Assembly: GCA_012519425.1 (NCBI GenBank)
Contig: JAAYQF010000011.1
Span: 10,658-74,657 of the forward strand
Source: Bacteroidales bacterium
GTDB lineage: Bacteria > Bacteroidota > Bacteroidia > Bacteroidales > Paludibacteraceae
Reading direction: 5' to 3'
Length of the DNA: 64,000 nucleotides
Shown here: positions 1 through 64,000 of the stretch, one piece after another
Numbering within the stretch: position 1 is the first letter of the stretch
How the letters are laid out: the number at the start of each line of letters is the position of its first letter
Made by a program: the position numbers and the translations under genes
The notes under the pieces: model-generated
Database searches by the model: none
What the model saw: only the letters and a program-made list of their open reading frames with translations
What the model was told of the DNA's origin: nothing

Positions 1-318
1 TTTGAAAAAACAACTCATGATTTTGAAAAAATCAAAGAACAAGACGGACTTGCAACCAAAAAGTTTGAATTTAAAAATACCGGCGATGCTCCTTTGATTA
101 TTAACAGGGTACATGCTTCTTGTGGCTGTACGGCTACTTCCTGGACCAAAGAACCGGTGTTGCCGGGGAAAACAGGCAGTATCACTGCATCTTATAATCC
201 GGCCAATCGTCCGGGCGTCTTCGTCAAAACTATTACTGTATACACCAATGCGGATAGTAAGCCTGTCCAATTGACCATCAAAGGTGATGTAATCCCTAAA
301 CCTGCTGTTCCACAATAA
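1..318 (+). CDS. DUF1573 domain protein (5' partial)
   Basis: Frame is open from base 1: FEKTTHDFEKIKEQDGLATKKFEFKNTGDAPLIINRVHASCGCT. The SCGCT motif and position upstream of meaB are typical of Bacteroidales. Confidence 0.9.
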   Translation, partial: FEKTTHDFEKIKEQDGLATKKFEFKNTGDAPLIINRVHASCGCTATSWTKEPVLPGKTGSITASYNPANRPGVFVKTITVYTNADSKPVQLTIKGDVIPKPAVPQ

Positions 319-326
319 ATTGCTGC

Positions 327-1427
327 ATGCGTCGTCATCATAAGCATCCCGAGAATGATCCGTCCTACAAAGGTTTGTCGGTCAATAGAGGTGTGGAAGG
401 TGTTTCTTCTGTAAACCCATATCAGAGGCCGAAAACCAAACGCCGTCAATTCACGGTTGAAGAATATCTGGATGGTATCCTGAAAGGAGATACCTCTGTG
501 CTTAGTCAGGCTGTCACCCTGATTGAAAGTGCTTTGCCCAAACACCAACAGCTTGCTCAAAAGCTTGTAGAGGCTTGTATGCCTTACACAGGAAATTCCA
601 TACGATTGGGTATTACAGGCGTTCCCGGAGCAGGCAAAAGTACTTTTATCGAAGCACTGGGGATGTATTTGGTGAAAAAATCACATAAATTGGCTGTACT
701 TGCTATTGACCCAAGCAGTGAACGTTCTAAAGGAAGTATATTGGGTGACAAAACCAGGATGGAGGAACTTTCGGTTGCCGAAAATGCTTTTATCCGTCCT
801 TCGCCATCGGCTGGTTCGTTGGGAGGCGTGGCTCGTAAAACCCGGGAAAGCATCATTCTTTGTGAAGCTGCCGGATATGATGTGATCTTTGTCGAAACCG
901 TCGGGGTTGGGCAGTCTGAGACCGCCGTACATTCCATGGTTGATTTCTTTCTTCTGTTGCAATTGGCAGGTGCCGGCGATGAATTACAGGGCATCAAAAG
1001 AGGCATCATGGAGATGGCTGACGGCATCGCCATCAACAAATCAGATGGTAATAATGTTGATAAAGCCCGAATAGCCAAAACCCAATATCAGAATGCCTTG
1101 CGTCTTTTCCCTGCTACCGATTCAGGCTGGTCGCCGGAAGTGATTCCTTGCTCGGCCTTAGAAAAAACGGGCATAGATGCTATCTGGGATATGGTGCTGA
1201 GATACGTGGAGCTCACACGCGCCAATCGTTTTTTTGATGCACACAGAAATCAGCAAGCAAAATATTGGATGTACGAAACCATCCACGAGCAACTCAGGGA
1301 TAGGTTCTATCAAGATCCTGAAATTATCAAAATGATTGCTGAGGTGGAAAAGAAAGTTTTAGCCAATGAAATAAGCTCCTTTGCAGGTGCCAAACTGCTA
1401 TTGGACCAATATGCTATAAAATCATAG
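327..1427 (+). CDS. meaB: Methylmalonyl-CoA mutase-associated GTPase MeaB
   Basis: GITGVPGAGKST P-loop, AIDPSS, ILGDKTRM, ETVGVGQSE, GDELQGIKRG. Confidence 0.95.
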   Translation: MRRHHKHPENDPSYKGLSVNRGVEGVSSVNPYQRPKTKRRQFTVEEYLDGILKGDTSVLSQAVTLIESALPKHQQLAQKLVEACMPYTGNSIRLGITGVPGAGKSTFIEALGMYLVKKSHKLAVLAIDPSSERSKGSILGDKTRMEELSVAENAFIRPSPSAGSLGGVARKTRESIILCEAAGYDVIFVETVGVGQSETAVHSMVDFFLLLQLAGAGDELQGIKRGIMEMADGIAINKSDGNNVDKARIAKTQYQNALRLFPATDSGWSPEVIPCSALEKTGIDAIWDMVLRYVELTRANRFFDAHRNQQAKYWMYETIHEQLRDRFYQDPEIIKMIAEVEKKVLANEISSFAGAKLLLDQYAIKS

Positions 1428-1956
1428 CTGCAGCAACCTCTTCAGCAACCTGTTTCCCTTTTAATTCTTCTACAATCTTCAAAGCAAAAGGAATGGCAAC
1501 ACCGGGACCTTTGGCGGTCAGTATGTTGTCTGATTTTGCAATTTTCGCTTGAGGGATCCTGGCTCCTGTCAACTGAGACTCAAAACCCGGATAGCAAACT
1601 GCTTCTTTGTTTTTTAAAGCTCCCATTTTACCAAGGATAGAAGGGGCAGCGCAGATAGCAGCAACTTTTTTACCCTTATTAAGCTGTGTTTCTATCAGCT
1701 TTTTCAAACCACTGTGATTGTCCAGGTTCAAGGTTCCCGGCATACCTCCCGGAAGGTAGATTAGATAATCACCCGAAAAATCAGCTTTTGAAAATACTGT
1801 GTCAGCTTGTACTCCAACGTTGTGAGCGCCTGTTACCAACAAATTGTCTGTGATGGATACAGTCGTAACTTCAATTCCGGCACGGCGGAAAATATCAACA
1901 GGTGCAATGGCTTCAATTTCTTCGAAACCTTCAGCTAAAAAAAGAAAAATACGCAT
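1414..1956 (-). CDS. DJ-1/PfpI (ThiJ/YajL) family protein
   Basis: GFEEIE, LPGGMPG and nucleophile elbow AAICAAP. Confidence 0.92.
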   Translation of the reverse strand: MRIFLFLAEGFEEIEAIAPVDIFRRAGIEVTTVSITDNLLVTGAHNVGVQADTVFSKADFSGDYLIYLPGGMPGTLNLDNHSGLKKLIETQLNKGKKVAAICAAPSILGKMGALKNKEAVCYPGFESQLTGARIPQAKIAKSDNILTAKGPGVAIPFALKIVEELKGKQVAEEVAAAMIL

Positions 1957-1958
1957 GG

Positions 1959-2690
1959 TTAATTCAGTTTAAAGTTATATGTAATGGTTCCGGTAACTGT
2001 TCCTTTACCGGATGAAAATCTGGTTTTTTTGGCTGCCTCTATGGCAGAATTTCTTATGGTGTTATCAGAAATGGTTCCTTTTTGTATCCGGGCACTGATC
2101 ACTTCTCCGGCATCATTGACACGTATTTCCACTGTCAAATAGCCTTCTGTGTTTGTACTATAGGCTGGTCGCGGCATTGAGCCTAACAAACCTCTACCGT
2201 CTAAAGTCCAGGAGTTGCCATCCATGTTTCCTTTGCCGACAGGGTTCCCTGCAATCGTTTCGCCTGTAGTCCGACCACTCCCACCGGTAGAAGAGTTGAA
2301 TAAATCTCCCATCAGTTCCTCAGCCTGTTGTGCTGCCCGTCTTTCTTCTTGTAATCTTCGCTCAGCTTCAGTCCTGGCAGCTTCTTCTTGTCTTCGCTTA
2401 GCGTCAGAAAGTGCAACGGACGCGTCTTCTTGCGTCAACACATCTTCGTCCTTTTCTTGTGCTGTTGTTGAAGATGATTGTTCCACGCGTTGTACGCTTG
2501 TCTCTACTGTTCCCCCACCTTCAACTGCGTCTCCAAAACTGATCATCAGACCACCATCTTCCTCATGTTGTAATTCGGGCAATACCACGAAGAACAATAT
2601 GAGCAGGATGATTATCACACTGACAATAGTCCCTGTCCAGGCATACAATTTTGATTTGGGAAATTTATGTAAAAACTTGTCAATTCGCAT
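1959..2690 (-). CDS. TonB family energy transducer (N-terminal TM anchor, TonB C-terminal domain)
   Basis: Single TM helix, charged linker and C-terminal beta-alpha-beta fold, downstream of exbBD. Start placed at the internal ATG (MRIDKF) just after the exbD stop. Confidence 0.8.
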   Translation of the reverse strand: MRIDKFLHKFPKSKLYAWTGTIVSVIIILLILFFVVLPELQHEEDGGLMISFGDAVEGGGTVETSVQRVEQSSSTTAQEKDEDVLTQEDASVALSDAKRRQEEAARTEAERRLQEERRAAQQAEELMGDLFNSSTGGSGRTTGETIAGNPVGKGNMDGNSWTLDGRGLLGSMPRPAYSTNTEGYLTVEIRVNDAGEVISARIQKGTISDNTIRNSAIEAAKKTRFSSGKGTVTGTITYNFKLN

Positions 2691-2694
2691 ATTG

Positions 2695-3111
2695 CTATCT
2701 TTCTGATGCTCTCGTTGCAACCACTAATTTAAGTTTATGTTGATTAGCTATGTCCAATACCCTGACCACCTCTTTGTAAGCAATTTGTTGGTCGGCATGA
2801 AGCGCAATATATGTTGTGGAATCTTGTGCAACCAAATCTAAAATATATGACTCTAACATTTCCGGAGCTATCTGTGTTGGTCTTTCTGTTCCTTTGGCAA
2901 CGAAGAACCGCCCGTTTCCATCTATCGATACCTTAGCTACTACGGATCTTGTAGAGGTGGTTGACCTGCTCTGTGGTAGGTTAAGTTTGATGTCGTTAGG
3001 CGACGACATGGTAGAAGCTATGATGAAAAACAGAAGCAACAGAAAAATTATGTCTGTCATGGACGACATGGAAAAACCGGCTTCAGCTTTTAAGTTTTTT
3101 TTGATGGCCAT
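2695..3111 (-). CDS. exbD: Biopolymer transporter ExbD
   Basis: MSSMTDIIFLLLLFF TM segment with conserved Asp; LHADQQIAYKEVVRVLD. Confidence 0.93.
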   Translation of the reverse strand: MAIKKNLKAEAGFSMSSMTDIIFLLLLFFIIASTMSSPNDIKLNLPQSRSTTSTRSVVAKVSIDGNGRFFVAKGTERPTQIAPEMLESYILDLVAQDSTTYIALHADQQIAYKEVVRVLDIANQHKLKLVVATRASER

Positions 3112-3137
3112 CGTTTTATTCCTTTAATTTTAATTTG

Positions 3138-3833
3138 TTACGCTGGTTCATTTAATAAATCGAGAAATTCTATACTTCTGGCTTCTAACCTACGAACCAC
3201 TGAATCAACGCGAGAAACCAAATAATTATAACCAAAATACGCAATAATTCCAACTATCAACCCGGCAATGGTTGTAACCATGGCTTGATACATACCTACC
3301 GACAAATCTGACAACTGAATTGTTCCGGTATTATTCAGTGACAAATTATAAAAAGTAGTCACCATTCCTGTAACAGTACCAAGGAACCCTAACATGGGTG
3401 CACCACCGGCTATAGAAGCCATAATTACCAAGCCTTTTTCCAGATTGGCAACTTCCAGGCTACCGATGTTTTCGATGGCGACGAGCACGTCATTCATCGG
3501 ACGCCCCAGTCTGCTGATGCCTTTTTCTATCATTCTGGATATTGGATTGTTTGTGTCCTTGCAAAGTTTTTGAGCTGCCTCGATTTTACCGTCATGGATA
3601 TAGTCTCTAATCCTGTTCATAAAAGATTTGTCTTCTTCCAATGCTTGTTTCAGCGTGACCAAACGCTCAATAAACATATAGATGGCAATGACAAGCATGA
3701 TAGCCAAAATAATCATAATAGGTCCGCCGTAAGTAGCCATTGTCCAAAGATTCATCTTAGCCGGAGCACTTGCGGTTTGTACGGTTTCATCAATTAAATC
3801 TGCCTGTAGCAGTATAAACATGAGCTGATTCAT
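3138..3833 (-). CDS. exbB: MotA/TolQ/ExbB proton channel protein
   Basis: APMLGFLGTVTGM and ALVTT-like AMVTTIAGLIVGI motifs. Confidence 0.93.
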   Translation of the reverse strand: MNQLMFILLQADLIDETVQTASAPAKMNLWTMATYGGPIMIILAIMLVIAIYMFIERLVTLKQALEEDKSFMNRIRDYIHDGKIEAAQKLCKDTNNPISRMIEKGISRLGRPMNDVLVAIENIGSLEVANLEKGLVIMASIAGGAPMLGFLGTVTGMVTTFYNLSLNNTGTIQLSDLSVGMYQAMVTTIAGLIVGIIAYFGYNYLVSRVDSVVRRLEARSIEFLDLLNEPA

Positions 3834-3848
3834 TTTCTTAAATAAATG

Positions 3849-4562
3849 TTATTTTAGTTGATCTTTATATTTTTTTATGGTTTCTTCTAATCCGTAATAC
3901 AGGGCATCCGAAATCAGTGCATGTCCGATTGACACTTCATCAATCCATGGAATATTATCAGATAAATATTTCAGGTTGATTAAACTCAAATCGTGACCGG
4001 CATTTAAGCCTAATCCTATATCTTTGACACATTGAGCAGCCTTGATAAAAGGTGCTATTGCTTTTTCTTTGTTGACCAAATAACCGACGGCGTAAGGTTC
4101 TGTATATAATTCTACCCGGTCAGTTCCGGTTTTTGCCGCTGCTTCAATATTTTTGCAGTCGGTATCAATAAAAACAGACACCCGAATGCCTGCCTGCTTG
4201 AATTCAGCAATTACTTCCCGTAAGAAATCCTGATGTTTGATTGCGTCCCATCCTGCGTTGGAGGTCAATGCTTCGGGAGGATCCGGAACTAAAGTAACCT
4301 GATGAGGCTTAACGGACTTCACCAAAGAGATGAATCGATCTGTGGGATAGCCTTCTATATTGAATTCGGTCGTAATTAGTGGTCTTAAATCCAGTACATC
4401 CTGATACCTGATGTGTCGCTCATCCGGTCGCGGATGAACAGTGATGCCCTGTGCCCCAAATCGTTCGCAATCAACTGCAACCTGAAGTACATCGGGTATA
4501 TTACCTCCCCTTGCATTGCGAATGGTGGCGATTTTATTTATGTTTACACTTAGTTTTGTCAT
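3849..4562 (-). CDS. pdxJ: Pyridoxine 5'-phosphate synthase
   Basis: [41 protein letters not shown]. Confidence 0.96.
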
Positions 4563-4635
4563 GAGGACTAAAGATTTGCAAAATCAACAATAAAATATTT
4601 CCTTTGTAGTGGATTTATTTCTTTTATTCAGCCTA

Positions 4636-4643
4636 CAAAAATA
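4636..4643 (-). promoter_or_regulatory. Bacteroidota -7 promoter box for the pdxJ-exbBD-tonB operon
   Basis: Minus strand TATTTTTG matches TAnnTTTG. Confidence 0.55.
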
Positions 4644-4668
4644 AACGAAATAAGCGAACAAAAAAAAT

Positions 4669-5541
4669 ATGACTATAGCCGTTTTTGGAAACACATTTTC
4701 TCCTACAGTACTGGATATTTTGGATACGATTTTCAGCTATTTTAACCACACAGATGTGCAGTTAATAGTTGATCGTCAGTTGCTTGCATATTATCAAAAA
4801 AAATCCGTTCCACCCTCAAATTTGAAACATACAATTGATAACGATGATTTTCAGGCCGATTTTTCGTTAAGTGTTGGCGGTGACGGCACTTTTTTAAACA
4901 CGGCGGCGCGCATTGGTTCTAAAAATATACCAATCATGGGAATCAATACAGGTCGTTTGGGTTTTTTGACTGATGTTTCTGTGGATGAAATAGAAAAAGC
5001 TTTGGATGCGATTAAGCATCGTCAAATCAGTTATGAGGAGCGTACCTTGTTGAAAGTAGAAGTTTCGGATGGCAGCAAGATAGATTATCCCTATGTGCTG
5101 AATGATGTGGCAGTACTAAAACAAGAAAGTGCATCCATGATCAATGTCATTACTTATTTAAATGATGAAGCTGTACACGCGTATCACTCAGATGGTTTAA
5201 TTGTGTCCACTCCGACCGGATCAACGGCTTACTCCATGAGTGCGGGAGGACCCTTGTTGGTTCCGCAGACGCAGAATATTATACTCACTCCTGTAGCCTC
5301 ACATAGCCTTACGGTGCGTCCATTAGTCATTCCCGACGATTGGAAAATTGATTTGGAGGTGCGAAGCAGAAGCGGTAATTATCAGCTAACTTTAGACGGA
5401 CGGACAATGGTGTTGGAGCAGGATAAAAAAATCAGAATTTCTAAGGCTGAGTATAAGATTAGGGTAGCCAAACAATTGAATCATACTTTTTTTGATTCTT
5501 TGAGGAGTAAATTGATGTGGGGACTTGATAAACGCAATTAA
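4669..5541 (+). CDS. nadK: NAD kinase
   Basis: GGDGTFL, GINTGRLGFL, NDV, STPTGSTAYSMSAGGP. Confidence 0.95.
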   Translation: MTIAVFGNTFSPTVLDILDTIFSYFNHTDVQLIVDRQLLAYYQKKSVPPSNLKHTIDNDDFQADFSLSVGGDGTFLNTAARIGSKNIPIMGINTGRLGFLTDVSVDEIEKALDAIKHRQISYEERTLLKVEVSDGSKIDYPYVLNDVAVLKQESASMINVITYLNDEAVHAYHSDGLIVSTPTGSTAYSMSAGGPLLVPQTQNIILTPVASHSLTVRPLVIPDDWKIDLEVRSRSGNYQLTLDGRTMVLEQDKKIRISKAEYKIRVAKQLNHTFFDSLRSKLMWGLDKRN

Positions 5542-6387
5542 ATGGCTAACAAGGATATGAGCATTGTTCCGGGACCGATAGGGGTTTTTGATTCAGGCTA
5601 TGGTGGTTTGACGATTTTGGAAAAGATCAGAAATGAACTTCCTGAATACGATTATATCTATTTGGGTGATAATGCACGTACACCTTATGGTACACGGTCT
5701 TTTGACGTGGTCTATCAATATACTTTGGAGTCCGTGAAAAAACTATTTGATATGGGCTGTCATCTGGTGATACTGGGTTGTAATACCTCTTCAGCAAAAG
5801 CATTAAGATCTATACAACAACAAGATTTGCCTCTGATTAATAAAGGAAGGCGTGTGTTGGGCGTAATTCGACCTACTGTGGAGGTATTGGATCAGGTCAC
5901 TGTAACCAAGCATGTGGGGATGTTTGCTACGCCTGGTACCGTGAAGTCAGATTCTTATTTGTTGGAAATTCAAAAGCTCTTTCCGGATATCCGGCTAACA
6001 TCAGAGGCTTGTCCGATGTGGGTCCCGCTGATCGAAAACAATGAACATTTGTCGCCGGGTGCAGATTATTTTGTCAGGCAACACATAGATAATTTATTGA
6101 ACATAGATGCTGAAATCGACACAATTATCCTGGGATGTACTCATTATCCGCTCATTCTGCCTACTATTTTAAAGTTTTTGCCCAAGCATATCCGGGTTAT
6201 AACACAAGGTGAAATAGTGGCTAAAAGTTTAGGGACTTATCTGGATAACCATCCGGAGATGCGGGTAAAATGTACTACCAAAGGATCTGTTGTCTATTAT
6301 ACAACAGAAACAGTTGAAAAGTTTGCAAGTATGGCTTCGATTTTTCTGAAAGAAGAACACGTGTCAGCCATCAACATCCAATTATAA
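5542..6387 (+). CDS. murI: Glutamate racemase
   Basis: IGVFDSGYGG, catalytic CNT and ILGCTHYP. Confidence 0.96.
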   Translation: MANKDMSIVPGPIGVFDSGYGGLTILEKIRNELPEYDYIYLGDNARTPYGTRSFDVVYQYTLESVKKLFDMGCHLVILGCNTSSAKALRSIQQQDLPLINKGRRVLGVIRPTVEVLDQVTVTKHVGMFATPGTVKSDSYLLEIQKLFPDIRLTSEACPMWVPLIENNEHLSPGADYFVRQHIDNLLNIDAEIDTIILGCTHYPLILPTILKFLPKHIRVITQGEIVAKSLGTYLDNHPEMRVKCTTKGSVVYYTTETVEKFASMASIFLKEEHVSAINIQL

Positions 6388-6405
6388 ATTAAGTATTTAG
6401 TAGTA

Positions 6406-8865
6406 GTGCAACTCGTGAAAATTGCCCATATCATTGGCTCTAAAGCGGATATTCCTAAAGATATCGAGATTAACTGGTTGTTAACTGACAGTCGTTCGTT
6501 GACATTTCCGGCCAAAAGCCTGTTTTTTGCACTTGTTAGTCAGAGAAACAACGGGCATCGGTATATTCAGGATTTGTACCGTCAAGGTGTACGCTTCTTT
6601 GTTATCAGTGAGTTGCGTCCCGAATTTAAGACCATGCGGGATGCTTTTTTCTTACAAGTTGAAGACACCTTGGAGGCTCTGCAACAAATTGCTACAGCCC
6701 ATCGGTCTGTTTTTGACATACCGGTTGTAGGCATAACAGGCAGCAACGGCAAAACCATTGTCAAAGAATGGCTCTTTCAATTGCTTCATGAAGATTTTGA
6801 AATGGTGCGCTCACCTCGTAGTTACAACTCCCAGATTGGCGTTCCTTTATCGGTTTGGCAACTGAAGAGTGATACGGAATTGGCTGTTTTTGAAGCGGGT
6901 ATCTCCAAACCGGGCGAGATGGAGCGCTTGGAACGTATCGTTCGTCCTACCATCGGTATCTTTACCAACATAGGAGATGCACATCAGGAAAATTTCTCCG
7001 ATTATCCTGAAAAAATAAGAGAAAAACTACAATTGTTTACGCATTCCAAATATATCATTTATTGCAGTGATAACCCTGTGCTTCATGCTGAAATGACCCG
7101 TATTAAAACGAAAGGTACCTTGTTGAGTTGGGGGAAGTCACCAGATAATTATGTGCAATTGATTGAAGCGCAAAAAGTAAATGGTAAAACTAATTTATTG
7201 GTTCAATGGCAAAATGTAAAATTTACTTTTTGCATACCTTTTACGGATGATGCATCGGTTGAAAATGCTATGCATTGCATTACGTTTATGCACCATTTTA
7301 AATATACACCGGAAGCAATCAATCAAAGGCTGTTACACTTAGAAAGTGTCGCTATGCGATTGGAACTCAAGCAGGGAGTTCGGGAGTGTTTGTTGATTAA
7401 TGATAGCTATAACGCTGATTTAAACGCCCTGAATATTGCTTTGGATTTTTTATCTCAGCAAGCCGTGTCCAAACAATTATCCAAAACCATTATCCTGTCT
7501 GATATTTTGCAAAGCGGTTTTAGGTCAGATGAGTTGTATAAGCATGTGGCCGTACTTATGAAAGCCAAGAATATTCACAGATTTATTGGGGTAGGAGAGG
7601 AACTTTTAAAGCATGCCGAATTATTTGCCGGCATTGATGCACAATTCTTTTCCACAACCGAAGAATTACTGCAGGATGCTGTGATGCTGAGTTTTAGAAA
7701 CGAAGCTATTTTGCTGAAAGGCTCAAGAAAGTTTGAGTTTGAAAAAATTTCGCACAGGTTGGAGTTAATTGCACATGAGACCGTGTTGGAAGTCGATCTC
7801 AATGCATTAATTGAGAACTTGAATTATTTCAGATCAAAATTATCCGAGGAAACTAAAATCATGTGCATGGTCAAAGCCTTTGGATATGGAAGTGGTTCCA
7901 TCGAAATCGCCAAGGCTTTGCAACACCATCGGGCAGATTATTTGGCTGTTGCAGTTGCAGATGAAGGCGCAGAACTCCGTCGTTCAGGCATTCATATTCC
8001 TATTGTGGTAATGAATCCCGAAAAAAGCACATTCGATGTATTGTTTGAAAACAATTTAGAACCTGAGATTTACAGCTTTAATCTGCTAAAGGCATTCGTC
8101 AATGCTGCCGGCAAGTTGGGTTTGACCGATTATCCCATTCATGTCAAAATAGATACAGGCATGCATCGCCTCGGTTTTGAACCTGAAGACATGGCTGAAT
8201 TGATCCAGTATTTAAAACAATGCAACCAGGTGAAGGTAAAGTCAGTTTTTACCCATTTGGCGGGTGCGGATGATGAGCAATTGGATGATTTCACCCATCA
8301 GCAAATGAGGATTTTTACCTTTTGCACCCGGCAATTTACAAAGGCTTTTTCCCATCCTATCATCAGACATATACTCAATTCAGCGGGAATAGAACGCTTT
8401 CCGGAATATCAACTGGACATGGTGAGATTAGGTATCGGTCATTATGGTATTTCAGCTTTACCGGATGTGCATTTGCAACAAGTTTGTGCCCTGAAAACCA
8501 TTATACTGCAATTGAAAAAGGTGAAATCCGGCGAAACAGTCGGCTACAGTCGCAATGGCAAGGTTGAAACAGACAAGTTGATCGCCACCCTTCCCATAGG
8601 TTATGCAGACGGTTATGACAGGAAGTTAAGCAACGGCATAGGGAAGGTTTATGTACAAGGACAATATGCGCCGGTAATAGGCAATATTTCTATGGATCTG
8701 ACGGCGGTGGATGTGACCGGGTTGGATGTTAGCGAAGGCGATGTAGTGGAAATCTTTGGTGAAAATATTAGTATTTCAACCTTGGCAAAAAAACTTGATA
8801 CCATTCCTTATGAGATTTTAACTTCGGTGTCGAGGAGGGTGAAGAGGGTGTATTTTCAGGAATAG
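6406..8865 (+). CDS. alr: Bifunctional MurF-like ligase / alanine racemase
   Basis: N-terminal GITGSNGKT Mur-ligase fold; C-terminal VKAFGYG (PLP Lys), HVKIDTGMHRLG, IGYADG. GTG start. The fusion is common in Bacteroidota. Confidence 0.93.
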   Translation: MQLVKIAHIIGSKADIPKDIEINWLLTDSRSLTFPAKSLFFALVSQRNNGHRYIQDLYRQGVRFFVISELRPEFKTMRDAFFLQVEDTLEALQQIATAHRSVFDIPVVGITGSNGKTIVKEWLFQLLHEDFEMVRSPRSYNSQIGVPLSVWQLKSDTELAVFEAGISKPGEMERLERIVRPTIGIFTNIGDAHQENFSDYPEKIREKLQLFTHSKYIIYCSDNPVLHAEMTRIKTKGTLLSWGKSPDNYVQLIEAQKVNGKTNLLVQWQNVKFTFCIPFTDDASVENAMHCITFMHHFKYTPEAINQRLLHLESVAMRLELKQGVRECLLINDSYNADLNALNIALDFLSQQAVSKQLSKTIILSDILQSGFRSDELYKHVAVLMKAKNIHRFIGVGEELLKHAELFAGIDAQFFSTTEELLQDAVMLSFRNEAILLKGSRKFEFEKISHRLELIAHETVLEVDLNALIENLNYFRSKLSEETKIMCMVKAFGYGSGSIEIAKALQHHRADYLAVAVADEGAELRRSGIHIPIVVMNPEKSTFDVLFENNLEPEIYSFNLLKAFVNAAGKLGLTDYPIHVKIDTGMHRLGFEPEDMAELIQYLKQCNQVKVKSVFTHLAGADDEQLDDFTHQQMRIFTFCTRQFTKAFSHPIIRHILNSAGIERFPEYQLDMVRLGIGHYGISALPDVHLQQVCALKTIILQLKKVKSGETVGYSRNGKVETDKLIATLPIGYADGYDRKLSNGIGKVYVQGQYAPVIGNISMDLTAVDVTGLDVSEGDVVEIFGENISISTLAKKLDTIPYEILTSVSRRVKRVYFQE

Positions 8866-8866
8866 G

Positions 8867-9010
8867 GGTCCGCGGTCCGTGGTCCGTGGATGCGTGGTAC
8901 GGGTTCCGCGGTAGCGCGGTCGCGAGTTCGCAATTTTTTTGAGCGAAGCGTATATGGCTTGGTTTTTTTGTTTCGTTTTTTTGTATCAAGACAAAACATG
9001 AAGAGGAATG
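8867..9010 (+). repeat. Repeat-system locus E1: GC-rich heptamer tract plus 3' pseudoknot module
   Basis: GGTCCGC GGTCCGT GGTCCGT ... GTTCCGC directly after the alr stop, then TTTTTGAGCGAAGCG and TCAAGACAAAACATGAAG, which resemble the 14.9 and 35.9 kb copies. Confidence 0.8.
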
Positions 9011-9055
9011 TAGAAAAACAAAGTCACGGTCAGGCTGTTTATAAATAGAGATATA

Positions 9056-9826
9056 ATGGTTCTTGCATTTATTCATAATATCACAACATCAACATCACTT
9101 GTTCAAAGCGCTTATGCCTTATCCGTGCAGTTTAAAAAAACATTTGGCGTTTTTGTAATTTGTGCATCGCAATCGGACGAAAAAATACAACAAACATCTG
9201 TTTCAGAGCAATTAAATACATTTGGAATTCATCCGGACTATTTGGCTGTACAAACATTTCAGTTAAATGATCTGACTGAAATATGTGAGGCAGAAGAAGC
9301 ATCTTTTTTGTTTTTGCAACTATCTGACAATAAAGTCCGTACTATTAAAAAATACCTCAGTGCCTGTCGTAAATTGCGTATACCCTATTTGATGTACAAG
9401 GATGGTTTTGATGTTTTGCGTGCCCAAAAGGTATTAGTACCCGTTAATTTTTTGATTGAAGAAATAGAAAAGGCACAATTTGCGGCAGCTTTTGGCAGAT
9501 TTTGTTACTCAGAGATTACTTTGTTGCAGGCTAAGGATTACGGAACAAAAGCAGCCGGGAATGTGGCTAAGATATCAACAATATTGGACAAATTTGACCT
9601 TATTTATCATGTAGAAATAGGTCGCAAAGACAGTTTTAAAATCGATAGTTTTGCTTTACAGTATGCATGCAAAAATAATTACGACCTGTTGATTATCAGC
9701 ACATCAAGAGAATATGGGTTAGATGACATTGTTTTTGGTCCCAAAGAACTACACCTGATAAAAAAGACAGATTTACCCATCATGCTTATTAATCCACGTG
9801 ATGATTTGTACGTACTGTGTGATTGA
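9056..9826 (+). CDS. Universal stress protein (USP-like) domain protein
   Basis: C-terminal KVLVPVNF...DLLIIST...VFGPKELHLIKKTDLPIMLINP has the USP fold pattern. Confidence 0.7.
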   Translation: MVLAFIHNITTSTSLVQSAYALSVQFKKTFGVFVICASQSDEKIQQTSVSEQLNTFGIHPDYLAVQTFQLNDLTEICEAEEASFLFLQLSDNKVRTIKKYLSACRKLRIPYLMYKDGFDVLRAQKVLVPVNFLIEEIEKAQFAAAFGRFCYSEITLLQAKDYGTKAAGNVAKISTILDKFDLIYHVEIGRKDSFKIDSFALQYACKNNYDLLIISTSREYGLDDIVFGPKELHLIKKTDLPIMLINPRDDLYVLCD

Positions 9827-10105
9827 ATTTATTTAATTGATTTTTCGATGAAATGATTGACAATCTATTATTTAACGGAGGATGGATTGTTATATGTTTT
9901 TTAGACACATAATTGTAGACAGTCAGCCTTTGTGCAGCAGTGCCGATTTGCTTCGTTTCAATATGGAAGGCAAATCGAAATTTAAAATTGAAAAAGTCGG
10001 TTTGACTCCGAACAAGGTGGTGTTTGTTAGAATTGATGATTTTAATTATTTTCGCAACAATGAAGTATGTTGACTGAAGATTAGATTCTTATAAAATAGA
10101 AGTAA

Positions 10106-10756
10106 ATGAATGACGATATCGATCAGCGTGAAGCCAGATTAAAAGTGATGGAGCGTATCGCGGGGAAAAATAATTTTCGTGCTGATGTGATGGCTGCTAT
10201 GGAAGCTGTGGAACGCCATAAGTTTATTGCCGAACACCAGCAAGAGAAGGCTTATCGTGATAAGCCATTACCTATTGATGCCGGTCAGACTATTTCTCAA
10301 ATCACGACGGTGGCAGCACAAACCAATTTGTTGAATCTGCAAAAGGGACAAAAAGTATTGGAGATAGGTACCGGAAGTGGCTATCAAACCGCCATTTTGC
10401 TCGAATTGGGATATGAAGTCTATAGCATGGAACGTATTGAGAAGTTGCATTTATTGGCGCGGGAGAATCTGAGAAAAACCGGCTATGACAAAGCTGTGCT
10501 GGTGCATGGAGACGGATTTGAAGGTTTGCCACAATACGCGCCTTACGACGGTATTTTGATTACTTGTGCGGCTCCTGAGATACCTGAAAAGTTGAAGAAA
10601 CAATTAGCGATTGGCGGTAGAATGGTAGTTCCGGTAGGGGTTTACCTGCAAAAAATGACAGTCGTAGAAAGAATCAGTGAAGATGATTATCATACTTCCT
10701 TTGAAGGACATTATCATTTTGTACCGATGTTAAAAGGTAAAATCAGTGATGTTTAG
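10106..10756 (+). CDS. pcm: Protein-L-isoaspartate O-methyltransferase
   Basis: AYRDKPLPIDAGQTISQ, VLEIGTGSGYQ, HGDGFEG, GGRMVVPVG. Confidence 0.95.
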   Translation: MNDDIDQREARLKVMERIAGKNNFRADVMAAMEAVERHKFIAEHQQEKAYRDKPLPIDAGQTISQITTVAAQTNLLNLQKGQKVLEIGTGSGYQTAILLELGYEVYSMERIEKLHLLARENLRKTGYDKAVLVHGDGFEGLPQYAPYDGILITCAAPEIPEKLKKQLAIGGRMVVPVGVYLQKMTVVERISEDDYHTSFEGHYHFVPMLKGKISDV

Positions 10757-10819
10757 GCTGAAAACACTTGGGCAAACTGTAAAATAGACAAGCAAAAGGT
10801 AAAATTCAATAATGATCAT

Positions 10820-12337
10820 ATGAAGTTGTTTACTGCGGATAAGATTCGTGAACTTGATCAATACACGATTCAGCATGAACCGATTGCCTCTATAGATTTG
10901 ATGGAACGGGCTGCCGATGCATTGTTCGAAGTTATCCTCTCCATGTATCCGGTTACGGGAACGAAGTTTTGCATTTTTGCAGGACCGGGCAATAATGGCG
11001 GAGATGCCCTGGCACTTGCACGTAAAATGCAATTGTTGCCTTATGAGGTGCAAATCCATTTGTTTGGTGCAGATAATTTTTCTGAAGATTGCATAACCAA
11101 TAAGAATAGATTGATACAGCAATATCCGCATCTGTTGACCGAGCATAAGTATACTTTTGCTGAACCCGAAATTCATGAAGACACTATAATTATTGATGGT
11201 CTTTTTGGTTCAGGATTAAATCGACCGCTTACAGGTATTTATGCTGATGTGATTGACTTTATCAATAAGACAAAAAACACTGTTATTGCCATTGATATTC
11301 CTTCAGGACTCTTTGCTGAAGGTTGCCATTGTGGTGAGACGCCTGTTGTGAAAGCTGATCATACCTTGAGCTTTCAGTTTCCAAAACTGGCGTTTTTCTT
11401 TCGGGAAAATGAAAGTATTGTGGGTGATTGGTCTGTGTTGGATATAGGCTTACATCCGCAAGGTATTGAAAATACGGATACCAATTATCATTATCTGGAT
11501 AGATCAGATCTTATTTCTATACTTAGAAAACGAAAAAAGTTTTCGCACAAAGGCACTTATGGGCATTTGGCCTTAATTGCCGGAAGCGAAGGAATGGCAG
11601 GTGCGGCGGTCCTTGCAGCAAGATCAGCTGTTAAATCCGGACTTGGATTGTTGACAGTATGTAGCCTGGAGTGCAATCGGGTAATTGTACAAACGGCTGT
11701 ACCGGAAGCTATTTACTTATCATGCCATTCCAGTGGTTGTTTGGCGACAGGGTTTTCAGAAAACAGGTACGATGCAGTTGCTATTGGTCCGGGATTAGGT
11801 ACGGGAGGTCTAAGTGTACAAATGTTGACCGATTTACTTAATAATTTCAATAAACCTTGTGTGTTTGATGCTGATGCTCTCAACATTATTTCAGAACATA
11901 GGGAGATGCTGAAACACCTTCCTCAGAATAGTATTTTGACTCCTCATCCCAAAGAGTTTGAGAGACTGCTTGGAGAGTCTGTTCAAGATTCTTTTGATGT
12001 CGTGGAGTCAGCTACGGAAATGGCCTGCAAATACCACCTAATCATTGTATTGAAGGGTAGATATACCCGGATTGTGACTCCGGATGGAAATATCTGTTTC
12101 AACAGTACCGGAAACCCGGGCATGGCTACGGGCGGCACTGGCGATGTATTGACCGGTATGATAGGCTCTCTGCTGGCACAAGGATATGAACCGGAAGTAG
12201 CTGCAAAATTAGGAGTATTTCTACATGGAATGGCTGCCGATATAGCTTTGGAATCAGAATCGGAAGAATCATTGATAGCAAGCGATATAATCAATCATTT
12301 AGGTCGGGCATTCAAGCAAGTTTCCAAGACGGAATAA
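10820..12337 (+). CDS. nnr: Bifunctional NAD(P)H-hydrate epimerase/dehydratase
   Basis: GPGNNGGD, DGLFGSG, IDIPSG; HKGTYGH, TPHPKEF, ATGGTGDVLTG. Confidence 0.95.
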   Translation: MKLFTADKIRELDQYTIQHEPIASIDLMERAADALFEVILSMYPVTGTKFCIFAGPGNNGGDALALARKMQLLPYEVQIHLFGADNFSEDCITNKNRLIQQYPHLLTEHKYTFAEPEIHEDTIIIDGLFGSGLNRPLTGIYADVIDFINKTKNTVIAIDIPSGLFAEGCHCGETPVVKADHTLSFQFPKLAFFFRENESIVGDWSVLDIGLHPQGIENTDTNYHYLDRSDLISILRKRKKFSHKGTYGHLALIAGSEGMAGAAVLAARSAVKSGLGLLTVCSLECNRVIVQTAVPEAIYLSCHSSGCLATGFSENRYDAVAIGPGLGTGGLSVQMLTDLLNNFNKPCVFDADALNIISEHREMLKHLPQNSILTPHPKEFERLLGESVQDSFDVVESATEMACKYHLIIVLKGRYTRIVTPDGNICFNSTGNPGMATGGTGDVLTGMIGSLLAQGYEPEVAAKLGVFLHGMAADIALESESEESLIASDIINHLGRAFKQVSKTE

Positions 12338-12362
12338 ATGGTAGTGTTTAGGATGGCGCATT

Positions 12363-12387
12363 CGACCTCGTCCGATGAGCCAAAAAA
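12363..12387 (+). repeat. Repeat-system fragment (5' segment of the 14.9-kb element)
   Basis: CGACCTCGTCCGATGAGCCAAAAAA matches the reverse complement of 15019-15043 at 24/25 nt. Confidence 0.8.
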
Positions 12388-12413
12388 AGAGCCGTTTCAT
12401 TTTGAAACAGCTC
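12382..12413 (-). terminator. Intrinsic terminator of dps (between convergent nnr and dps)
   Basis: GAGCCGTTTCA-TTT-TGAAACAGCTC hairpin with an A7 tract on its left, which is a U-tail on the minus strand. Confidence 0.7.
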
Positions 12414-12460
12414 CTCAGGATTTATCAAGCCTAGAGCAACACTCCGGGCTAATTTAATAT

Positions 12461-12934
12461 TTACGATAGCCACGCTGTATACATCCATACCAATTTCTCC
12501 TGATCCCTGATGTAGTCACTCATTATGGCAGTAGTGCCTTCGTCATTGGCTTTTTCTGCAACTTCAATGACGGTTCTTTCGGCAGCGATCAAATAAGCCA
12601 AGTTGTCCAATACAAGTTTTACTGCTTGTTCTGAACCGGCAACATAGTCACTTTCTTTAAGTTTTGCTACTTTGAGATATGCACTCAAATTATGAGCAGG
12701 AACACCACCTAAAGTGAGGATTCTTTCAGCTATTTCATCAATTTGATCTGCAACTTCGTCGTATAGTTCTTCAAATTTTTGATGCAGAGCAAAGAATTTT
12801 TTTCCCTGTATATTCCAGTGCAAACCGCGAAGGTTGGCGTAAAATACGTGATAGTCTGCTAATAATTGCTGTAATGCATTCACTACTTGATTGGATGCAT
12901 TGGCGTCTAATCTGATAAAATCTAATGTTTTCAT
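12461..12934 (-). CDS. dps: DNA starvation/stationary phase protection protein Dps
   Basis: HWNIQG..FFALHQKFEELYD...DEIAER ferroxidase motif. Confidence 0.96.
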   Translation of the reverse strand: MKTLDFIRLDANASNQVVNALQQLLADYHVFYANLRGLHWNIQGKKFFALHQKFEELYDEVADQIDEIAERILTLGGVPAHNLSAYLKVAKLKESDYVAGSEQAVKLVLDNLAYLIAAERTVIEVAEKANDEGTTAIMSDYIRDQEKLVWMYTAWLS

Positions 12935-12982
12935 ACGTTTTTTATTTAAATTAAATTAATAATACTTTCCAATTAGGTATTG

Positions 12983-13014
12983 CAAATGTAAGAGTTTCTG
13001 TATAAGTCCGCAAA
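12983..13014 (-). promoter_or_regulatory. Bacteroidota promoter of dps (-33/-7)
   Basis: Minus strand TTTG-N20-TACATTTG, an exact match to the consensus TTTG-N19-21-TAnnTTTG. Confidence 0.8.
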
Positions 13015-13116
13015 CAGATAATATGAATGGTGTTATAGAAATAATTTATATCCTTGAGACTTGCTTGTCACGCAAGAAAAAATGTCTGGTTAATGTAGTT
13101 TTGCCACCGTATGAGT

Positions 13117-13147
13117 TTTGTTGTCTGAGTTTGTTTATTTAATTTTG
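13117..13147 (+). promoter_or_regulatory. Bacteroidota promoter of the DUF3078 gene
   Basis: TTTG-N19-TAATTTTG. Confidence 0.7.
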
Positions 13148-13239
13148 CGTCAATTATTTAACGATTTATTTTTACTAGTACATAATTTAATCAGAAATAT
13201 TATAAACACATGAAGTCAATAGAATTTTTTTTAAAGGCG

Positions 13240-14172
13240 ATGAGAAAGGTTATTTATTTAGTTGCAGTATTTCTTTTATCCTCCCAAATTTTGTGTGGTC
13301 AGGTGGTCGAAGGTGAGAAGGATTTGCGTAAACAAACTACTGCTGAGGAAAAAGGTTGGAATACAGGAGCCGTTTTTAGTTTGAATGTTTCCCAAACATC
13401 TTTAACAAATTGGGCAGCAGGAGGACAAAATTCATTTGGAATAAATGGTTTGGCAAGCCTTTATGCTAATTATGGTAAAGGCAATATTTCTTGGGACAAC
13501 AGTTTGGACGTTGGTTACGGTGTTTTGCAGCAAGGTGCGAAAACACCTTTTTTGAAGACAGATGACCGCTTTGATTTGCTTTCAAAATTTGGTCGTAAAG
13601 CCTCAGAAAAGTGGTATTATGCTGCATTACTGAATTTTAAAACACAAATGACGCCGGGATGGGATTATAAAAAAGATCCTAAAGTTAAGATATCTAATTT
13701 GTTAGCGCCTGCCTATGTGCTGGGTGCCGTGGGTGCCGATTATAAGCCGAACAAATACTTTAGTGCGTTTTTATCACCTGTAACAGGTAAAATGACTATT
13801 GTTAATGACACAACTTTGTCTAAACAAGGTGCATTTGGTGTTAAAAAAGGCGAAGTCTTAAAAGGTGAATTTGGTGGTTACGTCAGGGCTGCTTTTACCA
13901 AAAATGATTTTACTCAAGAATTGTTGAAAAATGTTTCGCTGACTTCTAAGTTGGATTTATTCTCTAATTATCTGTACAGGCCGCAAGATGTGGACGTGAG
14001 TTGGGAAAATATCATTGCCCTTCAATTGAATAAATATATCACTGTAAATCTAAATACTCACTTGATTTATGATGCAGATATCTTGTTTGATACAGATAAT
14101 GACGGAATTCCCGATAAGACCAAAGTGCAATTTAAAGAAATATTGGGTGTTGGATTTATGGTTAAGTTCTAA
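13240..14172 (+). CDS. DUF3078 domain outer-membrane protein
   Basis: SQTSLTNWAAGGQNS, KTDDRFDLLSKFG, QFKEILGVG; signal peptide from the second ATG. Confidence 0.88.
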   Translation: MRKVIYLVAVFLLSSQILCGQVVEGEKDLRKQTTAEEKGWNTGAVFSLNVSQTSLTNWAAGGQNSFGINGLASLYANYGKGNISWDNSLDVGYGVLQQGAKTPFLKTDDRFDLLSKFGRKASEKWYYAALLNFKTQMTPGWDYKKDPKVKISNLLAPAYVLGAVGADYKPNKYFSAFLSPVTGKMTIVNDTTLSKQGAFGVKKGEVLKGEFGGYVRAAFTKNDFTQELLKNVSLTSKLDLFSNYLYRPQDVDVSWENIIALQLNKYITVNLNTHLIYDADILFDTDNDGIPDKTKVQFKEILGVGFMVKF

Positions 14173-14255
14173 AGAAAAGCACAAAAGCCGCCAATATGGC
14201 ATAGGTTTTTGCCAGCCAATGACAATGTGGCATATATTTCTTCGTTTTTTATTGA

Positions 14256-14288
14256 AAATGCCGTTGTTTTTGCAACGGCATTTCTTTT
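14256..14288 (+). terminator. Intrinsic terminator after DUF3078
   Basis: AAATGCCGTTG-6nt-CAACGGCATTT followed by CTTTT. Confidence 0.7.
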
Positions 14289-14352
14289 GCAAAAGGAAAG
14301 GCGAGAAACAATAAAATAATAAGTATAATTAAAAATAATAGGAGGAAAAATT

Positions 14353-14793
14353 ATGTCATTAGTTAGATTTTCAAGAAGTTATCCATCTTTGTTCGATCGT
14401 TTTTTTGATAATGATTTTTTCAATTGGTCGAATCAGCATCAGTCACCAATAAACGCAACTTTGCCTTCAGTAAACATTAAGGAAGGCGATAAGAGTTTCG
14501 AAGTTCAAATGGCAGCACCCGGTTTAAAGAAAGAAGATTTTAAAATTGAAATAAACCACAATCTGCTGACCATTTCATCCGAAAACAAGGTTGAAAAAGA
14601 AACGAAAAAGGAAGATGAGTGCTACACTTGCAGAGAGTTCAGCTATCAATCTTTCAGTCGTTCATTCACCTTACCTGACAGTGCTGACAGTGAAAAAATT
14701 TCAGCAAAATATGAAGATGGAATTTTAAACGTCACTATTGGTAAAAAGAAAGAAGCTGTGGTTAAACCGAGCAGATTAATTGATATCAAATAA
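14353..14793 (+). CDS. Hsp20/alpha-crystallin small heat-shock protein
   Basis: PSVNIKE, APGLKKEDF, SFSRSFTLP, YEDGILNV. Confidence 0.95.
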   Translation: MSLVRFSRSYPSLFDRFFDNDFFNWSNQHQSPINATLPSVNIKEGDKSFEVQMAAPGLKKEDFKIEINHNLLTISSENKVEKETKKEDECYTCREFSYQSFSRSFTLPDSADSEKISAKYEDGILNVTIGKKKEAVVKPSRLIDIK

Positions 14794-14823
14794 AGAAGAC
14801 GGTTAAAAATTAAATTTCGAAGA

Positions 14824-14853
14824 GAGCTGCCTCATTTTGAGACAGCTCTTTTT
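14824..14853 (+). terminator. Intrinsic terminator after hsp20
   Basis: GAGCTGCCTCA-TTT-TGAGACAGCTC followed by TTTTT. Confidence 0.75.
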
Positions 14854-14861
14854 GCTTTATC

Positions 14862-15100
14862 ACTTCTCTTCATTTTTTGGCTTGAACCAAAAAACGAAGC
14901 AAAAAAGTTCAAGACTGCGCCCGCTTCGCTCAAAAAATTAGCGCTCGAACAGCTAAATCGTCCAAACTCGCAACTTCGTTGCTCAAACAAGGACGATTCT
15001 TAACGCTGTTCTCACTTATTTTTTGGCTCACCGGACGAGGTCGGTTTGCGTTGTACAACGTAACCCCCGGAACACGCACCGCGTAACTCGTAACTTAACC
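14862..15100 (-). repeat. Repeat-system locus E2: longest copy of the structured element (candidate ncRNA or ssDNA element)
   Basis: Nested inverted repeats (GAACAGC/GCTGTTC, AATCGTCC/GGACGATT, GCAAC-GAA-GTTGC), a 3' pseudoknot and a 5' heptamer tract; partial copies at 8.9, 12.4 and 35.9 kb. Confidence 0.8.
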
Positions 15101-15224
15101 ACTTTTCATTATCACAAAAATGATATTGTTGAATATTCAATGAATAAGTTTTCATGGTTGGTGCAAAAGGTAAAAATATTTTCATCTTTTTACTTTTTGC
15201 GTGCATTTTTTCATTTTAACAAGA

Positions 15225-15232
15225 TACTTTTG
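15225..15232 (+). promoter_or_regulatory. -7 box for the accessory lipoprotein gene
   Basis: TACTTTTG; supports a start downstream of the ORF-track start. Confidence 0.5.
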
Positions 15233-15350
15233 TCCGAGCAAGTTTTTCAAAAAAGACGTTTTAAAAAGAAAGGAGGTTATCCATGGATCCATAAACGAAA
15301 TTATCAGAATGAGTTTGCAACATTTTATTAAACCTTTAAAACCAAAAAAT

Positions 15351-16199
15351 ATGAAAAAAATATTTGTTTCTTTATTCTTTTTCACTCTGCTTTTTTCAGC
15401 ATGCGAAAAGAAAGACAGCGTGCAAAGTAATGAGAATCCAATCACCAACCAAAACATATCTGTTGCAGCAAAGGAGTTGTCGGAGCAGCATGATATCATC
15501 TTAATGGAAATGTTAGCCGCTTGTCAGGAGCAATCCAGGCAGAAAGCTCCGGACTTGAATGATGGTGAAAATCACACTTTCAACCTGGAGCAGGTTTTTG
15601 AAATTATTGAAGCAGTAACCAGTGTCAGACCGGAAATAATTGCCGGAAGCAGTCCGGGCAATCAGTTTAAAATACCGGCCGCTGAAGATAATTTGCCGAC
15701 TTATGACTTTGATCAGGAAGAAATCAATTTGTCTCTGCATGTAAATTCTGTTTTACTTAAGCCATATTTTGATGAAGTGGATTTAATCGTTAATGATTGT
15801 ATGATTGATATAAACGATAAAATTGAGAAGATATCCACTTTGCAACAAGATGTGCAGACAAACAGTGAATTGAGTTATCTTGAACTTGAGAGTTTTATGA
15901 ATTCAACTGAAGTTCTAAAAGGTTCTTTACTGTTGTGGGATGATTTTGTCGATGATGATGATGTTATTAAGAAAAAAAGTAATGGAATTATGTATGCCAA
16001 AAGTCCCACTGAATGGTCTTTGCTCAAAAAGATTGCATTTGTTTCTGCAGCTGATGCAGTAGGGGCTGTTGCAGGAAGTTTTGTGGGCGGTTACATTATT
16101 ATTAAAGGCGTACCTGTGTATATTCCTGCCGGTCCCCAAGGTGCTGCAGCAGGTTTGGCCATACTGTCTTTTGTAGCAGCAAAAATGGTCGGATGGTAA
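15351..16199 (+). CDS. Hypothetical lipoprotein with acidic pro-region and hydrophobic Gly/Ala-rich C-terminus
   Basis: MKKIFVSLFFFTLLFSA-C lipobox after an A-rich translation initiation region; C-terminal AADAVGAVAG...GAAAGLAILSFVAA. Confidence 0.8.
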   Translation: MKKIFVSLFFFTLLFSACEKKDSVQSNENPITNQNISVAAKELSEQHDIILMEMLAACQEQSRQKAPDLNDGENHTFNLEQVFEIIEAVTSVRPEIIAGSSPGNQFKIPAAEDNLPTYDFDQEEINLSLHVNSVLLKPYFDEVDLIVNDCMIDINDKIEKISTLQQDVQTNSELSYLELESFMNSTEVLKGSLLLWDDFVDDDDVIKKKSNGIMYAKSPTEWSLLKKIAFVSAADAVGAVAGSFVGGYIIIKGVPVYIPAGPQGAAAGLAILSFVAAKMVGW

Positions 16200-16444
16200 T
16201 TAAAAGATAAATTATTTGTTTGTTTATTTATTGAGTATCAGCCTGAAAAAGATATTTATTTGTACAAAAATCAGGTGTTCTGATCAGGTTGGTACTCAAT
16301 TTTATGCAGTATTTGTCTTTCATGCCAAAAAACGCATAAAAGCGAGTGAATTATTTTCTTAAAATAGTCATTATTCGTATGATTGGCTTTTAGGCTGATT
16401 GACCGGATAACAAAACAATGTTTAATAAATTATAGTGTTACAGT

Positions 16445-16996
16445 ATGAAAAAATCATGTTTATTATTTGCTCTAATGTTGCTTGTGGGTGCATTATTCGC
16501 ACAAACTAAAATTCCCAAATTTGCTTTGGGTATCAGTTCCGATTTTTTGGTGGTTCCGTTAACCAATCAGAGTTTACAAACGCAACCTGTAGATGTTTAC
16601 GTTTCTTTTGTTCCCACCAAAAATCTGAATTTTAAAGTTGGCTACGACCATGCATTGCTTCTTGATTCACAGTCGAAAATTTATGACAGTCTTTCGGGAT
16701 TGATGGTGGGAGCAGGCTATACCGTTTGGAGAGACCAAAGTGGCATTCTTTCCAGTGAACTCAATTTGTCTTTGAGTGAGTCTTTTAAGGATTTTGCTGC
16801 ATTTAAAAATTATCATGCTGATTTAGGGGTGCGTTTTAACGTTTTTGATGCGTTTTATTTGGGCACAGGCATGAGGTGGAGTCACAATGAATCTACTTTC
16901 GTAACCAACACTCCGACTAATAGCCTGAACTGGTATTTTCAACTTGGATATCAACTATATTTAGGCAAAAAACCAGCATCTGGAAACAAACGCTGA
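16445..16996 (+). CDS. Small outer-membrane beta-barrel protein
   Basis: Signal peptide, alternating amphipathic strands, terminal YFQLGYQLYL. Confidence 0.7.
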   Translation: MKKSCLLFALMLLVGALFAQTKIPKFALGISSDFLVVPLTNQSLQTQPVDVYVSFVPTKNLNFKVGYDHALLLDSQSKIYDSLSGLMVGAGYTVWRDQSGILSSELNLSLSESFKDFAAFKNYHADLGVRFNVFDAFYLGTGMRWSHNESTFVTNTPTNSLNWYFQLGYQLYLGKKPASGNKR

Positions 16997-17033
16997 GGTA
17001 CTGTTGATGAATTAAATCTACTTGTAAAAACGG

Positions 17034-17074
17034 CTGATATGTGTGCGTTTGATTCGTAACGTTACACATATCAG
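17034..17074. terminator. Hairpin between convergent OMP and lptG genes
   Basis: CTGATATGTGT ... ACACATATCAG, an 11-bp perfect stem. Confidence 0.6.
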
Positions 17075-17139
17075 GTGTTTAATGATTTTTTTCTTGTGAC
17101 GACTTCCTTTCCTCGTATATTATATCCTAATGACTCCAA

Positions 17140-18240
17140 CTATTTGGGCGCCGTGTGATACAGATAAGCACCAATGATGAGGAAAATGATGTTGGGCAGC
17201 CAGACGGCAACAAAAGGCGACATGGCGCCACTGACTGAAAAAGAAGATGACATGGTAGAAAACAGAATGTACAGAGCACTCAGCGCCAATCCAATTCCCA
17301 AATGCAGGCCGATTCCTCCCTTTACTTTTCTGGAAGAAAGTGAAACGCCCATCAAAGTCATAATAAAAGCTGCAAGTGGCATGGAAAATCTTTTATGGTA
17401 CTCGTCTTCAAAGGCTTGAGTATTACCGATACCCCTGTTTTTCAGTCTTTCCAAATGTTCTCTCAACTCCCTGTTATTGAGCTGGGCGCTTTCCTTTGAG
17501 GTTATAAAAAATTCTTCAGGCTGCACCTTGATTATTGTGTCCATGGAAACACCCTTTGTGATGCTTTCATGCATTCCGTCAAAGTTTCTCAACAGATATT
17601 CTGATAACTTCCAGTTATAGAGAGTATCCCAGCTAATAGTCTCGGCAGTGAGTCTGGAGGTGAGAATTTTTCCTTCAAACTTTTCTAATGAGAACCTGTA
17701 ACCTTTATTTTGTGTTTTTTCAAAACGCTCAATGTACATGATAACGCCGGGTTCAATTTCCATTTGGATATTACGGGCATAATCAGTTTTGAATTTTTTG
17801 ATGTAATCGTTTTCAAATGCCAATAATTTTTCGTTGGACCTTGGAATTACGTACCCACCTAAAAAGAACGACATCAAACAGATAAGAGCTGCTGAAAGAA
17901 AATATGGTTTCATCAATCGTCTGAAACTGATGCCACTTGCAAGCATGGCGACAATTTCACTATTGGCAGCCATTTTAGAAGTGAAAAATATAACCGAAAT
18001 AAAGGTGAACAGCGGGGTAAACATGTTCATGTAAAACGGAATGAAATTCAAATAATAGTCGAAAATGATGGCTCGGACCGGAGCGTTATTATCAAAGAAT
18101 TCATCCAATTTTTCGGTCAGGTCGAAAATAACGGCAATACTTAAAATCAGCACTATGGAGAAAAAGAAAGTACCCAGAAACTTTTTAATGATATAAGTAT
18201 CTATCCTTTTTAATCCTATTTTCTGATAATCAAATGCCAT
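17140..18240 (-). CDS. lptG: LptF/LptG family LPS export permease
   Basis: IDTYIIKKFLGTFF, NSEIVAMLASGISFRRL, VAVWLPNIIF; start placed at the internal ATG (MAFDY). Confidence 0.88.
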   Translation of the reverse strand: MAFDYQKIGLKRIDTYIIKKFLGTFFFSIVLILSIAVIFDLTEKLDEFFDNNAPVRAIIFDYYLNFIPFYMNMFTPLFTFISVIFFTSKMAANSEIVAMLASGISFRRLMKPYFLSAALICLMSFFLGGYVIPRSNEKLLAFENDYIKKFKTDYARNIQMEIEPGVIMYIERFEKTQNKGYRFSLEKFEGKILTSRLTAETISWDTLYNWKLSEYLLRNFDGMHESITKGVSMDTIIKVQPEEFFITSKESAQLNNRELREHLERLKNRGIGNTQAFEDEYHKRFSMPLAAFIMTLMGVSLSSRKVKGGIGLHLGIGLALSALYILFSTMSSSFSVSGAMSPFVAVWLPNIIFLIIGAYLYHTAPK

Positions 18241-18286
18241 GAAATTGTATGTTTCGTTGCCGGAACTTATTTGTGTTTTGACATAA

Positions 18287-18832
18287 CTACGCTTCAACGT
18301 AAAATTTTTCCGGAAAACGGGCTTGTACGTCCTTGTAAAATGCCCGGATATATTTTAAATCAGCCTTTCCATCTCCCGTTGGAACAAAGATTTCTGTTAT
18401 TCCCATTTCTTTGCTTTTATAATCCATATAAGCCAATTGGATGGGAACATTAGCCTTTACGGCAATGTGGTAAAATCCCATTTTCCATTCCTTTACCAAA
18501 GAACGTGTGCCTTCGGGCGTAATGGCAATGTGGAAAAAATCAGATTGCCTGAATCTTTCAGCTACCTGATCAGTTGTAGCTGTTTTTTTATTTCTCTCAA
18601 TGGGTATACCTCCCATGGCACCAAAAATTAAGTTGAACGGAAAAACGAACCATGATTTTTTAATCATAAAGGACAATTTCCTTTTCAATGCCCAGCAACT
18701 TAACTTTCCTATTACAAAATCCCAATTGCTCGTGTGTGGCGCAAGGCATATTACACTTTTGGGAGGCTCTTCTACCGTAATTTTTAGCGTCCATCCTGCC
18801 ATTCGCAGTATCCAACGACTAAGCTTCTGCAT
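18287..18832 (-). CDS. 1-acyl-sn-glycerol-3-phosphate acyltransferase family
   Basis: APHTSNWD (HxxxxD) and ITPEGTRS motifs. Confidence 0.92.
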   Translation of the reverse strand: MQKLSRWILRMAGWTLKITVEEPPKSVICLAPHTSNWDFVIGKLSCWALKRKLSFMIKKSWFVFPFNLIFGAMGGIPIERNKKTATTDQVAERFRQSDFFHIAITPEGTRSLVKEWKMGFYHIAVKANVPIQLAYMDYKSKEMGITEIFVPTGDGKADLKYIRAFYKDVQARFPEKFYVEA

Positions 18833-18854
18833 TTCATCTACATTGAATTGAGTG

Positions 18855-18926
18855 CAAAGCTACAATTTTTTGTTGATAACTCGCCTGCAGACAAGCCAAA
18901 AAACTGTCAGTTTATTTGTATTTTTG
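18855..18926. promoter_or_regulatory. Divergent -7 boxes (acyltransferase on minus, uvrD on plus)
   Basis: TAGCTTTG on minus at 18855-18862; TATTTTTG on plus at 18919-18926. Confidence 0.6.
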
Positions 18927-18947
18927 TAAGTTGAAAAATTAAGATGT

Positions 18948-21308
18948 ATGAGGTTTTTAGATGAATTGAATGACAATCAGCGAAAAGCAGTTGAATTTGT
19001 TGATGGAGCTTCGCTGGTCATTGCAGGTGCCGGGTCGGGAAAAACACGTGTGCTGACATATAAAATTGCCTACCTGTTGAAAAAGGGCTTTGCCCCGTCT
19101 TCAATATTGGCGTTGACATTCACGAATAAAGCAGCCCGCGAAATGAAAAGCAGGATCGCCGATTTGGTGGGAGAGCGGATGGCGCGCTACCTGTGGATGG
19201 GGACCTTTCACTCAATATTTTCAAGGATATTAAGATCTGAAGCCGGTACAATAGGATTCACCAGTAATTTTAGCATTTACGATACTGCTGATTCCCATTC
19301 TTTAATCAAATCTATTATCAAAGGATTAAATTTAGATGATAAAATTTACAGACCCGGATTGGTTCAAAACCGTATTTCAACAGCAAAAAATAATTTGATT
19401 ACTCCCGGAGCCTATGCTTCTAATGCTGATTTGCTGAATGCCGACAAATATGCCCGTGTGCCACGCATGCAAGAGATATACAGGATTTACACTGAAAAAT
19501 GCAAGCAGTCCGATGCCATGGATTTTGATGATTTATTGCTGCAAACCAATATATTATTCCGAGATCATCCCGAGATATTGCAAAGATATCGCGAACGATT
19601 TAATTTTATCCTGGTCGATGAATATCAGGATACTAATTACGCTCAATATTTGATAATTAGAAGGCTTTCCGAAGGGCATGAGCGAATTTGTGTGGTGGGA
19701 GATGATTCACAAAGTATCTATTCTTTCAGGGGGGCTAATATTGATAATATCCTTCAGTTCAAAAATAATTATCAATCGGCACAAGTATTCAAGTTAGAAC
19801 GCAACTATCGTTCTACCAAGATGATAGTCAACGCAGCAAACAGCCTGATTGACAAAAATAAAAATCGGATTCCCAAAGAAGTTTATACAGAAAATCAAGA
19901 TGGGGAGAAAATCAAGGTATTGCAACTCTATTCTGATTTTGAAGAGGCTGCCGTCGTTTCTGAGTACGTTATAGAGTTAAAAGAGTCGGAAGAGTATGCA
20001 TATAAGGATATTGCAATTTTGTATCGCACCAATGCGCAATCGCGTGTATTGGAAGACCAAATGCGCAAGGGGGGAATTTCTTACAGAATTTATGGCGGAC
20101 TTTCTTTCTATCAGCGCAAAGAGATTAAAGATGTGATCGCTTACTGTCGTTTAATATGCAACCCTGCCGATGAAGAAGCACTCAAGCGTTGTATCAACAC
20201 GCCTGCCCGGGGGATTGGAGAAACTACGGTGAATAAAGTTTTAGAAACAGCTGCGCTGCACGGTGTCACTGCCTGGGAAGTGATGGGCGACATACTGAAG
20301 TATAACTTACCTGTTCACTCCGGAACAGCGAACAAATTGACTGATTTTAGGGGGATGATTTCAACTTTTATGGAGCAAAAAGATGTGCTGGATGCTTATC
20401 AATTGGTTGATTCTGTAATCAAAACCACGGGAATGATCAGGGATACCTATACGGATAATTCTCCGGAAAGTATCAGCAGACGCGAAAATATTGAGGAGTT
20501 GGTGAATGCCATTCGGGAGTTTTGTGAAATAAAAACAAATGCAGGTGAACAGGCTTCCTTAGTAGATTTTTTGGCTGAAGTTTCATTGCTGACCGATCAG
20601 GATACGGATAAGAATGCTGATGAAGATAAAGTTACTTTGATGACGGTACATGCTGCTAAAGGGCTGGAGTTCAAGGTGGTGTTTGTGGTGGGTATGGAGG
20701 AAGAATTATTTCCGTCGGCTTTTTCCATGGATAGTGCCCGTGAGTTGGAAGAGGAAAGACGGTTGTTTTATGTGGCAATTACCAGGGCAGAAGAGCGTTG
20801 CTTTATTACCTATGCTAAATCTCGTTTTAGAAACGGACAGTTGAATTTTGTCAATCCCAGCCGTTTCATCAAAGATATTGATTCCAAGTTTTTAGATTTT
20901 CCGGTGCAGCAAACTATTCCATCATCGTCCAATTTTGTGGATGAGGAAATAGAAAATTTCTCAGGATTCAGAAATGCAGGAACCCGGTTTACACGTACTT
21001 CCACCCGCACTTATTATCCAAAGAAGCAAACGGAAGAAAAACCTGTTTACTACGATACTCTCAATCCTGCCCGCAAGCTTACTAAGTTGGAAAGCTCGCC
21101 TACAATTTCTTCAACAAATGCAGATTTAAATGAAACGTTTACACCCACTATTCCTGTGGGAAAATTTGTGAAGCATTCCATGTTTGGTATAGGAAAAGTG
21201 CTCTCAGTCAGTATGTCAGGAGCCAATGAAAAAGCGGAAATCGACTTTGGAGAAAAAGGAGTGAAAACCTTGCTGCTGAAGTTTGCAAAATTGGAGGTTC
21301 TGGATTAA
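18948..21308 (+). CDS. uvrD: UvrD/PcrA ATP-dependent DNA helicase
   Basis: AGAGSGKT, DEYQD, NYRST, TVHAAKGLEF, EERRLFYVAITRA, C-terminal Tudor-like domain. Confidence 0.96.
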   Translation: MRFLDELNDNQRKAVEFVDGASLVIAGAGSGKTRVLTYKIAYLLKKGFAPSSILALTFTNKAAREMKSRIADLVGERMARYLWMGTFHSIFSRILRSEAGTIGFTSNFSIYDTADSHSLIKSIIKGLNLDDKIYRPGLVQNRISTAKNNLITPGAYASNADLLNADKYARVPRMQEIYRIYTEKCKQSDAMDFDDLLLQTNILFRDHPEILQRYRERFNFILVDEYQDTNYAQYLIIRRLSEGHERICVVGDDSQSIYSFRGANIDNILQFKNNYQSAQVFKLERNYRSTKMIVNAANSLIDKNKNRIPKEVYTENQDGEKIKVLQLYSDFEEAAVVSEYVIELKESEEYAYKDIAILYRTNAQSRVLEDQMRKGGISYRIYGGLSFYQRKEIKDVIAYCRLICNPADEEALKRCINTPARGIGETTVNKVLETAALHGVTAWEVMGDILKYNLPVHSGTANKLTDFRGMISTFMEQKDVLDAYQLVDSVIKTTGMIRDTYTDNSPESISRRENIEELVNAIREFCEIKTNAGEQASLVDFLAEVSLLTDQDTDKNADEDKVTLMTVHAAKGLEFKVVFVVGMEEELFPSAFSMDSARELEEERRLFYVAITRAEERCFITYAKSRFRNGQLNFVNPSRFIKDIDSKFLDFPVQQTIPSSSNFVDEEIENFSGFRNAGTRFTRTSTRTYYPKKQTEEKPVYYDTLNPARKLTKLESSPTISSTNADLNETFTPTIPVGKFVKHSMFGIGKVLSVSMSGANEKAEIDFGEKGVKTLLLKFAKLEVLD

Positions 21309-21364
21309 AAGTATTATCACATAAAAAGTTTATCTACCTTTGTGCCCGGAAAATTAAATTACAT

Positions 21365-21946
21365 GTGATGAAGAAATTCCTTTTGGTATTGGTTGGTGTT
21401 CTATTTACTTTTACTGTTTCTTCCCAAGAAGAGAAAAAGAATTTATACAGTGGTGGAATGTTGATCCTTCAACCCGGTATGACCATTACTTCCAATGAAC
21501 ATCAGGATATTAGACATATGAGCACGGCAGTGGGAGGTATTTTGCGTTTATATTTTTGTAATTATCTAACAGCTGGTTTGTATGGAGGAAGCCAAAAGAC
21601 AAACTATCCTACGGCAGGCTCAAAAAACTCCTACTTTAATCTTGGATACGGTGGTGTATTCTTCGGATATAGCCAACAAATCCATAAGTTTAGATATACG
21701 GCCTCATTGTATGCAGGCATGGGTGCTATCAGTAATTTGCATGTCAGTAGTCAGGCTGAAAACAACTTGACAGATGCCGATCTCTATAAGGTTTCTACTT
21801 TTTTATATTCGCCTATTTTCAGTGTTGATTACGCGTTGACCAGAAGAATTTACGCGACTTGTCAAGTAGTGTGTCTGACCGGGAAATACAATGCATCCCG
21901 GTTTTATAATCCGGTGTTTCAACTGGGATTATTGTTTAGCAGATAA
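21365..21946 (+). CDS. Hypothetical outer-membrane beta-barrel protein
   Basis: Signal peptide, beta-strand pattern, terminal FQLGLLF; own -7 box TACCTTTG at 21335-21342. Confidence 0.65.
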   Translation: MMKKFLLVLVGVLFTFTVSSQEEKKNLYSGGMLILQPGMTITSNEHQDIRHMSTAVGGILRLYFCNYLTAGLYGGSQKTNYPTAGSKNSYFNLGYGGVFFGYSQQIHKFRYTASLYAGMGAISNLHVSSQAENNLTDADLYKVSTFLYSPIFSVDYALTRRIYATCQVVCLTGKYNASRFYNPVFQLGLLFSR

Positions 21947-22711
21947 ATTTGTGGCGGGTTGATCCAGTGTCTTTGCCACTAAACTTGCTATGGTCAGTCC
22001 GAATATAGCCGGAATATAAGAACTTGTGCCATTTAATCTGATTTTTTTGCTATCGGAGGTTTGATCAGAGGTGAAAGATGGATATACAGAGGGATCCAAG
22101 GCAGTCTGTTCTCCCTTGTTAGGATAGATTTCGTCGCTGTAAACGCATAGGAATTTTTTGCTGACTCCACCCTGTTTCTTTATTTTTGTTCGTAAAGCTG
22201 CAGCAAGCGGACAGCCGGTTACCTTCCAAAATTCTGCAACTTTTACCCGGCCCGGGTCTGTTTTTAAAGCTGCACCCATAGACGAAAAGAACACAGCATC
22301 GGTTTTGGTGGCCTCTTGGATCAAATGTACTTTATTGGATAAGCTGTCGATGGCATCAATGATGAAGTCGTAGTTTTGTAATTCGAAAGATGCGGCTGTT
22401 TCTGGTGTGTAAACGGCTTGCAAAGCAACTATTTCCGCTTGCGGATTGATGGCAGATAAACGTTCTTTCAAAACTTCAACTTTGATTTTTCCTACAGATT
22501 CAGTGGTTGCCATCAGTTGTCTGTTGATATTTGTTATGTTCACCACATCCGGATCTACAATGGTCAGACTACCTATTCCCATACGGATCAAAGCCTCGGC
22601 ACACCAACTGCCTACACCTCCGACTCCGAATAGAATAACACGTGCCGACCAAGCTCTATCTATAAAGTCTTTGCCAAACAATAATTCAGTTCGCTGAAAC
22701 ATTTCTTTCAT
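21929..22711 (-). CDS. tcdA: tRNA threonylcarbamoyladenosine dehydratase (ThiF/E1-like)
   Basis: GVGGVGSW, NINRQL, DAIDS, SSMGAA, CPLAAALR. A -7 box TATTTTTG at 22718-22725 argues for a start at 22711 or 22702. Confidence 0.9.
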   Translation of the reverse strand: MKEMFQRTELLFGKDFIDRAWSARVILFGVGGVGSWCAEALIRMGIGSLTIVDPDVVNITNINRQLMATTESVGKIKVEVLKERLSAINPQAEIVALQAVYTPETAASFELQNYDFIIDAIDSLSNKVHLIQEATKTDAVFFSSMGAALKTDPGRVKVAEFWKVTGCPLAAALRTKIKKQGGVSKKFLCVYSDEIYPNKGEQTALDPSVYPSFTSDQTSDSKKIRLNGTSSYIPAIFGLTIASLVAKTLDQPATNLSAKQ

Positions 22712-22833
22712 ACTTTGCAAAAATAACACTTTCATTTAAATCATCCGTTATCCTTCAATTACCTACTGCTCACCAACAATTCCCCATATCATAAAAATAT
22801 TGTAACTTTGTTGCCTGAAAAAAATAATTTTTT

Positions 22834-23376
22834 ATGTGTAAAACAGACCAACAATTCGACCAGGTTGCAGCAATTTGCAAGGAGATTTATTCGTCTAAAA
22901 TGAAGGATTACGGGGCTTCATGGCGCATCATGCGAACTCGTTCCGTCACTGATCAGATTTTTATCAAAGCCAATCGCATCCGCAGCATTGAAATTAAAGG
23001 TGTTTCAAAGGTAGATGAAGGAATACGTTCTGAATTGATTGGAATAGTGAATTATGGAATTATTGGACTGATCCAATTGGAATTGGGTGTGTCTGACGAT
23101 GATGATATCGGTCGTGAGAAAGCTTTGCAACTGTATGACAAGTATATGCAAAAAGCCAAAGACTTGATGATGAATAAGAACCACGATTATGATGAGGCCT
23201 GGCGATCTATGCGGATGGAGTCTTATACTGACTTGATTTTAATGAAAATCAACAGAACCAAAAAGATAGAGGATAATGATGGGGAAACCCTGATTTCGGA
23301 AGGTATAGATGCCAATTATCTGGATATGATCAACTACGCTGTTTTCGGCCTGATTAAAATGGAGGAATGTTCTTGA
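22834..23376 (+). CDS. DUF1599 domain protein
   Basis: Duplicated K..DYG.SWR / KNHDYDEAWR...DMINYAVF motifs; -7 box TAACTTTG at 22803-22810. Confidence 0.9.
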   Translation: MCKTDQQFDQVAAICKEIYSSKMKDYGASWRIMRTRSVTDQIFIKANRIRSIEIKGVSKVDEGIRSELIGIVNYGIIGLIQLELGVSDDDDIGREKALQLYDKYMQKAKDLMMNKNHDYDEAWRSMRMESYTDLILMKINRTKKIEDNDGETLISEGIDANYLDMINYAVFGLIKMEECS

Positions 23377-24527
23377 AAACCAAAAGAACGAAATATAGAA
23401 AATCTTCTAAATCAGCAAATTTGCTTGGGACAACCCAAATATTGCTGCATGCCAATCGAATTTTAATCGGGTTGCTCTTTGTCTTTTCAGGTTTTGTAAA
23501 AGCCGTTGATCCTTTAGGAACCGTCTATAAAATCGAAGATTATTTGATTGCATTTGACGGTTTTTTTGTTGGCCTGACGTTTTTGGCTTTTCCCGCTGCC
23601 ATTTGTTTGATTGCTTTAGAGCTTTTGATTGGATTGAATTTGCTGTTTAAAGTATGGCCTAAAATAACAAGTTGGATTGCCTTGGTGTTTATGTTGTTCA
23701 TGACCGCATTAACTTTGTACATCGCTATCTATAATCCGGTTTCAGATTGCGGATGTTTCGGTGATGCACTTGTCATCTCCAATTGGCAGACCTTCTTTAA
23801 AGATGTTGTACTGCTGATCATGATAATTATTCTGCTGTTTGGGAAGAAACAGCTTCGGCCAATCTATCAATCTGGCTTCGAATGGACCTTGGTCGTTCTT
23901 TTTGTCATAGTTGCATTTGGCTTTATGGCTTATAATCTGACACATTTGCCTGTCATTGATTTCAGACCTTATAAAACAGGTGTGAATATTCAGGAAGCTA
24001 TGAGATACCCGGAGGATGCACCGAGGGATGTGTATGAATACGTTTTTACCTACGAAAAGGATGGAATAAAGAGGGAGTTTTCTTTAGAAGAAATTCCTGA
24101 TAGTACCTGGACTTTTATTTCACAAGAAACTAAATTAATATCTGAGGGTTATCAGCCGCCCATACAGGATTTTGAGATCCTTACGGCAAGTTATGAAGAT
24201 CTGACGGATGAAATACTCGAATATCAGGGTGTTACCTACTTAATAATATCTTACGACCTGAGTTTGGCATCCGAAAAAAGTATGGAACGCATCAAATCTT
24301 TTGTGACGCATCAGAGACAGCAAGATCAGGATGTGAAAATATATGCATTGACAGCTTCTTCAACCGATGATATACAGGATTTTAAATTAAAATACGATCT
24401 TGATTTCCCTTTCTATACAACGGATCCCATTACACTTAAAACGATAATTCGGGCCAATCCCGGCGTCATGAAGCTGAAAGCCGGAACGATAAAAGGGAAA
24501 TGGAATTGGAGGCAGATTAAAAATTAA
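23367..24527 (+). CDS. BT_3928 family DoxX/MauE membrane protein with thioredoxin-like C-terminus
   Basis: SGFVKAVDPLG, DCGCFGDA, DFRPYKTG, KTIIRANPG. Confidence 0.88.
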   Translation: MFLKTKRTKYRKSSKSANLLGTTQILLHANRILIGLLFVFSGFVKAVDPLGTVYKIEDYLIAFDGFFVGLTFLAFPAAICLIALELLIGLNLLFKVWPKITSWIALVFMLFMTALTLYIAIYNPVSDCGCFGDALVISNWQTFFKDVVLLIMIIILLFGKKQLRPIYQSGFEWTLVVLFVIVAFGFMAYNLTHLPVIDFRPYKTGVNIQEAMRYPEDAPRDVYEYVFTYEKDGIKREFSLEEIPDSTWTFISQETKLISEGYQPPIQDFEILTASYEDLTDEILEYQGVTYLIISYDLSLASEKSMERIKSFVTHQRQQDQDVKIYALTASSTDDIQDFKLKYDLDFPFYTTDPITLKTIIRANPGVMKLKAGTIKGKWNWRQIKN

Positions 24528-24833
24528 GAACAAAGAACAAAGAACAAAGACAAAGACAAATTGTTTAATGTTTAGTGTTTAATTTTGTTGAATTGTTTAA
24601 TTGTTTAATCGTTTAATCGTTGAATTGTTGAATTGTTGAATTGAGAACAAAAAGTAAAGATAAAAAAACGATGAATGAAGAAGAACAAAGAGCAAAGAAC
24701 AAAGACAAAAGATGAATCAACTAAGAACGAAAAGTGAAGAACGATGAACAAAGAAGACCATGCGACCCCGTAACTTCTCTAACTTCTTTAACTTCTCTAA
24801 CTTCCAAAATATAACTTCAACACTAAAAACTAT
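24528..24833 (-). repeat. Mosaic short-tandem-repeat array A (inverted relative to B and C)
   Basis: (AGAACAA)n, (TGTTTAA)n, (ATTGTTGA)n, (AACTTCTCT)n; 24635-24675 is the exact reverse complement of 40830-40870. Confidence 0.9.
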
Positions 24834-24860
24834 TAACAATCAAATAAATTACAATCAATT

Positions 24861-25616
24861 ATGAGAAAAAACATTGTTGCAGGCAACTGGAAAATGAACA
24901 AAACCTTACAAGAGGGTTTAGCTTTAGCAAAAGAGTTGAATACCATATTGGCAAATGAAACTCCAAATTGTGATGTGGTCATTGGTACGCCTTTCATTCA
25001 TTTGGCAAGTGTGGCATCTGCAGTTGATGCCCATAAAATAGGTGTGGCTGCTCAGAATTGTGCAGACAAGGAATCCGGAGCATATACCGGTGAGGTTTCT
25101 GCTGCTATGGTTAAATCGACCGGAGCCGGCTACGTAATTTTGGGTCATTCCGAGCGTCGCACCTATTATGGCGAGACTGCCCAAACATTAAAGACCAAGG
25201 TTGAGCTGGCATTAAAAAACAATCTGATCCCGATTTTTTGCATTGGTGAAGTGTTGGAAGAAAGAGAGTCAAATGTACATTTCGAAGTGGTTAAATCACA
25301 AATCATTGACTCTTTGTTTGACTTGTCCGCCGAAGATTTTAGTAAAATTATTTTAGCGTACGAACCGGTGTGGGCTATTGGAACGGGTAAGACGGCGACG
25401 CCTGCACAAGCTCAGGAGATGCATGCATTCATTCGTCAGACTTTGGCTTCCAAATACGGAAAAGAAATAGCCAACAATTGCTCTATTCTTTATGGCGGAA
25501 GCTGCAACCCCGGTAATGCCAGGGAATTATTCTCAAATCCCGATGTGGACGGTGGCTTAATTGGAGGTGCTTCTCTGAAAGCAGCTGATTTCAAAGCCAT
25601 TATTGATGCTTTCTAA
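24861..25616 (+). CDS. tpiA: Triosephosphate isomerase
   Basis: [31 protein letters not shown]. Confidence 0.98.
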
Positions 25617-25645
25617 AATCTTACGTCCGTCATCCGGGATCGACA

Positions 25646-27016
25646 ATGGCTAAAACTAAAAATGTCTATATCTGTCAGAATTGCGGCAATGACTCTCCCA
25701 AATGGATAGGAAAATGTCCCGTTTGTGGTGAGTGGAATTCTTATGTCGAAGAGATCATCAGCAAGGAGAGCAAACAAAGCGTTCAACTTGCAGGTATTCA
25801 GATGACAAAGGAAAAGCCGCAGTTGATTTCAGAAGTGGATACTACGGAAGAAATCAGGATTGATTCGGGGTCGGTTGAGCTGAACAGGGTGCTGGGAGGC
25901 GGATTGGTCGCGGGCTCGTTGGTACTGATTGGAGGTGAGCCGGGAATAGGTAAATCCACTTTGGTCTTACAAGTGGTCCTGAATATTAAATCCAGGAAGG
26001 TGCTGTATGTGTCGGGTGAAGAAAGCGTCAGGCAAATAAAGCTCAGGGCTAAGAGGCTCGGTTCGGAAGCTGACTCGGTATATGTTGTCAGTGAAACCTC
26101 TTTGGAAGAAATATTTGTGCACATTCAGAATATCCAACCGGATTTGGTGGTGATAGATTCCGTTCAGACGGTTTCGACAAGCACCATTGATTCGTCCCCC
26201 GGATCGGTTTCGCAGGTGCGCGAATGTGCTGCGGCATTACTGAAGTACTGCAAGATGTCGGCAACTCCGGTCATCCTTATTGGTCATATCAACAAAGAAG
26301 GGAGTATTGCCGGACCGAAAGTACTGGAGCATATTGTTGATACGGTCTTGCAGTTTGAAGGCGATCAGCACTATATGTATCGCATTTTACGGGCGATTAA
26401 AAATCGTTTTGGAAGTACTTCTGAATTGGGAATTTTTGAGATGCGTCACGATGGCTTGCGAGAAGTGCCCAATCCTTCTGAATTGTTGTTGTCGCAGCAT
26501 AACGAAGGATTGAGCGGTGTGGCCATTGCATCGGCAGTGGAGGGTATTCGTCCCTTCCTGATTGAAGTCCAGTCTTTGGTGAGTTCGGCTGCGTACGGAA
26601 TGCCTCAACGATCGAGTACCGGATTTGATCTACGCAGATTAAATATGTTGCTAGCTGTATTGGAAAAACGCGTAGGCTTTAAGTTGGCGCAAAAAGATGT
26701 TTTTCTCAACATAGCCGGAGGTATCAAAGTTAATGATCCGGCAATTGATTTGGCGGTGATCTCAGCCATTCTTTCTTCCAATGTCGATTTAGCCATCGAC
26801 AAAGGTGTTTGTGTGGCAGGAGAAGTAGGTCTGTCGGGCGAAATACGTCCCATCAATCGCATTGAACAACGCATCCGTGAAGCGGCAAAGCTTGGTTTTA
26901 CCAAAATGCTTATTCCGGATTTTGATTTGAAGAGTTTGAATGTAGGAAAATTAAATATGGAAATTATTCGCGTTAAGAGAGTAGAGGAAGCGTTTAAGAT
27001 ATTATTTAGAAAATAA
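25646..27016 (+). CDS. radA: DNA repair protein RadA/Sms
   Basis: C4 zinc finger, GEPGIGKST, KNRFG, Lon-like C-terminus. Confidence 0.97.
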   Translation: MAKTKNVYICQNCGNDSPKWIGKCPVCGEWNSYVEEIISKESKQSVQLAGIQMTKEKPQLISEVDTTEEIRIDSGSVELNRVLGGGLVAGSLVLIGGEPGIGKSTLVLQVVLNIKSRKVLYVSGEESVRQIKLRAKRLGSEADSVYVVSETSLEEIFVHIQNIQPDLVVIDSVQTVSTSTIDSSPGSVSQVRECAAALLKYCKMSATPVILIGHINKEGSIAGPKVLEHIVDTVLQFEGDQHYMYRILRAIKNRFGSTSELGIFEMRHDGLREVPNPSELLLSQHNEGLSGVAIASAVEGIRPFLIEVQSLVSSAAYGMPQRSSTGFDLRRLNMLLAVLEKRVGFKLAQKDVFLNIAGGIKVNDPAIDLAVISAILSSNVDLAIDKGVCVAGEVGLSGEIRPINRIEQRIREAAKLGFTKMLIPDFDLKSLNVGKLNMEIIRVKRVEEAFKILFRK

Positions 27017-27027
27017 TTTCGCATGAC

Positions 27028-27134
27028 GGCGGTTTCTCAAAGGTACCCAACTGCTGCGGTCTGAGTTCCGGGTTCCGCGGTGCGTGGTCGCGAGGTTGTT
27101 TTTTTAAGTTAAATATTGGTTTTGAGACGGCCTC
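27028..27134 (+). mobile_element. MITE-like element M1 with imperfect terminal IRs and an internal heptamer tract
   Basis: Left GGCGGTTTCTCAAA, right TTTTGAGACGGCCTC; internal AGTTCCG GGTTCCG CGGTGCG TGGTCGCG; colinear with the reverse complement of 30316-30440. Confidence 0.6.
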
Positions 27135-27320
27135 TTTGGTGTTTTTTTTAAAATTTTCTTATTTTTGGAGTCTGTATTCAAGTTTTTTTAGAAAAATATA
27201 TAATTGTTTATTGATATGAAACGAACATGAACTAATTTAATCATTCGCAGGGCGAAATAATTGATTAAATTAGTTCATCGAGAGTTCCATATGACAACTA
27301 AAAGAATAAATTATAATCAT

Positions 27321-29084
27321 ATGAAAGTAACACGCATTTTCGATTTGCTGGATAATTATTTGGAAAATTATCCAAACCAAGATGCTGCTTTAGCAAGTAA
27401 AAGAGGTGGACAGTGGAAAAAGATCAGCATACAACAATATGTTGAAACAGTGAATAACATCAGCTACGGTATGTTAAAGATGGGTGTAAAACCCGGTGAT
27501 AATATCGGAATCGTGAGTGGAAACCGTCCTGAATGGAACATGCTCGACATGGCCATTATGCAAGTGGGTGCTATTTCTATTCCTATTTATCCTACCGTCA
27601 GCCAGGATGATTATCGTTACATCCTCAATCATGCTGAAATGAAGATGATTTTCATTGAGGGGAAAGAGCTTCGTCGTAAACTTGAGCCGGTTATGCCGGA
27701 AATTAAAACCTTGAAAGATATTTTCTTATTTGATGAACAAGATGGAGAATATAAGTATTTAGATCAACTGATCCAATTGGGAATAGAAAATCCGAATGCC
27801 GAAAAATTGGCGAAGATAAAAGCCGGTATCAAAGGTGGAGATATGGCTACTATCATTTATACCTCCGGTACAACCGGTGATCCGAAAGGAGTCATGTTAT
27901 CACACAGCAACCTTATCAATCAGCTTGATAACCTGAAGATGACTCCTGCAAAATGGAGTAAAGTGGCATTGAGTTTCCTTCCTTTGTGTCATGCCTACGA
28001 ACGCATCCTGGTGTATCTGTATCAATACCTGGGAATGTCGGTCTATTATGCCGAAAATTTAGGTACTATTGCCGAAAACATCAAGGAAGTACAGCCGACC
28101 ATGATGACTGCCGTGCCGCGCGTATTAGAAAAAATATACGACAAGTTATTCCTTGCAGGTAAAAAACTACCTTTTATTCAGAAAAGAATTTATTATTGGG
28201 CTTTCAATCTGGCCAAGAAATATCAGTTGGAAGGTAACAGCTGGTGCTACAGGCAACAGTTAAAATTAGCCGATAAGCTGATTTACAGAAAATGGAGAGA
28301 AGCCCTGGGTGGTAATTTTGACATTGTGGTTTCAGGAGGTTCTTCTCTTCAGCCCCACATGGGTTCTTTCTTCTCAGCTATAGGTATGCCGGTCTTTGAA
28401 GGGTATGGTTTGAGTGAAACCTCTCCGGTAATTGCCGTTAGTCGACGTGGTAAACATGGAAGAAAATTTGGTACGGTAGGACCGCCACTCCCCGGTGTGG
28501 AAGTGAAATTAGGTGATCGTGATGAGATTTTGTGCCGTGGACATAATGTCATGCTTGGCTACTATCGCAATCCTGAACTAACTGCAGAAGTAATTGATGA
28601 AGACGGTTGGTTCCATACGGGAGATACCGGTAAATTTACTCCTGAAGGTCAATTGATTGTAACCGGACGTCTAAAGAGTATTTTTAAAACATCTTTTGGA
28701 AAATACATCAATCCTCAAGCTATTGAATCCAAGTTCACTGAATCACCTTTCATTGATAATATGATCGTGTTGGGAGAAAATAAAAAGTTTGCAGCTGCCC
28801 TTATTGCGCCGGATTTTGTATTCTTAAAATCATGGTGCGCAGCCAATGAAATTCCTTATTCAACAAATGTTGAAATGGTTCAAAATCCGGATGTCTTGAG
28901 ACGTTTTGATGAAGAAATAAAAAAATATAATGCTCTCTTTGGAGATTATGAACAAATAAAGCGCTGGCAACTGGTGACCGAAGAGTGGTCGCAATCTTCC
29001 GGATTCTTGTCTCCAACCTTAAAGATCAAACGAAATGTGTTGGGAGAGTTTTATGCCGAAAGAATTGAAAAATTGTTCTCGTAA
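27321..29084 (+). CDS. Long-chain fatty acid-CoA ligase (AMP-binding family)
   Basis: YTSGTTGDPKG, GYGLSET, GWFHTGD; start uncertain (27291 or 27321). Confidence 0.92.
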   Translation: MKVTRIFDLLDNYLENYPNQDAALASKRGGQWKKISIQQYVETVNNISYGMLKMGVKPGDNIGIVSGNRPEWNMLDMAIMQVGAISIPIYPTVSQDDYRYILNHAEMKMIFIEGKELRRKLEPVMPEIKTLKDIFLFDEQDGEYKYLDQLIQLGIENPNAEKLAKIKAGIKGGDMATIIYTSGTTGDPKGVMLSHSNLINQLDNLKMTPAKWSKVALSFLPLCHAYERILVYLYQYLGMSVYYAENLGTIAENIKEVQPTMMTAVPRVLEKIYDKLFLAGKKLPFIQKRIYYWAFNLAKKYQLEGNSWCYRQQLKLADKLIYRKWREALGGNFDIVVSGGSSLQPHMGSFFSAIGMPVFEGYGLSETSPVIAVSRRGKHGRKFGTVGPPLPGVEVKLGDRDEILCRGHNVMLGYYRNPELTAEVIDEDGWFHTGDTGKFTPEGQLIVTGRLKSIFKTSFGKYINPQAIESKFTESPFIDNMIVLGENKKFAAALIAPDFVFLKSWCAANEIPYSTNVEMVQNPDVLRRFDEEIKKYNALFGDYEQIKRWQLVTEEWSQSSGFLSPTLKIKRNVLGEFYAERIEKLFS

Positions 29085-29113
29085 GACAATCAATCGGGAT
29101 TCTTAAATCAGGA

Positions 29114-29866
29114 ATGCGCTATTTCATTTATTTCGCTTACGACGGTTCAGCTTATCATGGATGGCAGATCCAGCCCAATGGAATTTCTGTACAGGAGGTA
29201 TTCACGCAGTCAATTCGTGTCATCCTTAGGGAGAAAACCGTAATAACTGCTGCCGGACGTACCGATGCGGGTGTGCATGCAAAAAGGATGGTAGCGCATT
29301 TTGATTCAGAGCGAACAGATTTGAATTCTGAAGGATTTGTCCGTCAATTGAACAGCCTCTTGCCCAAAGATATTGCCGTTCAGAAAATTGTACCTGTGAA
29401 GGAAAATGCTCATGCACGTTTCGATGCCTTGACACGTAAATACGAATATCGTATCTATTACGGAAAAAATGTTTTCAAGGATAAGTTTGCTGTCAGGATG
29501 TATCATTCTCTGGACTTCGAGCAGATGAATACGGCTGCTCAAAGGTTATTGGAATACAAAGACTTTACGAGTTTCAGTAAATTACATACTGATACCAAAA
29601 CCAATGATTGTAAGATAACCCGGGCCTTTTGGCAATCCTGCGGAGACGAATGGGTGTTTACGATAGAAGCAGACCGGTTTTTACGCAATATGGTGAGGGC
29701 AATTGTCGGTACATTGTTCGACGTCGGTATGGGAAAGATGAGTGTGAATGATTTTTGTAGCATCATCGAAGCCAAAGATCGTTGTCGGGCAGGAGTTTCT
29801 GTCCCGCCTCACGGACTGTATTTGGTTGATGTAAGTTATCCGGAAGAGATTTTTCTGCTGAGCTAA
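29114..29866 (+). CDS. truA: tRNA pseudouridine(38-40) synthase
   Basis: YDGSAYHGWQ, AGRTDAGVHA, RFLRNMVR. Confidence 0.97.
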   Translation: MRYFIYFAYDGSAYHGWQIQPNGISVQEVFTQSIRVILREKTVITAAGRTDAGVHAKRMVAHFDSERTDLNSEGFVRQLNSLLPKDIAVQKIVPVKENAHARFDALTRKYEYRIYYGKNVFKDKFAVRMYHSLDFEQMNTAAQRLLEYKDFTSFSKLHTDTKTNDCKITRAFWQSCGDEWVFTIEADRFLRNMVRAIVGTLFDVGMGKMSVNDFCSIIEAKDRCRAGVSVPPHGLYLVDVSYPEEIFLLS

Positions 29867-29985
29867 AACAATGGAGAGGAGGGGGATTTATAACAAAATC
29901 CGAATTTTATATCATCCCTTTTGAATATTAAAATAAATTATTGTATCTTTGCAACCCAATTTAAAGATAAAAATTACTTGAAGAT

Positions 29986-30246
29986 ATGAAAAGCGGAATT
30001 CATCCAGAAAATTATCGTCCTGTTGCGTTTAGGGATATGTCGAATGGCGACACTTTCATTTCACGCTCTACCGTTACTACAAAAGAAACTGTCGATATTG
30101 ACGGTGTCACTTATCCTTTGTATAAACTCGAGATTTCAAGTACATCTCATCCGTTTTATACCGGTAAAACGAACCTGGTTGACACTGCCGGTCGCGTAGA
30201 TAAGTTTATGAGTCGCTACGGTAAACGCATGGAGAAGAAAAAATAA
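29986..30246 (+). CDS. rpmE2: 50S ribosomal protein L31 type B
   Basis: [28 protein letters not shown]; no zinc-binding cysteines; -7 box TATCTTTG at 29944-29951. Confidence 0.96.
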
Positions 30247-30273
30247 GAATTTTTCCGGATCACATATATAATG

Positions 30274-30311
30274 AAGGGAAGTCAAACAAAATGAATTTGA
30301 CTTCCCTTTTT
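30274..30311 (+). terminator. Intrinsic terminator of rpmE2
   Basis: AAGGGAAGTCAAA...TTTGACTTCCCTT followed by T run. Confidence 0.8.
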
Positions 30312-30315
30312 GTGT

Positions 30316-30440
30316 GAGGCTGTCTCAAAATATTCAGCTAAAGTGTCTTACGTTAAATTTAACTTTAAACTAAGGCCGAGCATTACGCACCGCTGAACCC
30401 GGACCGCGGAACACAGCAGTTAGGCGCTTATGAGACACCG
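30316..30440 (-). mobile_element. MITE-like element M2 with terminal IRs and an internal heptamer tract
   Basis: GAGGCTGTCTCAAAA ... TTATGAGACACCG; internal minus-strand TGTTCCG CGGTCCG GGTTCAG CGGTGCG. Confidence 0.6.
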
Positions 30441-30444
30441 TTTT

Positions 30445-33342
30445 TTATAAGATAATCTTAATCGTTTTATTTCCGGATTTAATGAGGTAGATTTCTCCCG
30501 GTTTTAAATTTTGTATCAAAACCATCTGACTGTCTGACTCAATTTGTCGGATCAGAATTCCTTCTAAAGAGTATATGTAAACCGATTGGTTGTTTTCAGT
30601 ATGTTCTCCCTTATTTAGGATGATGTTTTTATGGGTGTCAACGCATACCGACCATGCATCTTTGTCTTTATCTTTGTTTGTGAATTGGGTAATTCCTTCT
30701 TGACTTAACAATACTTCCACCAAAGGAGAGGCAGAGGTTATATTTTCATATCTGACAGAATTATTCAGATTATACACTTTGTTACTGGCCTTTACAAAAT
30801 AGTAATATTCTCTGCCGGGGATGAGCATGTCAACGAAAGTTGATGTTTCTGTGGTCCAGTAATTTCTAAAATTAAATTCTATTTGTTGGGCAAACCGGAC
30901 GGAAACATCGTCTATATTTACATATCCCACTCTTTTTTCAAAGGATATTCTAAATTGATTGTAACCTTCAACTTCAGAGAAGGAATATTCTTGGGTACCA
31001 TTTGAAGGTGAAAATATCGGAATTCTTTCAAGTAGCACCCAGTCTTCCTGGTTCCTGCGAGCTTCAACAACTACAGTTCCTGAGGTTGCACCCACAGATC
31101 GCATGTAAAAAGAGAATCCGGTAAGGGGAAAGAGGTATTTTTCTGTCTGAATGAAATCACCCGTTTGAGTGAATTGTATGGACGGACTTGATGCACCGGC
31201 ATATCTGTCATTATCATCTAAGCTTGATGCCTTGATGATCCAGTCAATAGGCGCAGTCAAACCATTGTCGAATGCTTCAGTGAGCGATGATGACCCTTCT
31301 TTAACATTATAAACAGTCAGGTAATATCCGGTAGCACCTTGTACAGCATTCCAGCTTGCCGTGAAACCATCTATTGTCGTCAATGTGATTTGCTCTTCAT
31401 TGATGGTTGGTGCTTTGATGGGCGGTGGTGTTGATATGCCGGAAATAACTTGCTGTTCCAGATCAGCTTCGTCGGATTGTATGTTCAGATATTCAAAATG
31501 CGTATCGTCTAAAGAAGCATGCGTGGGATTATAACGTATCAGAATAACGGTATTTTCAACTACAGAGTCTGTGGCAACGAGTTCTATGCTTTTTGTCCAT
31601 GTATCTGTGGGATCATTTTTCTCCTGAAGTTCAAAATTTTCATTGAATTCAAAATTGATGATGATATTGGATTTTAAGTGCTGTCCGCTTACAGTAAACT
31701 CCTGTGGCTCGGAAGGAATTCCAGCCTCAGTAGAAAAAGGTATTAAGAGATGATGGTTGGTGTTGATGACAGGAGGAAGGCCACCTCCCATGAAGTCAAA
31801 CGTAATTAATTCTCCCATCTGTCTGATATTGGTGACAGGTTGGCCTATATCCGTACCATCCCTTAACATAGGATTGAAACTGGTAATATTGGCAGACCCC
31901 GGAAACGGATCACCGGCCAATGTTTTTTTGTCGGCTATGCCATCTGCTTCCATGATGTCCACACCCATTTCATCTTTATTGTTGTTGGGCGAATTGTTTC
32001 TCCAGGTGGCAGCATTGTAATTAATTCTTGTAATTAGCATGCCGCTGTTTGGTAAGAAAGTGTCCCAACCTGTCTTTTGTCGGTTTTCCAATATGAAAAA
32101 TTCTTTGGGATTTGGATTGTCTCCCTCCAAATTATGGAGGCCTGTTTGGCTGATTAAATAGGCTTTGTTAGTTGATTGTAATTCCGGCAAAGAAACCCCG
32201 CGGGAAGATTTTAAAATGGTCGGGGTCAGCCATCCCAAATAAAACCTGTCGTATGCAGAATGAGTTGGGGGAGTACGACCTTCATTCAAATACGCGCCGT
32301 CATCCATGATGCTCCACATGGATAAAGTATGGTGTTCTCCGCCATCAGTTGCGTAATAGTCAACAAGCCCATAAACATGACTAAATTCATGGGCAAAAGT
32401 TCCTATGCCACACATGATTGTGCCTTTGTTGCCTCTTAGCTCTGAACTGCAGGCATATCCTTTTACCCGTACCCCATCAATGGTCAAACGCCTCTCTAGC
32501 TCCCAGCGGTGCGGCCAAACTGAATTTTCCGGACCTCCTTCAGCTTCATTGTATCCTGCATAATAGACAAATACATTGTCAACAATGCCGTCTCCGTCTG
32601 TATCAAATTGAGAAAAATCAACTCCATCGGATGCCGCAAGGTTGCAAGCATCAATAACCATTTGTCTTGGATTTTTGTCATCTCCGTTTTTATCATTGGC
32701 TCCGTAGTATGCCATGCTGTCGGGTAAGGTGTAAGGACCTACTACTATAAAATCGGGAGAGGATACACCATTTGATGCTGCTATAAAATAATCCCTTGCC
32801 GAACCAGTGCCTCCGTTTTTCCTGTATCCCTCTTCATTCAGCAGGTTGGTAAAGGCAATTTGAGGTTCAGGAACTTTGAATTTGACATCTTTGAAATTTA
32901 CGAGAATGACTAAGGATTGTGGCGAACCTGTTTTAGGAAAGCTGCTGGTCAATTCCGATGCTGCAGGAATTTTTTGCATTTTTCTTTCCTGTCTTACCCG
33001 ACTGAAATCCGGGAATGGAATTTCATTTTTTAAGAAATCACGTTCTTGCTGCGTCCGTTTTTCAATGGGGTTGACCCTTATGTCGGTAATACTGATGTTG
33101 CCTGCTTCGTCTTTTATAGCATGATGATAAAAACCTTGTGGGTTGCGTTTGATTAAATATCCGTCGGTTGTCAGTTCATATTTGAAAAATTCGTCGCCCC
33201 GCAAACAGATGGTTAGCTCGCTGCCGTCCGGCTGGACCTTGGTCACAGGATAAGGTATTGCAGGTACTGCATGGACTTGTATGCTGTTTGCAAAAAGAAA
33301 AACAGCAATCATCAATTTATATATGGAAAGAGTTGTTCTCAT
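30445..33342 (-). CDS. M6 family (immune inhibitor A-like) metalloprotease with FN3 and T9SS-type C-terminal domain
   Basis: Signal peptide, QPDG propeptide, HEFSHVYGLVDYY (HExxH), C-terminal VYIYSLEG...KIIL. Confidence 0.9.
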   Translation of the reverse strand: MRTTLSIYKLMIAVFLFANSIQVHAVPAIPYPVTKVQPDGSELTICLRGDEFFKYELTTDGYLIKRNPQGFYHHAIKDEAGNISITDIRVNPIEKRTQQERDFLKNEIPFPDFSRVRQERKMQKIPAASELTSSFPKTGSPQSLVILVNFKDVKFKVPEPQIAFTNLLNEEGYRKNGGTGSARDYFIAASNGVSSPDFIVVGPYTLPDSMAYYGANDKNGDDKNPRQMVIDACNLAASDGVDFSQFDTDGDGIVDNVFVYYAGYNEAEGGPENSVWPHRWELERRLTIDGVRVKGYACSSELRGNKGTIMCGIGTFAHEFSHVYGLVDYYATDGGEHHTLSMWSIMDDGAYLNEGRTPPTHSAYDRFYLGWLTPTILKSSRGVSLPELQSTNKAYLISQTGLHNLEGDNPNPKEFFILENRQKTGWDTFLPNSGMLITRINYNAATWRNNSPNNNKDEMGVDIMEADGIADKKTLAGDPFPGSANITSFNPMLRDGTDIGQPVTNIRQMGELITFDFMGGGLPPVINTNHHLLIPFSTEAGIPSEPQEFTVSGQHLKSNIIINFEFNENFELQEKNDPTDTWTKSIELVATDSVVENTVILIRYNPTHASLDDTHFEYLNIQSDEADLEQQVISGISTPPPIKAPTINEEQITLTTIDGFTASWNAVQGATGYYLTVYNVKEGSSSLTEAFDNGLTAPIDWIIKASSLDDNDRYAGASSPSIQFTQTGDFIQTEKYLFPLTGFSFYMRSVGATSGTVVVEARRNQEDWVLLERIPIFSPSNGTQEYSFSEVEGYNQFRISFEKRVGYVNIDDVSVRFAQQIEFNFRNYWTTETSTFVDMLIPGREYYYFVKASNKVYNLNNSVRYENITSASPLVEVLLSQEGITQFTNKDKDKDAWSVCVDTHKNIILNKGEHTENNQSVYIYSLEGILIRQIESDSQMVLIQNLKPGEIYLIKSGNKTIKIIL

Positions 33343-33372
33343 TTCAGAACGCGAAGATAGACAATTAATTTT

Positions 33373-34500
33373 TCAAAAGGACACCTTGTTGTTTTTAGTC
33401 GAATATTTGTTTTGAGACAGCCTGTTGATTGCTTCCAATAATATTTTTTCTTCCTGTTCCCAGCAATACAGTTTTTTGACTGTATCAAAATGTGTTGTAT
33501 CCATTGGGTTCTCCAACATAGCCTGGATGGTTGCCGCTAATTTATGCGGTTCATACTCATCTGTCAAAATGCCTGTGTGGTGTTTTTTTACGATTTGCAC
33601 TATCTCCGGAAATGGACTTGCCAGGATGGGTACATGGGCATGTAAATAGGCAAAAACCCTGTTGGGCAGGGAGTAATAATAGCTTAACCCTTTGTTTTCC
33701 AACAAGCACAGGCCTATGTCTCCCGATGAGGTATAGCTTTGTAATTCTTTTCCCGAAACTTTCCCGTGAAAGATCACTTTCGATTCCAATCCAAGCATTT
33801 TTACCTTTTGCTTTAGCTCCATGAGCAAGTCTCCGTCACCTATAATGTACAGAACAGCATCTTTTATATATGGCATGGCATTAATTACCCATTCCAATCC
33901 CCTGCCCATATTGACGGCTCCCTGATACAAAATGATTTTTTTATCCGGTACAGTGATTTTCCGCTCTGTTGGCAGCTCCGAAAGATGAGGAACATTTCTG
34001 AGTACTTGCATGTTGATGCCGTATTTATTCTGATAATAGTCAGCAATAGAATCACATACAGTAAAGGATGTATTGAGGTGTGGAAATATAAGATCTTCAA
34101 TTTTTGTCCAAAACTTTTTGACGAATGGTCTGTCCCGGAGTTCCGGTGTTTCCGGGAAAAGTTCATGAGCATCGAAGATCAACTGTTTTTTTCTGATTTT
34201 GGAGGCGAGGAAACAGGCAGGAAGGGTGTCTGTATCGTTGGCGTAATAAATATCAGCTTTTGAAAAAAGCAAATACAGAAACAAACGGATATTCAGTTCA
34301 GCGTAAAATAAAAAAGACCGATTGAAGAGCAAACGCAATCTTTTATGAGGAAATACTATCCGGCTGTTTAAGGTGTTTTTTCGTCTTCTGCCTATTAAAA
34401 ATACCTCATATCCATGCTTAAATAATGAACCGGATACTTTCAACACACGCTGGTCCGTTACGAGATCGTTTGATACAGCTATCAGAATTCTTTTGCCCAT
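33373..34500 (-). CDS. Glycosyltransferase family 4
   Basis: VSNDLVTDQRV, YQGAVNMGRGLE, SLPNRVFAYLHA. Confidence 0.9.
   Translation of the reverse strand: MGKRILIAVSNDLVTDQRVLKVSGSLFKHGYEVFLIGRRRKNTLNSRIVFPHKRLRLLFNRSFLFYAELNIRLFLYLLFSKADIYYANDTDTLPACFLASKIRKKQLIFDAHELFPETPELRDRPFVKKFWTKIEDLIFPHLNTSFTVCDSIADYYQNKYGINMQVLRNVPHLSELPTERKITVPDKKIILYQGAVNMGRGLEWVINAMPYIKDAVLYIIGDGDLLMELKQKVKMLGLESKVIFHGKVSGKELQSYTSSGDIGLCLLENKGLSYYYSLPNRVFAYLHAHVPILASPFPEIVQIVKKHHTGILTDEYEPHKLAATIQAMLENPMDTTHFDTVKKLYCWEQEEKILLEAINRLSQNKYSTKNNKVSF
33380..33424 (-). repeat. Isolated IR end of the GGCTGTCTCAAAA type inside the GT4 3' end
   Basis: Minus strand CAGGCTGTCTCAAAACAAATATTCGACTAAA versus GAGGCTGTCTCAAAATATTCAGCTAAA at 30316. 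Confidence 0.55.
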
Positions 34501-34504
34501 TTGA

Positions 34505-35821
34505 TTACAATTCTTTTTGTAAATATTTCAACACATCCTTATAAAGTGTTCTATGATAGGAATTGACGTTTTTTTCAACGGAATTATTGTGCCACAAAAA
34601 ACTGATTTCTCCGTGGGCATTGCGTACAGTGTTAATTAATCTCTTACAATATTGGAAGGCTTCATGGGCGTTCATGAACATGTATTTTTTTTCGCTGAGC
34701 GTTACGTCCATGATGGTCAAGTGGTGCAAACGCAGATTTGTAAGTTTTTTTTCTATAGGGTTGATCCATCGGACTTCCCGGCAAGTTCCCAATCTAAATC
34801 CCGCCATGTCGGCATATCCCATGCTGAAATCATCTGTAATTCCGCTGTTGATGTGATATTCGAAATCTTCAGGTTCCCTGTTGTTTAAAAAATGACTTCT
34901 GCTGTAATTAATTTTGAGGCGCGTAAATTTTTCCAGACGCTTTTTTTCTTCGGCGATCAGTGTGGGATTACAACCCGCTTCATAACTGGTGTGTAAACCA
35001 ATGGTAATTTTCTTTCTCCTGATATATCGAATCAATTGTTTGTAGTCCGGATGTGCTAAATTAACTATAGGTTTATCTTCCTTCCTCTTGCTGTTGTGAG
35101 ATCGGATAAAAGTGATAATTTCACAACCTTCCTTACTCATTTTTTTTTGAAGCTCGGTATCTAATTTAAAAAGATACGGAAAGGTGTACCAAGGGTCAAA
35201 AATCAATCCTCCAAAATAACTTTTAATAGCCTGTTTAGCTTCTTTTGGTCGCCTGATACCTCGCAGAATTCCGCCCATCATGCCGCGGATGCTTCTGTAA
35301 TGAGCCAGTTGGTCAACATCATGCGTTAAGTAGACTTTGTTTATTTTACGAGGGGGGTCGTTGACTTCAATTCCTGTTTCCCTTAATTTCTGTCGCAGTA
35401 TTGCCCCCCATTCCTCAATGATGGGGCGGTCAATAAAGCCCGCCCTGTAGGGTAAAGACTCTTTGCCCGGAAATCGTCGGTGAGCATCACGAACGTCACG
35501 ACGCACCATTTCCTCATATCTTGAGATGAGGAAGTAGGTGCCTGCAACAATATCCGCATGTAATACAAGCGTATTCCCAACCATTTCCTCAGTAGGTTCC
35601 CCAAAAAGAACGGGTGTCTCTTCCCACAATTTGAGTGGTAGTTTCGGGAGACTGTCTTGTGTTCCGTAAATTCCATCTTCAAAGAATTCTGAAGGTTTGA
35701 TGACCAATTTATATTGAGCATAATCTTCTTCTTTTGAAGTATAACCGATTAATTCGGCAATATCTTCAGAAACATGGTCCCCAACCAAAAACCTAATGAT
35801 GTATTTAATAATTTCTTCCAC
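34505..35821 (-). CDS. Polysaccharide deacetylase-like protein (DUF7033 N-terminus)
   Basis: FLISRYEE, LTHDVD, IGLHTSY, RSHFL, MGYADMAGFRLGT; GTG start; paired with GT4. Confidence 0.8.
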   Translation of the reverse strand: MEEIIKYIIRFLVGDHVSEDIAELIGYTSKEEDYAQYKLVIKPSEFFEDGIYGTQDSLPKLPLKLWEETPVLFGEPTEEMVGNTLVLHADIVAGTYFLISRYEEMVRRDVRDAHRRFPGKESLPYRAGFIDRPIIEEWGAILRQKLRETGIEVNDPPRKINKVYLTHDVDQLAHYRSIRGMMGGILRGIRRPKEAKQAIKSYFGGLIFDPWYTFPYLFKLDTELQKKMSKEGCEIITFIRSHNSKRKEDKPIVNLAHPDYKQLIRYIRRKKITIGLHTSYEAGCNPTLIAEEKKRLEKFTRLKINYSRSHFLNNREPEDFEYHINSGITDDFSMGYADMAGFRLGTCREVRWINPIEKKLTNLRLHHLTIMDVTLSEKKYMFMNAHEAFQYCKRLINTVRNAHGEISFLWHNNSVEKNVNSYHRTLYKDVLKYLQKEL

Positions 35822-35861
35822 TTCAATGCTTAATATAAGTTCTTATTGCCTGCAAATTCAC

Positions 35862-36004
35862 ACTTTCTTCATTTTTTTGTCTTGACCGAAGCAAAAAAAA
35901 GTCAAGACTGTGCCCGCTTCGCTCGAGAAATTAACTTCATAATTTGCAATCTTCCGACCTCGGAACCCGCTACCCCGGAACCCGGAACGCGGAACTCGCT
36001 ACTA
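35862..36004 (-). repeat. Repeat-system locus E3: heptamer tract plus shortened pseudoknot module
   Basis: Abuts the uvrA stop; 35903-35924 matches 14910-14931 at 21/22 nt. Confidence 0.85.
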
Positions 36005-38857
36005 TCAACTGCCTTCTAACTCCCTCTTCAAATATTCCCCCGTTTTACTGTTGGGGTTATTAGCGACTTCCTGAGGTGTTCCGGAACAAATAATTTGTCC
36101 TCCCTCTCGTCCGCCGCCCGGACCTATATCAATAATATGGTCGCAAACCTTGATAACATCCATATTATGTTCTATGATGATTATCGTATTCCCCCTGTCT
36201 GTCAAACGATTCAAAACGGATAAAAGTACGCGGATATCTTCAAAGTGCAACCCTGTTGTTGGCTCATCCAGTAAATACAAGGTGTTTCCAGTGTCTTTTT
36301 TCGAGAGTTCCGCCGCTAGCTTTACGCGCTGGCTCTCGCCTCCGGAGAGGGTTGTGCTTGGTTGTCCCAGTTTAATGTATCCTAATCCGACTTCTTTTAA
36401 AGTTTTTATTTTATTTAAAATTCTAGGTTGATTCTCGAAGAAATCAACGGCCTGATTGATTGTCATGTTTAGCACGTCGGCAATGGATTTCCCTTTGAAT
36501 CTGATTTCCAGAGTTTCTTTGTTATATCTTTTCCCTCCACAACTTTCGCAAGTTACATGCACATCGGGCAGAAAATTCATTTCGATGGTTTTGTAACCAT
36601 TGCCACTACATACTTCACAGCGCCCTCCGACGGTGTTGAAGGAAAATCTTCCGGGTTTATAAGCGCGGATTTTAGCTTCCGGTAAAGATACAAATAGATT
36701 TCTTATCTCGGAAAAGACTCCGGTGTAGGTTACCGGATTGGAACGTGGTGACCTTCCTATGGGGGATTGATCGACCATAACAACCTTGTCGATATTCTCA
36801 ATGCCCTCCACTGATCGATAGCCAAGAGGATCTTTCAAAGAGGAGTAGAAATGCTGACTTAAAATAGGCTGTAAGGTGCTGTTGATCAGTGTTGATTTTC
36901 CGCTTCCCGATACACCGGTCACACAAATCATTTTACCTAAAGGAAAGCTTACGTCAATATTCTTCAGATTGTTTCCGCAGGCACCTTTGATGGTTAAAAG
37001 TTTACCGGATCCGGGACGTATCTTCGATGGGATCTCGATTTTTTCTTTACCGTTGAGATAAGATGCCGTGAGTGAATTCGATTTTAAGATGCCTTCCGGA
37101 CTGCCGGCATAAACCACATTGCCGCCAAGTCGCCCCGCACCCGGACCTAAATCTATTAAAAAATCAGCCGACAGCATCATTTCCTTGTCGTGTTCCACAA
37201 CGATGATGGAGTTACCGCTGTCGCGCAACTGCTTAAGTGATTTGATCAACTTTTGATTGTCACGCTGGTGTAGTCCGATGCTCGGTTCATCCAGGATGTA
37301 AAGCACATTGACTAATTGGGTCCCGATCTGTGTTGCCAAACGAATGCGTTGACTTTCACCCCCGGACAATGAATAAGAATTTCGGTTCAAAGATAAATAG
37401 TCCAGGCCTACATTAATCAAAAATCGAAGGCGCTGTTTGATTTCTTTTAAAATTTCGACGGCTATGGTCCTTTGTTTTTCTGACAAATATTGCTCCACTT
37501 GGGATATCCATTCATGTAATTCATCTATATCCATTTTGGCCAATTCAGCAATATTTTTGTCGTGAATTTTAAAATATAAAGATTCTTTTTTTAGTCTCGT
37601 ACCTTTACATGCCGGACAAATAATTTCTTGAGAAAACTGATTTGCCCATTTTTGCTCAGTGGCAGATGCATCCCGATCTTGCTGCATCTCAATGTATTTG
37701 ATGATGCCGTCGTAATTGAGAAAATAATTTGAATCACCCAAAGATTGATTTTTGATTTTCAATCTTTCGTCAGTTCCATTCAGAATCTCATCCATTGCCT
37801 CTTTTGGTATTTCGGTTACCGGCATCTTAATATGACAGTCATATTTCTCCAGGATTGCCTCAATCTGCCAATATATAACCGAGTTTTTATGTTTTCCCAA
37901 TGGAACAATGGCGCCGTTATAAATGCTGAGAGATGGATTTGGGATGATTTTTTCAATGTCAATTTCGTTGATAAAGCCTAAGCCTTTGCAAGTCGGGCAA
38001 GCTCCGTGGGGTGAATTGAAAGAGAAATTATGCGGTGCGGGTTCGTTGTACGAAATACCGGTGGTCGGACACATCAGGTTCTTACTGAAGTACCTGATTG
38101 AGTCAGCTTCAACATCCAATATCATGATGATGCCATCACCCTGTTGCATACCTTGCTTTAATGATTTTGAAAGACGTTGTCGATTGCTGTCCTGCACAAT
38201 GATCCGGTCGATTACCAACTCAATATCGTGGATTTTATACCTGTCAACTTTCAACCCATAGCTAAGTTCTTGTATGTCACCATCAATGCGTACATGCAAA
38301 TAACCTTTTTTACGGGTGGTTTCAAATAATTCTTTGTAATGTCCCTTGCGTCCTTTTACCAAGGGAGCTAAGAGCATGATTTTTTTACCTTTATACTCTT
38401 TGGCGATAAGTTCAAGAATTTGCTCTTCAGAATATCTGACCATTTTCTCTCCGGTAAGGTAGGAAAAGGCCTCACCTGCACGTGCATATAACAACCTGAG
38501 AAAATCATAAATTTCAGTGGTCGTTCCCACCGTAGAACGAGGATTTTTGTTGGTTGTTTTTTGCTCGATGGAAATGACGGGGCTTAGTCCGGTAATCTTA
38601 TCAACATCCGGTCTTTCCAAATTGCCCAAGAAGTTACGGGCATATGCCGAAAAAGTCTCTATGTAACGACGTTGCCCCTCGGCGTATATCGTATCGAAAG
38701 CCAGGGAAGATTTGCCGCTGCCGCTCAGTCCGGTTATGACAGTCAGCGCATTGCGGGGTATGGATACATTGATGTTTTTTAAGTTGTGAACACGGGCACC
38801 GGTGACCACTATTTCACCTGACCTGTCTGTTTTTTCTATGTCTGTATTTTGTTTCAA
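36005..38857 (-). CDS. uvrA: Excinuclease ABC subunit A
   Basis: Two ABC modules (GLSGSGKSS, GVSGSGKST), LSGGE signatures, zinc fingers; -7 box TACCTTTG at 38890-38897. Confidence 0.97.
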   Translation of the reverse strand: MKQNTDIEKTDRSGEIVVTGARVHNLKNINVSIPRNALTVITGLSGSGKSSLAFDTIYAEGQRRYIETFSAYARNFLGNLERPDVDKITGLSPVISIEQKTTNKNPRSTVGTTTEIYDFLRLLYARAGEAFSYLTGEKMVRYSEEQILELIAKEYKGKKIMLLAPLVKGRKGHYKELFETTRKKGYLHVRIDGDIQELSYGLKVDRYKIHDIELVIDRIIVQDSNRQRLSKSLKQGMQQGDGIIMILDVEADSIRYFSKNLMCPTTGISYNEPAPHNFSFNSPHGACPTCKGLGFINEIDIEKIIPNPSLSIYNGAIVPLGKHKNSVIYWQIEAILEKYDCHIKMPVTEIPKEAMDEILNGTDERLKIKNQSLGDSNYFLNYDGIIKYIEMQQDRDASATEQKWANQFSQEIICPACKGTRLKKESLYFKIHDKNIAELAKMDIDELHEWISQVEQYLSEKQRTIAVEILKEIKQRLRFLINVGLDYLSLNRNSYSLSGGESQRIRLATQIGTQLVNVLYILDEPSIGLHQRDNQKLIKSLKQLRDSGNSIIVVEHDKEMMLSADFLIDLGPGAGRLGGNVVYAGSPEGILKSNSLTASYLNGKEKIEIPSKIRPGSGKLLTIKGACGNNLKNIDVSFPLGKMICVTGVSGSGKSTLINSTLQPILSQHFYSSLKDPLGYRSVEGIENIDKVVMVDQSPIGRSPRSNPVTYTGVFSEIRNLFVSLPEAKIRAYKPGRFSFNTVGGRCEVCSGNGYKTIEMNFLPDVHVTCESCGGKRYNKETLEIRFKGKSIADVLNMTINQAVDFFENQPRILNKIKTLKEVGLGYIKLGQPSTTLSGGESQRVKLAAELSKKDTGNTLYLLDEPTTGLHFEDIRVLLSVLNRLTDRGNTIIIIEHNMDVIKVCDHIIDIGPGGGREGGQIICSGTPQEVANNPNSKTGEYLKRELEGS

Positions 38858-38934
38858 AATGATGTCTTGTCCGAAAGCCTGTTAACTTGCAAAGGTAATA
38901 TTTTTTACGTAGAGAATAATTGACCGAGTGTCGG

Positions 38935-38965
38935 TTTGTGATATCAATAAAAAATATTAACTTTG
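38935..38965 (+). promoter_or_regulatory. Bacteroidota promoter of rplY-pth-hslR
   Basis: TTTG-N19-TAACTTTG. Confidence 0.75.
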
Positions 38966-39063
38966 CCTCGCTTTTTTAACAAAGAAAAGTGTGATGGGAA
39001 ATTTAGCGACTAATCACTTAATAATCAACGCTAAAATTTTGAGTAACACATATAAAAAAACAA

Positions 39064-39696
39064 ATGAAAACATTCGATTTAGAAGGAAAACTACGCCGGG
39101 AAGTTGGTAAGAAGTCAGCTAAAATTGCTCGCGCAACCGACAATGTGCCGTGCGTTTTGTATGGCAACAGTGAAAACGTACATTTTACAGTAACACAAGG
39201 TGCTATTCGTAAGTTGATTTACACACCTGAAGTGTTTGTTGTTAACTTAACGATTGATGGTAAGAAAAAGAAAGCCATTATCAAAGAATTGCAGTTTCAT
39301 CCGGTTAAAGATACATTGATGCACGTTGATTTTTTGGAAATCACAGATAAGAAACCGGTTGCCATGGATATCCCTGTAAAATTAACCGGGCTTGCTGAAG
39401 GAGTAAAGGCTGGTGGTAAATTGAATTTACAATTGCGTAAATTAAGAGTAAAAGGAATTTATACGGATTTCCCTGAAACCATTACTTTAGATGTGACCGA
39501 TTTGGTGTTGGGTAAATCAATTCGAGTTGGTGATATAAAACTTGATAATTTAGAAATTCTATCTCCCAAGCATGCTGTTGTTTGTCAGGTTAAATTGACG
39601 CGTGCTGCTCGCTCTGCCGATGAAGAAGAACTGGAAGCAGAAGAAGGAGCAGAAGGAGAAGGAACTGAAGGAGGAGAAAAAACTTCAGAAGAATAA
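39064..39696 (+). CDS. rplY: 50S ribosomal protein L25/general stress protein Ctc
   Basis: [28 protein letters not shown]; acidic tail. Confidence 0.96.
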
Positions 39697-39707
39697 TCTG
39701 TTGTAAC

Positions 39708-40268
39708 ATGAAGTACCTGATAGTTGGACTCGGGAATATCGGTCCCGATTACCAGGACACCCGACACAACATAGGATTCACAATATTGGATGCTCTTGCG
39801 AGGGTGTCCAATGTTGTTTTTGAGGATAAGCGATACGGGTTTGTAGCCCGCATCAAATTGAAAGGACGTACATTGATTTTGTTGAAGCCCTCAACTTTTA
39901 TGAATTTGAGTGGCAATGCAGTGCGTTATTGGATGAGAAAAGAGAAGATTGAAAATGAAAACTTATTGGTTGTTGTCGATGATATTGCGCTTCCGTTTGG
40001 AACGTTGAGACTGAAGCCTCAGGGGTCGGATGCAGGGCACAACGGACTGAAAAGTATTCAGGATTTGATCGGTACTGAGTATCCCCGTTTACGTTTTGGT
40101 ATTGCCAGTAATTTTCCCAGAGGATGTCAGGTTGAATATGTGTTGGGAAAATTTGAAGAAGAAGAGCAATTGTTGTTGCCCGAAAGAATTGACAAAGCCA
40201 TTGAAATGATCAAAAGCTTTTGTTTAGCTGGTATACAACTGACCATGACACAGTTTAATAACAAGTAA
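39708..40268 (+). CDS. pth: Peptidyl-tRNA hydrolase
   Basis: [31 protein letters not shown]. Confidence 0.97.
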
Positions 40269-40292
40269 ATTGAAAAGAGAGGGAGTACGGAT

Positions 40293-40685
40293 ATGGAAAC
40301 TGAAGTACGAATAGATAAATGGCTGTGGGCAGTCCGCCTCTATAAAACCCGCACATTGGCTGCTGAGGCTTGTAAAAAGGGGAAAGTCCTGGTTGACGGT
40401 GTTGAAGTTAAGCCTTCACGCAATGTCAAGATAGGTGATATCATTCAAGTCAAACGAAACCCGGTACTTTTTTCCTATGAGGTGCTGGCACTGACAGAAA
40501 GAAGGGTGGGTGCCAGGTTGGTTCCTGAATTGATCAAAGACGTCACTACTCCCGATCAGTTGGAATTGTATGAACTGGGTAAAATCGCTGCCAAGAGTAA
40601 TCGTCAGAGAGGTAAAGGACGACCGACCAAAAAAGAGAGGCGAGATCTGGAAGCCTTCCTTGAACCTGTTTTTTGGGAAGAATAA
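40293..40685 (+). CDS. hslR: RNA-binding S4 domain protein (Hsp15)
   Basis: RIDKWLWAVRLYKTR, GRPTKKERR. Confidence 0.93.
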   Translation: METEVRIDKWLWAVRLYKTRTLAAEACKKGKVLVDGVEVKPSRNVKIGDIIQVKRNPVLFSYEVLALTERRVGARLVPELIKDVTTPDQLELYELGKIAAKSNRQRGKGRPTKKERRDLEAFLEPVFWEE

Positions 40686-40690
40686 TATTT

Positions 40691-41067
40691 GGTAGTTAGT
40701 AGTTGGTAGTTAGTAGTTAGTAGTTTTTTTGGAAGTTATTGAAGTTAAAGAAGTTAGGGAAGTTACGGGGTCCGAGGTCCGAGTTCCGCGGTCGCGAGTT
40801 TAGCTTTTGGCTCTTGGCTTTGTTCTTCGTTCATCGTTTTTTTATCTTTACTTTTTGTTCTCAATTCAACGATTCAACAATTCAACGATTCAACAGTTCA
40901 ACGACTCAACAATTCAACAATTCAACAAAATTAAACATTAAACATTAAACATTAAACAATTTGTCTTTACTCTTTTGTCTTTGTTCTTTGCTCTTTGTTC
41001 TTCTTCGTTCTTCGTTTTTAGTTGATCTGTCTTTATTCTTTTGTCTTTGTTCTTTGCTCTTTGTTCT
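40691..41067 (+). repeat. Mosaic short-tandem-repeat array B (most complete copy)
   Basis: (RGTAGTT)5-(GAAGTTANN)4-(NGKTCCG)3-T-rich-(RATTCAAC-like)8-(ATTAAAC)4-(CTTTGTT-like)n; fills the whole intergenic region. Confidence 0.92.
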
Positions 41068-41073
41068 GTAAAC

Positions 41074-41619
41074 ATGCTCATCGCTTCTTATCTTAAAAAT
41101 ACGAACATCGCCGAATACTTGCTGTATATGTGGCAGGTGGAAGATACCATACGTGCCATGAATTTTGATATTGGTCGCATTGAAAAATCGGTGGTCGACC
41201 GCCTTCCAGTGAAAGATGAAAATGAACGTCTTACTGTTTTAACCTGGTATGAAGACTTGATAGACATGATGCGACGTGAAAATGTGATGGACAAAGGACA
41301 TTTACAAATAAATAAAAATACGATCGTCGACCTTGACGACTTTCATTATTTAATCTTGGGCTCTGAGCGTGTTCCGGCATATAATGCCAAATACCTGCAT
41401 GTGTTGCCGTTTATTAATCAATTCAGACAGAAGTCGGAGGCGGGTTTAACAGACATTGAACTGTGCTTTAATTTCCAATATGGTATATTGATGCTCAGAT
41501 TACAGAAAAAAGAGATCAGTGCGGAGACACTTAAAACACAGGAAGAAATTTCAAAGTTTTTGGTTTTACTAACTAAAAATTACCATGCTTTTGCGGAAGG
41601 CAAGCTTGACTTGGAATAA
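41074..41619 (+). CDS. DUF4924 family protein
   Basis: NIAEYLLYMWQVEDTIRA, GHLQINKN, IELCF..YG.LMLRLQKKEIS.ET; the upstream extension in the ORF track is repeat-derived. Confidence 0.85.
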   Translation: MLIASYLKNTNIAEYLLYMWQVEDTIRAMNFDIGRIEKSVVDRLPVKDENERLTVLTWYEDLIDMMRRENVMDKGHLQINKNTIVDLDDFHYLILGSERVPAYNAKYLHVLPFINQFRQKSEAGLTDIELCFNFQYGILMLRLQKKEISAETLKTQEEISKFLVLLTKNYHAFAEGKLDLE

Positions 41620-41724
41620 ATTGATTACCTTTGTTCCTGTTAATTTTATTAAAATTTATTATAGTGACCGTTTGTAGAAAACAGTCCATTCAGACTAATC
41701 ACTAAAACTAAAACCAGTACAAAA

Positions 41725-42603
41725 ATGAAAGGAATCATTCTTGCCGGGGGAGCAGGCACCCGCTTATACCCCATTACAAAAAGTATTTCCAAGCAAATCA
41801 TTCCGGTGTATGATAAACCCATGATCTATTACCCGCTTTCGGTGCTTCTGCTGTCGGGTATACGTGAAATATTGATTATCTCAACACCGCAGGACATTCA
41901 TTTGTATGAAAATTTATTGGGTGATGGCAAAGAGCTTGGAATAGATATACAGTATGCCATTCAACCTTCTCCGGACGGATTGGCACAGGCTTTTATCATT
42001 GGAGAGGAATTTATCGGAAATGACACTGTCTGTATGATATTGGGCGATAATATTTTTTATGGATTTGATTTTTCCAAGATTTTGAGAGAAGCTGCTCAGT
42101 TAAAAGAAGGAGCCATCGTGTTTGGATATTATGTGCGTGATCCGGAACGTTATGGAGTTGCTGAATTTGACGCCAAAGGCAGGGTAATCAGTTTGGAGGA
42201 AAAACCTGCGAAACCAAAATCAAATTATGCGGTGACCGGTTTGTATTTTTATGGAAATGATGTGATTGAGAAAGCTAAGTCTTTAAAGCCTTCCAAGAGG
42301 GGAGAATTAGAGATTACAGACTTAAACAGGTTGTATTTGGAGGAAAATCGTTTGAGTGTAAAACTTATGGGGCGTGGTATGGCCTGGTTGGATACCGGAA
42401 CACACGATAGTCTGTTAGATGCTTCTAATTTTATAGCAACCATCGAAAGCAGACAAGGTTTGAAAGTTGCCTGTATCGAAGAAATAGCCTATAGAAACGG
42501 TTATATTGATAAAGAACAGCTGCTTAAATTGGCTGAACCGCTTAAAAAGAATCACTACGGAGAGTATTTGATAAAAATTGCTGATGAAAAAGTTTTTGAC
42601 TGA
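41725..42603 (+). CDS. rfbA: Glucose-1-phosphate thymidylyltransferase
   Basis: [32 protein letters not shown]; -7 box TACCTTTG at 41626-41633. Confidence 0.97.
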
Positions 42604-43151
42604 TGGAAATTATTCATACACCCATTGAGGGATTATTAATTATTAAACCGCGTATTTTTGAAGACAAGCGGGGATTTTTCTTTGAAAGCTTCAATCGCAA
42701 TAAATACATTGAAGCAGGTATTGACCAGGATTTTTGCCAGGATAATCTTTCTAAATCTTCTTATGGGGTTGTCAGGGGGTTACATTATCAGTTACATCCC
42801 TACAGTCAGTCTAAATTAGTATCAGTTGTCGTCGGTACTGTATGGGACGTGGCTGTGGATTTAAGAAAGGATTCCCCTACCTTCGGTAAATGGTATGGTG
42901 TTGAGTTGTCGGCCGCAAATAAATTACAATTTCTGCTGCCCAAAGGTTTTGCACATGGATTTTCTGTATTGAGCGAGACGGCCGTTTTTTCCTATAAGTG
43001 TGATGATTATTACAATCAGTCAGCCGAAAGGGGTATCATGTACAACGACCCGTTTCTGAATATTGATTGGAAAATACCGGCTGATAAAATATCGTTGTCT
43101 CCGAAAGACGGTCTCCATCCTTCGTTTCAAGAAGCCGAAATGAATTTCTAA
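42603..43151 (+). CDS. rfbC: dTDP-4-dehydrorhamnose 3,5-epimerase
   Basis: DKRGFFFE, QDNLSKS, RGLHYQ, GFAHGF; TGATG coupling. Confidence 0.97.
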   Translation: MEIIHTPIEGLLIIKPRIFEDKRGFFFESFNRNKYIEAGIDQDFCQDNLSKSSYGVVRGLHYQLHPYSQSKLVSVVVGTVWDVAVDLRKDSPTFGKWYGVELSAANKLQFLLPKGFAHGFSVLSETAVFSYKCDDYYNQSAERGIMYNDPFLNIDWKIPADKISLSPKDGLHPSFQEAEMNF

Positions 43152-43173
43152 AGTACTCAAAAGGTAAAAAAGC

Positions 43174-44034
43174 ATGCAAACCATATTAGTAACAGGTAGT
43201 AAAGGGCAGTTGGGAAATGAGATCCGGATACTGGCACCTTCTTATCCACAATTCAATTTTATCTTCACTGATATCGAAGAATTGGATATCTGCAATCGCC
43301 GGTCTGTCGATGATTTTTTTGCCGCACATAAAATCGATCTTTTGATCAACTGTGCAGCTTATACCGCTGTGGACAGGGCGGAAGATGACAGATTGATGTG
43401 TTATCAGATCAATAAAGATGCAGTAGGATATTTAGGGGAGGCTTCCTCGCGTCATGGGGTGAAGATGTTGCATATCTCCACCGATTATGTGTTTGATGGA
43501 AAGAGCTACATACCGTACACAGAAGAGATACCGATGTCTCCCACATCGGTATATGGGCAGTCAAAGGCTGAAGGAGAACAGTTGCTTACTTCCGTTTTGC
43601 AGGATGCTGTTATAGTCAGGACCTCCTGGCTCTATTCATCATTTGGTAATAATTTCGTAAAGACCATGCTTAGGTTGGGCAGGGAGCGTACAAGCCTGCA
43701 AGTTGTTTTTGATCAAGTTGGAACACCCACCTATGCAGCCGATTTGGCGGATGCATTGTTGCAAATCATCAGTGCCGGGAAACTTATTCCTGGTATCTAT
43801 CATTATTCCAATGAAGGCGTATGTAGCTGGTACGATTTTGCTCTTGCGATTTTTAAATTGGCAAAAATTGAATGCGATGTGTTACCAATCAACAGTAAGG
43901 ATTATCCTACAAAAACACCCCGTCCGCATTATAGTGTACTGAATAAGCAAAAAGTAAAATCCACCTATAATTTACGAATTGCGCACTGGGAAGACAGCCT
44001 GAGACTTTGTATCCAAAAGTTAGAAAACCGATAA
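43174..44034 (+). CDS. rfbD: dTDP-4-dehydrorhamnose reductase
   Basis: TGSKGQLG, CAAYTAVD, STDYVFDG, YGQSK. Confidence 0.96.
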   Translation: MQTILVTGSKGQLGNEIRILAPSYPQFNFIFTDIEELDICNRRSVDDFFAAHKIDLLINCAAYTAVDRAEDDRLMCYQINKDAVGYLGEASSRHGVKMLHISTDYVFDGKSYIPYTEEIPMSPTSVYGQSKAEGEQLLTSVLQDAVIVRTSWLYSSFGNNFVKTMLRLGRERTSLQVVFDQVGTPTYAADLADALLQIISAGKLIPGIYHYSNEGVCSWYDFALAIFKLAKIECDVLPINSKDYPTKTPRPHYSVLNKQKVKSTYNLRIAHWEDSLRLCIQKLENR

Positions 44035-44045
44035 TTCTTTGAGTC

Positions 44046-46535
44046 TTATCTCAGTTTGGCTCCCAGTTCTTGTTCGAAATTCTTGATCAGTTTTTTCATA
44101 ACAGTGTCTATTTCTGCATCAGTCAATGTTTTGGCAGCATCTTGAATGTAGAAACTTACGGCATATGACTTTTTCCCCGGATCAAGATTTTTACCTTCGT
44201 ATACGTCGAATAGATTAACCTTTTTGAGGAGTTTTTTTTCTGTTTTAAAGGCAATTTTTTCAATGGCTTCGAAACTGATGTTTTTGTCTAACAATAATGC
44301 CAGATCCCTCTTTACTCCAGGAAATTTTGGCATGTCATTAAATAGTATGCGGTGTCGTTTGACCTCTTTCAAAATATTTTCCCAGGACAAATCAGCAAAA
44401 TAAACAGGTTGTCCGATATCGGTCGCTTTCAACAGTGTTGCATGCACGATGCCGTAGGTAGCTAAATTTCTGTTTGAGAGCGTTTTGATGGCAATAGCTT
44501 CGCTGAATATATCATTTTCACAAGGAACATAAACTAACTTGGAAAAATCGACACCCAGCCTTTTTAAAATGCCTTCAACATATGCTTTCAGGTCATACAC
44601 GCTGACATTTTGAGCTGTTTGCGTCCATGACGGTGCATGTTTTTGTCCCGTCAGCCAAATGCCTAAGTGAAACTCTTCATGATAGGCAGAGAGCAGATCA
44701 TCGCCGGTATTTTTATTGCGTGCACTTTCATCACCTGCTTTTTCGTTATTTACATACTGGTAGCAATTGCCGAATTCATATAGCTTTAAATCGGCATGCT
44801 GTCTGTTTATGTTATGAGCAATGCTTTCCAGTCCGCCGAACAATAAGGTTTGACGCATTACATTCAAATCATTGCTTAAGGAATTGATGATTTTTACGCT
44901 TTTGTTTTCCGGATAAGTTGATAACTCCCGGTAATAAGCTCCTTTTGTCAGCGAATTATTCATGATCTCAAAGAAACCTTGCGCGGTCAGCTGTCCGGAA
45001 ATCAATTGCTGCAAACGTTGATTTTTTGAGTCGTTGATATGGCTTACAGCATAAGATAAATTATGTTCTATTTCAACATTATTGTATCCATATATGCGCA
45101 GAATATCCTCAATTACATCAACATCCCTCTGTACATCGACTCTGTAGGTCGGAATTTGCAATAAATATCCCGCCTCATCACTTCGAAGGATAGCCATCTC
45201 TAAGGCCAATAAGATTTTCTCTATGACAGGTCTTTCGATTTCTTTACCAATCAAATTGTGCGTTTTTTGAATCGAAATACTGACTTTAGCGGGTTGGATC
45301 ACCTTGGGATACACATCCACGACTTCGCTGGAAATTTCTCCTCCGGCTATTTCCCGGATCAACATGGCACAACGTTTCAACACATATACCGTGTTGGAAG
45401 GGTCGCATCCTCTTTCGAAGCGAAAAGAAGCATCAGTATGTAAATCGTGCAATTTAGAGGTTTTGCGTATACTGACAGGATTAAAATAAGCACTTTCCAG
45501 GAAGATATTGGTTGTGGTTTCAGTCACCCCGGAGTCAATACCTCCAAAGACACCCCCAATACACATGGGGTTTTCAGCATCACAAATCATCAAATCTTCA
45601 GCACTTAATTTACGTACCACGCTGTCTAATCCGGTAAAAGGTGTAGCATTAGGCATGGTTCTCACCCTAACACGCTTTCCTTGAATTTTATCTGCATCGA
45701 AAGCATGCAAGGGCTGTCCGGTTTCATGCATGACATAATTGGTGATGTCAACTATGCTGTTGATGGGACGTAAACCAATGCTATTTAACCTGTCTTTTAA
45801 CCACTGTGGAGACTCTTTAACCTTGACATTGGCAATGGTTACAGCCGAATATCTCGGGCATGCCTCAGGAGATTCAATATCTACCGGAATTGTCAAAGCA
45901 GTACTTTGAACTTTAAAATTACTTACATCAGGCTTTGTCAACTTGATGTTTTTATTGCGGATGGAAAAATAGGCAGCCAAATCACGTGCTACACCATAAT
46001 GAGAAGTAGCATCACTCCGGTTAGGAGTAATGTCAATTTCAAAGACATGATCGTCCTCAATATCATAGTATTCTTTGGCTAAAGTCCCTACTTTTACGGT
46101 TTCTGGCAGCGCAATGATCCCGTCATGGCTTGTTCCGACACCTATTTCATCTTCAGCACAGATCATCCCGAAAGATTCAACGCCTCTTATTTTGGATCGT
46201 TTAATGGTGAACGTCTTGTCTTCTGAATACAATTTAGTACCGATGGGAGCCACTATCACTTTCTGACCGACAGCTACATTGGGAGCACCGCAAACAATTT
46301 GTAAAGGGCTTTCGTCACCGATATTTACGGTCGTTACCGACAAGTGATCTGAGTTTTCATGTTTTTCGCAAGTCAAAACCTCACCAACTACCAAACCTTC
46401 CAAACCACCTTGAATCGTCTGGACCTTTTCAACACCACCCACTTCCAAACCGATAGAAGTGAGAATTGTACTTAATGCTTCAGCAGGTATATCTAAATTG
46501 ATATAGTCTCTTAACCAGTTATAAGAAATTTTCAT
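44046..46535 (-). CDS. pheT: Phenylalanine-tRNA ligase beta subunit
   Basis: MKISYNWL, CGAPNV, ITPNRSD, FERGCDP, C-terminal anticodon-binding domain; -7 box TAAATTTG at 46563-46570. Confidence 0.96.
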   Translation of the reverse strand: MKISYNWLRDYINLDIPAEALSTILTSIGLEVGGVEKVQTIQGGLEGLVVGEVLTCEKHENSDHLSVTTVNIGDESPLQIVCGAPNVAVGQKVIVAPIGTKLYSEDKTFTIKRSKIRGVESFGMICAEDEIGVGTSHDGIIALPETVKVGTLAKEYYDIEDDHVFEIDITPNRSDATSHYGVARDLAAYFSIRNKNIKLTKPDVSNFKVQSTALTIPVDIESPEACPRYSAVTIANVKVKESPQWLKDRLNSIGLRPINSIVDITNYVMHETGQPLHAFDADKIQGKRVRVRTMPNATPFTGLDSVVRKLSAEDLMICDAENPMCIGGVFGGIDSGVTETTTNIFLESAYFNPVSIRKTSKLHDLHTDASFRFERGCDPSNTVYVLKRCAMLIREIAGGEISSEVVDVYPKVIQPAKVSISIQKTHNLIGKEIERPVIEKILLALEMAILRSDEAGYLLQIPTYRVDVQRDVDVIEDILRIYGYNNVEIEHNLSYAVSHINDSKNQRLQQLISGQLTAQGFFEIMNNSLTKGAYYRELSTYPENKSVKIINSLSNDLNVMRQTLLFGGLESIAHNINRQHADLKLYEFGNCYQYVNNEKAGDESARNKNTGDDLLSAYHEEFHLGIWLTGQKHAPSWTQTAQNVSVYDLKAYVEGILKRLGVDFSKLVYVPCENDIFSEAIAIKTLSNRNLATYGIVHATLLKATDIGQPVYFADLSWENILKEVKRHRILFNDMPKFPGVKRDLALLLDKNISFEAIEKIAFKTEKKLLKKVNLFDVYEGKNLDPGKKSYAVSFYIQDAAKTLTDAEIDTVMKKLIKNFEQELGAKLR

Positions 46536-46623
46536 TGAAATGAATGTTTTTTTAATGACTTGCAAATTTACATCAATTAATTAGATTGACAATTTTTTGG
46601 GAGAAGTTTGAGAATGATGATAG

Positions 46624-46914
46624 GGTAGTTGGTAGTTGGTAGTTAGTAGTTAGTAGTTAGTAGTTAGTAGTTTTGGAAATTAGGGAAGTTAAGGAGAAGT
46701 TAAAGAAGTTAGCGTGTTCCGAGTTCCGGGGTCGCGAGTTTAGCTTTTGGCTTTGTTCTTCGTTCATCGTTCTTCGTTCTTAGTTAAATTTGTCTTTGTT
46801 CTTTTGTCTTTACTCTTTGTTCTCAGTTCAACAATTCAACGATTCAACACTACACACTACACACTACACACTAAACATTAAACAATTTGTCTTTATTCTT
46901 TGCTCTTTGTTCTT
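46624..46914 (+). repeat. Mosaic short-tandem-repeat array C
   Basis: (RGTAGTT)7-(GAAGTTA..)n-heptamers-(ATTCAAC-like)3-(ACTACAC)3-ACTAAAC-ATTAAAC; shares GGTCGCGAGTTTAGCTTTTGGCT with array B. Confidence 0.92.
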
Positions 46915-47001
46915 CAATAAAATCTTGAAAATTGCACAAAATGTTGCAAGTTGTGCAAAATATATCTATTTTTGCAGCCGTAATTTTAAATCCAATCAAA
47001 A

Positions 47002-48732
47002 ATGATTAAAGAAAATTTCATTAAACTATTTGAAAATGCATTTCAAAAGTATTGGGACTTGCCTGCATATAGCAATTACGGTGAGGATATAACTTTGACC
47101 TATGCTGATGTAGCTAAACGTGTAGCCAAATTGCATATCTTGTTTGAACAATGTAATATTCAGCCGAATGATCACATTGCCCTGATTGGACGCAATAATG
47201 CTAATTGGGCTATAACCTATCTGGCGACTGTGACTTATGGAGCCATCATTGTACCTATTTTACAAGATTTTAATCCTAATGATGTGCATCATATTTCAAA
47301 TCACTCTGAATCCAAATTGTTGTTTGCTAGCGACAATATTTGGGAAAACCTGGAAGAGGAAAAACTGCAAACCGTACAAGCGGTATTCTCGTTGACCAAT
47401 TTCAATTGTATTACGATTATTGACAGAAGGGGAGAAGATGAAAAGACTGGAGTGGAGCCGGTTTTAGAGCGCCGAAACTTGAGACCTGAGGTGATTAGTT
47501 CGATTTTTAAATCAAAGTATCCGCAAGGTTTCTACAAAGAACATGTAAAATATATTGATAAGGATAATTCGGAATTGGTTTCCATCAATTATACTTCCGG
47601 AACCACAGGATTTAGCAAAGGGGTGATGACCAGTGGAAATGCATTGGCGGGAAATATTATGTTTGCCGTTGGCACCGGAATTATCAAGGAAGGATACAAA
47701 CTCATCTCATTTTTACCCTTGGCGCACTCCTATGGTTGTGCTTTCGACTTTTTGACGACCACCTGCATAGGTTGCCACGTTCATTTCTTAGGAAAGATAC
47801 CGTCACCCAAGATATTATTAAAGGCTTTTGCTGAAATTAAACCCAATGTGATTTTCCTTGTTCCGCTTATCATCGAGAAGATATATAAAAGACAAATTCA
47901 GCCTATGATAGCCAAACCAACTATTCGTTGGGTATTGAAGATTCCGTTATTGGATCAAACCATTTTGTCCGCCATACGTAAAAAACTGATACAGGCATTT
48001 GGTGGTGAGTTTGTTCAGTTGGTGTGCGGCGGAGCTCCCATGAATGCAGAAGTAGAGGATTTTTTGCAAAAGATTAAATTTCCTTATACCGTTGGATACG
48101 GTATGACTGAGTGTGCGCCTCTTATCAGTTTTACGCCTGCTGATCGTTTCGTTCCAAAATCATCAGGAGAAGTGATTCCTGTAATGGAAGCAAAAATTAT
48201 AAAGGCCGATCCCGAAACAGGTATAGGCGAAATTTGTGTCAGAGGTGAAAATTTAATGTCCGGTTACTATAAAAATCCCGAAGCTACAGACAGTATCATT
48301 GATGAGGATGGATGGCTGCATACGGGTGATTTGGGTACAATTGATAAACAAGGTAATATTTTTATCAAGGGAAGAAGTAAAAGTATGATTTTGGGTTCAA
48401 GTGGTCAGAATATCTATCCGGAAGAGATAGAAGCAAAGCTCAACAATATGCCGTATGTGATGGAAAGTCTTGTAGTAGAGAATCGTGGGAAATTACATGC
48501 TTTGGTATATCCGGACTACGAAGCGGTTGATTTGGAAAATCTGAATCAGAAACAATTGGAAAGAGTAATGGAGGAAAACAGAGTGGCACTCAATAGTATG
48601 ACTGCTTCTTATGAAGCCATTCTCAAGATTCACTTATATCCAAATGAATTTGAAAAAACCCCGAAAAAGAGCATTAAGAGATATCTCTATTCAACGGCTT
48701 TTCAAAAAGATTCTGATGCTAATGGACAATAA
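47002..48732 (+). CDS. Long-chain fatty acid-CoA ligase (AMP-binding family), second paralogue
   Basis: YTSGTTGFSKG, GYGMTE, GWLHTGDLG; -7 box TATTTTTG at 46967-46974. Confidence 0.92.
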   Translation: MIKENFIKLFENAFQKYWDLPAYSNYGEDITLTYADVAKRVAKLHILFEQCNIQPNDHIALIGRNNANWAITYLATVTYGAIIVPILQDFNPNDVHHISNHSESKLLFASDNIWENLEEEKLQTVQAVFSLTNFNCITIIDRRGEDEKTGVEPVLERRNLRPEVISSIFKSKYPQGFYKEHVKYIDKDNSELVSINYTSGTTGFSKGVMTSGNALAGNIMFAVGTGIIKEGYKLISFLPLAHSYGCAFDFLTTTCIGCHVHFLGKIPSPKILLKAFAEIKPNVIFLVPLIIEKIYKRQIQPMIAKPTIRWVLKIPLLDQTILSAIRKKLIQAFGGEFVQLVCGGAPMNAEVEDFLQKIKFPYTVGYGMTECAPLISFTPADRFVPKSSGEVIPVMEAKIIKADPETGIGEICVRGENLMSGYYKNPEATDSIIDEDGWLHTGDLGTIDKQGNIFIKGRSKSMILGSSGQNIYPEEIEAKLNNMPYVMESLVVENRGKLHALVYPDYEAVDLENLNQKQLERVMEENRVALNSMTASYEAILKIHLYPNEFEKTPKKSIKRYLYSTAFQKDSDANGQ

Positions 48733-48873
48733 ATTTTGGCTATTTGTAAAAAAAAGTTGGTAAAAACCAAAAAAAGCATCAAAAAGTTTTTTTATTCTAA
48801 AAATTAAGTGTAATTTTGCGGGGATTTTGAATTGCAAACTATATTTATGTCGAATTTTTAAAGATTTTGAAAA

Positions 48874-49047
48874 ATGAAAAAATTATTTTTATTATTTGCC
48901 GTTGCTTCATTTTTTGTAGCATGTGCACCTAAAGCTGCAGAAACAACTGAAGAAGAAGCTGTTGTAACAGAAGAAGTTGTAGTTGTAGAAGAAGAAGCTC
49001 CTGCTGAAGAAGCTCCTGTAGAAGAGGCAGCTCCTGAAGTTCAATAA
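48874..49047 (+). CDS. Small acidic lipoprotein, 57 aa (absent from the ORF track)
   Basis: MKKLFLLFAVASFFVA-CAPKAAETTEEEAVVTEEVVVVEEEAPAEEAPVEEAAPEVQ; -7 box TAATTTTG at 48811-48818 and its own terminator. Confidence 0.85.
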   Translation: MKKLFLLFAVASFFVACAPKAAETTEEEAVVTEEVVVVEEEAPAEEAPVEEAAPEVQ

Positions 49048-49070
49048 AAAAATTAAATTAAGAAAAAAGG

Positions 49071-49099
49071 AAGTCCGTTATGCGTAACGGACTTTTTTT
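49071..49099 (+). terminator. Intrinsic terminator of the small lipoprotein gene
   Basis: AAGTCCGTTA-TGCG-TAACGGACTT plus T run. Confidence 0.85.
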
Positions 49100-49189
49100 G
49101 TTTCCAGGGGTTAGGTTTTAAGTTTGAGAGTTCCAAACTTTAAAAATGCAATAATTTGATGTAAATTTGCGGTTTTAAAAAATAATGAC

Positions 49190-50044
49190 ATGGTTTTGAG
49201 AATTGCTGTACAAGCCAAAGGACGTTTGTTTGATGATACGATGTCCCTGCTACATGAAACAGGTATTAAATTGGAATCGGCGAAGAGATTGCTGTTGGTG
49301 TCTGCAACCAATTTTCCATTGGAGGTGTTGTTTCTTCGCGATGATGATATTCCGCAATCTGTTGCTGACGGTATTGCCGATATCGGTATTGTAGGAGAGA
49401 ATGAATTTGTTGAGAAAAGAAAACGAGCTTTGATTGTCAAGCGTCTTGGCTTTAGCAAGTGCCGTTTGTCGTTAGCTATACCTAAAGGAATAGATTATCC
49501 GGGTATTCATTGGTTTGATGGAAAAACCATTGCGACTACCTATCCGAAAGTGTTGGGAGATTTTTTGAGAGAGAAAAAGATCAATGCAGATATCCACGTA
49601 ATTACAGGCTCTGTTGAGATTGCTCCAAGTATAGGCCTGGCAGATGCTATTTTCGATTTGGTGAGCTCAGGCAGTACACTTGTCACTAATCATCTGAAAG
49701 AAGTAGAAGTTGTGATGAAGTCAGAGGCTGTCTTGATCAAACATCCTGATCTTTCCGCTGAGAAGACAGCCATTTTGAAAGAACTTTTATTCCGAATAGA
49801 ATCAGTGCTGTTGGCTGACGACAAGAAATATGTTTTGATGAATGTCCCTACCGAAAACATACCGAAGATTGTAGAAGTGTTGCCCGGCATGAAGAGTCCG
49901 ACCGTTCTTTCCCTGGCTAAAGAGGGATGGAGTTCTTTGCATGCGGTCATCTCTGAAAAAGAGTTTTGGAATATCATAGGGAAGTTGAAGGAATTGGATG
50001 CTGAAGGAATTTTGGTGGTACCTATTGAAAAAATGATTTTATAA
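49190..50044 (+). CDS. hisG: ATP phosphoribosyltransferase (long form)
   Basis: AVQAKGRL, LRDDDIP, GSVEIAP, DLVSSGSTL, C-terminal regulatory domain; -7 box TAAATTTG at 49162-49169. Confidence 0.96.
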   Translation: MVLRIAVQAKGRLFDDTMSLLHETGIKLESAKRLLLVSATNFPLEVLFLRDDDIPQSVADGIADIGIVGENEFVEKRKRALIVKRLGFSKCRLSLAIPKGIDYPGIHWFDGKTIATTYPKVLGDFLREKKINADIHVITGSVEIAPSIGLADAIFDLVSSGSTLVTNHLKEVEVVMKSEAVLIKHPDLSAEKTAILKELLFRIESVLLADDKKYVLMNVPTENIPKIVEVLPGMKSPTVLSLAKEGWSSLHAVISEKEFWNIIGKLKELDAEGILVVPIEKMIL

Positions 50045-50056
50045 TGTCGTTTTACT

Positions 50057-50791
50057 ATGAATTTATGCATCGATCAAGGAAATACCAATACGAAGATTGC
50101 TATTTTTGATCAAGACAATATTGTTGGCCTGAGTGTACATGAAAATCCGGATTTACAGGTTTTTAAAAAGATATTTGAATCTCACCGCCCTGTAGAACAT
50201 GTCATTTTATCAAGTGTCATTGACTGTCAAAGCGATTTGTTGTCTTTTTTGCAAAAGCACAGTAAAAAGTTTTTTTGGTTAGACCATCATACTCCATTAC
50301 CCATTGTCAATCGATATGAAACTCCGGAAACGCTTGGCAAAGACAGGTTGGCAGCTGTTGTCGGTGCGGCATCAATTCAAAAGAATACCGATCTTTTGGT
50401 AATTGATATAGGTACGGCCATTACCTATGATTTCATCAATGCTGAAGGAGTTTATACCGGTGGCGATATCACGCCGGGTATAGATTTAAGATTGAAATCT
50501 TTACATCATTTTACGCAACGGTTGCCACGGGTAGAATTTGATGAGCAGGTCGGTTTTATGGGGACCAATACTACAACGGCCATTCAATCCGGAGTGCTAT
50601 ATGGTATTGTGTCAGAGATAGATGGATACATCAATCGACATATGCGAAAATATCCTAAACTTTCAGTTTTTTTAACAGGAGGTGGTGCGGTTTACTTTGA
50701 AAAGAGATTAAAAAGTGCCATCTTTGCAAACGAAAATTTGGTGTTAATCGGCCTCAATAGAATATTGGAATATAATGTTAAAAACAATTAA
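50057..50791 (+). CDS. coaX: Type III pantothenate kinase
   Basis: IDQGNT, TLGKDR, IDIGTAITYD, GGDITPG. Confidence 0.94.
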   Translation: MNLCIDQGNTNTKIAIFDQDNIVGLSVHENPDLQVFKKIFESHRPVEHVILSSVIDCQSDLLSFLQKHSKKFFWLDHHTPLPIVNRYETPETLGKDRLAAVVGAASIQKNTDLLVIDIGTAITYDFINAEGVYTGGDITPGIDLRLKSLHHFTQRLPRVEFDEQVGFMGTNTTTAIQSGVLYGIVSEIDGYINRHMRKYPKLSVFLTGGGAVYFEKRLKSAIFANENLVLIGLNRILEYNVKNN

Positions 50792-52031
50792 GCCCTTTTT
50801 GTTGGTTTTTGTTCTTTTTCTTGTACAGTTATCTGTTGGGCAGAACAATACTAATTCTCCTTATACCCGATACGGTTATGGAGAACTTGTTGATGTGAAT
50901 TCGGCAGAGCAGCGCGCCATGGGAGGTGTTGCACTTGGGTTAAGAAACAATTCCATGATCAATCCTGCAAATCCGGCTTCGTATAGTGTTGTAGATTCTA
51001 CATCCTTTATGTTTGATTTTGGTGTGAGTGGGTTGCTGTCCGCGTTTTCCGATGCCAGTGGGCGAATTGTAAGTTTTACTTCTAACATTGAATATATCAA
51101 TCTGCAGTTTCCCATAACAAAATGGTTGGGATTAAGCGCTGGTTTATTACCTTATTCATTTTCCGGGTATAACTACTACGATACCGATTCGATTGAAATG
51201 TTCAATCATACTTCGACATCAACTTATGCCAATTATTCCAGGAAGTACGTGGGAAGTGGGGCTATTAGTCAGATTTATACCGGATTGGGACTGAAATTGT
51301 TCGATCACATAGCTTTGGGCGTAAACGCCTATTATATGATGGGTGGTTCATCTAATAGCAGTTCGATCCTGTTTGACAACAAGGATTTTAGTTCGTCTTC
51401 TTCTACACAAGAAAATGTGATTGTGGTCAATAGTTTCAGATTTAGATATGGTTTGCAATTGTTTCATACTTTCAAGGAAAATCACGGGTTGACAATAGGT
51501 GGAATTTATGAACACAAAGCACCATTTGGGGGAGAGTTTCTGCAATATAATTATGGTATACCCGCTGATACTGTGTCGTATGATCACCATTTTGGATTAC
51601 CTACAACCTATGGCGTGGGGGTTAATTATGTGTTTAAAAACAAATTGACGTTGTCGGCAGACTATATGATGCAGAGATGGGGAGATGCTTTGTTTTTTGG
51701 CAAGACAGATAGTCTGACCAATAGAAACAAAATAGCTGTTGGAGCGGAATATATAATAAATCCGAGAGGAAACAAATATGTCGACAGGATGCGTTATCGT
51801 GCAGGCATCAACCTGCAAGAGTCGTATTTTAAAGTTGACGGTCAGGTTCCCCCGAAGAACTTCGGCATTAGTTTTGGCGTGGGGTTGCCTTTGCGTACAA
51901 CTAACACGATGTTAAATGCATCGTTTGAATATGGAAAAGTTGGAGACAAGACGCTTTTGAGACAAGATTATTTTAAATTTACCTTTAATGTTGTCTTCAA
52001 CGAAAATTGGTTTTTTAAGAGAAAATTATAA
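50775..52031 (+). CDS. FadL-like outer-membrane protein
   Basis: NSPYTRYGYGE, INPANPASY, terminal ENWFFKRK; conserved coaX-OMP-TPR-lptC cluster. Confidence 0.8.
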   Translation: MLKTIKPFLLVFVLFLVQLSVGQNNTNSPYTRYGYGELVDVNSAEQRAMGGVALGLRNNSMINPANPASYSVVDSTSFMFDFGVSGLLSAFSDASGRIVSFTSNIEYINLQFPITKWLGLSAGLLPYSFSGYNYYDTDSIEMFNHTSTSTYANYSRKYVGSGAISQIYTGLGLKLFDHIALGVNAYYMMGGSSNSSSILFDNKDFSSSSSTQENVIVVNSFRFRYGLQLFHTFKENHGLTIGGIYEHKAPFGGEFLQYNYGIPADTVSYDHHFGLPTTYGVGVNYVFKNKLTLSADYMMQRWGDALFFGKTDSLTNRNKIAVGAEYIINPRGNKYVDRMRYRAGINLQESYFKVDGQVPPKNFGISFGVGLPLRTTNTMLNASFEYGKVGDKTLLRQDYFKFTFNVVFNENWFFKRKL

Positions 52032-52052
52032 CATTAAGTAAAGATAGATTTT

Positions 52053-53471
52053 ATGAAAATTATGAAAAAATTAATTTTATTGTCGTTGAGTATAGTTGTT
52101 TTGACTAACTGTTATGCTCAAAGAAGGACAAGAAGAGCAGCTAAAGAAGAGGTGACCCCGGTAGAAGTTGTAACTCCTCAGGAGCCGGCAGCAGAAGAAC
52201 CCACTGGTGAGCCTGTCATTACAGAGGAGTGTTTGATAAACTTAAGTTTGTTTAATGAGTCTGCTAAAAATCAACAATATGCTGATGCATTGGATCCTTG
52301 GAATCAGGTGTTTGATAACTGCCCGAATGCCAACAGAGCTATTTACAGCCATGGACGTAATATATTACATTGGCTGTTGAGTCAGCAAACGGATGAGGCC
52401 AAATATCAGGAGGTCTTTGATAGACTGATGTTGATGTATGACAAACGCATACAGTATTTTGGAGATGATCCCAGATATTCTACACCTTGGATTAAAGGAT
52501 TAAAAGCCTTGGATTACATCGTGTTTGTCAAGAATGACGAATTGAAAGAGCCTGCCTATCAATGGTTAGAAGAAGCCATGGACGGATTGGGTGACGAAAC
52601 GGAAATAGAGGTGATTAGACAGTTTGTTATTTTGTCAGACAGACTCTATGCCAACGATAACGCACATGGTGATAAATACATTGCTGACTATTTAAAAGCC
52701 AATGACCTATTGGAATCTATCATTGAGAAAGTTCAGGATTCAGATTCAATACTTGCTGCTCAGGCAACGCAATATAAGAATGGATTGGACATTGTGTTCG
52801 CCGAAAGTGGGGCAGCCGATTGCGAAACATTGGATGGATTATACGAAGACAAGATAGCTGCTAATGAAGATGATTTGGGGTATTTGAATAAAATTATTTC
52901 TTTTTACAGAAGAGTTAGATGTGTGGAATCAAAAGTATATTTTGATGCTGCTGAAAAAGCACATAAAATTCAACCAACTGCCGAATCTGCAAGTGCATTA
53001 GCTGCTATGTCGTATAATCAGGAGGAATTTCAACAGGCGGTCAATTACTATGAGGATGCTACCAGATTAAGTGAGATTGACGAAGATAAAGCAGATTATC
53101 AATATAAAATTTCCCAGATCTATTACTCCAAAATAGGAGATTATCCTCGTACCAAGACTCATGCTCTAAATGCATTGGAATATGATTCGTCATTGGGTAG
53201 CGCTCACATGATTATTGGACTTGCCTATGCTGCCGCAAAAGGAATTTATGATGATCCGGTATTGTCTAAATCTGTGTTCTGGGTGGCTGTTGATAGATTG
53301 AACAAAGCCAAACAAGTAGATCCTTCTTTGGCAGAAGATGTGGATAAGCTGATCGCTACCTATGTTCGCCATTTCCCCTCCAAAGAAGATATTTTCTTTA
53401 AGCCTGAGCTTAGTAATGGAAAGTCTTTCTACGTGGGTGGCTGGATAGGAGAGACCACAATTTGCAGATAA
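52053..53471 (+). CDS. Tetratricopeptide-repeat protein
   Basis: Signal peptide, helical repeats, VFWVAVD...AKQVDP, GGWIGETT end. Confidence 0.8.
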   Translation: MKIMKKLILLSLSIVVLTNCYAQRRTRRAAKEEVTPVEVVTPQEPAAEEPTGEPVITEECLINLSLFNESAKNQQYADALDPWNQVFDNCPNANRAIYSHGRNILHWLLSQQTDEAKYQEVFDRLMLMYDKRIQYFGDDPRYSTPWIKGLKALDYIVFVKNDELKEPAYQWLEEAMDGLGDETEIEVIRQFVILSDRLYANDNAHGDKYIADYLKANDLLESIIEKVQDSDSILAAQATQYKNGLDIVFAESGAADCETLDGLYEDKIAANEDDLGYLNKIISFYRRVRCVESKVYFDAAEKAHKIQPTAESASALAAMSYNQEEFQQAVNYYEDATRLSEIDEDKADYQYKISQIYYSKIGDYPRTKTHALNALEYDSSLGSAHMIIGLAYAAAKGIYDDPVLSKSVFWVAVDRLNKAKQVDPSLAEDVDKLIATYVRHFPSKEDIFFKPELSNGKSFYVGGWIGETTICR

Positions 53472-53477
53472 TAAATC

Positions 53478-54068
53478 TTGAAGTATTTGCAGAAAAAATA
53501 TGATTATAAAAGCATCACAACCGCCTTTTCGGTGGTTGTTGTGTTTTTTTTACTTTTTTCATGCAATACTTCCGTAACTGAACAGATTGATTTGGAGTTA
53601 AGCTCCGGTGAAGTTCCACGTTTGCATACATCTGATGTTACAACGGTTATATCAGATTCGGGAATAACCCGATACAGAATATATACGCCAATATGGAACG
53701 TTTATGATGATATTTCGAAACCGTATTGGGAGTTTCCGGTTGGGGTGCATTTTGAACGCTTCGATGAAGATTTGACCGTTGACGCCAATGTCCATTGTGA
53801 ATATGCCAAGTTTCTTGAAAAAGAAAAAATCTGGGAGTTGAAGGGAAATGTCCGGGCTACCAATATCAAAGGTGAATTGTTTGAGACAGAGCAACTTTTT
53901 TGGAACCAGAGGACTGAAAAAATCTATTCGGATAGCTTGGTCACAATTACCCAGGAAGATTATATCATCAATGCGCAAGGCTTTGAATCGAATCAGCAGA
54001 TGACCAAGTATACCTGGAAGCAAACTCAGGGGATTTTTCCTGTAGAAGAAGAGGAAGAGCAAAATTAG
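53478..54068 (+). CDS. lptC: LPS export ABC transporter periplasmic protein LptC
   Basis: ISDSG, EFPVGVHFERF, ETEQLFWNQ...IYSD; TTG start. Confidence 0.88.
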   Translation: MKYLQKKYDYKSITTAFSVVVVFFLLFSCNTSVTEQIDLELSSGEVPRLHTSDVTTVISDSGITRYRIYTPIWNVYDDISKPYWEFPVGVHFERFDEDLTVDANVHCEYAKFLEKEKIWELKGNVRATNIKGELFETEQLFWNQRTEKIYSDSLVTITQEDYIINAQGFESNQQMTKYTWKQTQGIFPVEEEEEQN

Positions 54069-54127
54069 AAGTAAAGGTCTCCGGTATAATTCTTTTATTG
54101 GAGATTTTGACAAATTAGATAATCAAG

Positions 54128-56023
54128 GTGTTGCAGATGTTGAGAAATATCCGGATTTTTATGTTTTTACTGCTATCTCCGGTTTTACTGTCGGAAAACG
54201 ACCCTACATCCGTAGAAATCATACAATCTGTAAAGACCTGGCAAATCGTTGATAAGTTTGCTACTGCTGATTCTGTTGCTCCCGATACGGCACATTTAAA
54301 TTTTCAAAATGCCAACCACATCGATCGTTTCAGTATATCCAATGCTTATCGCGGAAATTTAGGTTCGCCTGTTCAGCCTAAAGTCTATTTTGACAGACCA
54401 CTGAAACACGATTTTATTTTTGCAGAGGCCTATTATCCATACATGGCTCAGGTTGAGTCAGCTACGTTTTATAATACTACCAAACCATTCACGAGTCTAT
54501 ACTATCTCAGCGGTGGAACTCATTATTACAAGGATGAACAGATCAAGTTTTTATTTTCAGCTAATGCCAATAAGAAGCTGAATCTTGGATTTACATTGGA
54601 TTATCTTTATGCGCGGGGCGAATACACAAACCTTGGAACTAAAAGATTTGCCGGTTCTGCTTTTGGGACTTACGACGGTGTTAAATATAAGGCAACCGGC
54701 TTTGCAAGTAGCAATAGCCTCAGCAATTACGAAAACGGAGGTATTTCAGATACTACCTACATCAATGGTCCCATAGTCTATCCTTCATATAATATTCCGG
54801 TGAACATTACAGGATATGCAAATTATATACACAATCAATTCTTTTACAATCATCAATATAATATTGGGATAACCAGGTTGATTGAGATTACCCCTGATTC
54901 TGTTGTGTCGGAATATGTGCCTGTTACGGTTTTTGGGCATACCGTTCGGTTGGATGATATGCGAAAGCGATACTACGAGCCTAATGTAGAAAAAGACTTC
55001 TACGAAAATACTTACCTTCCCTTTGCTTTTACAAATGATAGCGCAGCTTATTTTGCTGTCAAAAACACCTTGTCTGTTAGCATGGCTGAGGAGTTTAACA
55101 AATGGCTGAAATTTGGTTTGACGGCTTATGTGGAAAATGAAGTAGTCAGATACGGGGTAAAGGAAGACAGTACCTATATCCATAAAAATTATATGAATAA
55201 CAGAGTGGGGGGTATTTTGTCGAAAAATAAAGGAGATTTGTTGAAGTATAATTTTAGTGGAGAGTTGACATTTTTGGGACGCAACATTGGGGACCTGGTG
55301 TTGGATGCAAATCTGAACAGTAAATTCAATTTGCTGAAACAAAGCATCAATTTACAGGCATATGGATTTATGAAAAGTATCAAACCGTCTGTGTTTTACG
55401 ATTTTTATCACTCGAATCATTTCAAATGGGAGAACAGTTTTTCAAAATTGTACCATACACGCATAGGCGGTAAATTTGTCATTCCTACGCTTTATTTTAA
55501 TTTTGATGTGTCTGTAGAAAATTTAACTAATCCGGTATATTTTAATAAAAAGGCTTTACCAGATCAATATGATGGTAATGTTCAAATACTTGCGGGAAAT
55601 TTAAAGCAGGATTTCCATGTAGGTAGTTTTACTTTAGAAAATCAGGCGGTTTATCAATTGAGTTCTAATCAATCAGTGATACCCCTGCCGACTGTTGTCT
55701 TGTATCATAATTTGTATTATCATGGGCTTTGGTTCAAGGTTCTAAGCATGCAGATGGGTGTGGATGTACGGTATCATACTACTTACTACGCCCCTTCCTA
55801 TATGCCGGCAACCGGACAGTTTCATGTGCAGGATAGGATGAAAATTGGCAATTATCCTGTGATGAATGTATATCTGAATGCGCATCTGAAACGTACGAGA
55901 TTTTTCGTTCAGTATTATCATATAAATCAGTTGTTTATGAAAGGAAACTGTTATTCCATGCCTTATTATCCCATCAATCCGGCAACATTTAAGATAGGAT
56001 TGACATGGAATTTTTACGATTAA
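54128..56023 (+). CDS. Putative porin (Bacteroidota)
   Basis: YRGNLGSP, FYNTTKPF, GLTWNFYD C-terminus. Confidence 0.85.
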   Translation: MLQMLRNIRIFMFLLLSPVLLSENDPTSVEIIQSVKTWQIVDKFATADSVAPDTAHLNFQNANHIDRFSISNAYRGNLGSPVQPKVYFDRPLKHDFIFAEAYYPYMAQVESATFYNTTKPFTSLYYLSGGTHYYKDEQIKFLFSANANKKLNLGFTLDYLYARGEYTNLGTKRFAGSAFGTYDGVKYKATGFASSNSLSNYENGGISDTTYINGPIVYPSYNIPVNITGYANYIHNQFFYNHQYNIGITRLIEITPDSVVSEYVPVTVFGHTVRLDDMRKRYYEPNVEKDFYENTYLPFAFTNDSAAYFAVKNTLSVSMAEEFNKWLKFGLTAYVENEVVRYGVKEDSTYIHKNYMNNRVGGILSKNKGDLLKYNFSGELTFLGRNIGDLVLDANLNSKFNLLKQSINLQAYGFMKSIKPSVFYDFYHSNHFKWENSFSKLYHTRIGGKFVIPTLYFNFDVSVENLTNPVYFNKKALPDQYDGNVQILAGNLKQDFHVGSFTLENQAVYQLSSNQSVIPLPTVVLYHNLYYHGLWFKVLSMQMGVDVRYHTTYYAPSYMPATGQFHVQDRMKIGNYPVMNVYLNAHLKRTRFFVQYYHINQLFMKGNCYSMPYYPINPATFKIGLTWNFYD

Positions 56024-56166
56024 ATTAATTCATCGGGAATTTCAAAAAACAACTTAAAATAAATTATAACCATATGAAACAGCCATTTGAGAAAATTCTC
56101 AAACACAAGGAAATGATTAATGGCGTGTTCCATGTGACCTTAATGTAAAAAATAAAAAATAAACAC

Positions 56167-56970
56167 ATGAAAAAGAGAATTGCAATATTGTTTGTTGCAA
56201 GCGTTTTATTACTGATAATTTTGCTGTGGATGGGAGTTTCTTCCACAATCAGAGACTTGCCCGAAATTATTGAAGATGCCCGTTTGTCAGTTTTGATTGA
56301 ACCTGGTGAACATGGACTTGTGCGCGATAGCTCTCAAGCCTATGGTTTTCAATATGAGTTGATAAAAATATTTGCAGATTCGTTGGATGTGGAACTTTCA
56401 ATCATTCATTCGTCCGGGAAAGGAAATGACGTGCGCAGACTTCAAAAAGGCAAGGCGGACGTATGGGTAGCTCTGATGCCTGTCACAACCTGCTTTGAAC
56501 ATACGGTTGTTTGCCTGACACCCATTATTTCTACGAGGTTGATGTTGGTTCAGCCAAAGGCAGATGTTACTTCAAAAGTTCGCAAGCAATACGAATTAGA
56601 TGGAGACACCATTTGGGTACAGAAAAATTCTCCCTATATCGAAAGACTGAATGATCTTGCCGACGAAATAGCCTTTGATCCGGTGATCATTGAAATGCGG
56701 GCAAGCGGCTACGAAGAGATGGTGGATTTGGTCCAAAAAGGAGAGATCAGGTTTACCATTTGCCCCGAATATCTGACAGAACAATTCAAAACAAAGTATG
56801 ATCAGGTTGATTTCAGTCTACCCTTGAGTTTGAAGCATGATTTGTCCTGGTGTGTGAATGCGCATTCACCTTTGCTACAAGAGCGGTTGAATGAATTTTT
56901 ATATGCATTCAAAGAAACGAATGATTTCCAGGCACTATTAAAGAAGTATAATTATCAAGTTGAATTTTAA
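56167..56970 (+). CDS. Substrate-binding domain protein (MltF N-terminus-like)
   Basis: DLPEII, GFQYELIKIFA, PBP2 fold pattern; no transglycosylase domain. Confidence 0.7.
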   Translation: MKKRIAILFVASVLLLIILLWMGVSSTIRDLPEIIEDARLSVLIEPGEHGLVRDSSQAYGFQYELIKIFADSLDVELSIIHSSGKGNDVRRLQKGKADVWVALMPVTTCFEHTVVCLTPIISTRLMLVQPKADVTSKVRKQYELDGDTIWVQKNSPYIERLNDLADEIAFDPVIIEMRASGYEEMVDLVQKGEIRFTICPEYLTEQFKTKYDQVDFSLPLSLKHDLSWCVNAHSPLLQERLNEFLYAFKETNDFQALLKKYNYQVEF

Positions 56971-56982
56971 AATATATAGAAT

Positions 56983-57903
56983 ATGCCAGTAAATATTCCG
57001 GATTCGTTACCTGCAGTTGATTTGTTGAGGAAAGAGAATATTTTTGTTATGGATTCAAAGCGAGCATCCTCTCAGGATATTCGTCCCTTGAAAATCCTGA
57101 TATTGAATCTTATGCCTGTCAAGATAACTACAGAAACCGATTTGATTCGTTTGTTGTCTAACACGCCTTTGCAAATAGAGCTGGATTTTTTACAAATGGA
57201 AAGTCATACTTCGAAAAATACGCCCATTGAACATTTGATGACTTTCTATAAAACCTTTGATGTCATCAGGCAAAGCAATTATGACGGCATGATCATAACA
57301 GGCGCACCGGTTGAATTGTTACCTTTTGAGGAAGTCGATTATTGGGAAGAAATAAAAAGTATATTCGATTGGGCAAGACGTCATGTTACCTCTACACTTT
57401 ATATATGTTGGGCTGCACAAGCCGGTTTGTACCATTATTATGGAGTGCCGAAACATGAACTGCGCGAAAAACTGTTTGGCGTATTCAGGCATTATGTTCA
57501 CAATCCTTACAACAACCCTATTTTCAGAGGTTTTGATGATATGTTCTACGTGCCACACAGCAGATATACGGAGGTGCGCAAAGAGGACATATTGAAAGTA
57601 CCCGAACTGACCATCTTGTCGGAATCTCCTGATGCCGGTGTTTATATAGTGATGGGCAGGAACGGCCGTGAATTTTTCATTACCGGGCATTCCGAATATT
57701 CGCCTATGACACTCGACACTGAATATAAAAGGGATCTGTCCAAAGGATTGAAGATCAACATCCCACAAAATTATTATCAGGACGATGATGTTCGGTTAGC
57801 TCCCGTGGTCAGATGGAGAGGTCACGCAAACTTGCTGATAACCAACTGGCTGAACTATTTTGTATATCAAGAAACACCATATGATTTATCACAAATAAAA
57901 TGA
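56983..57903 (+). CDS. metA: Homoserine O-acyltransferase MetA family (probably acetyltransferase)
   Basis: [26 protein letters not shown]. Confidence 0.95.
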
Positions 57904-58355
57904 AAACATTACAAATTGGAGATCAAGCTCCGGAAATTTTAGGAATCAACCAGGATGGTCAGGAAATCAAATTGTCTGACTACGTCGGGAAAAAAGTTGT
58001 TTTGTATTTTTATCCGAAAGACAATACATCGGGATGTACGGCTCAAGCTTGTAACCTGAGAGATAACTATCAAGAGTTGAGGCAAGCCGGTTATGAGGTG
58101 ATAGGCGTGAGTGCAGACAGTCAAAAGTCACATCAGGGATTCATTGCCAAACACAATTTACCTTTTAACCTCATTGCCGATACAGACAAGAAGCTGTCCG
58201 CATTATTCGGTACCTGGGGCGAAAAATCCATGTATGGCAGAAAATACATGGGTATGTTCCGAACTACCTTTATCATCAACGAAAAAGGGGTGATTGAAAG
58301 AATTATTTTGCCCAAACAAATTAAAACCAAAGATCACGCAGCACAGATTTTATAA
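57900..58355 (+). CDS. bcp: Thioredoxin-dependent thiol peroxidase (BCP/PrxQ)
   Basis: [16 protein letters not shown]; ATGA overlap with metA. Confidence 0.95.
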
Positions 58356-58472
58356 ATTTTGTTCTGTTTTTTGATGGTAAAAATTTATCTCTTTTATAGG
58401 GAACTATTTTTCATGCTTTCTGTTTCAGGAAAAATGAAAATAGTTAACTTTGCAAATTAAAATTATCCGGAT

Positions 58473-61400
58473 ATGATTCAATTCTTTCAAGCTCCTTCGC
58501 AACAGGTTTACGCTGTACAGTCAGCAAGTGCTTTAACAACAACTGATATTCAAAAACTACAATGGCTTTTTGGTAATGCCCGTTTGATTGACTCACAAGA
58601 AATTAAAGGCGATTTTGTGGGTTTTTCACGGGAAATGATCACGCCATGGGGTAGTACAGCTACAGAAATTGCACACAACATTGGTATATGTGGTATCGAG
58701 CGCATAGAACTTTTTACTCCTTTATCTTTGTCTCAATCATTGATCAATGAGGAAGGGTATGACCCTTTGTTGGAACGTGTTCACAAAGGTTTGAATCAGG
58801 ATGTTTTTGAATTTGACAAACAACCGGACCCAATCATTTACATAGACGATATAGCTGCTTATAATGAGCAGGAAGGTCTGGCTTTGAGTGAAGATGAGGT
58901 AGAGTATCTGAATGAGGTCAGTAAAATTGTTGGAAGAAAATTAACGGATTCTGAGGTGTTCGGTTTTTCACAAGTTAACTCCGAGCATTGTCGTCATAAA
59001 ATATTCAATGGTCAATTTGTGATTGATGGGGAAGAAAAGGAATTTTCTCTTTTTAAACTGATACGTCAAACTTCTGAAGAAAACCCCAACCAAATAGTAT
59101 CTGCATACAAAGACAATGTGGCATTTATATCCGGGCCTTCCATTGAACAGTTTGCTCCTAAAACGGGCGACAAGCCTGATGTGTACACAACCAAGGAGAT
59201 AGAATCCGTTTTGTCCCTTAAGGCTGAAACACATAATTTCCCTACTACGGTGGAGCCCTTTAACGGTGGTGCAACGGGTAGCGGCGGCGAGATACGCGAC
59301 CGTATGGGTGGAGGTAAAGCATCTGTGCCCTTAGCCGGTATTTCTGTTTATATGACCTCTTATACCCGCAATTCATTAATTGCTGATCCCTATTTTAAAA
59401 CTAATATTAGAAAGCCTTGGGAAGCAGCCATTCAACCCAGAAAATGGTTATATCAAACCCCAGAGCAAATTTTGATCAAAGCTTCCAACGGAGCTTCGGA
59501 TTATGGAAACAAACACGGTCAGCCTTTAATTTGTGGTTCGCTGGTTACATTTGAGCATGAAGAGAACAACAAGCAATACGGATTTGATAAGGTGATCATG
59601 ATGGCGGGCGGAATCGGCTTTGCCAACAGTAGAGATGCCATGAAGGGTGAGCCTGAAGTTGGTGACAAGGTTGTGGTGCTTGGTGGTGATAATTATCGCA
59701 TTGGTATGGGTGGCGGTGCCGGATCGTCTGTTGATACCGGTCATTTTGATAATGAGGTGGAGTTAAATGCCATCCAACGCTCTAATCCTGAGTTGCAAAA
59801 GCGGGTGGCCAATGTGATACGTGCATTGGTTGAAGCTGAAAGAAATCCGGTGATTTCCATCCACGACCACGGAGCCGGCGGTCATCTCAATTGTTTGTCG
59901 GAGTTGGTTGAAACTACCGGTGGTAAAATTGATATGTCAAAATTGCCTATCGGAGATCCGACTTTAAGTGCCAAAGAGATCATTGCCAATGAAAGCCAGG
60001 AACGCATGGGCTTATTGGTAAAGCCGGAAGATTTGGATATGCTGCAAAAAATCGCAGATCGCGAACAAGCGCCGATGTATGTGGTAGGAGAAACTACCGG
60101 TGACATGCATTTCTCTTTCGAACAGGCTGATGGTCAGAAACCCATCGACTTGCAGTTGGAATACATGTTCGGTAAATCGCCCAAGACCGTTATGACTGAC
60201 GAGACCACAGAGGAAAGTTTCGCACCGGTTGCATGGAGTGATGATCAACTGCAAACTTATATTGAAAATGTTTTGCAGCTCGAATCGGTAGCTTGTAAAG
60301 ATTGGTTGACCAATAAGGTGGATCGTTCGGTTACCGGTAAGGTTGCCCGTCAGCAGTGCCTGGGAGAAATCCAACTGCCCTTAAGCGATTTGGGCGTTGT
60401 GGCACTTGATTATCGTGGAAAAGCCGGTGTGGCAACCGCTATTGGTCATGCTCCCATCGCAGCCATCATTGATGCGGAAGCAGGTTCGGTCCTGGCTGTT
60501 GCCGAGGCGCTGACCAATATTGTTTGGACACCCTTGAAATATGGCATCAAATCGGTTTCATTGAGTGCTAACTGGATGTGGCCCTGCAAAAATCCGGGTG
60601 AAGATGCACGCTTGTATCAAGCGGTTGAATCTTGCAGTCAGTTTGCACGCGCCTTAGAAATCAATATTCCTACAGGAAAAGATTCTCTTTCCATGACACA
60701 AAAGTATGGTGAAGATAAGGTTTTTTCTCCAGGAACAGTGATTATCACGGCAGTTGCCGAAGTGTCGGATGTGCAAAAAACAGTCAGTCCCGTCTTGGTA
60801 AATGATCCGGATACTTCCATTTATTATATTGATTTTTCATTTGATATACAAAAACTCGGCGGTTCGGCATTGGCACAGACCATGAATAAAATCGGATACG
60901 AAGTGCCGACTATCAAAGATCCCGAATACTTTAAATCTGCTTTTGCAGCCGTTCAGGAATTGGTTTCCAAAGAATTAGTGCTTGCGGGACATGATATCTC
61001 CGAAGGAGGAATGTTTACTGCCTTATTAGAGATGTGTTTTGCCAATACACAGGGTGGACTTTCAGTCAATTTGGATGATTTAAAAGAAAAATCTTTGATC
61101 GTTAATCTTTTCGCTGAAAATCCGGGTGTATTGATTCAGGTGAAAGACAAACAGGAAGTTGAAAAGATTCTGAATGCTCATGGTATTGGCTATGCCATTC
61201 TTGCGAAGCCGATAGCAGAAAGAAGGATAGACATTAACAAGAAAAAGCAAGCCTACAGTTTTTCTATTGATGCCTTGAGAGATTTATGGTACCGTTCTTC
61301 CTATTTGTTAGATAAAAAACAAAGCGGAGAAAAACACGCCTGGATGCGTTATCAGAATTATAAGAATCAACCCCTTAGCTTCAATTTCAAGAATGATTTT

Positions 61401-62201
61401 CAAGGTACTTTGTCCCAATTCGATTTAAGTTTCGAACCTAAACCAACAGGTATAAAAGCTGCCGTGATTCGCGAGAAGGGTTCAAGCGGAGAAAGGGAAC
61501 TTGCCTATGCGCTTTATTTAGCCGGTTTTGAGGTTAAAGATGTGCATATGACCGATTTGGTGTCGGGGCGCGAAACCCTTGAAGACGTTCAAATGATTGT
61601 GTTCAGCGGCGGTTCTTCCAATGCCGACGTATTTGGTTCCGGCAAAGGATGGGCAGGAAGATTTTTATACAATGAAAAAGCGAAGAAAGCATTGGATGCA
61701 TTCTACAAAAGAACGGATACCTTGAGTTTCGGTGTAGGAGACGGTTGCAGCCTGATGCTCAGACTTGGTTTGATCACTCCGAATGGTGATGCTGTACCTG
61801 AAATTTTACCGAATGATTCAGCTAAATATGAATCGGCCTTTGTGGGTGTTGCCATTCCTGAAAACCAATCAATTATGTTAAGTAGCTTGTCGAACAGCCA
61901 ATTAGGAGCCTGGATATCCCATGATCAAGGAAAATTTAAATTCCCCAAAACGGTTCATGCCTGGCAAGTGGTCGCTAAATATGCATACGAGGAATATCCT
62001 GCCAATCCCAACGGTTCGGAAGATGCCGTTGCGGGGATTTGTTCAGCAGACGGACGCCATTTGGCAGTTATGATCCATATTGAACGTGGGCTATTCCCGT
62101 GGCAGTGGGCACATTACCCGGCAAACAGGAAAAAAACTGATCAAATTACCCCTTGGGTGGAAGCGTTTGTAAATGCCCGCAAGTGGATCGAAAAGCATTG
62201 A
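58473..62201 (+). CDS. purL: Phosphoribosylformylglycinamidine synthase (large PurL) with degenerate glutaminase domain
   Basis: NSEHCRH, KAETHNFP, HDHGAGG, GKDSLSM intact; GATase nucleophile reads GVGDG; -7 box TAACTTTG at 58445-58452. Confidence 0.95.
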   Translation: MIQFFQAPSQQVYAVQSASALTTTDIQKLQWLFGNARLIDSQEIKGDFVGFSREMITPWGSTATEIAHNIGICGIERIELFTPLSLSQSLINEEGYDPLLERVHKGLNQDVFEFDKQPDPIIYIDDIAAYNEQEGLALSEDEVEYLNEVSKIVGRKLTDSEVFGFSQVNSEHCRHKIFNGQFVIDGEEKEFSLFKLIRQTSEENPNQIVSAYKDNVAFISGPSIEQFAPKTGDKPDVYTTKEIESVLSLKAETHNFPTTVEPFNGGATGSGGEIRDRMGGGKASVPLAGISVYMTSYTRNSLIADPYFKTNIRKPWEAAIQPRKWLYQTPEQILIKASNGASDYGNKHGQPLICGSLVTFEHEENNKQYGFDKVIMMAGGIGFANSRDAMKGEPEVGDKVVVLGGDNYRIGMGGGAGSSVDTGHFDNEVELNAIQRSNPELQKRVANVIRALVEAERNPVISIHDHGAGGHLNCLSELVETTGGKIDMSKLPIGDPTLSAKEIIANESQERMGLLVKPEDLDMLQKIADREQAPMYVVGETTGDMHFSFEQADGQKPIDLQLEYMFGKSPKTVMTDETTEESFAPVAWSDDQLQTYIENVLQLESVACKDWLTNKVDRSVTGKVARQQCLGEIQLPLSDLGVVALDYRGKAGVATAIGHAPIAAIIDAEAGSVLAVAEALTNIVWTPLKYGIKSVSLSANWMWPCKNPGEDARLYQAVESCSQFARALEINIPTGKDSLSMTQKYGEDKVFSPGTVIITAVAEVSDVQKTVSPVLVNDPDTSIYYIDFSFDIQKLGGSALAQTMNKIGYEVPTIKDPEYFKSAFAAVQELVSKELVLAGHDISEGGMFTALLEMCFANTQGGLSVNLDDLKEKSLIVNLFAENPGVLIQVKDKQEVEKILNAHGIGYAILAKPIAERRIDINKKKQAYSFSIDALRDLWYRSSYLLDKKQSGEKHAWMRYQNYKNQPLSFNFKNDFQGTLSQFDLSFEPKPTGIKAAVIREKGSSGERELAYALYLAGFEVKDVHMTDLVSGRETLEDVQMIVFSGGSSNADVFGSGKGWAGRFLYNEKAKKALDAFYKRTDTLSFGVGDGCSLMLRLGLITPNGDAVPEILPNDSAKYESAFVGVAIPENQSIMLSSLSNSQLGAWISHDQGKFKFPKTVHAWQVVAKYAYEEYPANPNGSEDAVAGICSADGRHLAVMIHIERGLFPWQWAHYPANRKKTDQITPWVEAFVNARKWIEKH

Positions 62202-62354
62202 AATAAAAATTGGTAAATACTGAATTTTTCCTGCTGATTTTTCATTACTTAATAATGTAAATACGCGTTAATAGTTATTAAACCAAGAGTTTAAGACGTT
62301 TTTTTATCGTACATTTGTTTCTCTTTTTGATGAAAATTACTTTAATTAAAATGT

Positions 62355-63350
62355 ATGGAACATACTGTCGATATTCGTGAATTAAACGAAAAAATTGAGA
62401 AGCAAAGTTATTTTGTAGATTCCCTGATGATGGGAATGGATAAGGTCATTGTGGGTCAGCGTCACTTGGTTGAGTCCTTATTAATCGGTTTACTTTCAGA
62501 TGGTCATATTTTATTGGAAGGTGTTCCGGGTTTGGCAAAAACTCTGGCTATCAAGACTCTGTCGGATTTAATTAAAGGAGACTTTAGCAGGGTTCAGTTT
62601 ACACCGGACCTTTTGCCGGCAGACCTTGTAGGGACAATGATTTATAGCCAGCATAGAGAAGAGTTTAACATTCGCAAAGGTCCGATCTTCGCTAATTTAG
62701 TTTTAGCAGATGAGATCAACCGTGCTCCTGCCAAGGTGCAAAGCGCTTTGCTTGAAGCAATGCAGGAACGTCAGGTTACCATAGGCGATGAAACCTACAA
62801 ATTGCCTGAGCCTTTCCTGGTAATGGCAACACAGAATCCCATTGAACAGGAAGGAACATATCCCTTACCTGAAGCTCAGGTTGACCGTTTCATGCTGAAG
62901 GTGGTGATCAGCTACCCAAAAAGGGAAGAAGAAAAGCTTATCATTCGTCAGAATCTGAAAAAAGATAAACCCAAGGTGGACGCCATTCTTTCTCCAAAAG
63001 AAATTATGGAAGCACGCGATGTAGTTCGCCAGGTGTATATTGATGAAAAAATTGAAAAGTACATCATCGATATAGTTTTTGCCACTCGTTTTCCGGAAGA
63101 TTACGGACTGACTTCGCTCAAAGATATGATTGCCTTTGGAGCTTCCCCCCGTGCGTCCATCAATCTTGCTTTGGCAGCAAGGGCTTATGCATTTATAAAA
63201 CGGCGTGGATATGTAATTCCCGAAGATGTACGTGCAGTATGTTATGATGTGTTGCGTCATCGCATTGGCTTGAGTTACGAAGCAGAAGCCAACAACATGA
63301 CCTCTGATGAAATCATTACCGAAATTTTGAATTCTGTAGAAGTTCCCTAA
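62355..63350 (+). CDS. moxR: MoxR family AAA+ ATPase
   Basis: GVPGLAKT, QFTPDLLPAD, ADEINRAP, ATQNPIEQEGTY; -7 box TACATTTG at 62310-62317. Confidence 0.95.
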   Translation: MEHTVDIRELNEKIEKQSYFVDSLMMGMDKVIVGQRHLVESLLIGLLSDGHILLEGVPGLAKTLAIKTLSDLIKGDFSRVQFTPDLLPADLVGTMIYSQHREEFNIRKGPIFANLVLADEINRAPAKVQSALLEAMQERQVTIGDETYKLPEPFLVMATQNPIEQEGTYPLPEAQVDRFMLKVVISYPKREEEKLIIRQNLKKDKPKVDAILSPKEIMEARDVVRQVYIDEKIEKYIIDIVFATRFPEDYGLTSLKDMIAFGASPRASINLALAARAYAFIKRRGYVIPEDVRAVCYDVLRHRIGLSYEAEANNMTSDEIITEILNSVEVP

Positions 63351-63357
63351 AAAATAG

Positions 63358-64000
63358 ATGGAAACTAGTGAAATCATAAAGAAAGTAAGAAAGATTGAAA
63401 TCAAAACACGTGGTCTTTCCAATCACATTTTTGCCGGAGAATATCATTCAGCTTTCAAAGGAAGGGGTATGACCTTTTCAGAAGTTCGTGAATATCAATA
63501 CGGTGATGATGTGCGATCAATCGATTGGAACGTGACTGCGCGTTTTGCACATCCTTATATCAAAGTATTTGAGGAAGAAAGAGAGCTGACGGTGATGCTG
63601 TTGATAGATGTTTCGGGAAGCCGTGTTTTTGGTACGGTGTCTCAATATAAAATGGATATTTTCACAGAAGTGGCCGCCGTGCTTGCTTTCTCGACCATTC
63701 ACAACAATGATAAAGTAGGTGTGATATTTTTTTCCGATAAAATTGAGAAATTCATACCACCCAAAAAAGGACGCAAGCACGTTTTGCACATCATTCGGGA
63801 AATGATTGATTTCAAGCCTGAAAGTAAGCAAACTGATATAGCCGAAGCCTTGCGTTATTTTACCAATGCCATTAAAAAGAGGTCGACTGCATTTATCATT
63901 TCAGATTTTATAGATGATGATTTTGAGAAAGAACTTACCATTGCCAATAAAAAACATGATGTGGTAGCTTTGCAAGTGTATGATATCAGGGAAACAGAAA
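63358..64000 (+). CDS. DUF58 domain protein (3' partial)
   Basis: METSEIIKKVRKIEIKTR, FKGRGMTFSEVREY, IDWNVTAR, EEERELT; follows moxR as in Bat-type operons. Confidence 0.92.
   Translation, partial: METSEIIKKVRKIEIKTRGLSNHIFAGEYHSAFKGRGMTFSEVREYQYGDDVRSIDWNVTARFAHPYIKVFEEERELTVMLLIDVSGSRVFGTVSQYKMDIFTEVAAVLAFSTIHNNDKVGVIFFSDKIEKFIPPKKGRKHVLHIIREMIDFKPESKQTDIAEALRYFTNAIKKRSTAFIISDFIDDDFEKELTIANKKHDVVALQVYDIRETE

Follow-up and report, generated by a model that had tools for sequence, protein, structure and literature searches.

Why does a GC-rich, directional array of heptamers recur in the spacers of an otherwise AT-rich Bacteroidales genome, joined to three different kinds of repeat and in many cases placed directly behind a stop codon? 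We considered this question for a stretch of 64,000 nucleotides from a member of the Paludibacteraceae (assembly GCA_012519425.1, contig JAAYQF010000011.1), the whole of which we call the window. An original prediction, made from the letters of the sequence alone, held that the array and its partners are interchangeable parts of one repeat system with a shared recognition or insertion signal, possibly aimed at the 3' ends of genes. The window is a stretch of housekeeping genes, near-identical DNA is present in many metagenome assemblies, and the nearest relatives of its S4/Hsp15 protein carry the source label Paludibacter sp. The names first given to the genes beside the arrays, namely a MurF-alanine racemase fusion (murF-alr), RadA, an M6 peptidase, UvrA and an S4/Hsp15-type protein (hslR), hold. 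Related loci in other assemblies are referred to below by numbers beginning with L.

Results

A polar heptamer module in intergenic DNA

In the window we found 16 matches to the two-unit sequence GKTCCGNGKTCCG (at most one mismatch allowed), against an expectation of 0.27 +/- 0.51 from 100 dinucleotide shuffles, none of which reached 16. The matches lie at 8867-8908 (+), 15068-15080 (-), 27058-27084 (+), 30393-30412 (-), 35954-35995 (-), 40762-40788 (+) and 46716-46728 (+). All 16 fall between ORFs, with none inside a long ORF, and the arrays of related loci are intergenic as well. TRF, applied independently, reported period-7 arrays of 4-7.6 copies at 8867-8921, 35961-35995 and 40769-40798, and 7 is the commonest tandem-repeat period in the window. 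It had been proposed to give up the module if its motif proved no commoner than in shuffled DNA; within the window the motif is far commoner, and this excess (16 vs 0.27), together with conservation at the orthologous loci of other strains, refutes chance or an artefact of composition as the source of the pattern. The exact repeat sequences had no match in the literature.

The module is GC-rich in a window of about 39-40% GC, and its units, of 7-8 nt, run head to tail. At the alr locus (8866-8931, +; about nine units) it reads GGTCCGC GGTCCGT GGTCCGT GGATGCGT GGTACGG GTTCCGC GGTAGCGC GGTCGCGA GTTCGC and ends in an anchor, GGTCGCGAGTT. The recurrent 3' terminal unit of the module is GGTCGCGAG, with GGGGTC in its place at the border of the full-length structured element described below. 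Written as GGTCGCGAGKT, the anchor has four matches in the window, at 8918, 27086, 40790 and 46730, all in the orientation of the module, where 0.53 are expected, and it stands beside arrays in L002, in L004 and in nine or more other Paludibacter-like loci. A terminal unit shared by four modules and found again elsewhere indicates that the module is real and polar, and that it is more than a number of similar heptamers in series.

Eight heptamer loci had been listed originally, and seven of them contain all of the GKTCCGNGKTCCG matches. The eighth was placed about 10 nt away from its true position: bases 24772-24787, which had been taken for a vestigial module, are a GAAGTTA block, and the vestige (reverse complement ACGGGGTCGC) is the adjoining 24762-24771 (-), within a reversed copy of a mosaic.

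Three carriers, each with one slot for the module

The three classes of partner that had been proposed are real, and the window holds three copies of a structured element, two MITE-like elements bounded by inverted repeats, and three mosaics of short arrays. Within a class the module always occupies one position and points one way: it forms the 5' border of the structured element, follows AACTGCTG in the MITE-like element, and is flanked in the mosaic by the GAAGTTA block and GGTCGCG-AGTTTAGC. All three classes contain this polar module as a constant part, as had been suggested for the window, and this extends to independent Paludibacter-like metagenome contigs.

The alr module begins 1 nt past the stop codon (TAG) of the murF-alr fusion and abuts a degenerate 3' part of the structured element (GAGCGAAGCG ... 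CAAGACAAAACATGAAG) at 8932-9012 (+). A full-length copy of about 200 nt occupies 14856-15058 (-), directly 3' of the module at 15059-15095 (-; AGTTACG AGTTACG CGGTGCGT GTTCCGG GGGTTACG), which is antisense to both flanking genes. The third copy, truncated at its 5' end, spans 35866-35953 (-); it lies between a module of about seven units at 35954-36004 (-), which starts directly past the uvrA stop codon, and flanking sequence common to L477, in which this segment is absent. The abutment of modules on the stop codons of alr and uvrA is therefore much as originally described.

Both MITE-like carriers follow genes. The first, at 27028-27135 (+; GGCGGTTTCTCAAAGG ... TTTTGAGACGGCCTC), begins 12 nt past the radA stop and encloses the module at 27058-27096 (+; GGTCTGA GTTCCGG GTTCCGC GGTGCGT GGTCGCG AGGT, then T7), and the second, at 30317-30440 (-; CGGTGTCTCATAAG ... 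TTTTGAGACAGCCTC), begins 4 nt past the stop of the M6 peptidase gene and encloses the module at 30386-30413 (-). Their common ends are CGGTGTCTCATAAG and TTTTGAGACAGCC(TC). Terminal inverted repeats are present on the carriers at 27028-27135 and 30317-30440 and not on the module itself, so it is the carriers that are MITE-like. The elements are absent at orthologous sites of L479, where the flanks are too diverged for target duplications to be read. A longer MITE form, with ends GGTGTCTCATAAG and TTTTGAGACAGCC, occurs within the structured element, in its apical hairpin and in either orientation, for example at L518 8745-8903 (-) and L493 9477-9622 (-). Its presence there means that the MITE has moved and that these repeats nest in each other.

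The mosaics of the window are copies of one composite, with up to 90% identity over 101 nt, and their blocks follow the order (GTAGTTA)n, (GAAGTTANN)n, module, (TYGTTCN)n, (CAATTCAA)n, (ATTAAAC)n, (TTTGTYC)n. One, at 40690-41067 (+), fills the whole spacer between hslR and the DUF4924 gene; it begins 6 nt past the hslR stop and ends 8 nt short of the DUF4924 ATG, with its module at 40762-40800 (+; GTTACGG GGTCCGA GGTCCGA GTTCCGC GGTCGCGAGTT). The copy at 46622-46915 (+), in the divergent spacer between pheT and an AMP-binding gene, has the same block order and contains the module at 46713-46740 (+). The third, at 24515-24810 (-), is a reversed copy of these arrays of 7-9-nt units that is 90% complementary over 101 nt to 40690-41067, and it includes the vestige mentioned above. 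Further mosaics with this order, and with the module in the corresponding slot, were found outside the window. Some copies run up to a start codon, as in the hslR-DUF4924 spacer, L592 and L504.

The structured element

The structured element is widespread among related assemblies: a 23-mer from it was found in at least 117 metagenome contigs, with several occurrences per contig, and the element itself is present at several copies per 100 kb and at many of the loci L483-L599. Its consensus runs ...CGACCTCGTCCGGTGAGCCGAAAAATAAGTGAGAACAGCG...GAGCGAAGCGGGCGCAGTCTTGA...CAAGACAAAAAAATGAAG, the last of these being the 3' end. In an alignment of 16 copies, 20 of the 45 predicted pairs show compensatory changes and many have G-U pairs, which fixes the strand of the element. 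Rfam 15 gave no match in the window at gathering score, and its E-value mode gave only matches at chance level; no known RNA family was identified, and no relation to tRNA or tmRNA was found. An alternative drawing of the element's 3' part has two interleaved helices, which may form a pseudoknot.

The module bears a constant relation to this element. At no fewer than 14 distinct loci, window copies included, every module within 400 nt of a structured element is upstream of it and co-oriented. The junction in which GGGGTC is followed by AAARTGYTRCA (GGGGTC and then AAARTGYTRCAGG) has seven matches, each beside a module, and a second constant junction of the module comes directly after GGTCGCGWG. 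By our own reading of the alignment (A3), about 19 of about 31 distinct copies of the structured element have no module, and their 5' sequence is unrelated. One copy is internally deleted with both ends kept.

Several copies carry a second multi-hairpin sequence (ATCAAAATTGTCCGTAGGACAAACACGTG...CCCCCGGATTCATCCGGGG...AAAACTCTGTAAGAGTTT...CCCCAATTAAAATTGGGGG...) inserted into the middle of the structured element, at L507 9511-9712, L596 10086-10190 and L539 from about 940, among others; this insert had no Rfam match. Structured elements of the window end in an A-rich run and then ATGAAG, at 8996-9046 (+), 35867-35881 (-) and about 14862 (-). The ATGAAG opens tiny, unconserved ORFs (16 codons, 4 codons and so on) and resembles a start context of the Bacteroidetes type.

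Variation between strains and related species

At one and the same locus the array differs between strains. In the uvrA spacer the array numbers about 7 units in the window, against about 12 in L002 and about 10 in L477; these arrays have their 3' units in common and differ in their 5' units. The hslR spacer has three units in the window and one in L002, the M6 MITE-like element of L477 contains GGTACGT units, and the arrays of the pheT spacer also differ between strains. In strains that are 98-99.9% identical the GC-rich module is kept, whereas AT-rich arrays differ by multiples of 7 nt. The array behaves as a minisatellite evolving in place, and replication slippage would be the simplest cause of that behavior.

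The module and the structured element need not occur together. At uvrA, L477 has the module and lacks the element, and both are present in the window and in L002; the missing segment is precisely bounded. Module and element are thus separable, and modules that lack any partner occur both here and in L559, where the module follows a stop codon.

Individual AT-rich arrays can be compared between the window and L006/L007, which are about 99% identical to it. In the regions of the window at 46624-46672 and 41024-41066, a GTAGTTA array differs by multiples of 7 nt and a TTTGTCT/TTTATTC array by 14 nt, and such arrays could mark strains. At L004 11237-11335, which belongs to GCA_900198705.1 (FZPS01000212.1, a 2.8-Mb scaffold with an N gap), the DUF4924 gene is joined to an unrelated region with another copy of the module plus element. 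The repeats have probably caused this join.

The module was not found in 20 kb each of L479 and L481, more distant Paludibacter species whose Hsp15 proteins are 78% and 72% identical. The L479 spacers at uvrA and M6 are 28-29 nt long, and its hslR spacer carries other heptamers, (TGTCTAA)5(ACAGACA)7. Since that spacer has heptamer arrays and no GC-rich module, we take such arrays to be a trait of the genus and the GC-rich version to be restricted to one lineage. At L479 10404-10484 and 19631-19704, neighbouring heptamer arrays complement each other and form long hairpins, with z = -6.1 for (TGTCTAA)5/(ACAGACA)7 and z = -10.6 for (TTGAAAG)4/(CTTTCAA)5; the mosaics of the window do not do this.

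Position relative to genes

We tallied 25 distinct module loci, taken from the window and from added loci with mechanically called ORFs, a biased sample in that the structured element was the route to most of the additions. Fifteen of the modules follow the end of a co-oriented gene, four are in divergent spacers and co-oriented with the downstream gene, and six are antisense, for a ratio of sense to antisense of 19:6 (p ~ 0.015 by our own binomial estimate, which is not the output of a tool). The association with gene 3' ends that had been proposed is therefore borne out in this sample. The first unit, or the start of the carrier, is at most 13 nt from a stop codon in 11 of the 25 loci. This closeness can be accounted for by the length of the spacers, because the orthologous spacers of a relative (L479) measure only 28-29 nt and any insertion into so short a spacer would land near a stop codon; insertions are probably less well tolerated in the part of a spacer next to the following start codon. 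Taken together, strand bias and proximity to stops are a hint of function or targeting rather than neutrality.

A replication-oriented signal comparable to Chi or KOPS was considered and rejected, as GC skew is monotonic and positive and the modules are divided four plus and four minus, with no bias. The frame at 8866-9046, which includes the A-poor module, is open for 60 codons past the alr TAG. Such A-poor arrays are open in all frames, so they are a possible source of spurious ORF extensions and mis-called stops in annotation.

RNA structure

Folds of seven modules, compared with composition-matched shuffles, gave z values from -1.65 to +1.73. In all seven the sense RNA is 3-12 kcal/mol more stable than the antisense RNA, which is to be expected of any strand rich in G and U. 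For the alr module the fold energy is -35 kcal/mol, against a genomic GC content of about 39%. A T-run follows two of the eight modules (8932 and 27099). A terminator scan over 28001-48000, a range that includes four of the eight loci, called none of those modules, and a 14-bp hairpin at 30308-30274, after the MITE-like carrier of the M6 locus, is likely the true terminator there. We accordingly keep the idea that a hairpin or terminator in the RNA defines the module only as a minor alternative, since the folding of the module is no better than that of shuffles and the scan calls none of the four modules covered. The RNA of the mosaic at 40686-41075 is less structured than 100 of 100 shuffles (z = +2.84) and that of 46615-46920 has average structure (z = +0.36), and long-range pairing within the mosaics is rejected.

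Heptamer arrays in other phyla

Arrays matching a three-unit pattern of the module occur widely, with 108 stretches in viral contigs and at least 120 in species-representative genomes. Among the matches listed are Planctomycetota, Verrucomicrobiota, Acidobacteriota, Gemmatimonadota, Bacteroidales and Flavobacteriaceae, and the arrays are often in intergenic mosaics and sometimes after stop codons. On this evidence one might suppose that the GKTCCG array is a functional motif universal to many phyla. Scrambled versions that keep the composition of the heptamer, GCCTKG and GTCKGC, however, each gave at least 120 stretches in viral contigs where the real sequence gave 108. The wide occurrence thus reflects a general abundance of heptamer arrays and not this particular sequence, and with these controls the idea of a universal motif is rejected as very improbable. 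The heptamer arrays of other phyla (L009-L236) very often lie at the end of a contig, a sign that short-read assemblies may break at them, and they often occur as inverted pairs close together (for example L176, L185, L187).

Discussion

Origin and spread of the module

The reading we prefer, at a probability of roughly 0.5, is that the module is a heptamer minisatellite driven by slippage, with a conserved anchor, that has been carried along by nested non-autonomous repeats and is kept mainly in sense orientation behind stop codons. Among the heptanucleotide arrays in the intergenic spacers of this Paludibacter lineage it would be the GC-rich one, and it would not be mobile in its own right; the array is polar, with a conserved 3' anchor and a variable 5' side. 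Dispersal may have come about as a passenger of the structured element of about 200 nt, the TIR-bounded MITE and the heptamer mosaics, three carriers that also insert into one another. After landing, each array would gain, lose and mutate units where it lay, with replication slippage as the simplest mechanism. The surviving copies are mostly sense and just behind stops, likely because insertions are tolerated in short spacers there, though either tolerance or selection might be the cause of this position. At such sites an A-poor, GC-rich tract may also serve as a modest RNA 3' structure. Slippage by itself does not account for the recurrence of one heptamer family with a conserved terminal unit, or for its place at the 5' border in every case of a nearby structured element (at least 14 loci).

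Part of the evidence would also suit a module selected as a cis-acting RNA element of the upstream mRNA, that is, a GC-rich clamp or protein-binding platform behind the stop codon that blocks 3' exonucleases, aids termination or tunes translation termination, as REP sequences of E. coli do. The 19:6 sense bias over 25 loci points that way, as do the stronger sense fold of all seven modules, the -35 kcal/mol of the alr module, the T-run behind the modules at 8932 and 27099, and the units themselves, which are visibly quasi-palindromic in RNA (GGUCC, CCGG and CCGCGG, with G-U pairs). We nevertheless consider such a role doubtful. Folding does not surpass that of composition-matched shuffles, none of the four modules in 28001-48000 is called as a terminator, the M6 gene has a strong 14-bp hairpin of its own downstream of the module, and six loci are antisense; in addition, the arrays turn over fast and are absent at orthologous sites in related species.

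An enzymatic origin, closer to the original prediction, would make the module the place at which a single enzyme-driven mobile system recognises, attaches or primes. That system would target sites 3' of stop codons and have structured element, MITE and mosaic as interchangeable parts joined at the module. Fixed polarity and constant junctions with each partner are what such a system would leave behind, and so are the module's invariable place upstream of and co-oriented with a nearby structured element, the 5'-truncated element copies that abut it at alr and uvrA, and first units or carriers 0-13 nt past the stop in 11 of 25 loci; the 20 covarying pairs among 45 in the structured element are as expected of an RNA-guided or RNA-templated element. 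The enzyme gene flanked by the module that the prediction had proposed to look for is not among the ORFs of the window, where we found no transposase, RT, recombinase, HUH or RAYT-like gene. Nor does the module look like a shared recognition signal, as it has no constant length, fixed 5' end, terminal inverted repeats or recognisable target duplication, its units and sequence change at a single locus, solo modules exist, and most copies of the structured element (about 19 of about 31) stand without it. The short ancestral spacers, moreover, suffice to explain closeness to stop codons, and we judge a single enzyme-driven system of this kind to be unlikely. More specifically, the array could be the 5' attachment or priming tract of an undescribed, RNA-structured non-autonomous element of the Bacteroidales, made or extended at integration, with module, element, MITE and mosaic all produced by one enzyme system; the element would be the unit of about 200 nt with 20 covarying pairs, landing behind stop codons, and its enzyme would be encoded elsewhere in the genome. 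That version seems to us distinctly improbable.

Relation to known repeats

The STRR sequences of cyanobacteria are named heptamers of heterocystous species. Long simple sequence repeats (LSSRs) with units of 5-11 nt were described by Mrazek et al. 2007, as summarised in PMC4679880, which presents heptanucleotide arrays as the commonest long SSR class in prokaryotes, intergenic in Bacteroidetes including Paludibacter. The TAACTGA repeats reported from Beggiatoaceae, Cyanobacteria and some Bacteroidetes, Paludibacter propionicigenes among them (PMC4679880), belong to this class, as do the STRR sequences. The module resembles the LSSR/STRR class in its head-to-tail 7-nt units, in its intergenic position, in the presence of several heptamers per spacer, in a copy number specific to strain or species, in a frequent position beside start or stop codons, and in having no known enzyme. 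By the usual marks of the class it belongs there, as its 7-nt units are in tandem in three or more copies (TRF), are mostly intergenic and are polymorphic in copy number and unit sequence between strains. It is not an STRR in the strict sense, the organism being a Paludibacter and the heptamer a different one, so the likeness is one of kind and not of family. It also differs in being GC-rich in an AT-rich genome, in its conserved 3' unit, and in being part of three dispersed families rather than an isolated array.

Closer to home, BrickBuilt is a MITE of Porphyromonas gingivalis that encloses a minisatellite (PMC4596501). Like the carriers described here it is an intergenic, non-autonomous element of the Bacteroidales with inverted-repeat ends, a spacer-less tandem array, multiple copies and a limited range of hosts. 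Its units, however, are of 23 nt and belong to one type of element, whereas those of the module are of 7-8 nt and occur in a MITE, in an element without TIRs and in mosaics.

The REP units of enterobacteria are imperfect palindromes of 20-40 nt linked to RAYT transposases. They and the BIMEs lie mostly 3' of genes and are co-transcribed with them, and they can stabilise the upstream mRNA and affect translation termination near the stop codon. The module is similarly GC-rich against its surroundings, part of mosaics made of a few motif types, and located 3' of genes. It lacks the palindromic hairpin that defines REP/BIME sequences, as it is a direct array that folds no better than shuffles and has no structure beyond what its composition gives, and there is no RAYT-like gene in the window. 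In Nostoc and Anabaena, as Elhai and colleagues are said to have described in 2008, small dispersed repeats are nested in other repeats as single units of 21-27 nt with defined ends. The module is comparable as a very short sequence inside several unrelated repeat families with no known mechanism, but it is a tandem array of variable length and not a single unit with defined ends.

Significance

Heptanucleotide arrays are the commonest long simple repeats of prokaryotes. The lineage studied here is an unusually tractable case, in which one array with fixed polarity and an anchor is found in three carriers, can be compared base by base between strains, and shows a bias toward sense orientation and toward stop codons. 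The covarying, dispersed element of about 200 nt is the more surprising object of the neighbourhood. If the module is only a slippage-prone passenger, it would be a high-resolution strain marker, would explain breaks in assemblies, and would call for caution in annotation. We know of no classical Hfq, ProQ or CsrA system in the Bacteroidales; if the module is functional or is recognised by an enzyme, it would point to a new post-transcriptional or mobile-element mechanism in this order.

Follow-up and report, generated by a model that had tools for sequence, protein, structure and literature searches.

The stretch of Bacteroidales DNA analysed here (64,000 nucleotides, hereafter the window) contains a non-coding element that is a TIR-less mosaic derivative of a dispersed repeat family of the MITE type. 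From the pattern of substitutions across the family, the structure of its core is kept by purifying selection on the minus strand of the window only, and the folded molecule is most likely an RNA transcript of that strand. The whole account, which combines a TIR-less mosaic copy of a MITE family, a strand-specific folded core, a putative RNA identity and triple helix, and a fold that serves the element, is one in which we place slightly better than even confidence. According to it, a transposase supplied in trans would move complete, TIR-bounded members as double-stranded DNA, and breaks at A- and T-runs, nested repeats and duplication of the 3′ domain would give rise to partial and chimeric copies. 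The strand corresponding to the window minus strand would be transcribed and would fold into a rod followed by a 3′ pseudoknot with U.A-U triples, and this fold would serve the element itself.

Architecture of the folded core

The original prediction described an element of about 200 nt with a rod of four nested segments on the minus strand, and all four lie where it placed them: GCCAAAAAAT/ATTTTTTGAGC with AGTG/CGCT, GAACAGC/GCTGTTC, AATCGTCC/GGACGATT and GCAAC-GAA-GTTGC. The predicted RNA fold of this strand reaches -73.9 kcal/mol, whereas shuffled sequences reach -49.3 +/- 4.4 kcal/mol; this corresponds to z = -5.6, and none of 200 shuffles matched it. Folding the minus strand as DNA yields z = -4.4, and the plus strand of the element reaches z = -3.7 only. 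The position of the rod was correct but the extent of the element needed adjustment, as the structured unit begins slightly inside the predicted start, with the GAC at 15042, and runs to 14868; likewise the four listed helices stand, but the outer closing helices P0 (GAC/GUC) and P1 (CGUCCG/CGGGCG) were missing from the list. Reading frames overlapping the element measure 49-64 aa, and some public gene calls are 57-108 aa with no Pfam match. One-nucleotide indels among copies and the pattern of covariation exclude coding, upholding the earlier statement that no ORF explains the sequence. By inspection, no U-tail follows the hairpins of the element, arguing against a terminator within it, and the Bacteroidetes promoter motifs TTTG and TAnnTTTG are represented inside it by near-misses only.

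Selection on this fold is supported by 67 distinct 5′ domains, in which 93.5% of cells pair compared with 31-39% in slid controls, 21 of 43 pairs show changes on both sides, and the covariation score of 0.335 stands well above the 0.04-0.08 of the slid controls and was reached by none of 500 shuffles. The family core, ~175-215 nt long, comprises P0 and P1, a conserved 4x4 internal loop (RUGA/GAAG), a rod built of four covarying helices and the 3′ domain (Table 1). P0 is uninformative for covariation because it is invariant in the 67 copies, and the seeming invariance of the 23-nt stretch GAGCGAAGC..AGTCTTGA reflects its use as the search pattern with which copies were collected. A U.G pair in P2/P2b is conserved in 57 of 67 copies, and at the apex of the rod other copies carry longer hairpins or a nested second MITE instead of P5. 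Three purine loops of the form UGA...GAR occur in the core, namely the 4x4 loop, which probably forms tandem sheared G.A pairs beside P2, and two in the rod. K-turn and sarcin-ricin motifs were set aside for these loops by reasoning only, as the strands misfit both consensuses. In the window copy the GCGAAGC heptamer occupies the P1-P2 junction, where it could either form a local mini-hairpin or have its halves paired with the 5′ strand; comparative data give no backing to the weight that had been put on a d(GCGAAGC) mini-hairpin.

The identity of the folding strand is indicated by the wobble pairs. At paired sites of the 67 5′ domains there are 162 G.U or U.G combinations compared with 23 A.C or C.A, an excess which argues that one strand folds, that corresponding to the window minus strand, and most likely as RNA. 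It is possible for the G.U bias, the tandem G.A pairs and T.A-T triples to form in single-stranded DNA too. The core is present on metatranscriptome contigs, which are unstranded and may include DNA carry-over, with a per-copy signal below that of neighbouring genes. Metatranscriptome depth over the core is a sum across many copies.

Table 1. Positions in the window of the folded core, its parts, adjoining features and partial family members
Feature	Position	Strand	Support
Conserved structured core (5′ domain and 3′ pseudoknot domain), ~175 nt here	14868-15042	-	Family alignment A2, pair counts, 3′-domain parse, coordinates checked
P0, 5′ arm GAC; partner GUC 14913-14915	15040-15042	-	In MFE fold; invariant in 67 copies
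P1, 5′ arm CGUCCG; partner CGGGCG 14918-14923	15032-15037	-	Two covarying positions, CG:38/UA:22/UG:7 and CG:37/UA:28/UG:1
4x4 internal loop, 5′ strand R-U-G-A; opposite GAAG 14924-14927	15028-15031	-	U15, G16, A17 invariant on the side not forced by the search pattern
P2 and P2b, 5′ strand (GCCAAAAAAU, AGUG); partners 14928-14943, bulged A 14930	15013-15027	-	AU:33/GC:32 and CG:36/UA:30 at two pairs; conserved U.G
P3, 5′ arm GAACAGC; partner GCUGUUC 14947-14953	15005-15011	-	6/7 pairs vary on both sides across the family
P4, 5′ arm AAUCGUCC; partner GGACGAUU 14956-14963	14991-14998	-	5/8 pairs vary on both sides
Conserved internal loop UUGUUUGA / GAGUUU around apical P5 GCAAC-GAA-GUUGC (14970-14982)	14964-14990	-	5/5 P5 pairs vary on both sides; loop sequence kept
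Pa, GUCUUGAA (14908-14915) with UUCAAGCC (14879-14886); U-tract 1 (14900-14907) between	14879-14915	-	103 distinct copies
Pb, CUUCGUUUUUUGG (14887-14899) with CCAAAAAAUGAAG (14868-14880)	14868-14899	-	At least 10 complementary arm pairs across the family
Variable head: module UUGUACAACGCAAACC 15043-15058 and GC-rich heptamer array GTTACGA GTTACGC GGTGCGT GTTCCGG ... 15059-15094	15043-15094	-	Sequence comparison of copies
Terminator-like hairpin of hsp20 gene, AAAAAGAGCTGTCTC-AAAA-TGAGGCAGCTCTCTT; adjoins the element, outside it	14820-14853
Between-strain variable segment, 271 bp; in other assemblies a family member, inverted, with a different head	14854-15124	-
Partial member without rod: heptamer array 8867-8921, T-run junction, degenerate 3′ domain 8932-9012	8867-9012	+
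Partial member: heptamer array 35957-36002 and 3′ domain without U-tract 2 35861-35933; directly after uvrA stop codon	35861-36002	-
Solo 5′ module CGACCTCGTCCGATGAGCCAAAAAAA, A-run fused to terminator-like hairpin 12389-12413	12363-12387	+

The 3′ domain contains two further helices, Pa and Pb, whose pairs were counted by an anchored parse (the MAFFT alignment A3 placed indels inconsistently). Across 103 distinct copies the variable pair x:x′ of Pa is U:A in 43, C:G in 40 and A:U in 10, and is Watson-Crick in 93 of 103, where shuffles average 42.5 and do not exceed 59. Pairing at the head of Pb amounts to 4.71/5, compared with 3.39/5 when shuffled. As the 6-nt loop of Pb, UUCAAG, is the core of the Pa 3′ arm, the two helices, each with compensatory variants, interleave as the pseudoknot that had been predicted for this part of the element. 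The 3′ side has no linker, so that Pa and Pb may be alternative states instead of one pseudoknot; the same linker-free geometry is unusual for an ENE-like or H-type triple-helix pseudoknot.

The tracts of this domain covary in length: U-tract 2 equals the A-tract across five length classes, and U-tract 1 plus its G equals the A-tract plus 2 in the three main classes and plus 1 in the two shortest. In two copies, L087 and L131, the three tracts are altered concordantly (C/G/C), and the register is the one that a parallel Hoogsteen strand would have. This pattern suggests that U-tract 1 occupies the major groove of a helix between U-tract 2 and the A-tract, the proposed acceptor, forming U.A-U triples. 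The L087/L131 change is seen in two lineages and perhaps stems from one ancestral event.

The repeat family and its mobility

The window copy has the same sequence as locus L015 on MWCX01000023.1, from the MAG 'Bacteroidetes bacterium ADurb.Bin174' of an uncultured anaerobic-digester Bacteroidota, in which a pattern search of a genome collection found 10 family matches; the other 61 of the 71 matches arose by chance in unrelated genomes, and only the ADurb.Bin174 loci are real. A scan of digester metagenomes yielded at least 119 loci and at least ~129 distinct copies. Over the core, DNA contig depth in four metagenomes is 80-125x that of single-copy flanks, and the copies per genome number on the order of 100, or about 80-125 copy-equivalents. 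The further copies anticipated by the original prediction form a dispersed family, and the element proved to be non-autonomous as proposed, with no conserved ORF and no protein gene of its own. A 23-mer search of viral contigs gave 0 matches.

All recovered copies are intergenic, mostly by the 3′ ends of genes and in either orientation. The placements comprise 26 between convergent, 48 between tandem and 14 between divergent genes, and the tandem ones are almost evenly divided into 25 co-oriented and 23 opposed, with no orientation bias. The intergenic DNA of the host genome is itself unusual in being pieced together from nested repeats and minisatellites.

Three partial members described from the window sequence were confirmed (Table 1): those at 8.9 and 35.9 kb lack the rod and consist of a GC-rich heptamer array and 3′ domain, and that at 12.4 kb is the 5′ module only. 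Three instances of the joint pattern GAGCGAAGCG-N30-60-AAAANATGAAGA are present in the window and 0 in 100 shuffles, and at least six further solo-B fragments were found at other loci. Partial and chimeric copies have arisen where the sequence broke at A- or T-runs, where other repeats became nested within it and where the 3′ domain was duplicated in tandem, and near-identical cores carry differing heads.

Complete members in sister lineages are 285-330 bp long and enclose the core between TIRs of 14-25 bp (ATGATTATCCGCAATGTGTACAG..., ATGAGTATCCG..., TAGTGCATTTGATAG..., TAGTACATGACAAAAA...), such that one core is found within four different TIR types. Two loci of the window subfamily, L158 and L134, belong to the same size class and carry TIRs CACATGACAAAAAAT/...GACATGTG. 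In one lineage 8-bp AT-rich direct repeats lie next to the TIR ends. Among group A/B copies, L105, L125, L146 and the 242-bp element of L174 have perfect repeats, those of L193 and of the 285-bp L174 element agree at 7/8 positions, and 3 of the copies examined have none. A second MITE with an unrelated interior has the same group-A inverted repeats. The TIRs and AT-rich target duplications indicate that the complete members are MITEs, probably moved as double-stranded DNA by a DDE transposase supplied in trans. The window copy has neither TIRs nor a definable target duplication, and exact-protein look-ups for hsp20 and for the genes beside the 8.9- and 35.9-kb copies returned no empty allele, all assemblies being filled; its mode of arrival is thus deduced from its relatives. 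Two different fillings of the hsp20 locus are found among strains, and the element faces opposite ways in them.

For linked proteins, the ORFs that measure 150 aa or more at ~130 loci (605 in all) were clustered and the families judged by sequence inspection. No Y1/HUH, RAYT, TnpB, integrase or RT gene is recurrently adjacent at these loci (at least ~129 copies), and no transposase recurs beside the copies in 1.4 Mb of flanks. The genes that recur there encode SusC/SusD-like, MiaB-like and UvrA-like proteins, T9SS cargo and similar host functions only.

Relation to known repeats and structured RNAs

The variable segment of 271 bp, the complete relatives of 285-330 bp and the ~80-125 copy-equivalents are in keeping with the size and copy number of MITEs. 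The family resembles bacterial MITEs (Correia/NEMIS, ERIC, RUP, BrickBuilt) in being small, non-coding, multi-copy, strictly intergenic and apparently mobilised in trans, with TIRs in complete members and target duplications in some of these. Within the Bacteroidota, the BrickBuilt element of P. gingivalis is likewise reported to be a MITE that contains a minisatellite, and to lie 49-591 nt from coding sequences (PMC4596501). In ordinary MITEs the TIRs are the conserved part and the hairpin arises from TIR pairing, whereas here an internal multi-helix fold and pseudoknot are conserved and the window copy has no TIRs whatever.

A mosaic organization is familiar from the BOX elements of Streptococcus pneumoniae and the BIME/REP elements of enterobacteria, which have optional or repeated middle modules, a stable predicted RNA fold and no transposase of their own. 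The present element is likewise assembled from a few sub-modules, with a stable predicted RNA structure and no transposase; however, BOX and REP form simple hairpins and have neither a pseudoknot nor conserved purine loops, belong to a different phylum and have no sequence similarity to it. REPs are linked to RAYT (Y1) transposases, whereas there is no sign of a RAYT with this element. The PATEs and REPINs derived from IS200/IS605 are TIR-less, produce no target duplication and have subterminal hairpins, a linked Y1 (TnpA/RAYT) and strand bias; the family departs from them in the TIRs and duplications of its complete members, in having no Y1 or TnpB nearby and in occurring in both orientations.

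HEARO RNAs were orphan structured repeats that were later shown to be the omega-RNAs, or guide RNAs, of IscB. Like these and the omega-RNAs of TnpB and IS200/IS605, the core is a large, structured, multi-copy sequence in mobile elements with a pseudoknot and non-autonomous derivatives. It differs in having no Rfam-model match, adjacent iscB or tnpB gene or flanking guide segment, and its relatives have TIRs and target duplications, neither of which is found at IS200/IS605 ends. The hammerhead ribozyme is a three-way junction with a core of C3 U4 G5 A6 N7 G8 A9 / G12 A13 A14 / A15.1-U16.1 H17. The element sequence C-Y-G-R-U-G-A, a helix and then G-A-A contains the tandem G.A / U.A 'domain 2' that adjoins helix II of the hammerhead and is followed by GUC, and some copies read exactly CUGAUGA...GAA...GUC. 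The hammerhead (CYGRUGA...GAA...GUC) was nevertheless rejected: the element forms a two-way junction, Y4 is paired and covaries with an R (CG:37, UA:28), U4 and A6 are freely variable, position 15.1 is G, CUGAUGA is found in 6/67, and there was no model match at E <= 10. HDV-like ribozymes form a nested double pseudoknot in which P1 and P3 are located between the 5′ strand of P2 and P4, and their catalytic C is in J4/2. An assignment of the rod as P4 and of C-GAA as J4/2 was also rejected, as only 4 nt (RUGA) separate the candidate P2 strand from the rod, leaving no room for P1/P3, and Rfam gave no match.

At gathering threshold, Rfam 15 gave 0 matches in the whole window, and the corresponding scan of nine loci with complete copies returned two tRNAs located elsewhere only. 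Between 14500 and 15400, matches at E <= 10 were noise far below threshold (RefA9 on the hsp20 terminator, miRNA models on an A/U hairpin). These scans, over the window and the nine loci, match the element to no RNA family already described.

A close parallel for the 3′ domain is offered by ENE and double-ENE structures (PAN, MALAT1, plant and fungal transposon transcripts) and by the triple-helix pseudoknot of telomerase RNA, which use two U-tracts and a downstream A-tract (review PMC13541005). Here too one U-tract could pair by Watson-Crick and the other by Hoogsteen contacts, substitutions of a putative C+.G-C kind covary in three strands, and the setting is a transposable element. In contrast, those examples come from eukaryotes or viruses and act as clamps on a poly(A) tail or 3′-terminal A-tract, whereas this A-tract is internal and bacterial; moreover, the U-tract reversal of the element is 6 nt only, those 6 nt are paired, and it is from covariation alone that the triplex is proposed.

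Competing explanations and significance

The elaboration of the fold could point to a functional ncRNA of a mobile-element system, with its protein encoded elsewhere, that acts as a cofactor, guide, decoy or self-cleaving ribozyme and is spread and amplified by MITE copies. At least five covarying helices, three UGA...GAR loops, a pseudoknot and a possible triplex go far beyond the needs of a MITE, the constraint is strand-specific, the core is kept across lineages with different TIRs, Rfam holds no match, and the RUGA/GAA loop by a helix recalls hammerhead domain 2. We nonetheless consider this reading improbable, given that no protein gene is recurrently adjacent at ~129 loci, no variable guide-like segment occupies a fixed position, the hammerhead core is unconserved (CUGAUGA 6/67, the 'U4' position paired), no cleavage-type ends are visible in what are contigs only, and the RNA signal per copy is low. 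The genomic placement has instead led us to weigh a host element acting in cis, of the REP/BIME, BOX, ERIC or Correia kind, in which copies would persist, and the fold would be selected, because the transcript once folded makes adjacent mRNAs more stable or insulates them, for instance by stopping 3′ exonucleases or read-through. The copies are strictly intergenic, with an excess downstream of genes and in convergent gaps and a deficit in divergent ones; terminator-like hairpins often adjoin them, two window copies begin directly after a same-strand stop codon, and a triplex with a pseudoknot could block exonucleases. However, the tandem contexts are balanced (25 against 23), so that with a strand-specific fold half of the copies would have no effect; a shortage of copies in promoter regions would arise just as well if purifying selection removed harmful insertions; and retention of the core in different species within TIR-bounded mobile units argues for selection on the element and not on single loci. 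We regard a cis-acting host role as quite unlikely.

The original prediction favoured movement in trans through an ssDNA (HUH/Y1) or RNA (RT) intermediate. On such a reading the folded strand would be DNA handled by HUH/Y1 (as for IS200/IS605 PATEs and REPINs) or another ssDNA recombinase (compare integron attC), or the element would be copied from RNA by an RT. Structure kept on one strand with little primary sequence, as in attC sites and IS608 ends, the significant minus-strand DNA fold (z = -4.4), the window copy with no TIRs or target duplication and mosaic heads beyond simple cut-and-paste would all suit such a route. The complete members speak against it with perfect TIRs at their extreme ends and 8-bp target duplications, TIRs not being expected on retro-copies, and genes for Y1, RAYT, TnpB, integrase and RT were not found near the copies. 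Copies face both ways within the 64 kb and, among strains, at a single locus, which argues against a mechanism dependent on the replication strand, and we now consider this proposal very improbable.

Under the account that we prefer, of a MITE-borne fold serving the element, our guess, weakly held, is that the fold might be an RNA stability or protection module like the ENE triple helices of eukaryotic transposon transcripts, and we lean slightly towards such a role over regulation of neighbouring host genes. A proposal that we advance tentatively, and think unlikely albeit with some real chance, is that the core represents a new structured ncRNA class, a rod with three tandem-G.A loops and a U.A-U triplex pseudoknot, carried as cargo by Bacteroidota MITEs and employed by the mobile element as a cofactor, guide or decoy, as a self-processing RNA, or as a bacterial ENE counterpart against transcript decay.

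MITEs are usually viewed as passive elements of which only the inverted ends are important, whereas here a large internal fold is kept. Retention of the fold, the wobble pair and the pseudoknot with its hints of base triples across lineages with diverged ends argues for a selected single-stranded function inside a DNA transposon. The family is a candidate new Rfam entry and, if this function is exerted at the RNA level, could provide a transposon transcript bearing an ENE-like triple helix, the first from bacteria, or, alternatively, a new RNA partner of a mobile-element protein.

Copies of the element and their host

Re-extraction of the coordinates showed that the nested inverted repeats listed in the original prediction are exactly present on the minus strand, and the related pieces that it placed at 8.9, 12.4 and 35.9 kb were all found in the window, where a pattern joining both ends of the 3' domain matched three times compared with no match in 100 shuffles. 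Folded as RNA, the minus strand reaches -73.9 kcal/mol versus -49.3 +/- 4.4 in dinucleotide-shuffled sequences (z = -5.6; 0/200 shuffles as good), while z is -4.4 for the same strand as DNA and -3.7 for the plus strand as RNA (-54.2 kcal/mol). The comparison with Rfam proposed alongside the prediction matched the core to no known family: the whole window gave no match at the gathering threshold, the element region gave only noise at E <= 10, and nine loci with complete copies likewise showed no family membership. Public gene calls of 57-108 aa that cross the element, none with a Pfam match, are almost certainly spurious and caused by the repeat.

When one genome per species was scanned with a pattern of the element, true matches came only from the MAG 'Bacteroidetes bacterium ADurb.Bin174' (10 occurrences), the other 61 matches being attributed to chance. 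One of its loci (L015) agrees with the window copy throughout the core, a single mismatch occurring in the 281-bp query, which identifies the window as contig MWCX01000023.1 of this organism. The neighbouring Hsp20 protein is residue-identical in more than 240 assembly blocks from anaerobic-digester metagenomes, and neighbouring proteins judged by inspection to be SusC/SusD-like and T9SS-tailed cargo are consistent with Bacteroidota; the host is a widespread uncultured digester bacterium. A 23-nt pattern taken from the 3' domain recovered, in metagenomes, at least 119 loci with at least about 129 distinct copies, which belong to several lineages that clearly differ; because the pattern lies inside the 3' domain, the breadth of the family is underestimated and the 23-nt stretch is biased. 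Contig depths of the core (340-1540) and of single-copy flanks (4.6-14.2) in four DNA metagenomes correspond to 80-125 copy equivalents per genome equivalent. The non-autonomous mobile element foreseen in the original prediction is firmly established as a multi-copy, dispersed repeat of MITE type that is not autonomous. Several runs have contigs, of DNA as well as RNA, with a variant in which 38 nt of the rod interior are skipped; being present as DNA, this variant is a deletion derivative and not a splice product.

Structure of the 5' and 3' domains

The alignment of 67 distinct 5' domains was headed by the window copy, from which the structure was written down. Standard pairs occupy 93.5% of 2870 cells compared with 31-39% in controls whose 3' partners were slid by 1-3 columns, both sides change at 21 of the 43 pairs, and the covariation score of 0.335 (0.04-0.08 in the slid versions) is reached by none of 500 shuffles; as the sequences are related, the shuffles overstate significance, and more weight belongs to the slid controls and to how many pairs occur in several states. 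These pair counts support the fold, with covariation in all rod helices, including 5/5 pairs of P5, and with variants of an outer helix, P1, that the prediction had not listed. A 4x4 loop (5'-RUGA / 5'-GAAG) separates P1 from P2, and loops of the same UGA...GAR kind lie beside P3 and P5; these are putative tandem sheared G.A motifs. The invariance of the 23 nt GAGCGAAGC..AGUCUUGA is uninformative, these being the search pattern, while the conservation of GAC-U-G...G-UGA-CC on the 5' strand is independent of it. Cells with G.U or U.G number 162 versus 23 with A.C or C.A, and one U.G is retained in 57/67 copies, which shows that selection on the structure acts on one strand only, the minus strand of the window, and excludes a cruciform or a double-stranded palindrome. 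Conservation of a large internal fold on a single strand is firmly supported, and the folded molecule is most likely RNA. A hammerhead was rejected despite a CUGAUGA-like motif (two-way junction, paired 'U4' position, variable core), as was an HDV-like fold, in which P1 or P3 would have no room.

The 3' domain was analyzed in 103-105 distinct copies by an anchored parse, since MAFFT misplaced indels. Helix Pa (GUCUUGAx / x'UCAAGAC) keeps 7-8 of its 8 pairs in nearly all parsed copies, and its variable pair (U:A 43, C:G 40, A:U 10) is Watson-Crick in 93/103 compared with 42.5 on average and at most 59 in shuffles. In helix Pb the head occurs in at least ten different complementary versions, and the 6-nt loop of this helix is the core of the Pa 3' arm, so that the helices interleave, either as a compact loop-to-upstream pseudoknot or as two alternative states. 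The three homopolymer tracts of the parsed domains covary in length: U-tract 2 and the A-tract are equal (7/7, n = 44; 6/6, n = 23; 5/5, n = 11; plus 4/4 and 3/3), and U-tract 1 plus G exceeds the A-tract by two in the main classes (9/7, n = 39; 8/6, n = 22; 7/5, n = 11) and by one in the two shortest (5/4, n = 7; 4/3, n = 5). Since a groove-crossing linker need not track helix length one for one, we read U-tract 1 as the putative Hoogsteen strand of a U.A-U / C+.G-C triple helix. Two otherwise very different members (L087, L131) carry a G in the A-tract, the complementary C in U-tract 2 and a C in U-tract 1 in the register expected for a purine-parallel strand, a change that may be one ancestral event. 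The 3' domain would most likely be a triple-helix pseudoknot.

Features of the element, its relatives and surrounding repeats (L-numbers, loci carrying family members)
Feature	Location	Strand	Sequence or remark
Core with nested inverted repeats	window 15042-14868	minus	
38 nt skipped in variant	window 14941-14980		
P1 variants			CGUCCG/CGGGCG, UGCCUG/CAGGCA, UGUCCG/CGGACA
P3 variants			GAACAGC/GCUGUUC, GAUUGAC/GUCAAUC, AGUUGGC/GCCAACU, GAAAGGC/GCCUUUC
P4 variants			AAUCGUCC/GGACGAUU, AAUCGUUC/GAACGAUU, ACUGUCC/GGACGGU, AUACUCC/GGAGGAU
Pb head pairs, examples			CUUCG/UGAAG, CUUAC/GUAAG, GUAC/GUAC, GCAC/GUGC, CUGAC/GUCAG, CUUCC/GGAAG, CAUAC/GUAUG
Pb inner closing pairs			GU/AC, GG/CC, GC/GC, AU/AU
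TIR type 1			ATGATTATCCGCAATGTGTACAG... / ...CTGTACATTATGCGGATAATCAT
TIR type 2			ATGAGTATCCG...
TIR type 3			TAGTGCATTTGATAG...
TIR type 4			TAGTACATGACAAAAA...
Long-hairpin MITE with type 1 ends	L174 712-953; L177 355-565		
GGCGGTGTCTCAWAAGTGCCCAACTGCTGCG/TTTTGAGACAGCC MITE	window 27028-27137	plus	interior replaced by heptamer array
GGCGGTGTCTCAWAAGTGCCCAACTGCTGCG/TTTTGAGACAGCC MITE end	window 33410-33422	plus	
GGCGGTGTCTCAWAAGTGCCCAACTGCTGCG/TTTTGAGACAGCC MITE end	window 30318-30330	minus	
GGCGGTGTCTCAWAAGTGCCCAACTGCTGCG/TTTTGAGACAGCC MITE replacing apical hairpin of rod	L008 2200-2680; L068 5440-5940	opposite orientations	
hsp20 intergenic site	window 14854-15124; L072/L074/L080/L081 3442-3900		
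Terminator-like hairpin	window 14820-14853, 12389-12413; L075-L079, same place		GAGCYGYYTC-loop-GARRCRGCTC
Gene calls across element	L072 3481-3807; L073 3660-3833 (about window 14830-15200)	minus	
GGTNCGN arrays	window 8867-8921, 15059-15094, 27065-27098, 35957-36002, 40762-40800		GC-rich, imperfect heptamers
Short tandem arrays, end to end	window 24526-24804, 40692-41067, 46625-46961		GTAGTTA x5-7, GAAGTTAAA x4, GGTCCGA x4, CAATTCAA x8, ATTAAAC x4, TTTGTTC x15, AAGAACA x5-10, AATTGTTT x10, ACACTAC x4
Metatranscriptome contig, 1097 nt (X26 contig record 14)	window 14933-15042		diverged rod, 10 differences, depth 359

Ends, movement and mosaic copies

Other lineages carry the same core within 285-330 bp units bounded by perfect, lineage-specific terminal inverted repeats (TIRs), and two cores of the window subfamily (L158, L134) have inverted ends CACATGACAAAAAAT / ATTTTTGACATGTG. 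Units with the first two TIR types are flanked by 8-bp AT-rich direct repeats, which match without exception at L105, L125, L146 and one element of L174, match at 7/8 positions at two more units and are absent at three. Such ends and repeats are the signature of a DDE transposase acting on double-stranded DNA and do not fit the route of the original prediction, an HUH/Y1 single-stranded DNA or reverse-transcribed intermediate; nor do the TIRs and target duplications of the complete members fit an IS200/IS605 derivative. The first-type ends are shared with a second MITE of unrelated interior, indicating that they belong to a transposase and that the structured core is cargo. This long-hairpin MITE, from another lineage, has the same 23-bp inverted ends, and in L174 the two MITEs lie head to tail, 10 bp apart. 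No transposase was identified, and no protein family recurs beside the element among the loci listed.

In this genome, both the window copy and its relatives are mosaic. Heads differ in front of the same core (they include GC-rich heptamer arrays, CGCAGATT-type arrays and CCAGGG...CCCTGG hairpins), a MITE roughly 160-190 nt long that has the ends GGCGGTGTCTCAWAAGTGCCCAACTGCTGCG ... TTTTGAGACAGCC can take the place of the rod apex, and solo 5' modules ending in an A-run and solo 3' domains starting at a T-run recur. The 3' domain may be duplicated in tandem; such duplications were seen in L085, L100, L108, L135, L143, L145 and L167, some combining both types, GCUUCG...UGAAG and GGCAC...GUGC. 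At the hsp20 locus, some strains (L072, L074, L080, L081) hold, between unchanged boundaries, a reversed family member with another head, a strain polymorphism at the same intergenic site; the site has thus been filled, or its content replaced, at least twice. The three window loci yielded no empty allele. Next to the reversed member the flank CATTGAATATTCA is duplicated in inverted orientation, which may be the trace of a rearrangement. The terminator-like hairpin at this locus is itself repeated, has arms and loop flipped between strains (GAGCTGTCTCAAAATGAGGCAGCTC versus GAGCTGCCTCATTTTTGAGACAGCTC), and resembles in its arms the ends of the GGCGGTGTCTCAWAAGTGCCCAACTGCTGCG/TTTTGAGACAGCC MITE.

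The 'heptamer head' of the original prediction holds in that GGTNCGN arrays, GC-rich in a genome of 40% G+C, adjoin family members; they also occur alone or within other repeats, which makes the head a separate, movable module. Different short tandem arrays, reminiscent of the STRR heptamer arrays of cyanobacteria, stand end to end in intergenic regions of the window, and comparable arrays were seen in other lineages (L091, L097, L151, L162).

Genomic context, expression and possible function

Every copy among those listed is intergenic, with flanking ORFs convergent in 26 cases, tandem in 48 (25 co-oriented with the element, 23 opposed) and divergent in 14; orientation relative to the flanking ORFs is unbiased and promoter-only regions hold fewer copies. 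None of the 23-mer matches lay in viral contigs. In metatranscriptome assemblies the core appears with many different flanks, at a summed depth of 500-1000 in two runs in which hsp20 reached 62-85 and the downstream gene 20-34. Spread over about 100 copies, the signal per copy is lower than that of neighbouring genes, in contigs that lack strand and may include DNA carry-over, and this depth neither proves nor excludes a dedicated core transcript. One contig of 1097 nt has four times the depth of the hsp20 transcript, indicating that at least one copy lies in a highly expressed RNA.

The element behaves like a bacterial MITE, and its mosaic make-up resembles BOX/BIME elements and the Porphyromonas gingivalis BrickBuilt MITE, which contains an internal minisatellite (PMC4596501). 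Rival, less likely readings are a REP/BOX-like cis element acting at the level of the host and the ssDNA/HUH mechanism of the original prediction. The strand-specific fold, the random orientation of insertion and the survival of the core with different ends together suggest, we think, that the fold would serve the element rather than single host genes. By analogy, we weakly favour an RNA-stability module resembling the ENE triple helices, which occur in eukaryotic transposon transcripts (PMC13541005); a more exciting possibility is that the core may be the RNA partner of a protein encoded elsewhere. The MITE kind is itself already known; what is new here is that conservation in this MITE family falls on a complex structured core.

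Follow-up and report, generated by a model that had tools for sequence, protein, structure and literature searches.

Loop 1 of an H-type pseudoknot runs across the deep groove of stem 2, and its loop 3 across the shallow groove of stem 1. In the pseudoknot of telomerase RNA, as described in the available part of a review, the U-rich loop 1 occupies the major groove of the A-U-rich stem 2 and forms consecutive U.A-U triples, and C+.G-C triples are found in some species (PMC13541005). Telomerase RNA, lncRNAs and the ENEs of viruses or transposons are given in the same part of the review as carriers of 4-8 U.A-U triples in a row (PMC13541005). The prokaryotic triples treated there are those of the SAM-I, SAM-II and preQ1-II pockets, which have few triples, and of group II introns; the SAM-II and preQ1-II riboswitches are bacterial H-type pseudoknots with major-groove triples (PMC13541005). 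ENE-like elements are present in the RNAs of plant and fungal transposable elements (PMC12501189). Among the repeats of Bacteroidales, BrickBuilt of Porphyromonas gingivalis is a species-restricted MITE that contains a minisatellite with a 23-nt unit (PMC4596501).

The DNA studied here is a stretch of 64,000 nucleotides from a Bacteroidales bacterium (the window). A 50-base motif on its minus strand is, as judged by comparison with its relatives, the conserved 3' module of interspersed, non-coding repeats that make up a new family with about 100 copies; the repeat to which it belongs is called copy A below. The module (14868-14913, nhmmer match 14931-14869, E 2.7e-18) is composed of S1a, L1, S2a, a loop that is also S1b, and S2b, and positions 14913-14868 of the minus strand read CTTGAAC TTTTTTG CTTCGTTTTTTGG TTCAAG CCAAAAAATGAAG. 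S1a is CTTGAAC (14913-14907), at the level of the family CTTGAA (14908-14913), and its C14913 doubles as the final base of P1, the helix that closes the adjacent rod domain. L1 (TTTTTTG, 14900-14906) is a U-run followed by a G, and is a candidate Hoogsteen third strand on account of its length tracking and mirror C positions (see below). The remaining parts are defined by covariation: S2a (CTTCGTTTTTTGG, 14887-14899) with the base CUUCG, six U and GG at the top, the 6-nt S2 loop UUCAAG (14881-14886), which also serves as S1b, and S2b (CCAAAAAATGAAG, 14868-14880) with CC at the top, six A and the base UGAAG, which makes a G-U pair with S2a. On the 3' side S2 is followed by the purine-rich tail AGAAGUG (14861-14867, minus strand); short forms of the repeat keep AGRRRUG, and the equivalent in long forms is UGGGGU. 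The repeat-to-flank junctions in contigs lie at 14865-14868.

The initial annotation had described the interleaved order S1a-S2a-S1b-S2b of an H-type pseudoknot on the minus strand, and the coordinates and strings are as it gave them. All its segments are present; one base, G14887, had been counted twice, in S2a and in an S1b drawn as GTTCAAG (14887-14881, minus strand). As it belongs to both segments, G14887 can form either the top pair of S2 or the seventh pair of S1, but not both. The exact 32-mer is unique, and it did not arise by chance in any of 100 shuffles. A profile built from the relatives has three nhmmer matches in the window and no more: 14931-14869 (minus strand), 35924-35870 (minus strand) and 8941-9002 (plus strand), the last two belonging to copies B and C.

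To align the relatives, 58 distinct Bacteroidales modules were anchored by hand on CTTGA, the G ending L1, the next five bases, the pyrimidine run and TCAAG, and the 3' arm of S2 was assigned by position alone. In this alignment the 15 pairs of S2 are 95.9% paired, with two-sided changes in 10. A merged alignment, also anchored by hand, holds 69 distinct modules of the Bacteroidales type and of a Burkholderiales type described below; here S2 is 96.5% paired, and S1 and S2 together are paired in 95.4% of the cells, compared with 47-58% in slid controls, cell counts that overstate the number of events because many of the aligned modules are related copies. The stems might have drifted without compensation in such a larger set; what the 69 modules display is two-sided changes in 13 of the 15 S2 pairs and in 5 of the 6 S1 pairs. 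The base of S2 occurs as CUUCG/UGAAG, CUUAC/GUAAG or GUGAG, AUUAC/GUAAU, CUUCC/GGAAG, CAUAC/GUAUG and GUGAC/GUCAC, and the G-U pair of copy A is replaced by C-G in the CUUAC subfamily. At the level of sequence, this covariation proves S2 to be a real helix.

On the 5' side of the module, copy A carries a rod domain of 130 nt (14913-15042, minus strand), for which RNAalifold predicts, from 20 copies that represent at least 8 MAG species, the closing helix P1, two inner stems and an apical hairpin. P1 is a long-range helix that pairs GACCUCGUCCGGUGAGCC.AAAAAU with AUUUUU.GAGCGAAGCGGGCGCAGUC (15042-14913 in the coordinates of copy A). The 40 pairs of the rod are 95.2% paired, with two-sided changes in 16 of them, and the slid controls gave 31-43%. 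An invariant GAGCGAAGCG box (14922-14931, minus strand), evident from the alignment, is the 3' strand of P1, and a tandem G.A forms in it opposite GGUGAGCC. Two other ideas about this region were dropped. An alternative stem CGAAGC/GCUUCG between the box and the S2a base does not suit the Bacteroidales family, in which the box is invariant whereas the S2a base is variable, its changes being matched only by those of the S2b base; the CGAAGC/GCUUCG pairing does occur in the Burkholderiales element, elsewhere in it. The CCGGUGA/GAA internal loop bears only a resemblance to a hammerhead or a K-turn, as the third helix or the 3-nt bulge is missing. Degenerate G+C-rich 7-8-mer tandem repeats lie 5' of every copy (in copy A at 15043-15100, minus strand). 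Nested inserts and modular 5' parts are present in the family, and the subfamilies differ in their 5' extensions of about 55 nt, so that the precise ends of the element are undefined. An isolated piece of the 5' end of the rod, CGACCTCGTCCGATGAGCCAAAAAA (12363-12387, plus strand), adjoins a terminator-like hairpin in the window.

The choice of strand follows from the stems and from the folding energies. On the other strand the recurrent G-U pairs (CUUCG/UGAAG, CUUAC/GUGAG) would become A-C and would not pair. That one strand is functional had been argued from the G-T pair of S2, and the argument holds: CTTCG/TGAAG works on the minus strand only, and the minus-strand fold is better by 20 kcal/mol, the MFE of the whole copy A being -73.9 kcal/mol (z -6.15) there, compared with -54 kcal/mol (z -3.55) for the plus strand. 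These observations bear on a highly improbable explanation, namely that the element is an ordinary palindromic MITE- or REP-like repeat, the inverted repeats of which are bound by a protein as duplex DNA; its complementarities would then be mere side effects, and a folded single strand would be of no importance. Its being multi-copy, intergenic, non-coding and found in both orientations would suit such a repeat, but the conserved G-U pairs, the strand asymmetry of 20 kcal/mol and the compensatory changes throughout the non-terminal stems would not, and the symmetry between L1 and S2a is of the mirror and not of the inverted kind, which inverted repeats of duplex DNA leave unexplained.

The same module, with the same base, is carried by a repeat of the Oxalobacteraceae (Herbaspirillum, Herminiimonas, Undibacterium). 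These loci, which were first taken as chance matches of the initial search pattern, surfaced when the collected loci were searched generically for hairpins whose pyrimidine arm is interrupted; this was an unplanned and independent test. The Burkholderiales module consists of GGUCGCC, UUUCUUUG or UUCUUUUG, CUUAC, UUUCUUU or UUUUCUU, the loop part GGCGAAGC, AAAGAAA or AAGAAAA, and GUGAG, and is followed by a G+C hairpin. Its L1 mirrors the S2a run, the asymmetric type being the informative one. A module of this type is also found in Variovorax paradoxus VAI-C (CP063167.1, about 174.0-174.3 kb), and the sole match in the plasmid collection is a Burkholderiales module on a 2.5-Mb replicon of Variovorax.

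In the aligned modules L1 is a pure U-run ending in G, except for a C where S2 has a C-G pair. The length of L1 equals that of the U-A tract of S2 plus 2 in 41 of the 53 clean modules (Spearman 0.81), and the two lengths shift jointly within base subfamilies (tract/L1 4/6, 6/8 and 7/9 with CUUCG, 5/7 and 6/8 with CUUAC). Such a 1:1 relation argues for base-by-base contact and not for a passive linker. The internal C of L1 sits at the mirror position of the C-G pair within the S2 tract, as in L108 (UUUCUUU G CUUAC UUUCUU) and L131/L137 (UUUUCUU G AUUAC UUCUUU). When L1 and S2 are set in the anchored parallel register, the tally is 399 U.A-U, 11 C.G-C, 3 U over G-C and 0 C over A-U, and the register argument draws on only four independent informative haplotypes (L108, L131/L137, Burkholderiales UUUCUUU and Burkholderiales UUCUUUU/UUUUCUU). 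The mirror symmetry of L1 and S2a fits a third strand that runs parallel to the purine strand. If L1 were a second Watson-Crick partner of the A tract, a direct repeat would be needed, and the asymmetric haplotypes would give a C.A mismatch. Length tracking and mirror C's thus support the U-A-U triplex potential that had been noticed in the U-rich L1 of the window. They indicate that L1 would act as a Hoogsteen third strand along the major groove of S2, and such a triplex may form in the cell.

According to another reading, which we consider improbable, there is no triplex; L1 pairs with the purine tail (AGRRRU or UGGGGU) to give one long bulged hairpin, and S1 is incidental. The MFE and centroid structures of copy A do pair ACUUUU with AGAAGU, the tail is purine-rich in nearly all copies, and UGGCU of L064 is perfectly complementary to the tail AGCCA. 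However, the length of L1 tracks the S2 tract, whereas the tail (GGGG) is constant. Moreover, L1 shuns C although C-G is a better pair than U-G, and the long forms would need five consecutive wobbles. The C in L1 appears only at the mirror positions of S2 interruptions, and the Burkholderiales tail YGGCU is unable to pair with UUUCUUU. A third-strand role of L1 would account for its length and its composition, and it is the reading retained here.

The two other modules of the window are short forms, identified by nhmmer and from their sequence, in which tandem repeats, the GAGCGAAGCG box and the module follow one another. Copy B (35867-35924, minus strand) has the box and the 3' module, is devoid of the rod and has S2a deleted; G+C-rich 7-8-mer repeats precede it at 35954-35999 (minus strand). 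Copy C (8941-9003, plus strand) is degenerate, with S1a reading GGCUUGGU and S2b interrupted, and is preceded by G+C-rich 7-mer repeats (GGTCCGC) at 8865-8931 (plus strand). In strains with the same flanking proteins, both copies are present in all. What the initial annotation reported of them is correct: at about 35.9 kb S1 is altered yet complementary (GTCTTGAC/GTCAAGAC) and the second U-run is absent, and at about 8.9 kb the top of S2 is GT/AC. The U-run of copy B was lost through a 9-nt deletion, and since this deletion is polymorphic among strains (L231 retains the full hairpin), the loss represents decay, not a functional variant. In copy C, S2b is damaged (ACAAAACATGAAG) and S1a is mutated. 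Because copies B and C are decaying, the three copies of the window are weak evidence for compensatory changes. The claim of such changes, which was built on these three, derives its support from about 70 distinct relatives elsewhere.

The S1 junction pair of the 58 Bacteroidales-set modules is C-G in 26, U-A in 18, A-U in 6, U-G in 3 and something else in 5; beyond this pair S1 is nearly invariant in the set and therefore uninformative. In the 69-module alignment the corresponding counts are 35 C-G, 19 U-A and 6 A-U, and the distal pair is weak, with 14 unpaired cells. S1 occurs in four unrelated complementary sequence versions. The Burkholderiales version is UCGCC/GGCGA, with a compensatory CCGCC/GGCGG in three copies, and two odd Bacteroidales copies have GCC/GGC (L073) and UGGCU/AGCUA (L064, where the L1 boundary was picked with complementarity in view).

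The geometry of S1 differs between the versions. The Burkholderiales S1 uses the first five of eight loop bases, and as the three left over can act as a linker, this pseudoknot is sterically sound. The loops of the Burkholderiales modules, L073 and L064 are 7-8 nt long, and S1 takes only their first 3-5 nt. In copy A the 6-nt loop is wholly complementary to S1a, which leaves 0 nt to cross S1; full S1 and full S2 cannot coexist there because no linker nucleotides are left. The 7-bp S1 that had been drawn together with the full 13-bp S2 must thus be abandoned for the window copy, in which the two would have no connecting nucleotides. With 0 nt in loop 3, the window copy has nothing to span the minor groove of S1, and the Bacteroidales S1 can therefore form only in part. 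It is plausible that the 3-5 S1 pairs proximal to the junction form, three to four of them in the window copy, the other loop bases being used as a linker as in the Burkholderiales version. By Pleij's rule one or two nt can span 5-7 bp of deep groove, so that the single G ending L1 can bridge the 5-bp base of S2 once the U's have followed the A-U tract base by base. In one subfamily, 60 nt are inserted between the rod and L1; S1a is lost there, and L1 and S2 are kept. Since this subfamily persists without S1a, S1 is dispensable for the persistence of the repeat. What stands of the S1 proposed initially is the covariation and the unrelated complementary versions; the full 7 bp does not stand, and in one subfamily S1a is absent.

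A switch, in which an S1 hairpin enclosing L1 and S2a and the S2 hairpin are alternative and mutually exclusive, appears improbable to us. It would explain why the window copy has no linker between S1b and S2, and it would agree with the covariation of each of S1 and S2 and with copy B, which lacks S2a and keeps the fully complementary S1 GTCTTGAC/GTCAAGAC. But the MFE structure of copy B pairs CGAAGC with GCUUCG, not S1; the Burkholderiales modules, L073 and L064 leave a 3-nt linker, which is a true H-type layout; and the strongest S1 covariation is that of the junction-proximal pair. There is also nothing in common for a switch to control, as no shared effector, leader or conserved downstream gene was found among the neighbourhoods of the copies. 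A short S1 that coexists with S2 is kept in the preferred reading.

In a scan of the genome collection, about 35 true copies turned up in MAGs of Paludibacteraceae, Salinivirgaceae and other Bacteroidales; the locus of the window itself was recovered there as L027, in the 'Bacteroidetes bacterium ADurb.Bin174' MAG. Further copies, at least about 85, came from a metagenome scan that was anchored in the rod and the box only and left the 3' module unconstrained. The copies are intergenic and lie between unrelated housekeeping genes in either orientation. The upstream gene is on the same strand in 64 cases and on the opposite strand in 51, and the downstream gene in 66 and 51; with this near balance, a gene-linked 5' or 3' element was rejected. 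No gathering-threshold match to Rfam 15 was obtained with the window, 18 Bacteroidales loci or 13 Burkholderiales loci, and a permissive scan (E up to 10) returned chance-level matches only. A literature search with the conserved boxes as strings found no relevant paper. A phage origin was rejected on 0 matches in viral contigs, and a plasmid origin on the lack of any plasmid match for the Bacteroidales element.

In DNA metagenome contigs from anaerobic digesters the depth of the repeat is 85-125x that of single-copy flanks. In metatranscriptome contigs, which carry neither strand nor ends, the depth of the element relative to the neighbouring gene is 2-325x, and in 3 of 4 runs the RNA ratio is not above the DNA copy ratio, contig depth being a poor measure. 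The element is thus present in RNA, but the RNA ratio overall does not exceed the DNA copy ratio of about 100x, so that it appears not to be enriched per copy and no stable RNA seems to accumulate. Clustering of about 720 ORFs neighbouring about 120 copies revealed neither a transposase, a HUH or tyrosine recombinase nor a reverse transcriptase that recurs. The biggest cluster of neighbour ORFs is a spurious ORF that reads through the repeat, and tract-length changes shift the frame of such spurious ORFs. At one intergenic site next to hsp20, strains whose Hsp20 proteins are identical carry a related element that is oriented in opposite ways; neither at this site nor in strains sharing flanking proteins were target-site duplications or empty sites found.

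These data also speak to a reading in terms of DNA, the main rival, which we judge rather unlikely. The same fold would then be adopted in single-stranded DNA or as H-DNA by a mobile or recombining repeat and used while the strand is unwound, with the hairpin, the T.A-T triplex and the GCGAAGC box being recognised during transposition, replication or recombination. Consistent with this are the roughly 100 scattered copies in either orientation with no per-copy RNA excess, the site occupied in opposite orientations in the strains with identical Hsp20, and the modular construction of the 5' side together with the occurrence of nested inserts. The classical motif of H-DNA is a mirror-repeat pyrimidine tract, DNA is also able to form G-T pairs and T.A-T triples, and GCGAAGC in the invariant box is a very stable DNA mini-hairpin. 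In contrast, no recurrent transposase, HUH or tyrosine recombinase or reverse transcriptase lies near the copies, and neither a target-site duplication nor an empty site was found. The tolerated G-U pairs, the tandem G.A loop and the compensated 130-nt rod are more typical of selection at the level of RNA, and the sequence occurs in metatranscriptome assemblies. The folded strand is presumably RNA rather than single-stranded DNA, as in the reading that we prefer.

The motif had been proposed to form the 3' end of an RNA. In the ADurb short forms conserved sequence stops about 7 nt past S2. In most relatives, among the matches listed, about 25 nt more are conserved, comprising UGGGGUUU and a hairpin GGGG-CAAAG-CCCC, and in the Burkholderiales elements a GCCGGG/CCCGGC hairpin follows S2. 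Since conserved sequence runs on in most relatives, S2 is not generally the last element, and the proposal is not supported in its original form: most relatives extend by those 25 nt into a G+C hairpin. No U tract was found after S2 or after the downstream hairpin. S2 was considered as an intrinsic (Rho-independent) terminator and rejected, the stem being A-U-rich and not followed by a T run. No conserved promoter or terminator was found among the subfamilies; a TAnnTTTG-like box 5' of the rod, as in Bacteroidetes promoters, is present in a few ADurb copies only and is unconserved across subfamilies.

The comparisons above show constraints on S2, on the length and composition of L1 and on S1, together with strand specificity, dispersal and occurrence in two phyla. 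In the mechanism that we envisage, S2 would be a 12-14-bp hairpin with a variable 5-bp base, an uninterrupted tract of 4-8 U-A pairs and 0-2 top pairs. The U-run of L1 would lie in the major groove, parallel to the A strand, and would form U.A-U triples, with C+.G-C at the C-G pairs; the final G of L1 would span the 5 bp of deep groove down to the foot of S2. S1 would be formed by the 3-5 bases 5' of L1 and the bases that open the S2 loop, resulting in a short H-type pseudoknot atop the triplex. The module and, in most relatives, the small G+C hairpin would give the transcript a compact 3' fold that is nuclease-resistant or recognised by a protein. With moderate confidence we propose such a compact fold at the 3' end of the repeat's transcript, which may block 3' exonucleases or be bound by a partner. 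A protective or recognition role of this kind is hypothetical, as is the initial suggestion of a 3' end that protects or primes an RNA. A wider interpretation is offered only tentatively: a mobile module shared across phyla (Bacteroidales and Burkholderiales), with a long pyrimidine-motif triple helix of the telomerase or ENE kind and a pseudoknot as its cap, that could be a bacterial 3'-end stability element or a recognition or priming fold for an enzyme that would spread it.

If this wider interpretation is correct, the module would be, within the literature searched, the first such element outside eukaryotes and their viruses. A repeat that keeps a run of 4-8 U.A-U triples with three-way covariation in two phyla would extend the fold to bacteria. 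The repeat would also offer a natural series of length and C+.G-C variants for biophysics, and would point to a partner, be it a nuclease barrier, a binding protein or a mobilising enzyme, behind the spread of about 100 copies. As the module occurs in the cultivable Herbaspirillum and Variovorax paradoxus, the idea is directly testable. For annotation, the family gives a name to a repeat that breaks assemblies of digester Bacteroidales and is a source of spurious ORFs.

Compared with known systems, the module is closest in its proposed fold to telomerase RNA (human P2b-P3 and the pyrimidine-motif triplex of Kluyveromyces lactis), with which it shares strand polarity and the logic of covariation between the third strand, the Watson-Crick strand and the purine strand. 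It differs from telomerase RNA in that the minor groove of stem 1 is not lined by an A-rich loop 3 (0-3 nt instead), and in that a template and TERT are absent; it resides in a multi-copy bacterial repeat, its stem 2 is longer (12-14 bp), and a single G joins L1 to stem 2. Like the triple helices of the ENE/MALAT1 type, the module would have a U.A-U run with C+.G-C interruptions. What an ENE clamps with its U-rich internal loop is a poly(A) tail or another A-rich tract at the 3' end, whereas the A tract of the module is internal to a hairpin and is followed by 5 bp and often by another hairpin, so that the module cannot be classed as an ENE. Protection of the 3' end is established for ENEs and may be proposed for the module, which is bacterial and for which RNA accumulation was not seen in contig depths. 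The SAM-II and preQ1-II riboswitches have 2-3 triples round a ligand pocket and occur once each, as leaders of defined genes; the module, in contrast, is multi-copy, has 4-8 consecutive candidate triples and has no conserved downstream gene. ERIC, Correia and REP sequences are scattered intergenic repeats that form long imperfect hairpins in transcripts. They are simple palindromes with terminal inverted repeats, lacking mirror pyrimidine tracts and a pseudoknot, and neither they nor other Rfam families gave a match to the repeat in the window and 31 related loci. With BrickBuilt the repeat shares its occurrence in Bacteroidales, its intergenic, non-coding and multi-copy nature, the combination of end pieces with a short tandem repeat, and insertion in either orientation (PMC4596501). 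It differs from BrickBuilt in the 7-8-nt length of the tandem unit, and for the latter there is no report of similarity in sequence or of a fold like this one (PMC4596501). Among genomic objects, it is composite Bacteroidales repeats such as BrickBuilt that the repeat resembles most in kind. The triplex-pseudoknot fold that it is predicted to carry is known from telomerase RNA and, as far as our literature searches show, had not been described in bacterial repeats.

The rod domain of the Bacteroidales element is replaced in part in several of the related loci collected in the genome and metagenome scans. In L018, L052 and L095, which belong to ADurb.Bin174, the lineage of the window, a nested insert of ~150 nt stands in place of the apical hairpin of the rod. 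The insert is found in both orientations, that of L052 and L095 being the reverse complement of the one in L018. Another variant (L092, about 2540-2960, minus strand; also L056, L058 and L037) retains P1, the helix that closes the rod, together with the 3' module, and a different domain of ~210 nt with many hairpins takes the place of the inner rod; no Rfam match to this type of variant, with its replacement domain, was found. A further subfamily (L132, L134, L142, L185, L194, L212 and L221) carries a two-hairpin insert of 60 nt, which separates GCAGUC from L1, the U-run of the 3' module with its G. S1a, the first segment of the module, is lost in these loci, and L1, S2 and the loop GUUAAG are retained. 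The window also contains a solitary 25-nt fragment of the 5' end of the rod (CGACCTCGTCCGATGAGCCAAAAAA, 12363-12387, plus strand), which adjoins a hairpin in the space that separates two convergent genes.

At the intergenic site next to hsp20 (window 14794-15200; 3441-3990 in L001, L003, L009 and L010) a related element lies in reversed orientation in strains with identical Hsp20, and its G+C-rich 5' part differs between the window and these loci. The reversed elements therefore represent either independent insertions into a hot spot directly 3' of the terminator of hsp20 or an inversion after which the sequences diverged. The G+C-rich 7-8-mers located 5' of every element copy appear to follow the same pattern as the mosaics of tandem arrays in three intergenic stretches of the window. 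In these mosaics (24526-24804, 40692-41067 and 46625-46961) several distinct arrays with 7-9-nt units stand side by side per stretch, the units including AAGAACA, AATTGTTT (x10), GTAGTTA (x7), CAATTCAA (x8) and TTTGTTC (x15).

Several reading frames are open through the repeat (window 14832-14990, minus strand) and through its relatives. The resulting spurious ORFs are 50-120 aa long, one cluster of them comprising 9 'proteins'. Metagenome assemblies are also broken by the repeat, and many contigs terminate inside copy B, a short form (35867-35924, minus strand).

The Burkholderiales repeat, about 280 nt long (L013, L014, L032, L043, L045, L048, L066, L067, L085, L089, L094, L096, L097; L238, 1270-1560), contains a purine/pyrimidine rod of ~20 bp, in which GAAAAAUGGAAAAAGAAGGAAAAA is paired with UUUUUUUCCUUCCCAUUUUUU. 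In Variovorax, three boxes of the form GGCC-GAGCG(A/C)AGCGA-GGCC are located upstream. The GAGCGAAGCG box may be a much wider motif, because hairpins of the GUCAUCCUGAGCGAAGCGAAGGAUC type, behind which come a T run and then GCTTCG, are common to unrelated-looking repeats of Acidobacteriota, Chloroflexota, Alphaproteobacteria and others (L016, L017, L039, L040, L057, L059, L060, L070, L075, L083, L088, L093). The apical loop of the Burkholderiales rod is formed by the same GAGCGAAGCG box that occurs in the Bacteroidales element.

Follow-up and report, generated by a model that had tools for sequence, protein, structure and literature searches.

An ordered mosaic of 7- to 9-nt tandem repeats in a Bacteroidales operon junction and its possible kinship with palindromic PF05635 cassettes

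The window (the whole 64-kb stretch of DNA analysed here) comes from an uncultured Bacteroidales of a biogas digester, with a Paludibacter-like host. Within it, the gap of 388 nt between the hslR gene and a DUF4924 gene is filled by an ordered mosaic of six tandem-repeat modules, designated array B (Table 1). Only 6 nt separate it from the hslR stop (40685) on one side and another 6 nt from the DUF4924 ATG (41074) on the other. Direct reading and TRF concur on the module coordinates, in agreement with the preliminary description of this locus. The window exhibits ten TRF rows with a period of 7-9 nt and a score of at least 50, covering 477 nt; the same criterion returned no row in 30 first-order Markov simulations of the window.

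Table 1. Array B, its flanking genes and the related arrays of the window (positions are those of the window)
Feature	Position	Strand	Basis or context
Upstream flank: hslR, S4-domain, heat-shock protein 15 type	40293-40685	+	ORF; Pfam PF01479
Module 1: (GTAGTTR) x5, G-rich, C-free	40691-40725	+	Reading; TRF (GTAGTTA x4.9, 40692-40725)
Module 2: (GAAGTTANN) x4	40732-40767	+	Reading; TRF (GAAGTTAAA x3.8, 40732-40765); the 9-mer makes the inverted arms of PF05635 cassettes in other Bacteroidales
Module 3: GGTCCGN/GTTCCGN units, terminal GGTCGCGAG	40768-40800	+	TRF (GGTCCGA x4.1, 40769-40798); solo copies at 8867, 27060, 35957
Linker, mostly non-repetitive: AGTTTAGCTTTTGGCTCTTGGCT, TTCTTCGTTCATCG, T-run, ATCTTTACTTTTTGTTCTC	40797-40861	+	Common to arrays A and C
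Module 4: (AATTCAAC-like 8-mer) x8, G-poor	40862-40928	+	Reading; TRF (CAATTCAA x8.4, 40862-40928)
Module 5: (ATTAAAC) x4	40930-40958	+	Reading; TRF (ATTAAAC x4.1, 100% matches, 40930-40958)
Module 6: TTTGTYC-type 7/14-mers x15, terminal TTTGTTCT 6 nt before ATG	40960-41067	+	TRF (TTTGTTC-type x15, 40960-41067)
Downstream flank: DUF4924 gene	41074-41619	+	ORF; Pfam
Array A, inverted homologous copy between MauE-like gene and tpiA	24526-24830	-	Begins directly at upstream stop codon
Array C, homologous copy between divergent pheT and AMP-binding genes	46625-46915	+
Solo GGTYCGN array, terminal GGTCGCGAG and T-run	8867-8921	+	Straight after stop codon
Solo GTTCCG/GGTCGCGAG module and T-run	27060-27096	+	44 nt past stop codon
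Solo GGTTCCG array	35957-36002	-	Straight after uvrA stop, in the DUF7033-uvrA gap

The two further copies of the preliminary description, arrays A and C, are present where it had placed them. They share with array B the module order and the non-repetitive linkers. The string ATTAAACAATTTGTCTTT occurs in A, B and C, GGTCGCGAGTTTAGCTTTTGGCT in B and C, and the right end is TTTGTTCT, all as had been claimed. Arrays A and B match over 101 nt at 90% identity, and B and C over 69 nt at 84%. The three arrays differ from one another in orientation and in position relative to genes; array C lies outside both conserved TAnnTTTG -7 boxes of the divergent pheT and AMP-binding genes. Three small GGTYCG-type arrays (the solo copies of Table 1) were missing from the earlier list.

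One may suppose that microsatellites expanded independently at three AT-rich intergenic sites, unrelated to one another or to other elements. Unit-number polymorphism of the slippage type is indeed present at these sites. However, non-repetitive linkers and a module order are common to the three arrays, with 84-90% identity, the same mosaic occurs in another species, and simulated sequence yields no arrays. An independent microsatellite origin is refuted by the linkers common to A, B and C, and we find this explanation scarcely credible.

What the preliminary description had reported as lacking is indeed lacking in array B. There is no credible ORF, with 6-12 stops in each frame and a 14-nt indel between strain alleles. 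The units of 7-9 nt follow one another head to tail with no unique spacers. Terminal inverted repeats are absent, the sole inverted pair in 40600-41150 falling inside hslR. No target-site duplication is visible: B is flanked by TATTTG and GTAAAC, C by GATAGG and TCAATA, and A adjoins a stop codon. Scans of array B for sigma-70 promoters, intrinsic terminators, the Bacteroidetes TAnnTTTG box, tRNA and tmRNA, and for Rfam families at both the gathering threshold and E<=1, gave no match; nor did the window as a whole match rRNA or any further Rfam family.

The earlier verdict that the mosaic is not a CRISPR, a simple microsatellite or a classical MITE holds, the defining features of each being absent. 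CRISPR arrays consist of direct repeats of about 23-50 nt with unique spacers of similar length; a CRISPR array was rejected for the head-to-tail, spacer-free units of 7-9 nt. Like MITEs (200-400 bp), the mosaic is small, non-coding, multi-copy and intergenic, its three copies in 64 kb being each 290-380 nt long and interrupted by stops in every frame, and the gene-less hairpins described below resemble internally deleted derivatives of gene-bearing elements. Unlike MITEs, the window copies possess neither terminal inverted repeats nor a target-site duplication, and we know of no cognate transposase for the mosaic family. REP/BIME elements are also mosaics of short intergenic repeats, but their unit is an imperfect palindrome of about 20-40 nt; no palindromic unit was found in array B, and the REP reading was rejected. 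Like the simple sequence repeats of contingency loci, the mosaic varies in unit number from strain to strain through slippage (14 nt more in B, a loss of two 9-mers in A, another GTAGTT copy number in C). It differs from them in that many units are concatenated and whole intergenic gaps are filled. Array B contains no promoter boxes and lies outside any ORF, in neither the promoter spacer nor the frame of a surface-protein gene.

The gaps that hold arrays are shorter in relatives. In two syntenic relatives, with DUF4924 identities of 72% and 70%, the hslR-DUF4924 junction measures 27 and 3 nt instead of 388 nt. A sister species (91% relative) has 207 nt there, filled by another repeat mosaic. 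Likewise, the DUF7033-uvrA gap is 183 nt here versus 9 and 2 nt in relatives, and the pheT-AMP-binding gap 436 nt versus 202 and 131 nt. Array B is a lineage-specific insertion into an operon junction that is tight in relatives.

The alleles of A, B and C also differ between strains. Array B occurs in alleles of 388, 402 (+14 nt) and 185 nt despite identical flanking proteins; the 14-nt indel, found in strains L005 and L006, falls in module 6. As to a possible replacement of the short allele (L002) by a copy from a different locus, its right half matches array B with a score of 31 and copies elsewhere with scores of 28-43, which are about equal. Array A, again between identical flanking proteins, comes in three lengths: 333 nt, 315 nt through the absence of two 9-mers, and 228 nt. 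In the 228-nt allele, which has GTAGTT and GGAACC modules, a stretch of about 165 nt from one direct TTTGTTC array to another is gone. Array C has an allele longer by 43 nt, and its GTAGTT copy number varies between strains. The mosaic is hypervariable between strains with the same flanking proteins, through unit-number changes as well as module-sized gains and losses.

The composition of array B is asymmetric between its halves. The left half has G 0.35 and C 0.09 (C 0.35 and G 0.09 in its antisense transcript), and the right half G 0.10, C 0.20 and U 0.49. The RNA of array B is less structured than 100/100 shuffles (z = +2.86). The composition weakly suggests the binding arrays or Rho-loading tracts that the preliminary description had put forward. 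The symmetry of composition between the two strands and the significant lack of RNA structure would suit a bidirectional insulator acting at the RNA level. A transcript entering from either side would cross a tract free of C before it reached an unstructured one that is poor in G but contains C; Rho loading or uncoupling of cistrons there could attenuate read-through in both directions. The same polarity is seen across loci, and such an insulator would account for the absence of an orientation bias in the fetched loci (28 vs 23 and 16 vs 25). A rut tract is a stretch of at least 80 nt of unstructured, C-rich and G-poor RNA. Against an insulator, the right half of array B is U-rich rather than C-rich. 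Array C lies between two divergent promoters, where a terminator is needless. The operon that holds array B is tightly coupled in relatives, and with no promoter downstream of B, strong termination there would silence the intact, conserved DUF4924 gene. Moreover, array structure and length vary from strain to strain, and one repeat family exhibits the opposite polarity. We regard an insulator as unlikely.

The repeat family reaches well beyond the three copies of the window. The same ordered mosaic is present in several copies in another species (ADurb.Bin174) and also in the metagenome contig L205. (GAAGTTANN)n is widespread across Bacteroidales, and (TTTGTYC)n is widespread in many metagenome contigs of unidentified hosts. 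The arrays are found irrespective of context: inside an operon, between co-directional genes and between divergent promoters. In viral contigs (GAAGTTANN)3 is frequent, but 94/120 matches fall within open frames of 150 aa or more; they are Glu-Val-Lys coding repeats, a phenomenon of another kind. The TTTGTYC pattern was found in a single viral contig only, and nothing points to phage carriage.

Elsewhere, (GAAGTTANN)n and (TTTGTYC)n often make perfect palindromes, and these may enclose a gene. Nine of the ten PF05635 ORFs in the fetched loci (all nine of standard size) and both PF13366 ORFs (2/2) lie tightly between inverted arrays. The complementarity of the flanks exceeds the 95th percentile of 1084 control genes in 10/10 scored cassettes. 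The fetched loci were selected by repeat pattern; in 7/9 cassettes, the flanking arrays differ from the array that had retrieved the locus. PF05635 is the 23S rRNA intervening-sequence protein, a four-helix bundle, and PF13366 is GxxExxY, a PD-(D/E)XK protein. The RNA of a cassette (z = -8.5) and that of a gene-less hairpin (z = -16.9) are predicted to fold strongly. At orthologous junctions of the etf operon, both gene-bearing and gene-less versions are present. A protein family is associated with such arrays in other Bacteroidales. Given the strain polymorphism, the spread of the family past three copies and this associated protein family, the outcome that the preliminary description had named as its own refutation did not occur. 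The preliminary description had mentioned tracts of 7-9 nt flanking four-helix-bundle/23S rRNA IVP genes; this proved right for other Bacteroidales, and, as it had also noted, the window holds no such gene (no PF05635 or PF13366 match by tblastn and local HMM). Its suggestion that the arrays are recombination platforms for cassette gain or loss has gained support from the inverted arms and from the gene-bearing and gene-less orthologous junctions.

The palindromes have a polarity. Those of (GAAGTTANN)3 run forward then reverse in 25/114 loci and in the reverse order in none. Those of TTTGTYC run purine then pyrimidine in 17 loci versus one opposite. Array pairs that are not complementary also tend to place the G type before the C type (49 vs 16, counts of array pairs that are not independent), and one repeat family has the opposite polarity.

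Such a fixed inward polarity of the arms recalls the subterminal binding sites of mobile elements, and the units may be iterated sites for an oligomeric protein (pentameric PF05635, or a nucleoid, cold-shock or S1-type protein) that would organise DNA or RNA or mediate cassette gain and loss. The flanking of PF05635 genes by arrays (9/10 ORFs) is consistent with such a platform, as are the GAAGTTA arms found in 4/4 cassettes of related PF05635 proteins (56-72% identical) and the evidence for CspB binding to heptamer direct repeats cited in PMC4679880. Yet the GAAGTTA arms may come from common descent of whole cassettes, and unit sequences differ widely between cassettes. In addition, the arrays are not conserved between strains, and a PF05635 or PF13366 gene is missing from the window itself. 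We consider a binding platform quite unlikely.

The G-then-C polarity would also be expected if two broken ends were extended in opposite directions by reiterative synthesis, in which a telomerase-like reverse transcriptase or a slipping polymerase repeatedly copies short templates. Units of 7-9 nt, several abutting arrays and the absence of target-site duplications point the same way. On the other hand, non-repetitive linkers recur in copies across loci and species, as do the module order and the succession of unit variants. The arms of the palindromic copies L037 and L081 mirror each other variant by variant, a pattern to be expected from copying but not from separate syntheses. An unsystematic look around the arrays and cassettes turned up no reverse transcriptase gene. 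The common linkers, the variant order and the mirrored arms disfavour the telomerase-like synthesis that the preliminary description had listed first, and we hold de novo synthesis to be very unlikely.

Several known systems resemble the mosaic. Cyanobacterial STRRs, short tandemly repeated repetitive heptamers, were reportedly described by Mazel et al. in 1990, and the consensus units of STRR1-3 are CCCCAGT, TTGGTCA and CAACAGT. They too are tandem heptamers in several unit families, intergenic, dispersed and strain-variable. The host there is a cyanobacterium; here it is a member of Bacteroidales, the units are others, and 7-, 8- and 9-mers stand in a conserved order with common linkers. No tandem doublet of the STRR1-3 units or of TAACTGA was found in the searched sequence, and we know of no report linking STRRs with PF05635 cassettes. 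Intergenic TAACTGA and other heptamer direct repeats have been found in Beggiatoaceae, Cyanobacteria and a few Bacteroidetes (MacGregor 2015, PMC4679880). Other heptamer repeats occupy the same gaps in Gramella and Aequorivita, and in close relatives these gaps are shorter and lack them (PMC4679880). TAACTGA repeats are, like ours, intergenic heptamer direct repeats, but they are mostly oriented forward, just upstream of start codons (PMC4679880), whereas the mosaic family exhibits no orientation bias. Neither an ordered mosaic nor an associated cassette gene is described in that paper. The preliminary term "undescribed system" was nonetheless an overstatement, since the STRR heptamers and the TAACTGA repeats (PMC4679880) resemble the mosaic and likewise lack an explanation.

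The cassettes invite comparison with two other systems. Intervening sequences of the 23S rRNA gene are located in helix 25 or 45, and some of them contain no ORF. Those with an S23p/PF05635 ORF are reported from Leptospira and Coxiella, and are regarded as selfish, horizontally acquired elements excised by RNase III (PMC4990558). The Bacteroidales cassettes found elsewhere share this design, with complementary arms as a stem and a PF05635 ORF in the loop; the window copies contain neither ORF nor complementary arms. Intervening sequences reside in rRNA genes and have a unique 28-bp inverted repeat, whereas all repeat elements here lie between protein genes and the cassette arms are tandem 7-9-mers. 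The REPIN-RAYT system likewise combines one gene flanked by inverted copies with many gene-less doublets, but its gene encodes an IS200/IS605-type Y1 transposase instead of PF05635 or PF13366. In the literature on PF05635, GxxExxY and PF13366, no description of repeat-flanked cassettes was found, and a literal search of the literature for the repeat sequences gave no match.

Taken together, array B is best read as one copy of a dispersed, non-coding, non-autonomous element built from repeat modules of 7-9 nt. We lean, with somewhat more confidence than doubt, towards the view that it is a non-coding, arm-only relative of the palindromic cassettes that has spread by copying or by ectopic recombination between arrays, while replication slippage and deletions between direct arrays have reshaped it fast. 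The cassettes elsewhere would consist of two inverted arrays around a PF05635 or PF13366 gene, or around a short loop only. Common module types suggest that the mosaic is akin to the gene-less, arm-only state of such cassettes, and the window copies may have lost their complementary arms and gene or may never have had them. Convergence between the window modules and the cassette arms is possible because the common units are short and of low complexity. In a test for a decayed palindrome, the left half of array B and the reverse complement of its right half score 10 (shuffles 9.8 +/- 1.5), and the corresponding score for array C is marginal at 15 (shuffles 10.6 +/- 1.7; GTAGTTA against GTAGTGT), too little to claim hairpin descent. 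Descent of B and C from a palindrome is unsupported because the halves of B are not complementary and C is marginal. The G-then-C polarity hints at a constraint outside this arm-only reading. For the mosaic family, no mobilising activity such as a transposase or a recombinase was identified, and the left termini are undefined.

There is no sign that array B has a function of its own, as it contains no ORF, promoter, terminator, inverted repeat or Rfam match. It most likely serves as a passive, unstructured transcribed spacer between hslR and the DUF4924 gene, and little or no sequence-specific host function would be expected of it.

Gene callers are misled by such arrays. There is a start call inside array B, at a TTG at 41041, and several DUF4924 homologues are annotated with 203-204 aa instead of 181, possibly from starts called inside such arrays.

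To our knowledge, the tandem heptamers of bacterial intergenic DNA, on record since 1990 as cyanobacterial STRRs, have no accepted origin or function, and the very large PF05635 family has no known role beyond the Avd proteins of diversity-generating retroelements. The present mosaic joins these two enigmas, as its repeat types are the arms around PF05635 and PF13366 genes in other Bacteroidales, and comparable junctions hold gene-bearing, gene-less and non-palindromic versions. Tentatively, and with more doubt than belief, we propose that a single undescribed class of mobile or self-propagating elements, in Bacteroidota and apparently in other phyla, exists in three states: mosaic arrays, gene-less hairpins and PF05635/PF13366 cassettes. 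Such elements would resemble intervening sequences, with arms of 7-9-mers in purine-then-pyrimidine polarity; they would colonise intergenic sites, including tight operon junctions, and gain or lose a small gene. The PF05635 family would then be part of a genome-wide system comparable to REPIN-RAYT. Operons with tight coupling in relatives are split by the arrays, whose length polymorphism at the strain level could serve as a typing marker. If the link between arrays and cassettes is real, binding of the arms by the protein, cutting of the hairpins by RNase III and the nature of the mobilising agent all become testable.

The gap between the hslR and DUF4924 genes is filled by array B, which starts 6 nt past the hslR stop codon and ends 6 nt short of the DUF4924 ATG, in the plus-strand order L25 - pth - hslR - array B - DUF4924 - rfbA - rfbC - rfbD. 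TRF gives the same modules as those read from the sequence in the preliminary description. Arrays A (inverted) and C, also described there, keep the module order of array B and common non-repetitive linkers (A-B 101 nt at 90%; B-C 69 nt at 84%). The window yields 10 TRF rows of period 7-9 with score >=50, against none in 30 first-order Markov simulations of it. The closest named homologues of the DUF4924 protein are 'Paludibacter sp.' MAG proteins (about 66% identity), and identical proteins are present in many assemblies, one labelled as a biogas-fermenter metagenome; the host is thus an uncultured Paludibacter-like Bacteroidales.

Repeat features of the window and of loci fetched from other sources (L numbers)
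Feature	Position or locus	Remark
hslR (S4-domain gene)	40293-40685	
Array B, GTAGTTA x4.9	40692-40725	TRF
Array B, GAAGTTAAA x3.8	40732-40765	TRF
Array B, GGTCCGA x4.1	40769-40798	TRF
Array B, CAATTCAA x8.4	40862-40928	TRF
Array B, ATTAAAC x4.1	40930-40958	TRF; 100% matches
Array B, TTTGTTC-type units x15	40960-41067	TRF
TTG-initiated ORF	41041-41073	
DUF4924 ATG	41074	
Array A	24526-24830	inverted
Array C	46625-46915	
Small GGTYCG-type array	8867	one module only
Small GGTYCG-type array	27060	one module only
Small GGTYCG-type array	35957	one module only
Solo [GGTYCGN]n-GGTCGCGAG modules	8867-8950; 27060-27106; 35900-36002	sense strand
Dispersed repeat, ~185 nt	14865-15049	83% identical to L003:4379-4563
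Its partial copy, 40 nt	35894-35933	AAAAAAGTCAAGACTG.GCCCGCTTCGCTC
25-nt inverted pair CGACCTCGTCCGATGAGCCAAAAAA	12363-12387; 15019-15043	96% complementary
22-nt string AATAAATTATAAYCATATGAAA	27305-27326; 56058-56079; 56151-56172	
Sister-species mosaic	L122:1667-1901; L122:2293-2501	
In-frame 9-mer run	L076:3615-3666	minus strand
PF05635 cassette arm unit GAAGTTA	L081, L076, L083, L084	
PF05635 cassette arm unit TAGTTCT	L188	
PF05635 cassette arm unit AAAACTA	L146	
PF05635 cassette arm unit GAAAG-type	L237	
PF05635 cassette arm unit AATGAATA	L217	
PF05635 cassette arm unit TGGTTAA	L059	

The solo modules, at the three small GGTYCG-type arrays, lie just 3' of stop codons; a T-run follows two of the three, and two of the three are followed by GAGCGAAGCG, containing GCGAAGC, a very stable DNA mini-hairpin motif. 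GAGCGAAGCG also recurs within many Prevotella elements (L008, L033, L036). Other repeats of the window are a second dispersed repeat with a match in the same species, its partial copy adjoining the array downstream of uvrA, an inverted pair whose members lie in separate intergenic regions at a distance of 2.6 kb, and a conserved string across the putative start codons of three genes.

In relatives the gene order is conserved and gap lengths are not. The hslR|DUF4924 gap spans 388 nt in the window; in L128/L254, a relative at 72% identity, it is 27 nt, and in L131/L253, at 70%, it is 3 nt. In a sister species (91%, L122) it measures 207 nt and holds a different mosaic of CCCCTAAAT / GGGGATTTA inverted arrays and TTCTTCA. 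The DUF7033|uvrA gap is 183 nt against 9 and 2 nt in relatives, and pheT|AMP-binding 436 nt against 202 and 131 nt; pth|hslR (24 nt in the window) has an extra 233-nt filler in the sister species. The TAnnTTTG -7 boxes of the divergent pheT and AMP-binding genes are conserved, both outside array C. The arrays are thus lineage-specific insertions, and the junctions they entered are tight in relatives.

Comparison of orthologous junctions between strains reveals length and module alleles at all three arrays. With identical flanking proteins, the array B gap measures 388, 402 (one additional 14-nt unit) or 185 nt, the last without the AATTCAAC and ATTAAAC modules and with other T-rich units. Array A, also between identical flanking proteins, occurs as 333, 315 (minus two 9-mers) and 228 nt; in the shortest allele, ~165 nt that separate two direct arrays of TTTGTTC have been lost, yet GTAGTT and GGAACC modules absent from the window's A are present. 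Array C, again between identical flanking proteins, has a +43-nt allele with other unit counts, in which part of the linker is duplicated and a block of AATTAAAC is gained. Turnover is of both slippage and block type. In assembly GCA_900198705.1 the B allele is that of the window and the A and C alleles are different ones, so the three arrays change independently.

The family extends beyond these three copies. 'Bacteroidetes bacterium ADurb.Bin174' has several mosaic copies, four within one 8-kb locus, in the window's order (GTAGTT -> TTTTTTTGG-GAAGTTANN -> GAGTTCCG..GGTCGCGAGTT -> TAGCTTTT..GGCTC -> TTCATCG -> AATTCAAC/AATTAAAC -> TTTGTC), and metagenome contig L205 has one ordered copy. Homologous mosaics thus occur within and between genomes. 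In a scan for (GAAGTTANN)3 with one genome per species, the hosts of 80 loci among the matches listed are nearly all Bacteroidales (Prevotella, Bacteroidaceae, Paludibacter, Alistipes, Dysgonomonas, Prolixibacteraceae), and the matches are mostly intergenic; loci chosen by repeat pattern bias such sets towards repeat-rich DNA. TCTTTRTTCTTTGCTCTTTGTTCT is found in at least 119 metagenome contigs, some high in G+C; none of the 119 listed has a megablast match to the window, hence none comes from its species. An in-frame GAAGTTAAA-type 9-mer run (…EEVKEVKEVKGVKK…) in the apparent coding sequence of etfB in a Bacteroidales MAG (L076) indicates that 9-mer arrays can also sit inside genes. (GAAGTTANN)3 is common in IMG/VR viral contigs (L269-L388), including giant-virus MAGs; 94 of the 120 matches lie in long open frames (Glu-Val-Lys coding repeats) and are unrelated to the intergenic arrays.

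The same module types form the arms of palindromic cassettes elsewhere, a homology resting on short units. The preliminary description mentioned 7-9-nt tracts flanking genes for 23S rRNA intervening-sequence proteins; this holds in other Bacteroidales, and 9 of the 10 PF05635 ORFs in all fetched loci (Pfam E 1e-21 to 1e-39; NCBIfam TIGR02436) lie tightly between inverted tandem arrays, 11-33 nt away in the first four examined, with a repeat unit that varies by cassette. Both PF13366 / TIGR04256 'GxxExxY' ORFs are likewise framed. With 1084 genes of these loci as controls, 10/10 scored cassettes rank above the 95th percentile for flank complementarity, and the gene-adjacent arrays differ from the array that retrieved the locus in 7/9. 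The RNA of a whole cassette folds so that a 50-bp stem closes a loop containing the ORF (z -8.5). Arrays paired with their reverse complement form perfect hairpins (L037: 40-bp stem, z -16.9), and gene-less hairpins share with gene-bearing cassettes an inner inverted repeat (AAAGCCATT.. / ..AATGGCTTT). Two etf operons read etfB|cassette|etfA|hairpin (L081) and etfB|hairpin|etfA|cassette (L076). In 23S rRNA intervening sequences the termini are complementary and an S23p ORF may be present; these sequences are excised by RNase III and regarded as selfish (PMC4990558). No paper among the literature found links such short tandem repeats to PF05635 or PF13366 genes. That the units are iterated protein-binding sites, for instance candidate sites for a PF05635 pentamer, seems quite improbable. 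Reiterative synthesis in place, the telomerase-like origin suggested in the preliminary description, is disfavoured because separate copies share linkers and variant order and the arms of palindromes mirror one another.

The arrays have a polarity. A 9-mer array is followed by its reverse complement 22-407 nt downstream in 25 of 114 listed genome loci and never in the opposite order; for TTTGTYC arrays, the order GAACAAA...TTTGTTC is found at 17 loci, against one reversed. Where two arrays lie no more than 300 nt apart, a C-free "G-type" array precedes a G-free "C-type" one in 114 cases versus 24 (complementary pairs 65:8, non-complementary 49:16), counts that are non-independent and come from loci selected by their repeat pattern. 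The window's arrays A, B and C conform to this order, with G 0.35 and C 0.09 on the left and G 0.10 and C 0.20 on the right, although their halves lack complementarity. The sister-species mosaic filling pth|hslR and hslR|DUF4924, with CCCCTAAAT / GGGGATTTA inverted arrays, GGGGTTGGGGG and TTCTTCA units, is C-type first, opposite to the main rule; comparable GGGGATTTAGGGG tracts occur in L056, L146 and L159. The symmetric composition would suit a bidirectional Rho-loading or insulating tract, a reading that is unlikely given array C between divergent promoters and array B inside an operon without a downstream promoter.

Array B has no inverted repeats and, as initially described, no credible ORF (6-12 stops in each frame, a 14-nt indel between strains). 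Rfam gives no hit up to E<=1, scans for sigma-70 promoters and intrinsic terminators find nothing within the array, and its sense strand carries no TAnnTTTG box. Its RNA folds worse than 100/100 shuffles (z +2.86); those of A and C fold at shuffle level. With no promoter room before the ATG and a 3-27-nt junction in relatives, DUF4924 is probably transcribed through array B from upstream. A TTG-initiated ORF lengthens the DUF4924 frame by 33 nt into array B. Several database homologues have 203-204 aa rather than 181; their gene calls may have begun inside such arrays.

By the defining tests of each, array B is not a CRISPR, MITE, REP, STRR1-3 or intervening sequence proper, and is therefore classed with intergenic short tandem repeats. 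Cyanobacterial STRR are heptamer repeats. The nearest described phenomena are these and the heptamer repeats, TAACTGA among them, reported in MacGregor 2015 (PMC4679880), a paper that noted different heptamers at those gaps in two Bacteroidetes, and shorter gaps in close relatives; reports on 6-9-nt repeats are rare (Rehm et al., PMC4692102). We infer that array B is a non-coding, arm-only relative of the palindromic, intervening-sequence-like cassettes. Such an element would propagate through copying, or through ectopic recombination between arrays, and would be carried as a passive spacer.
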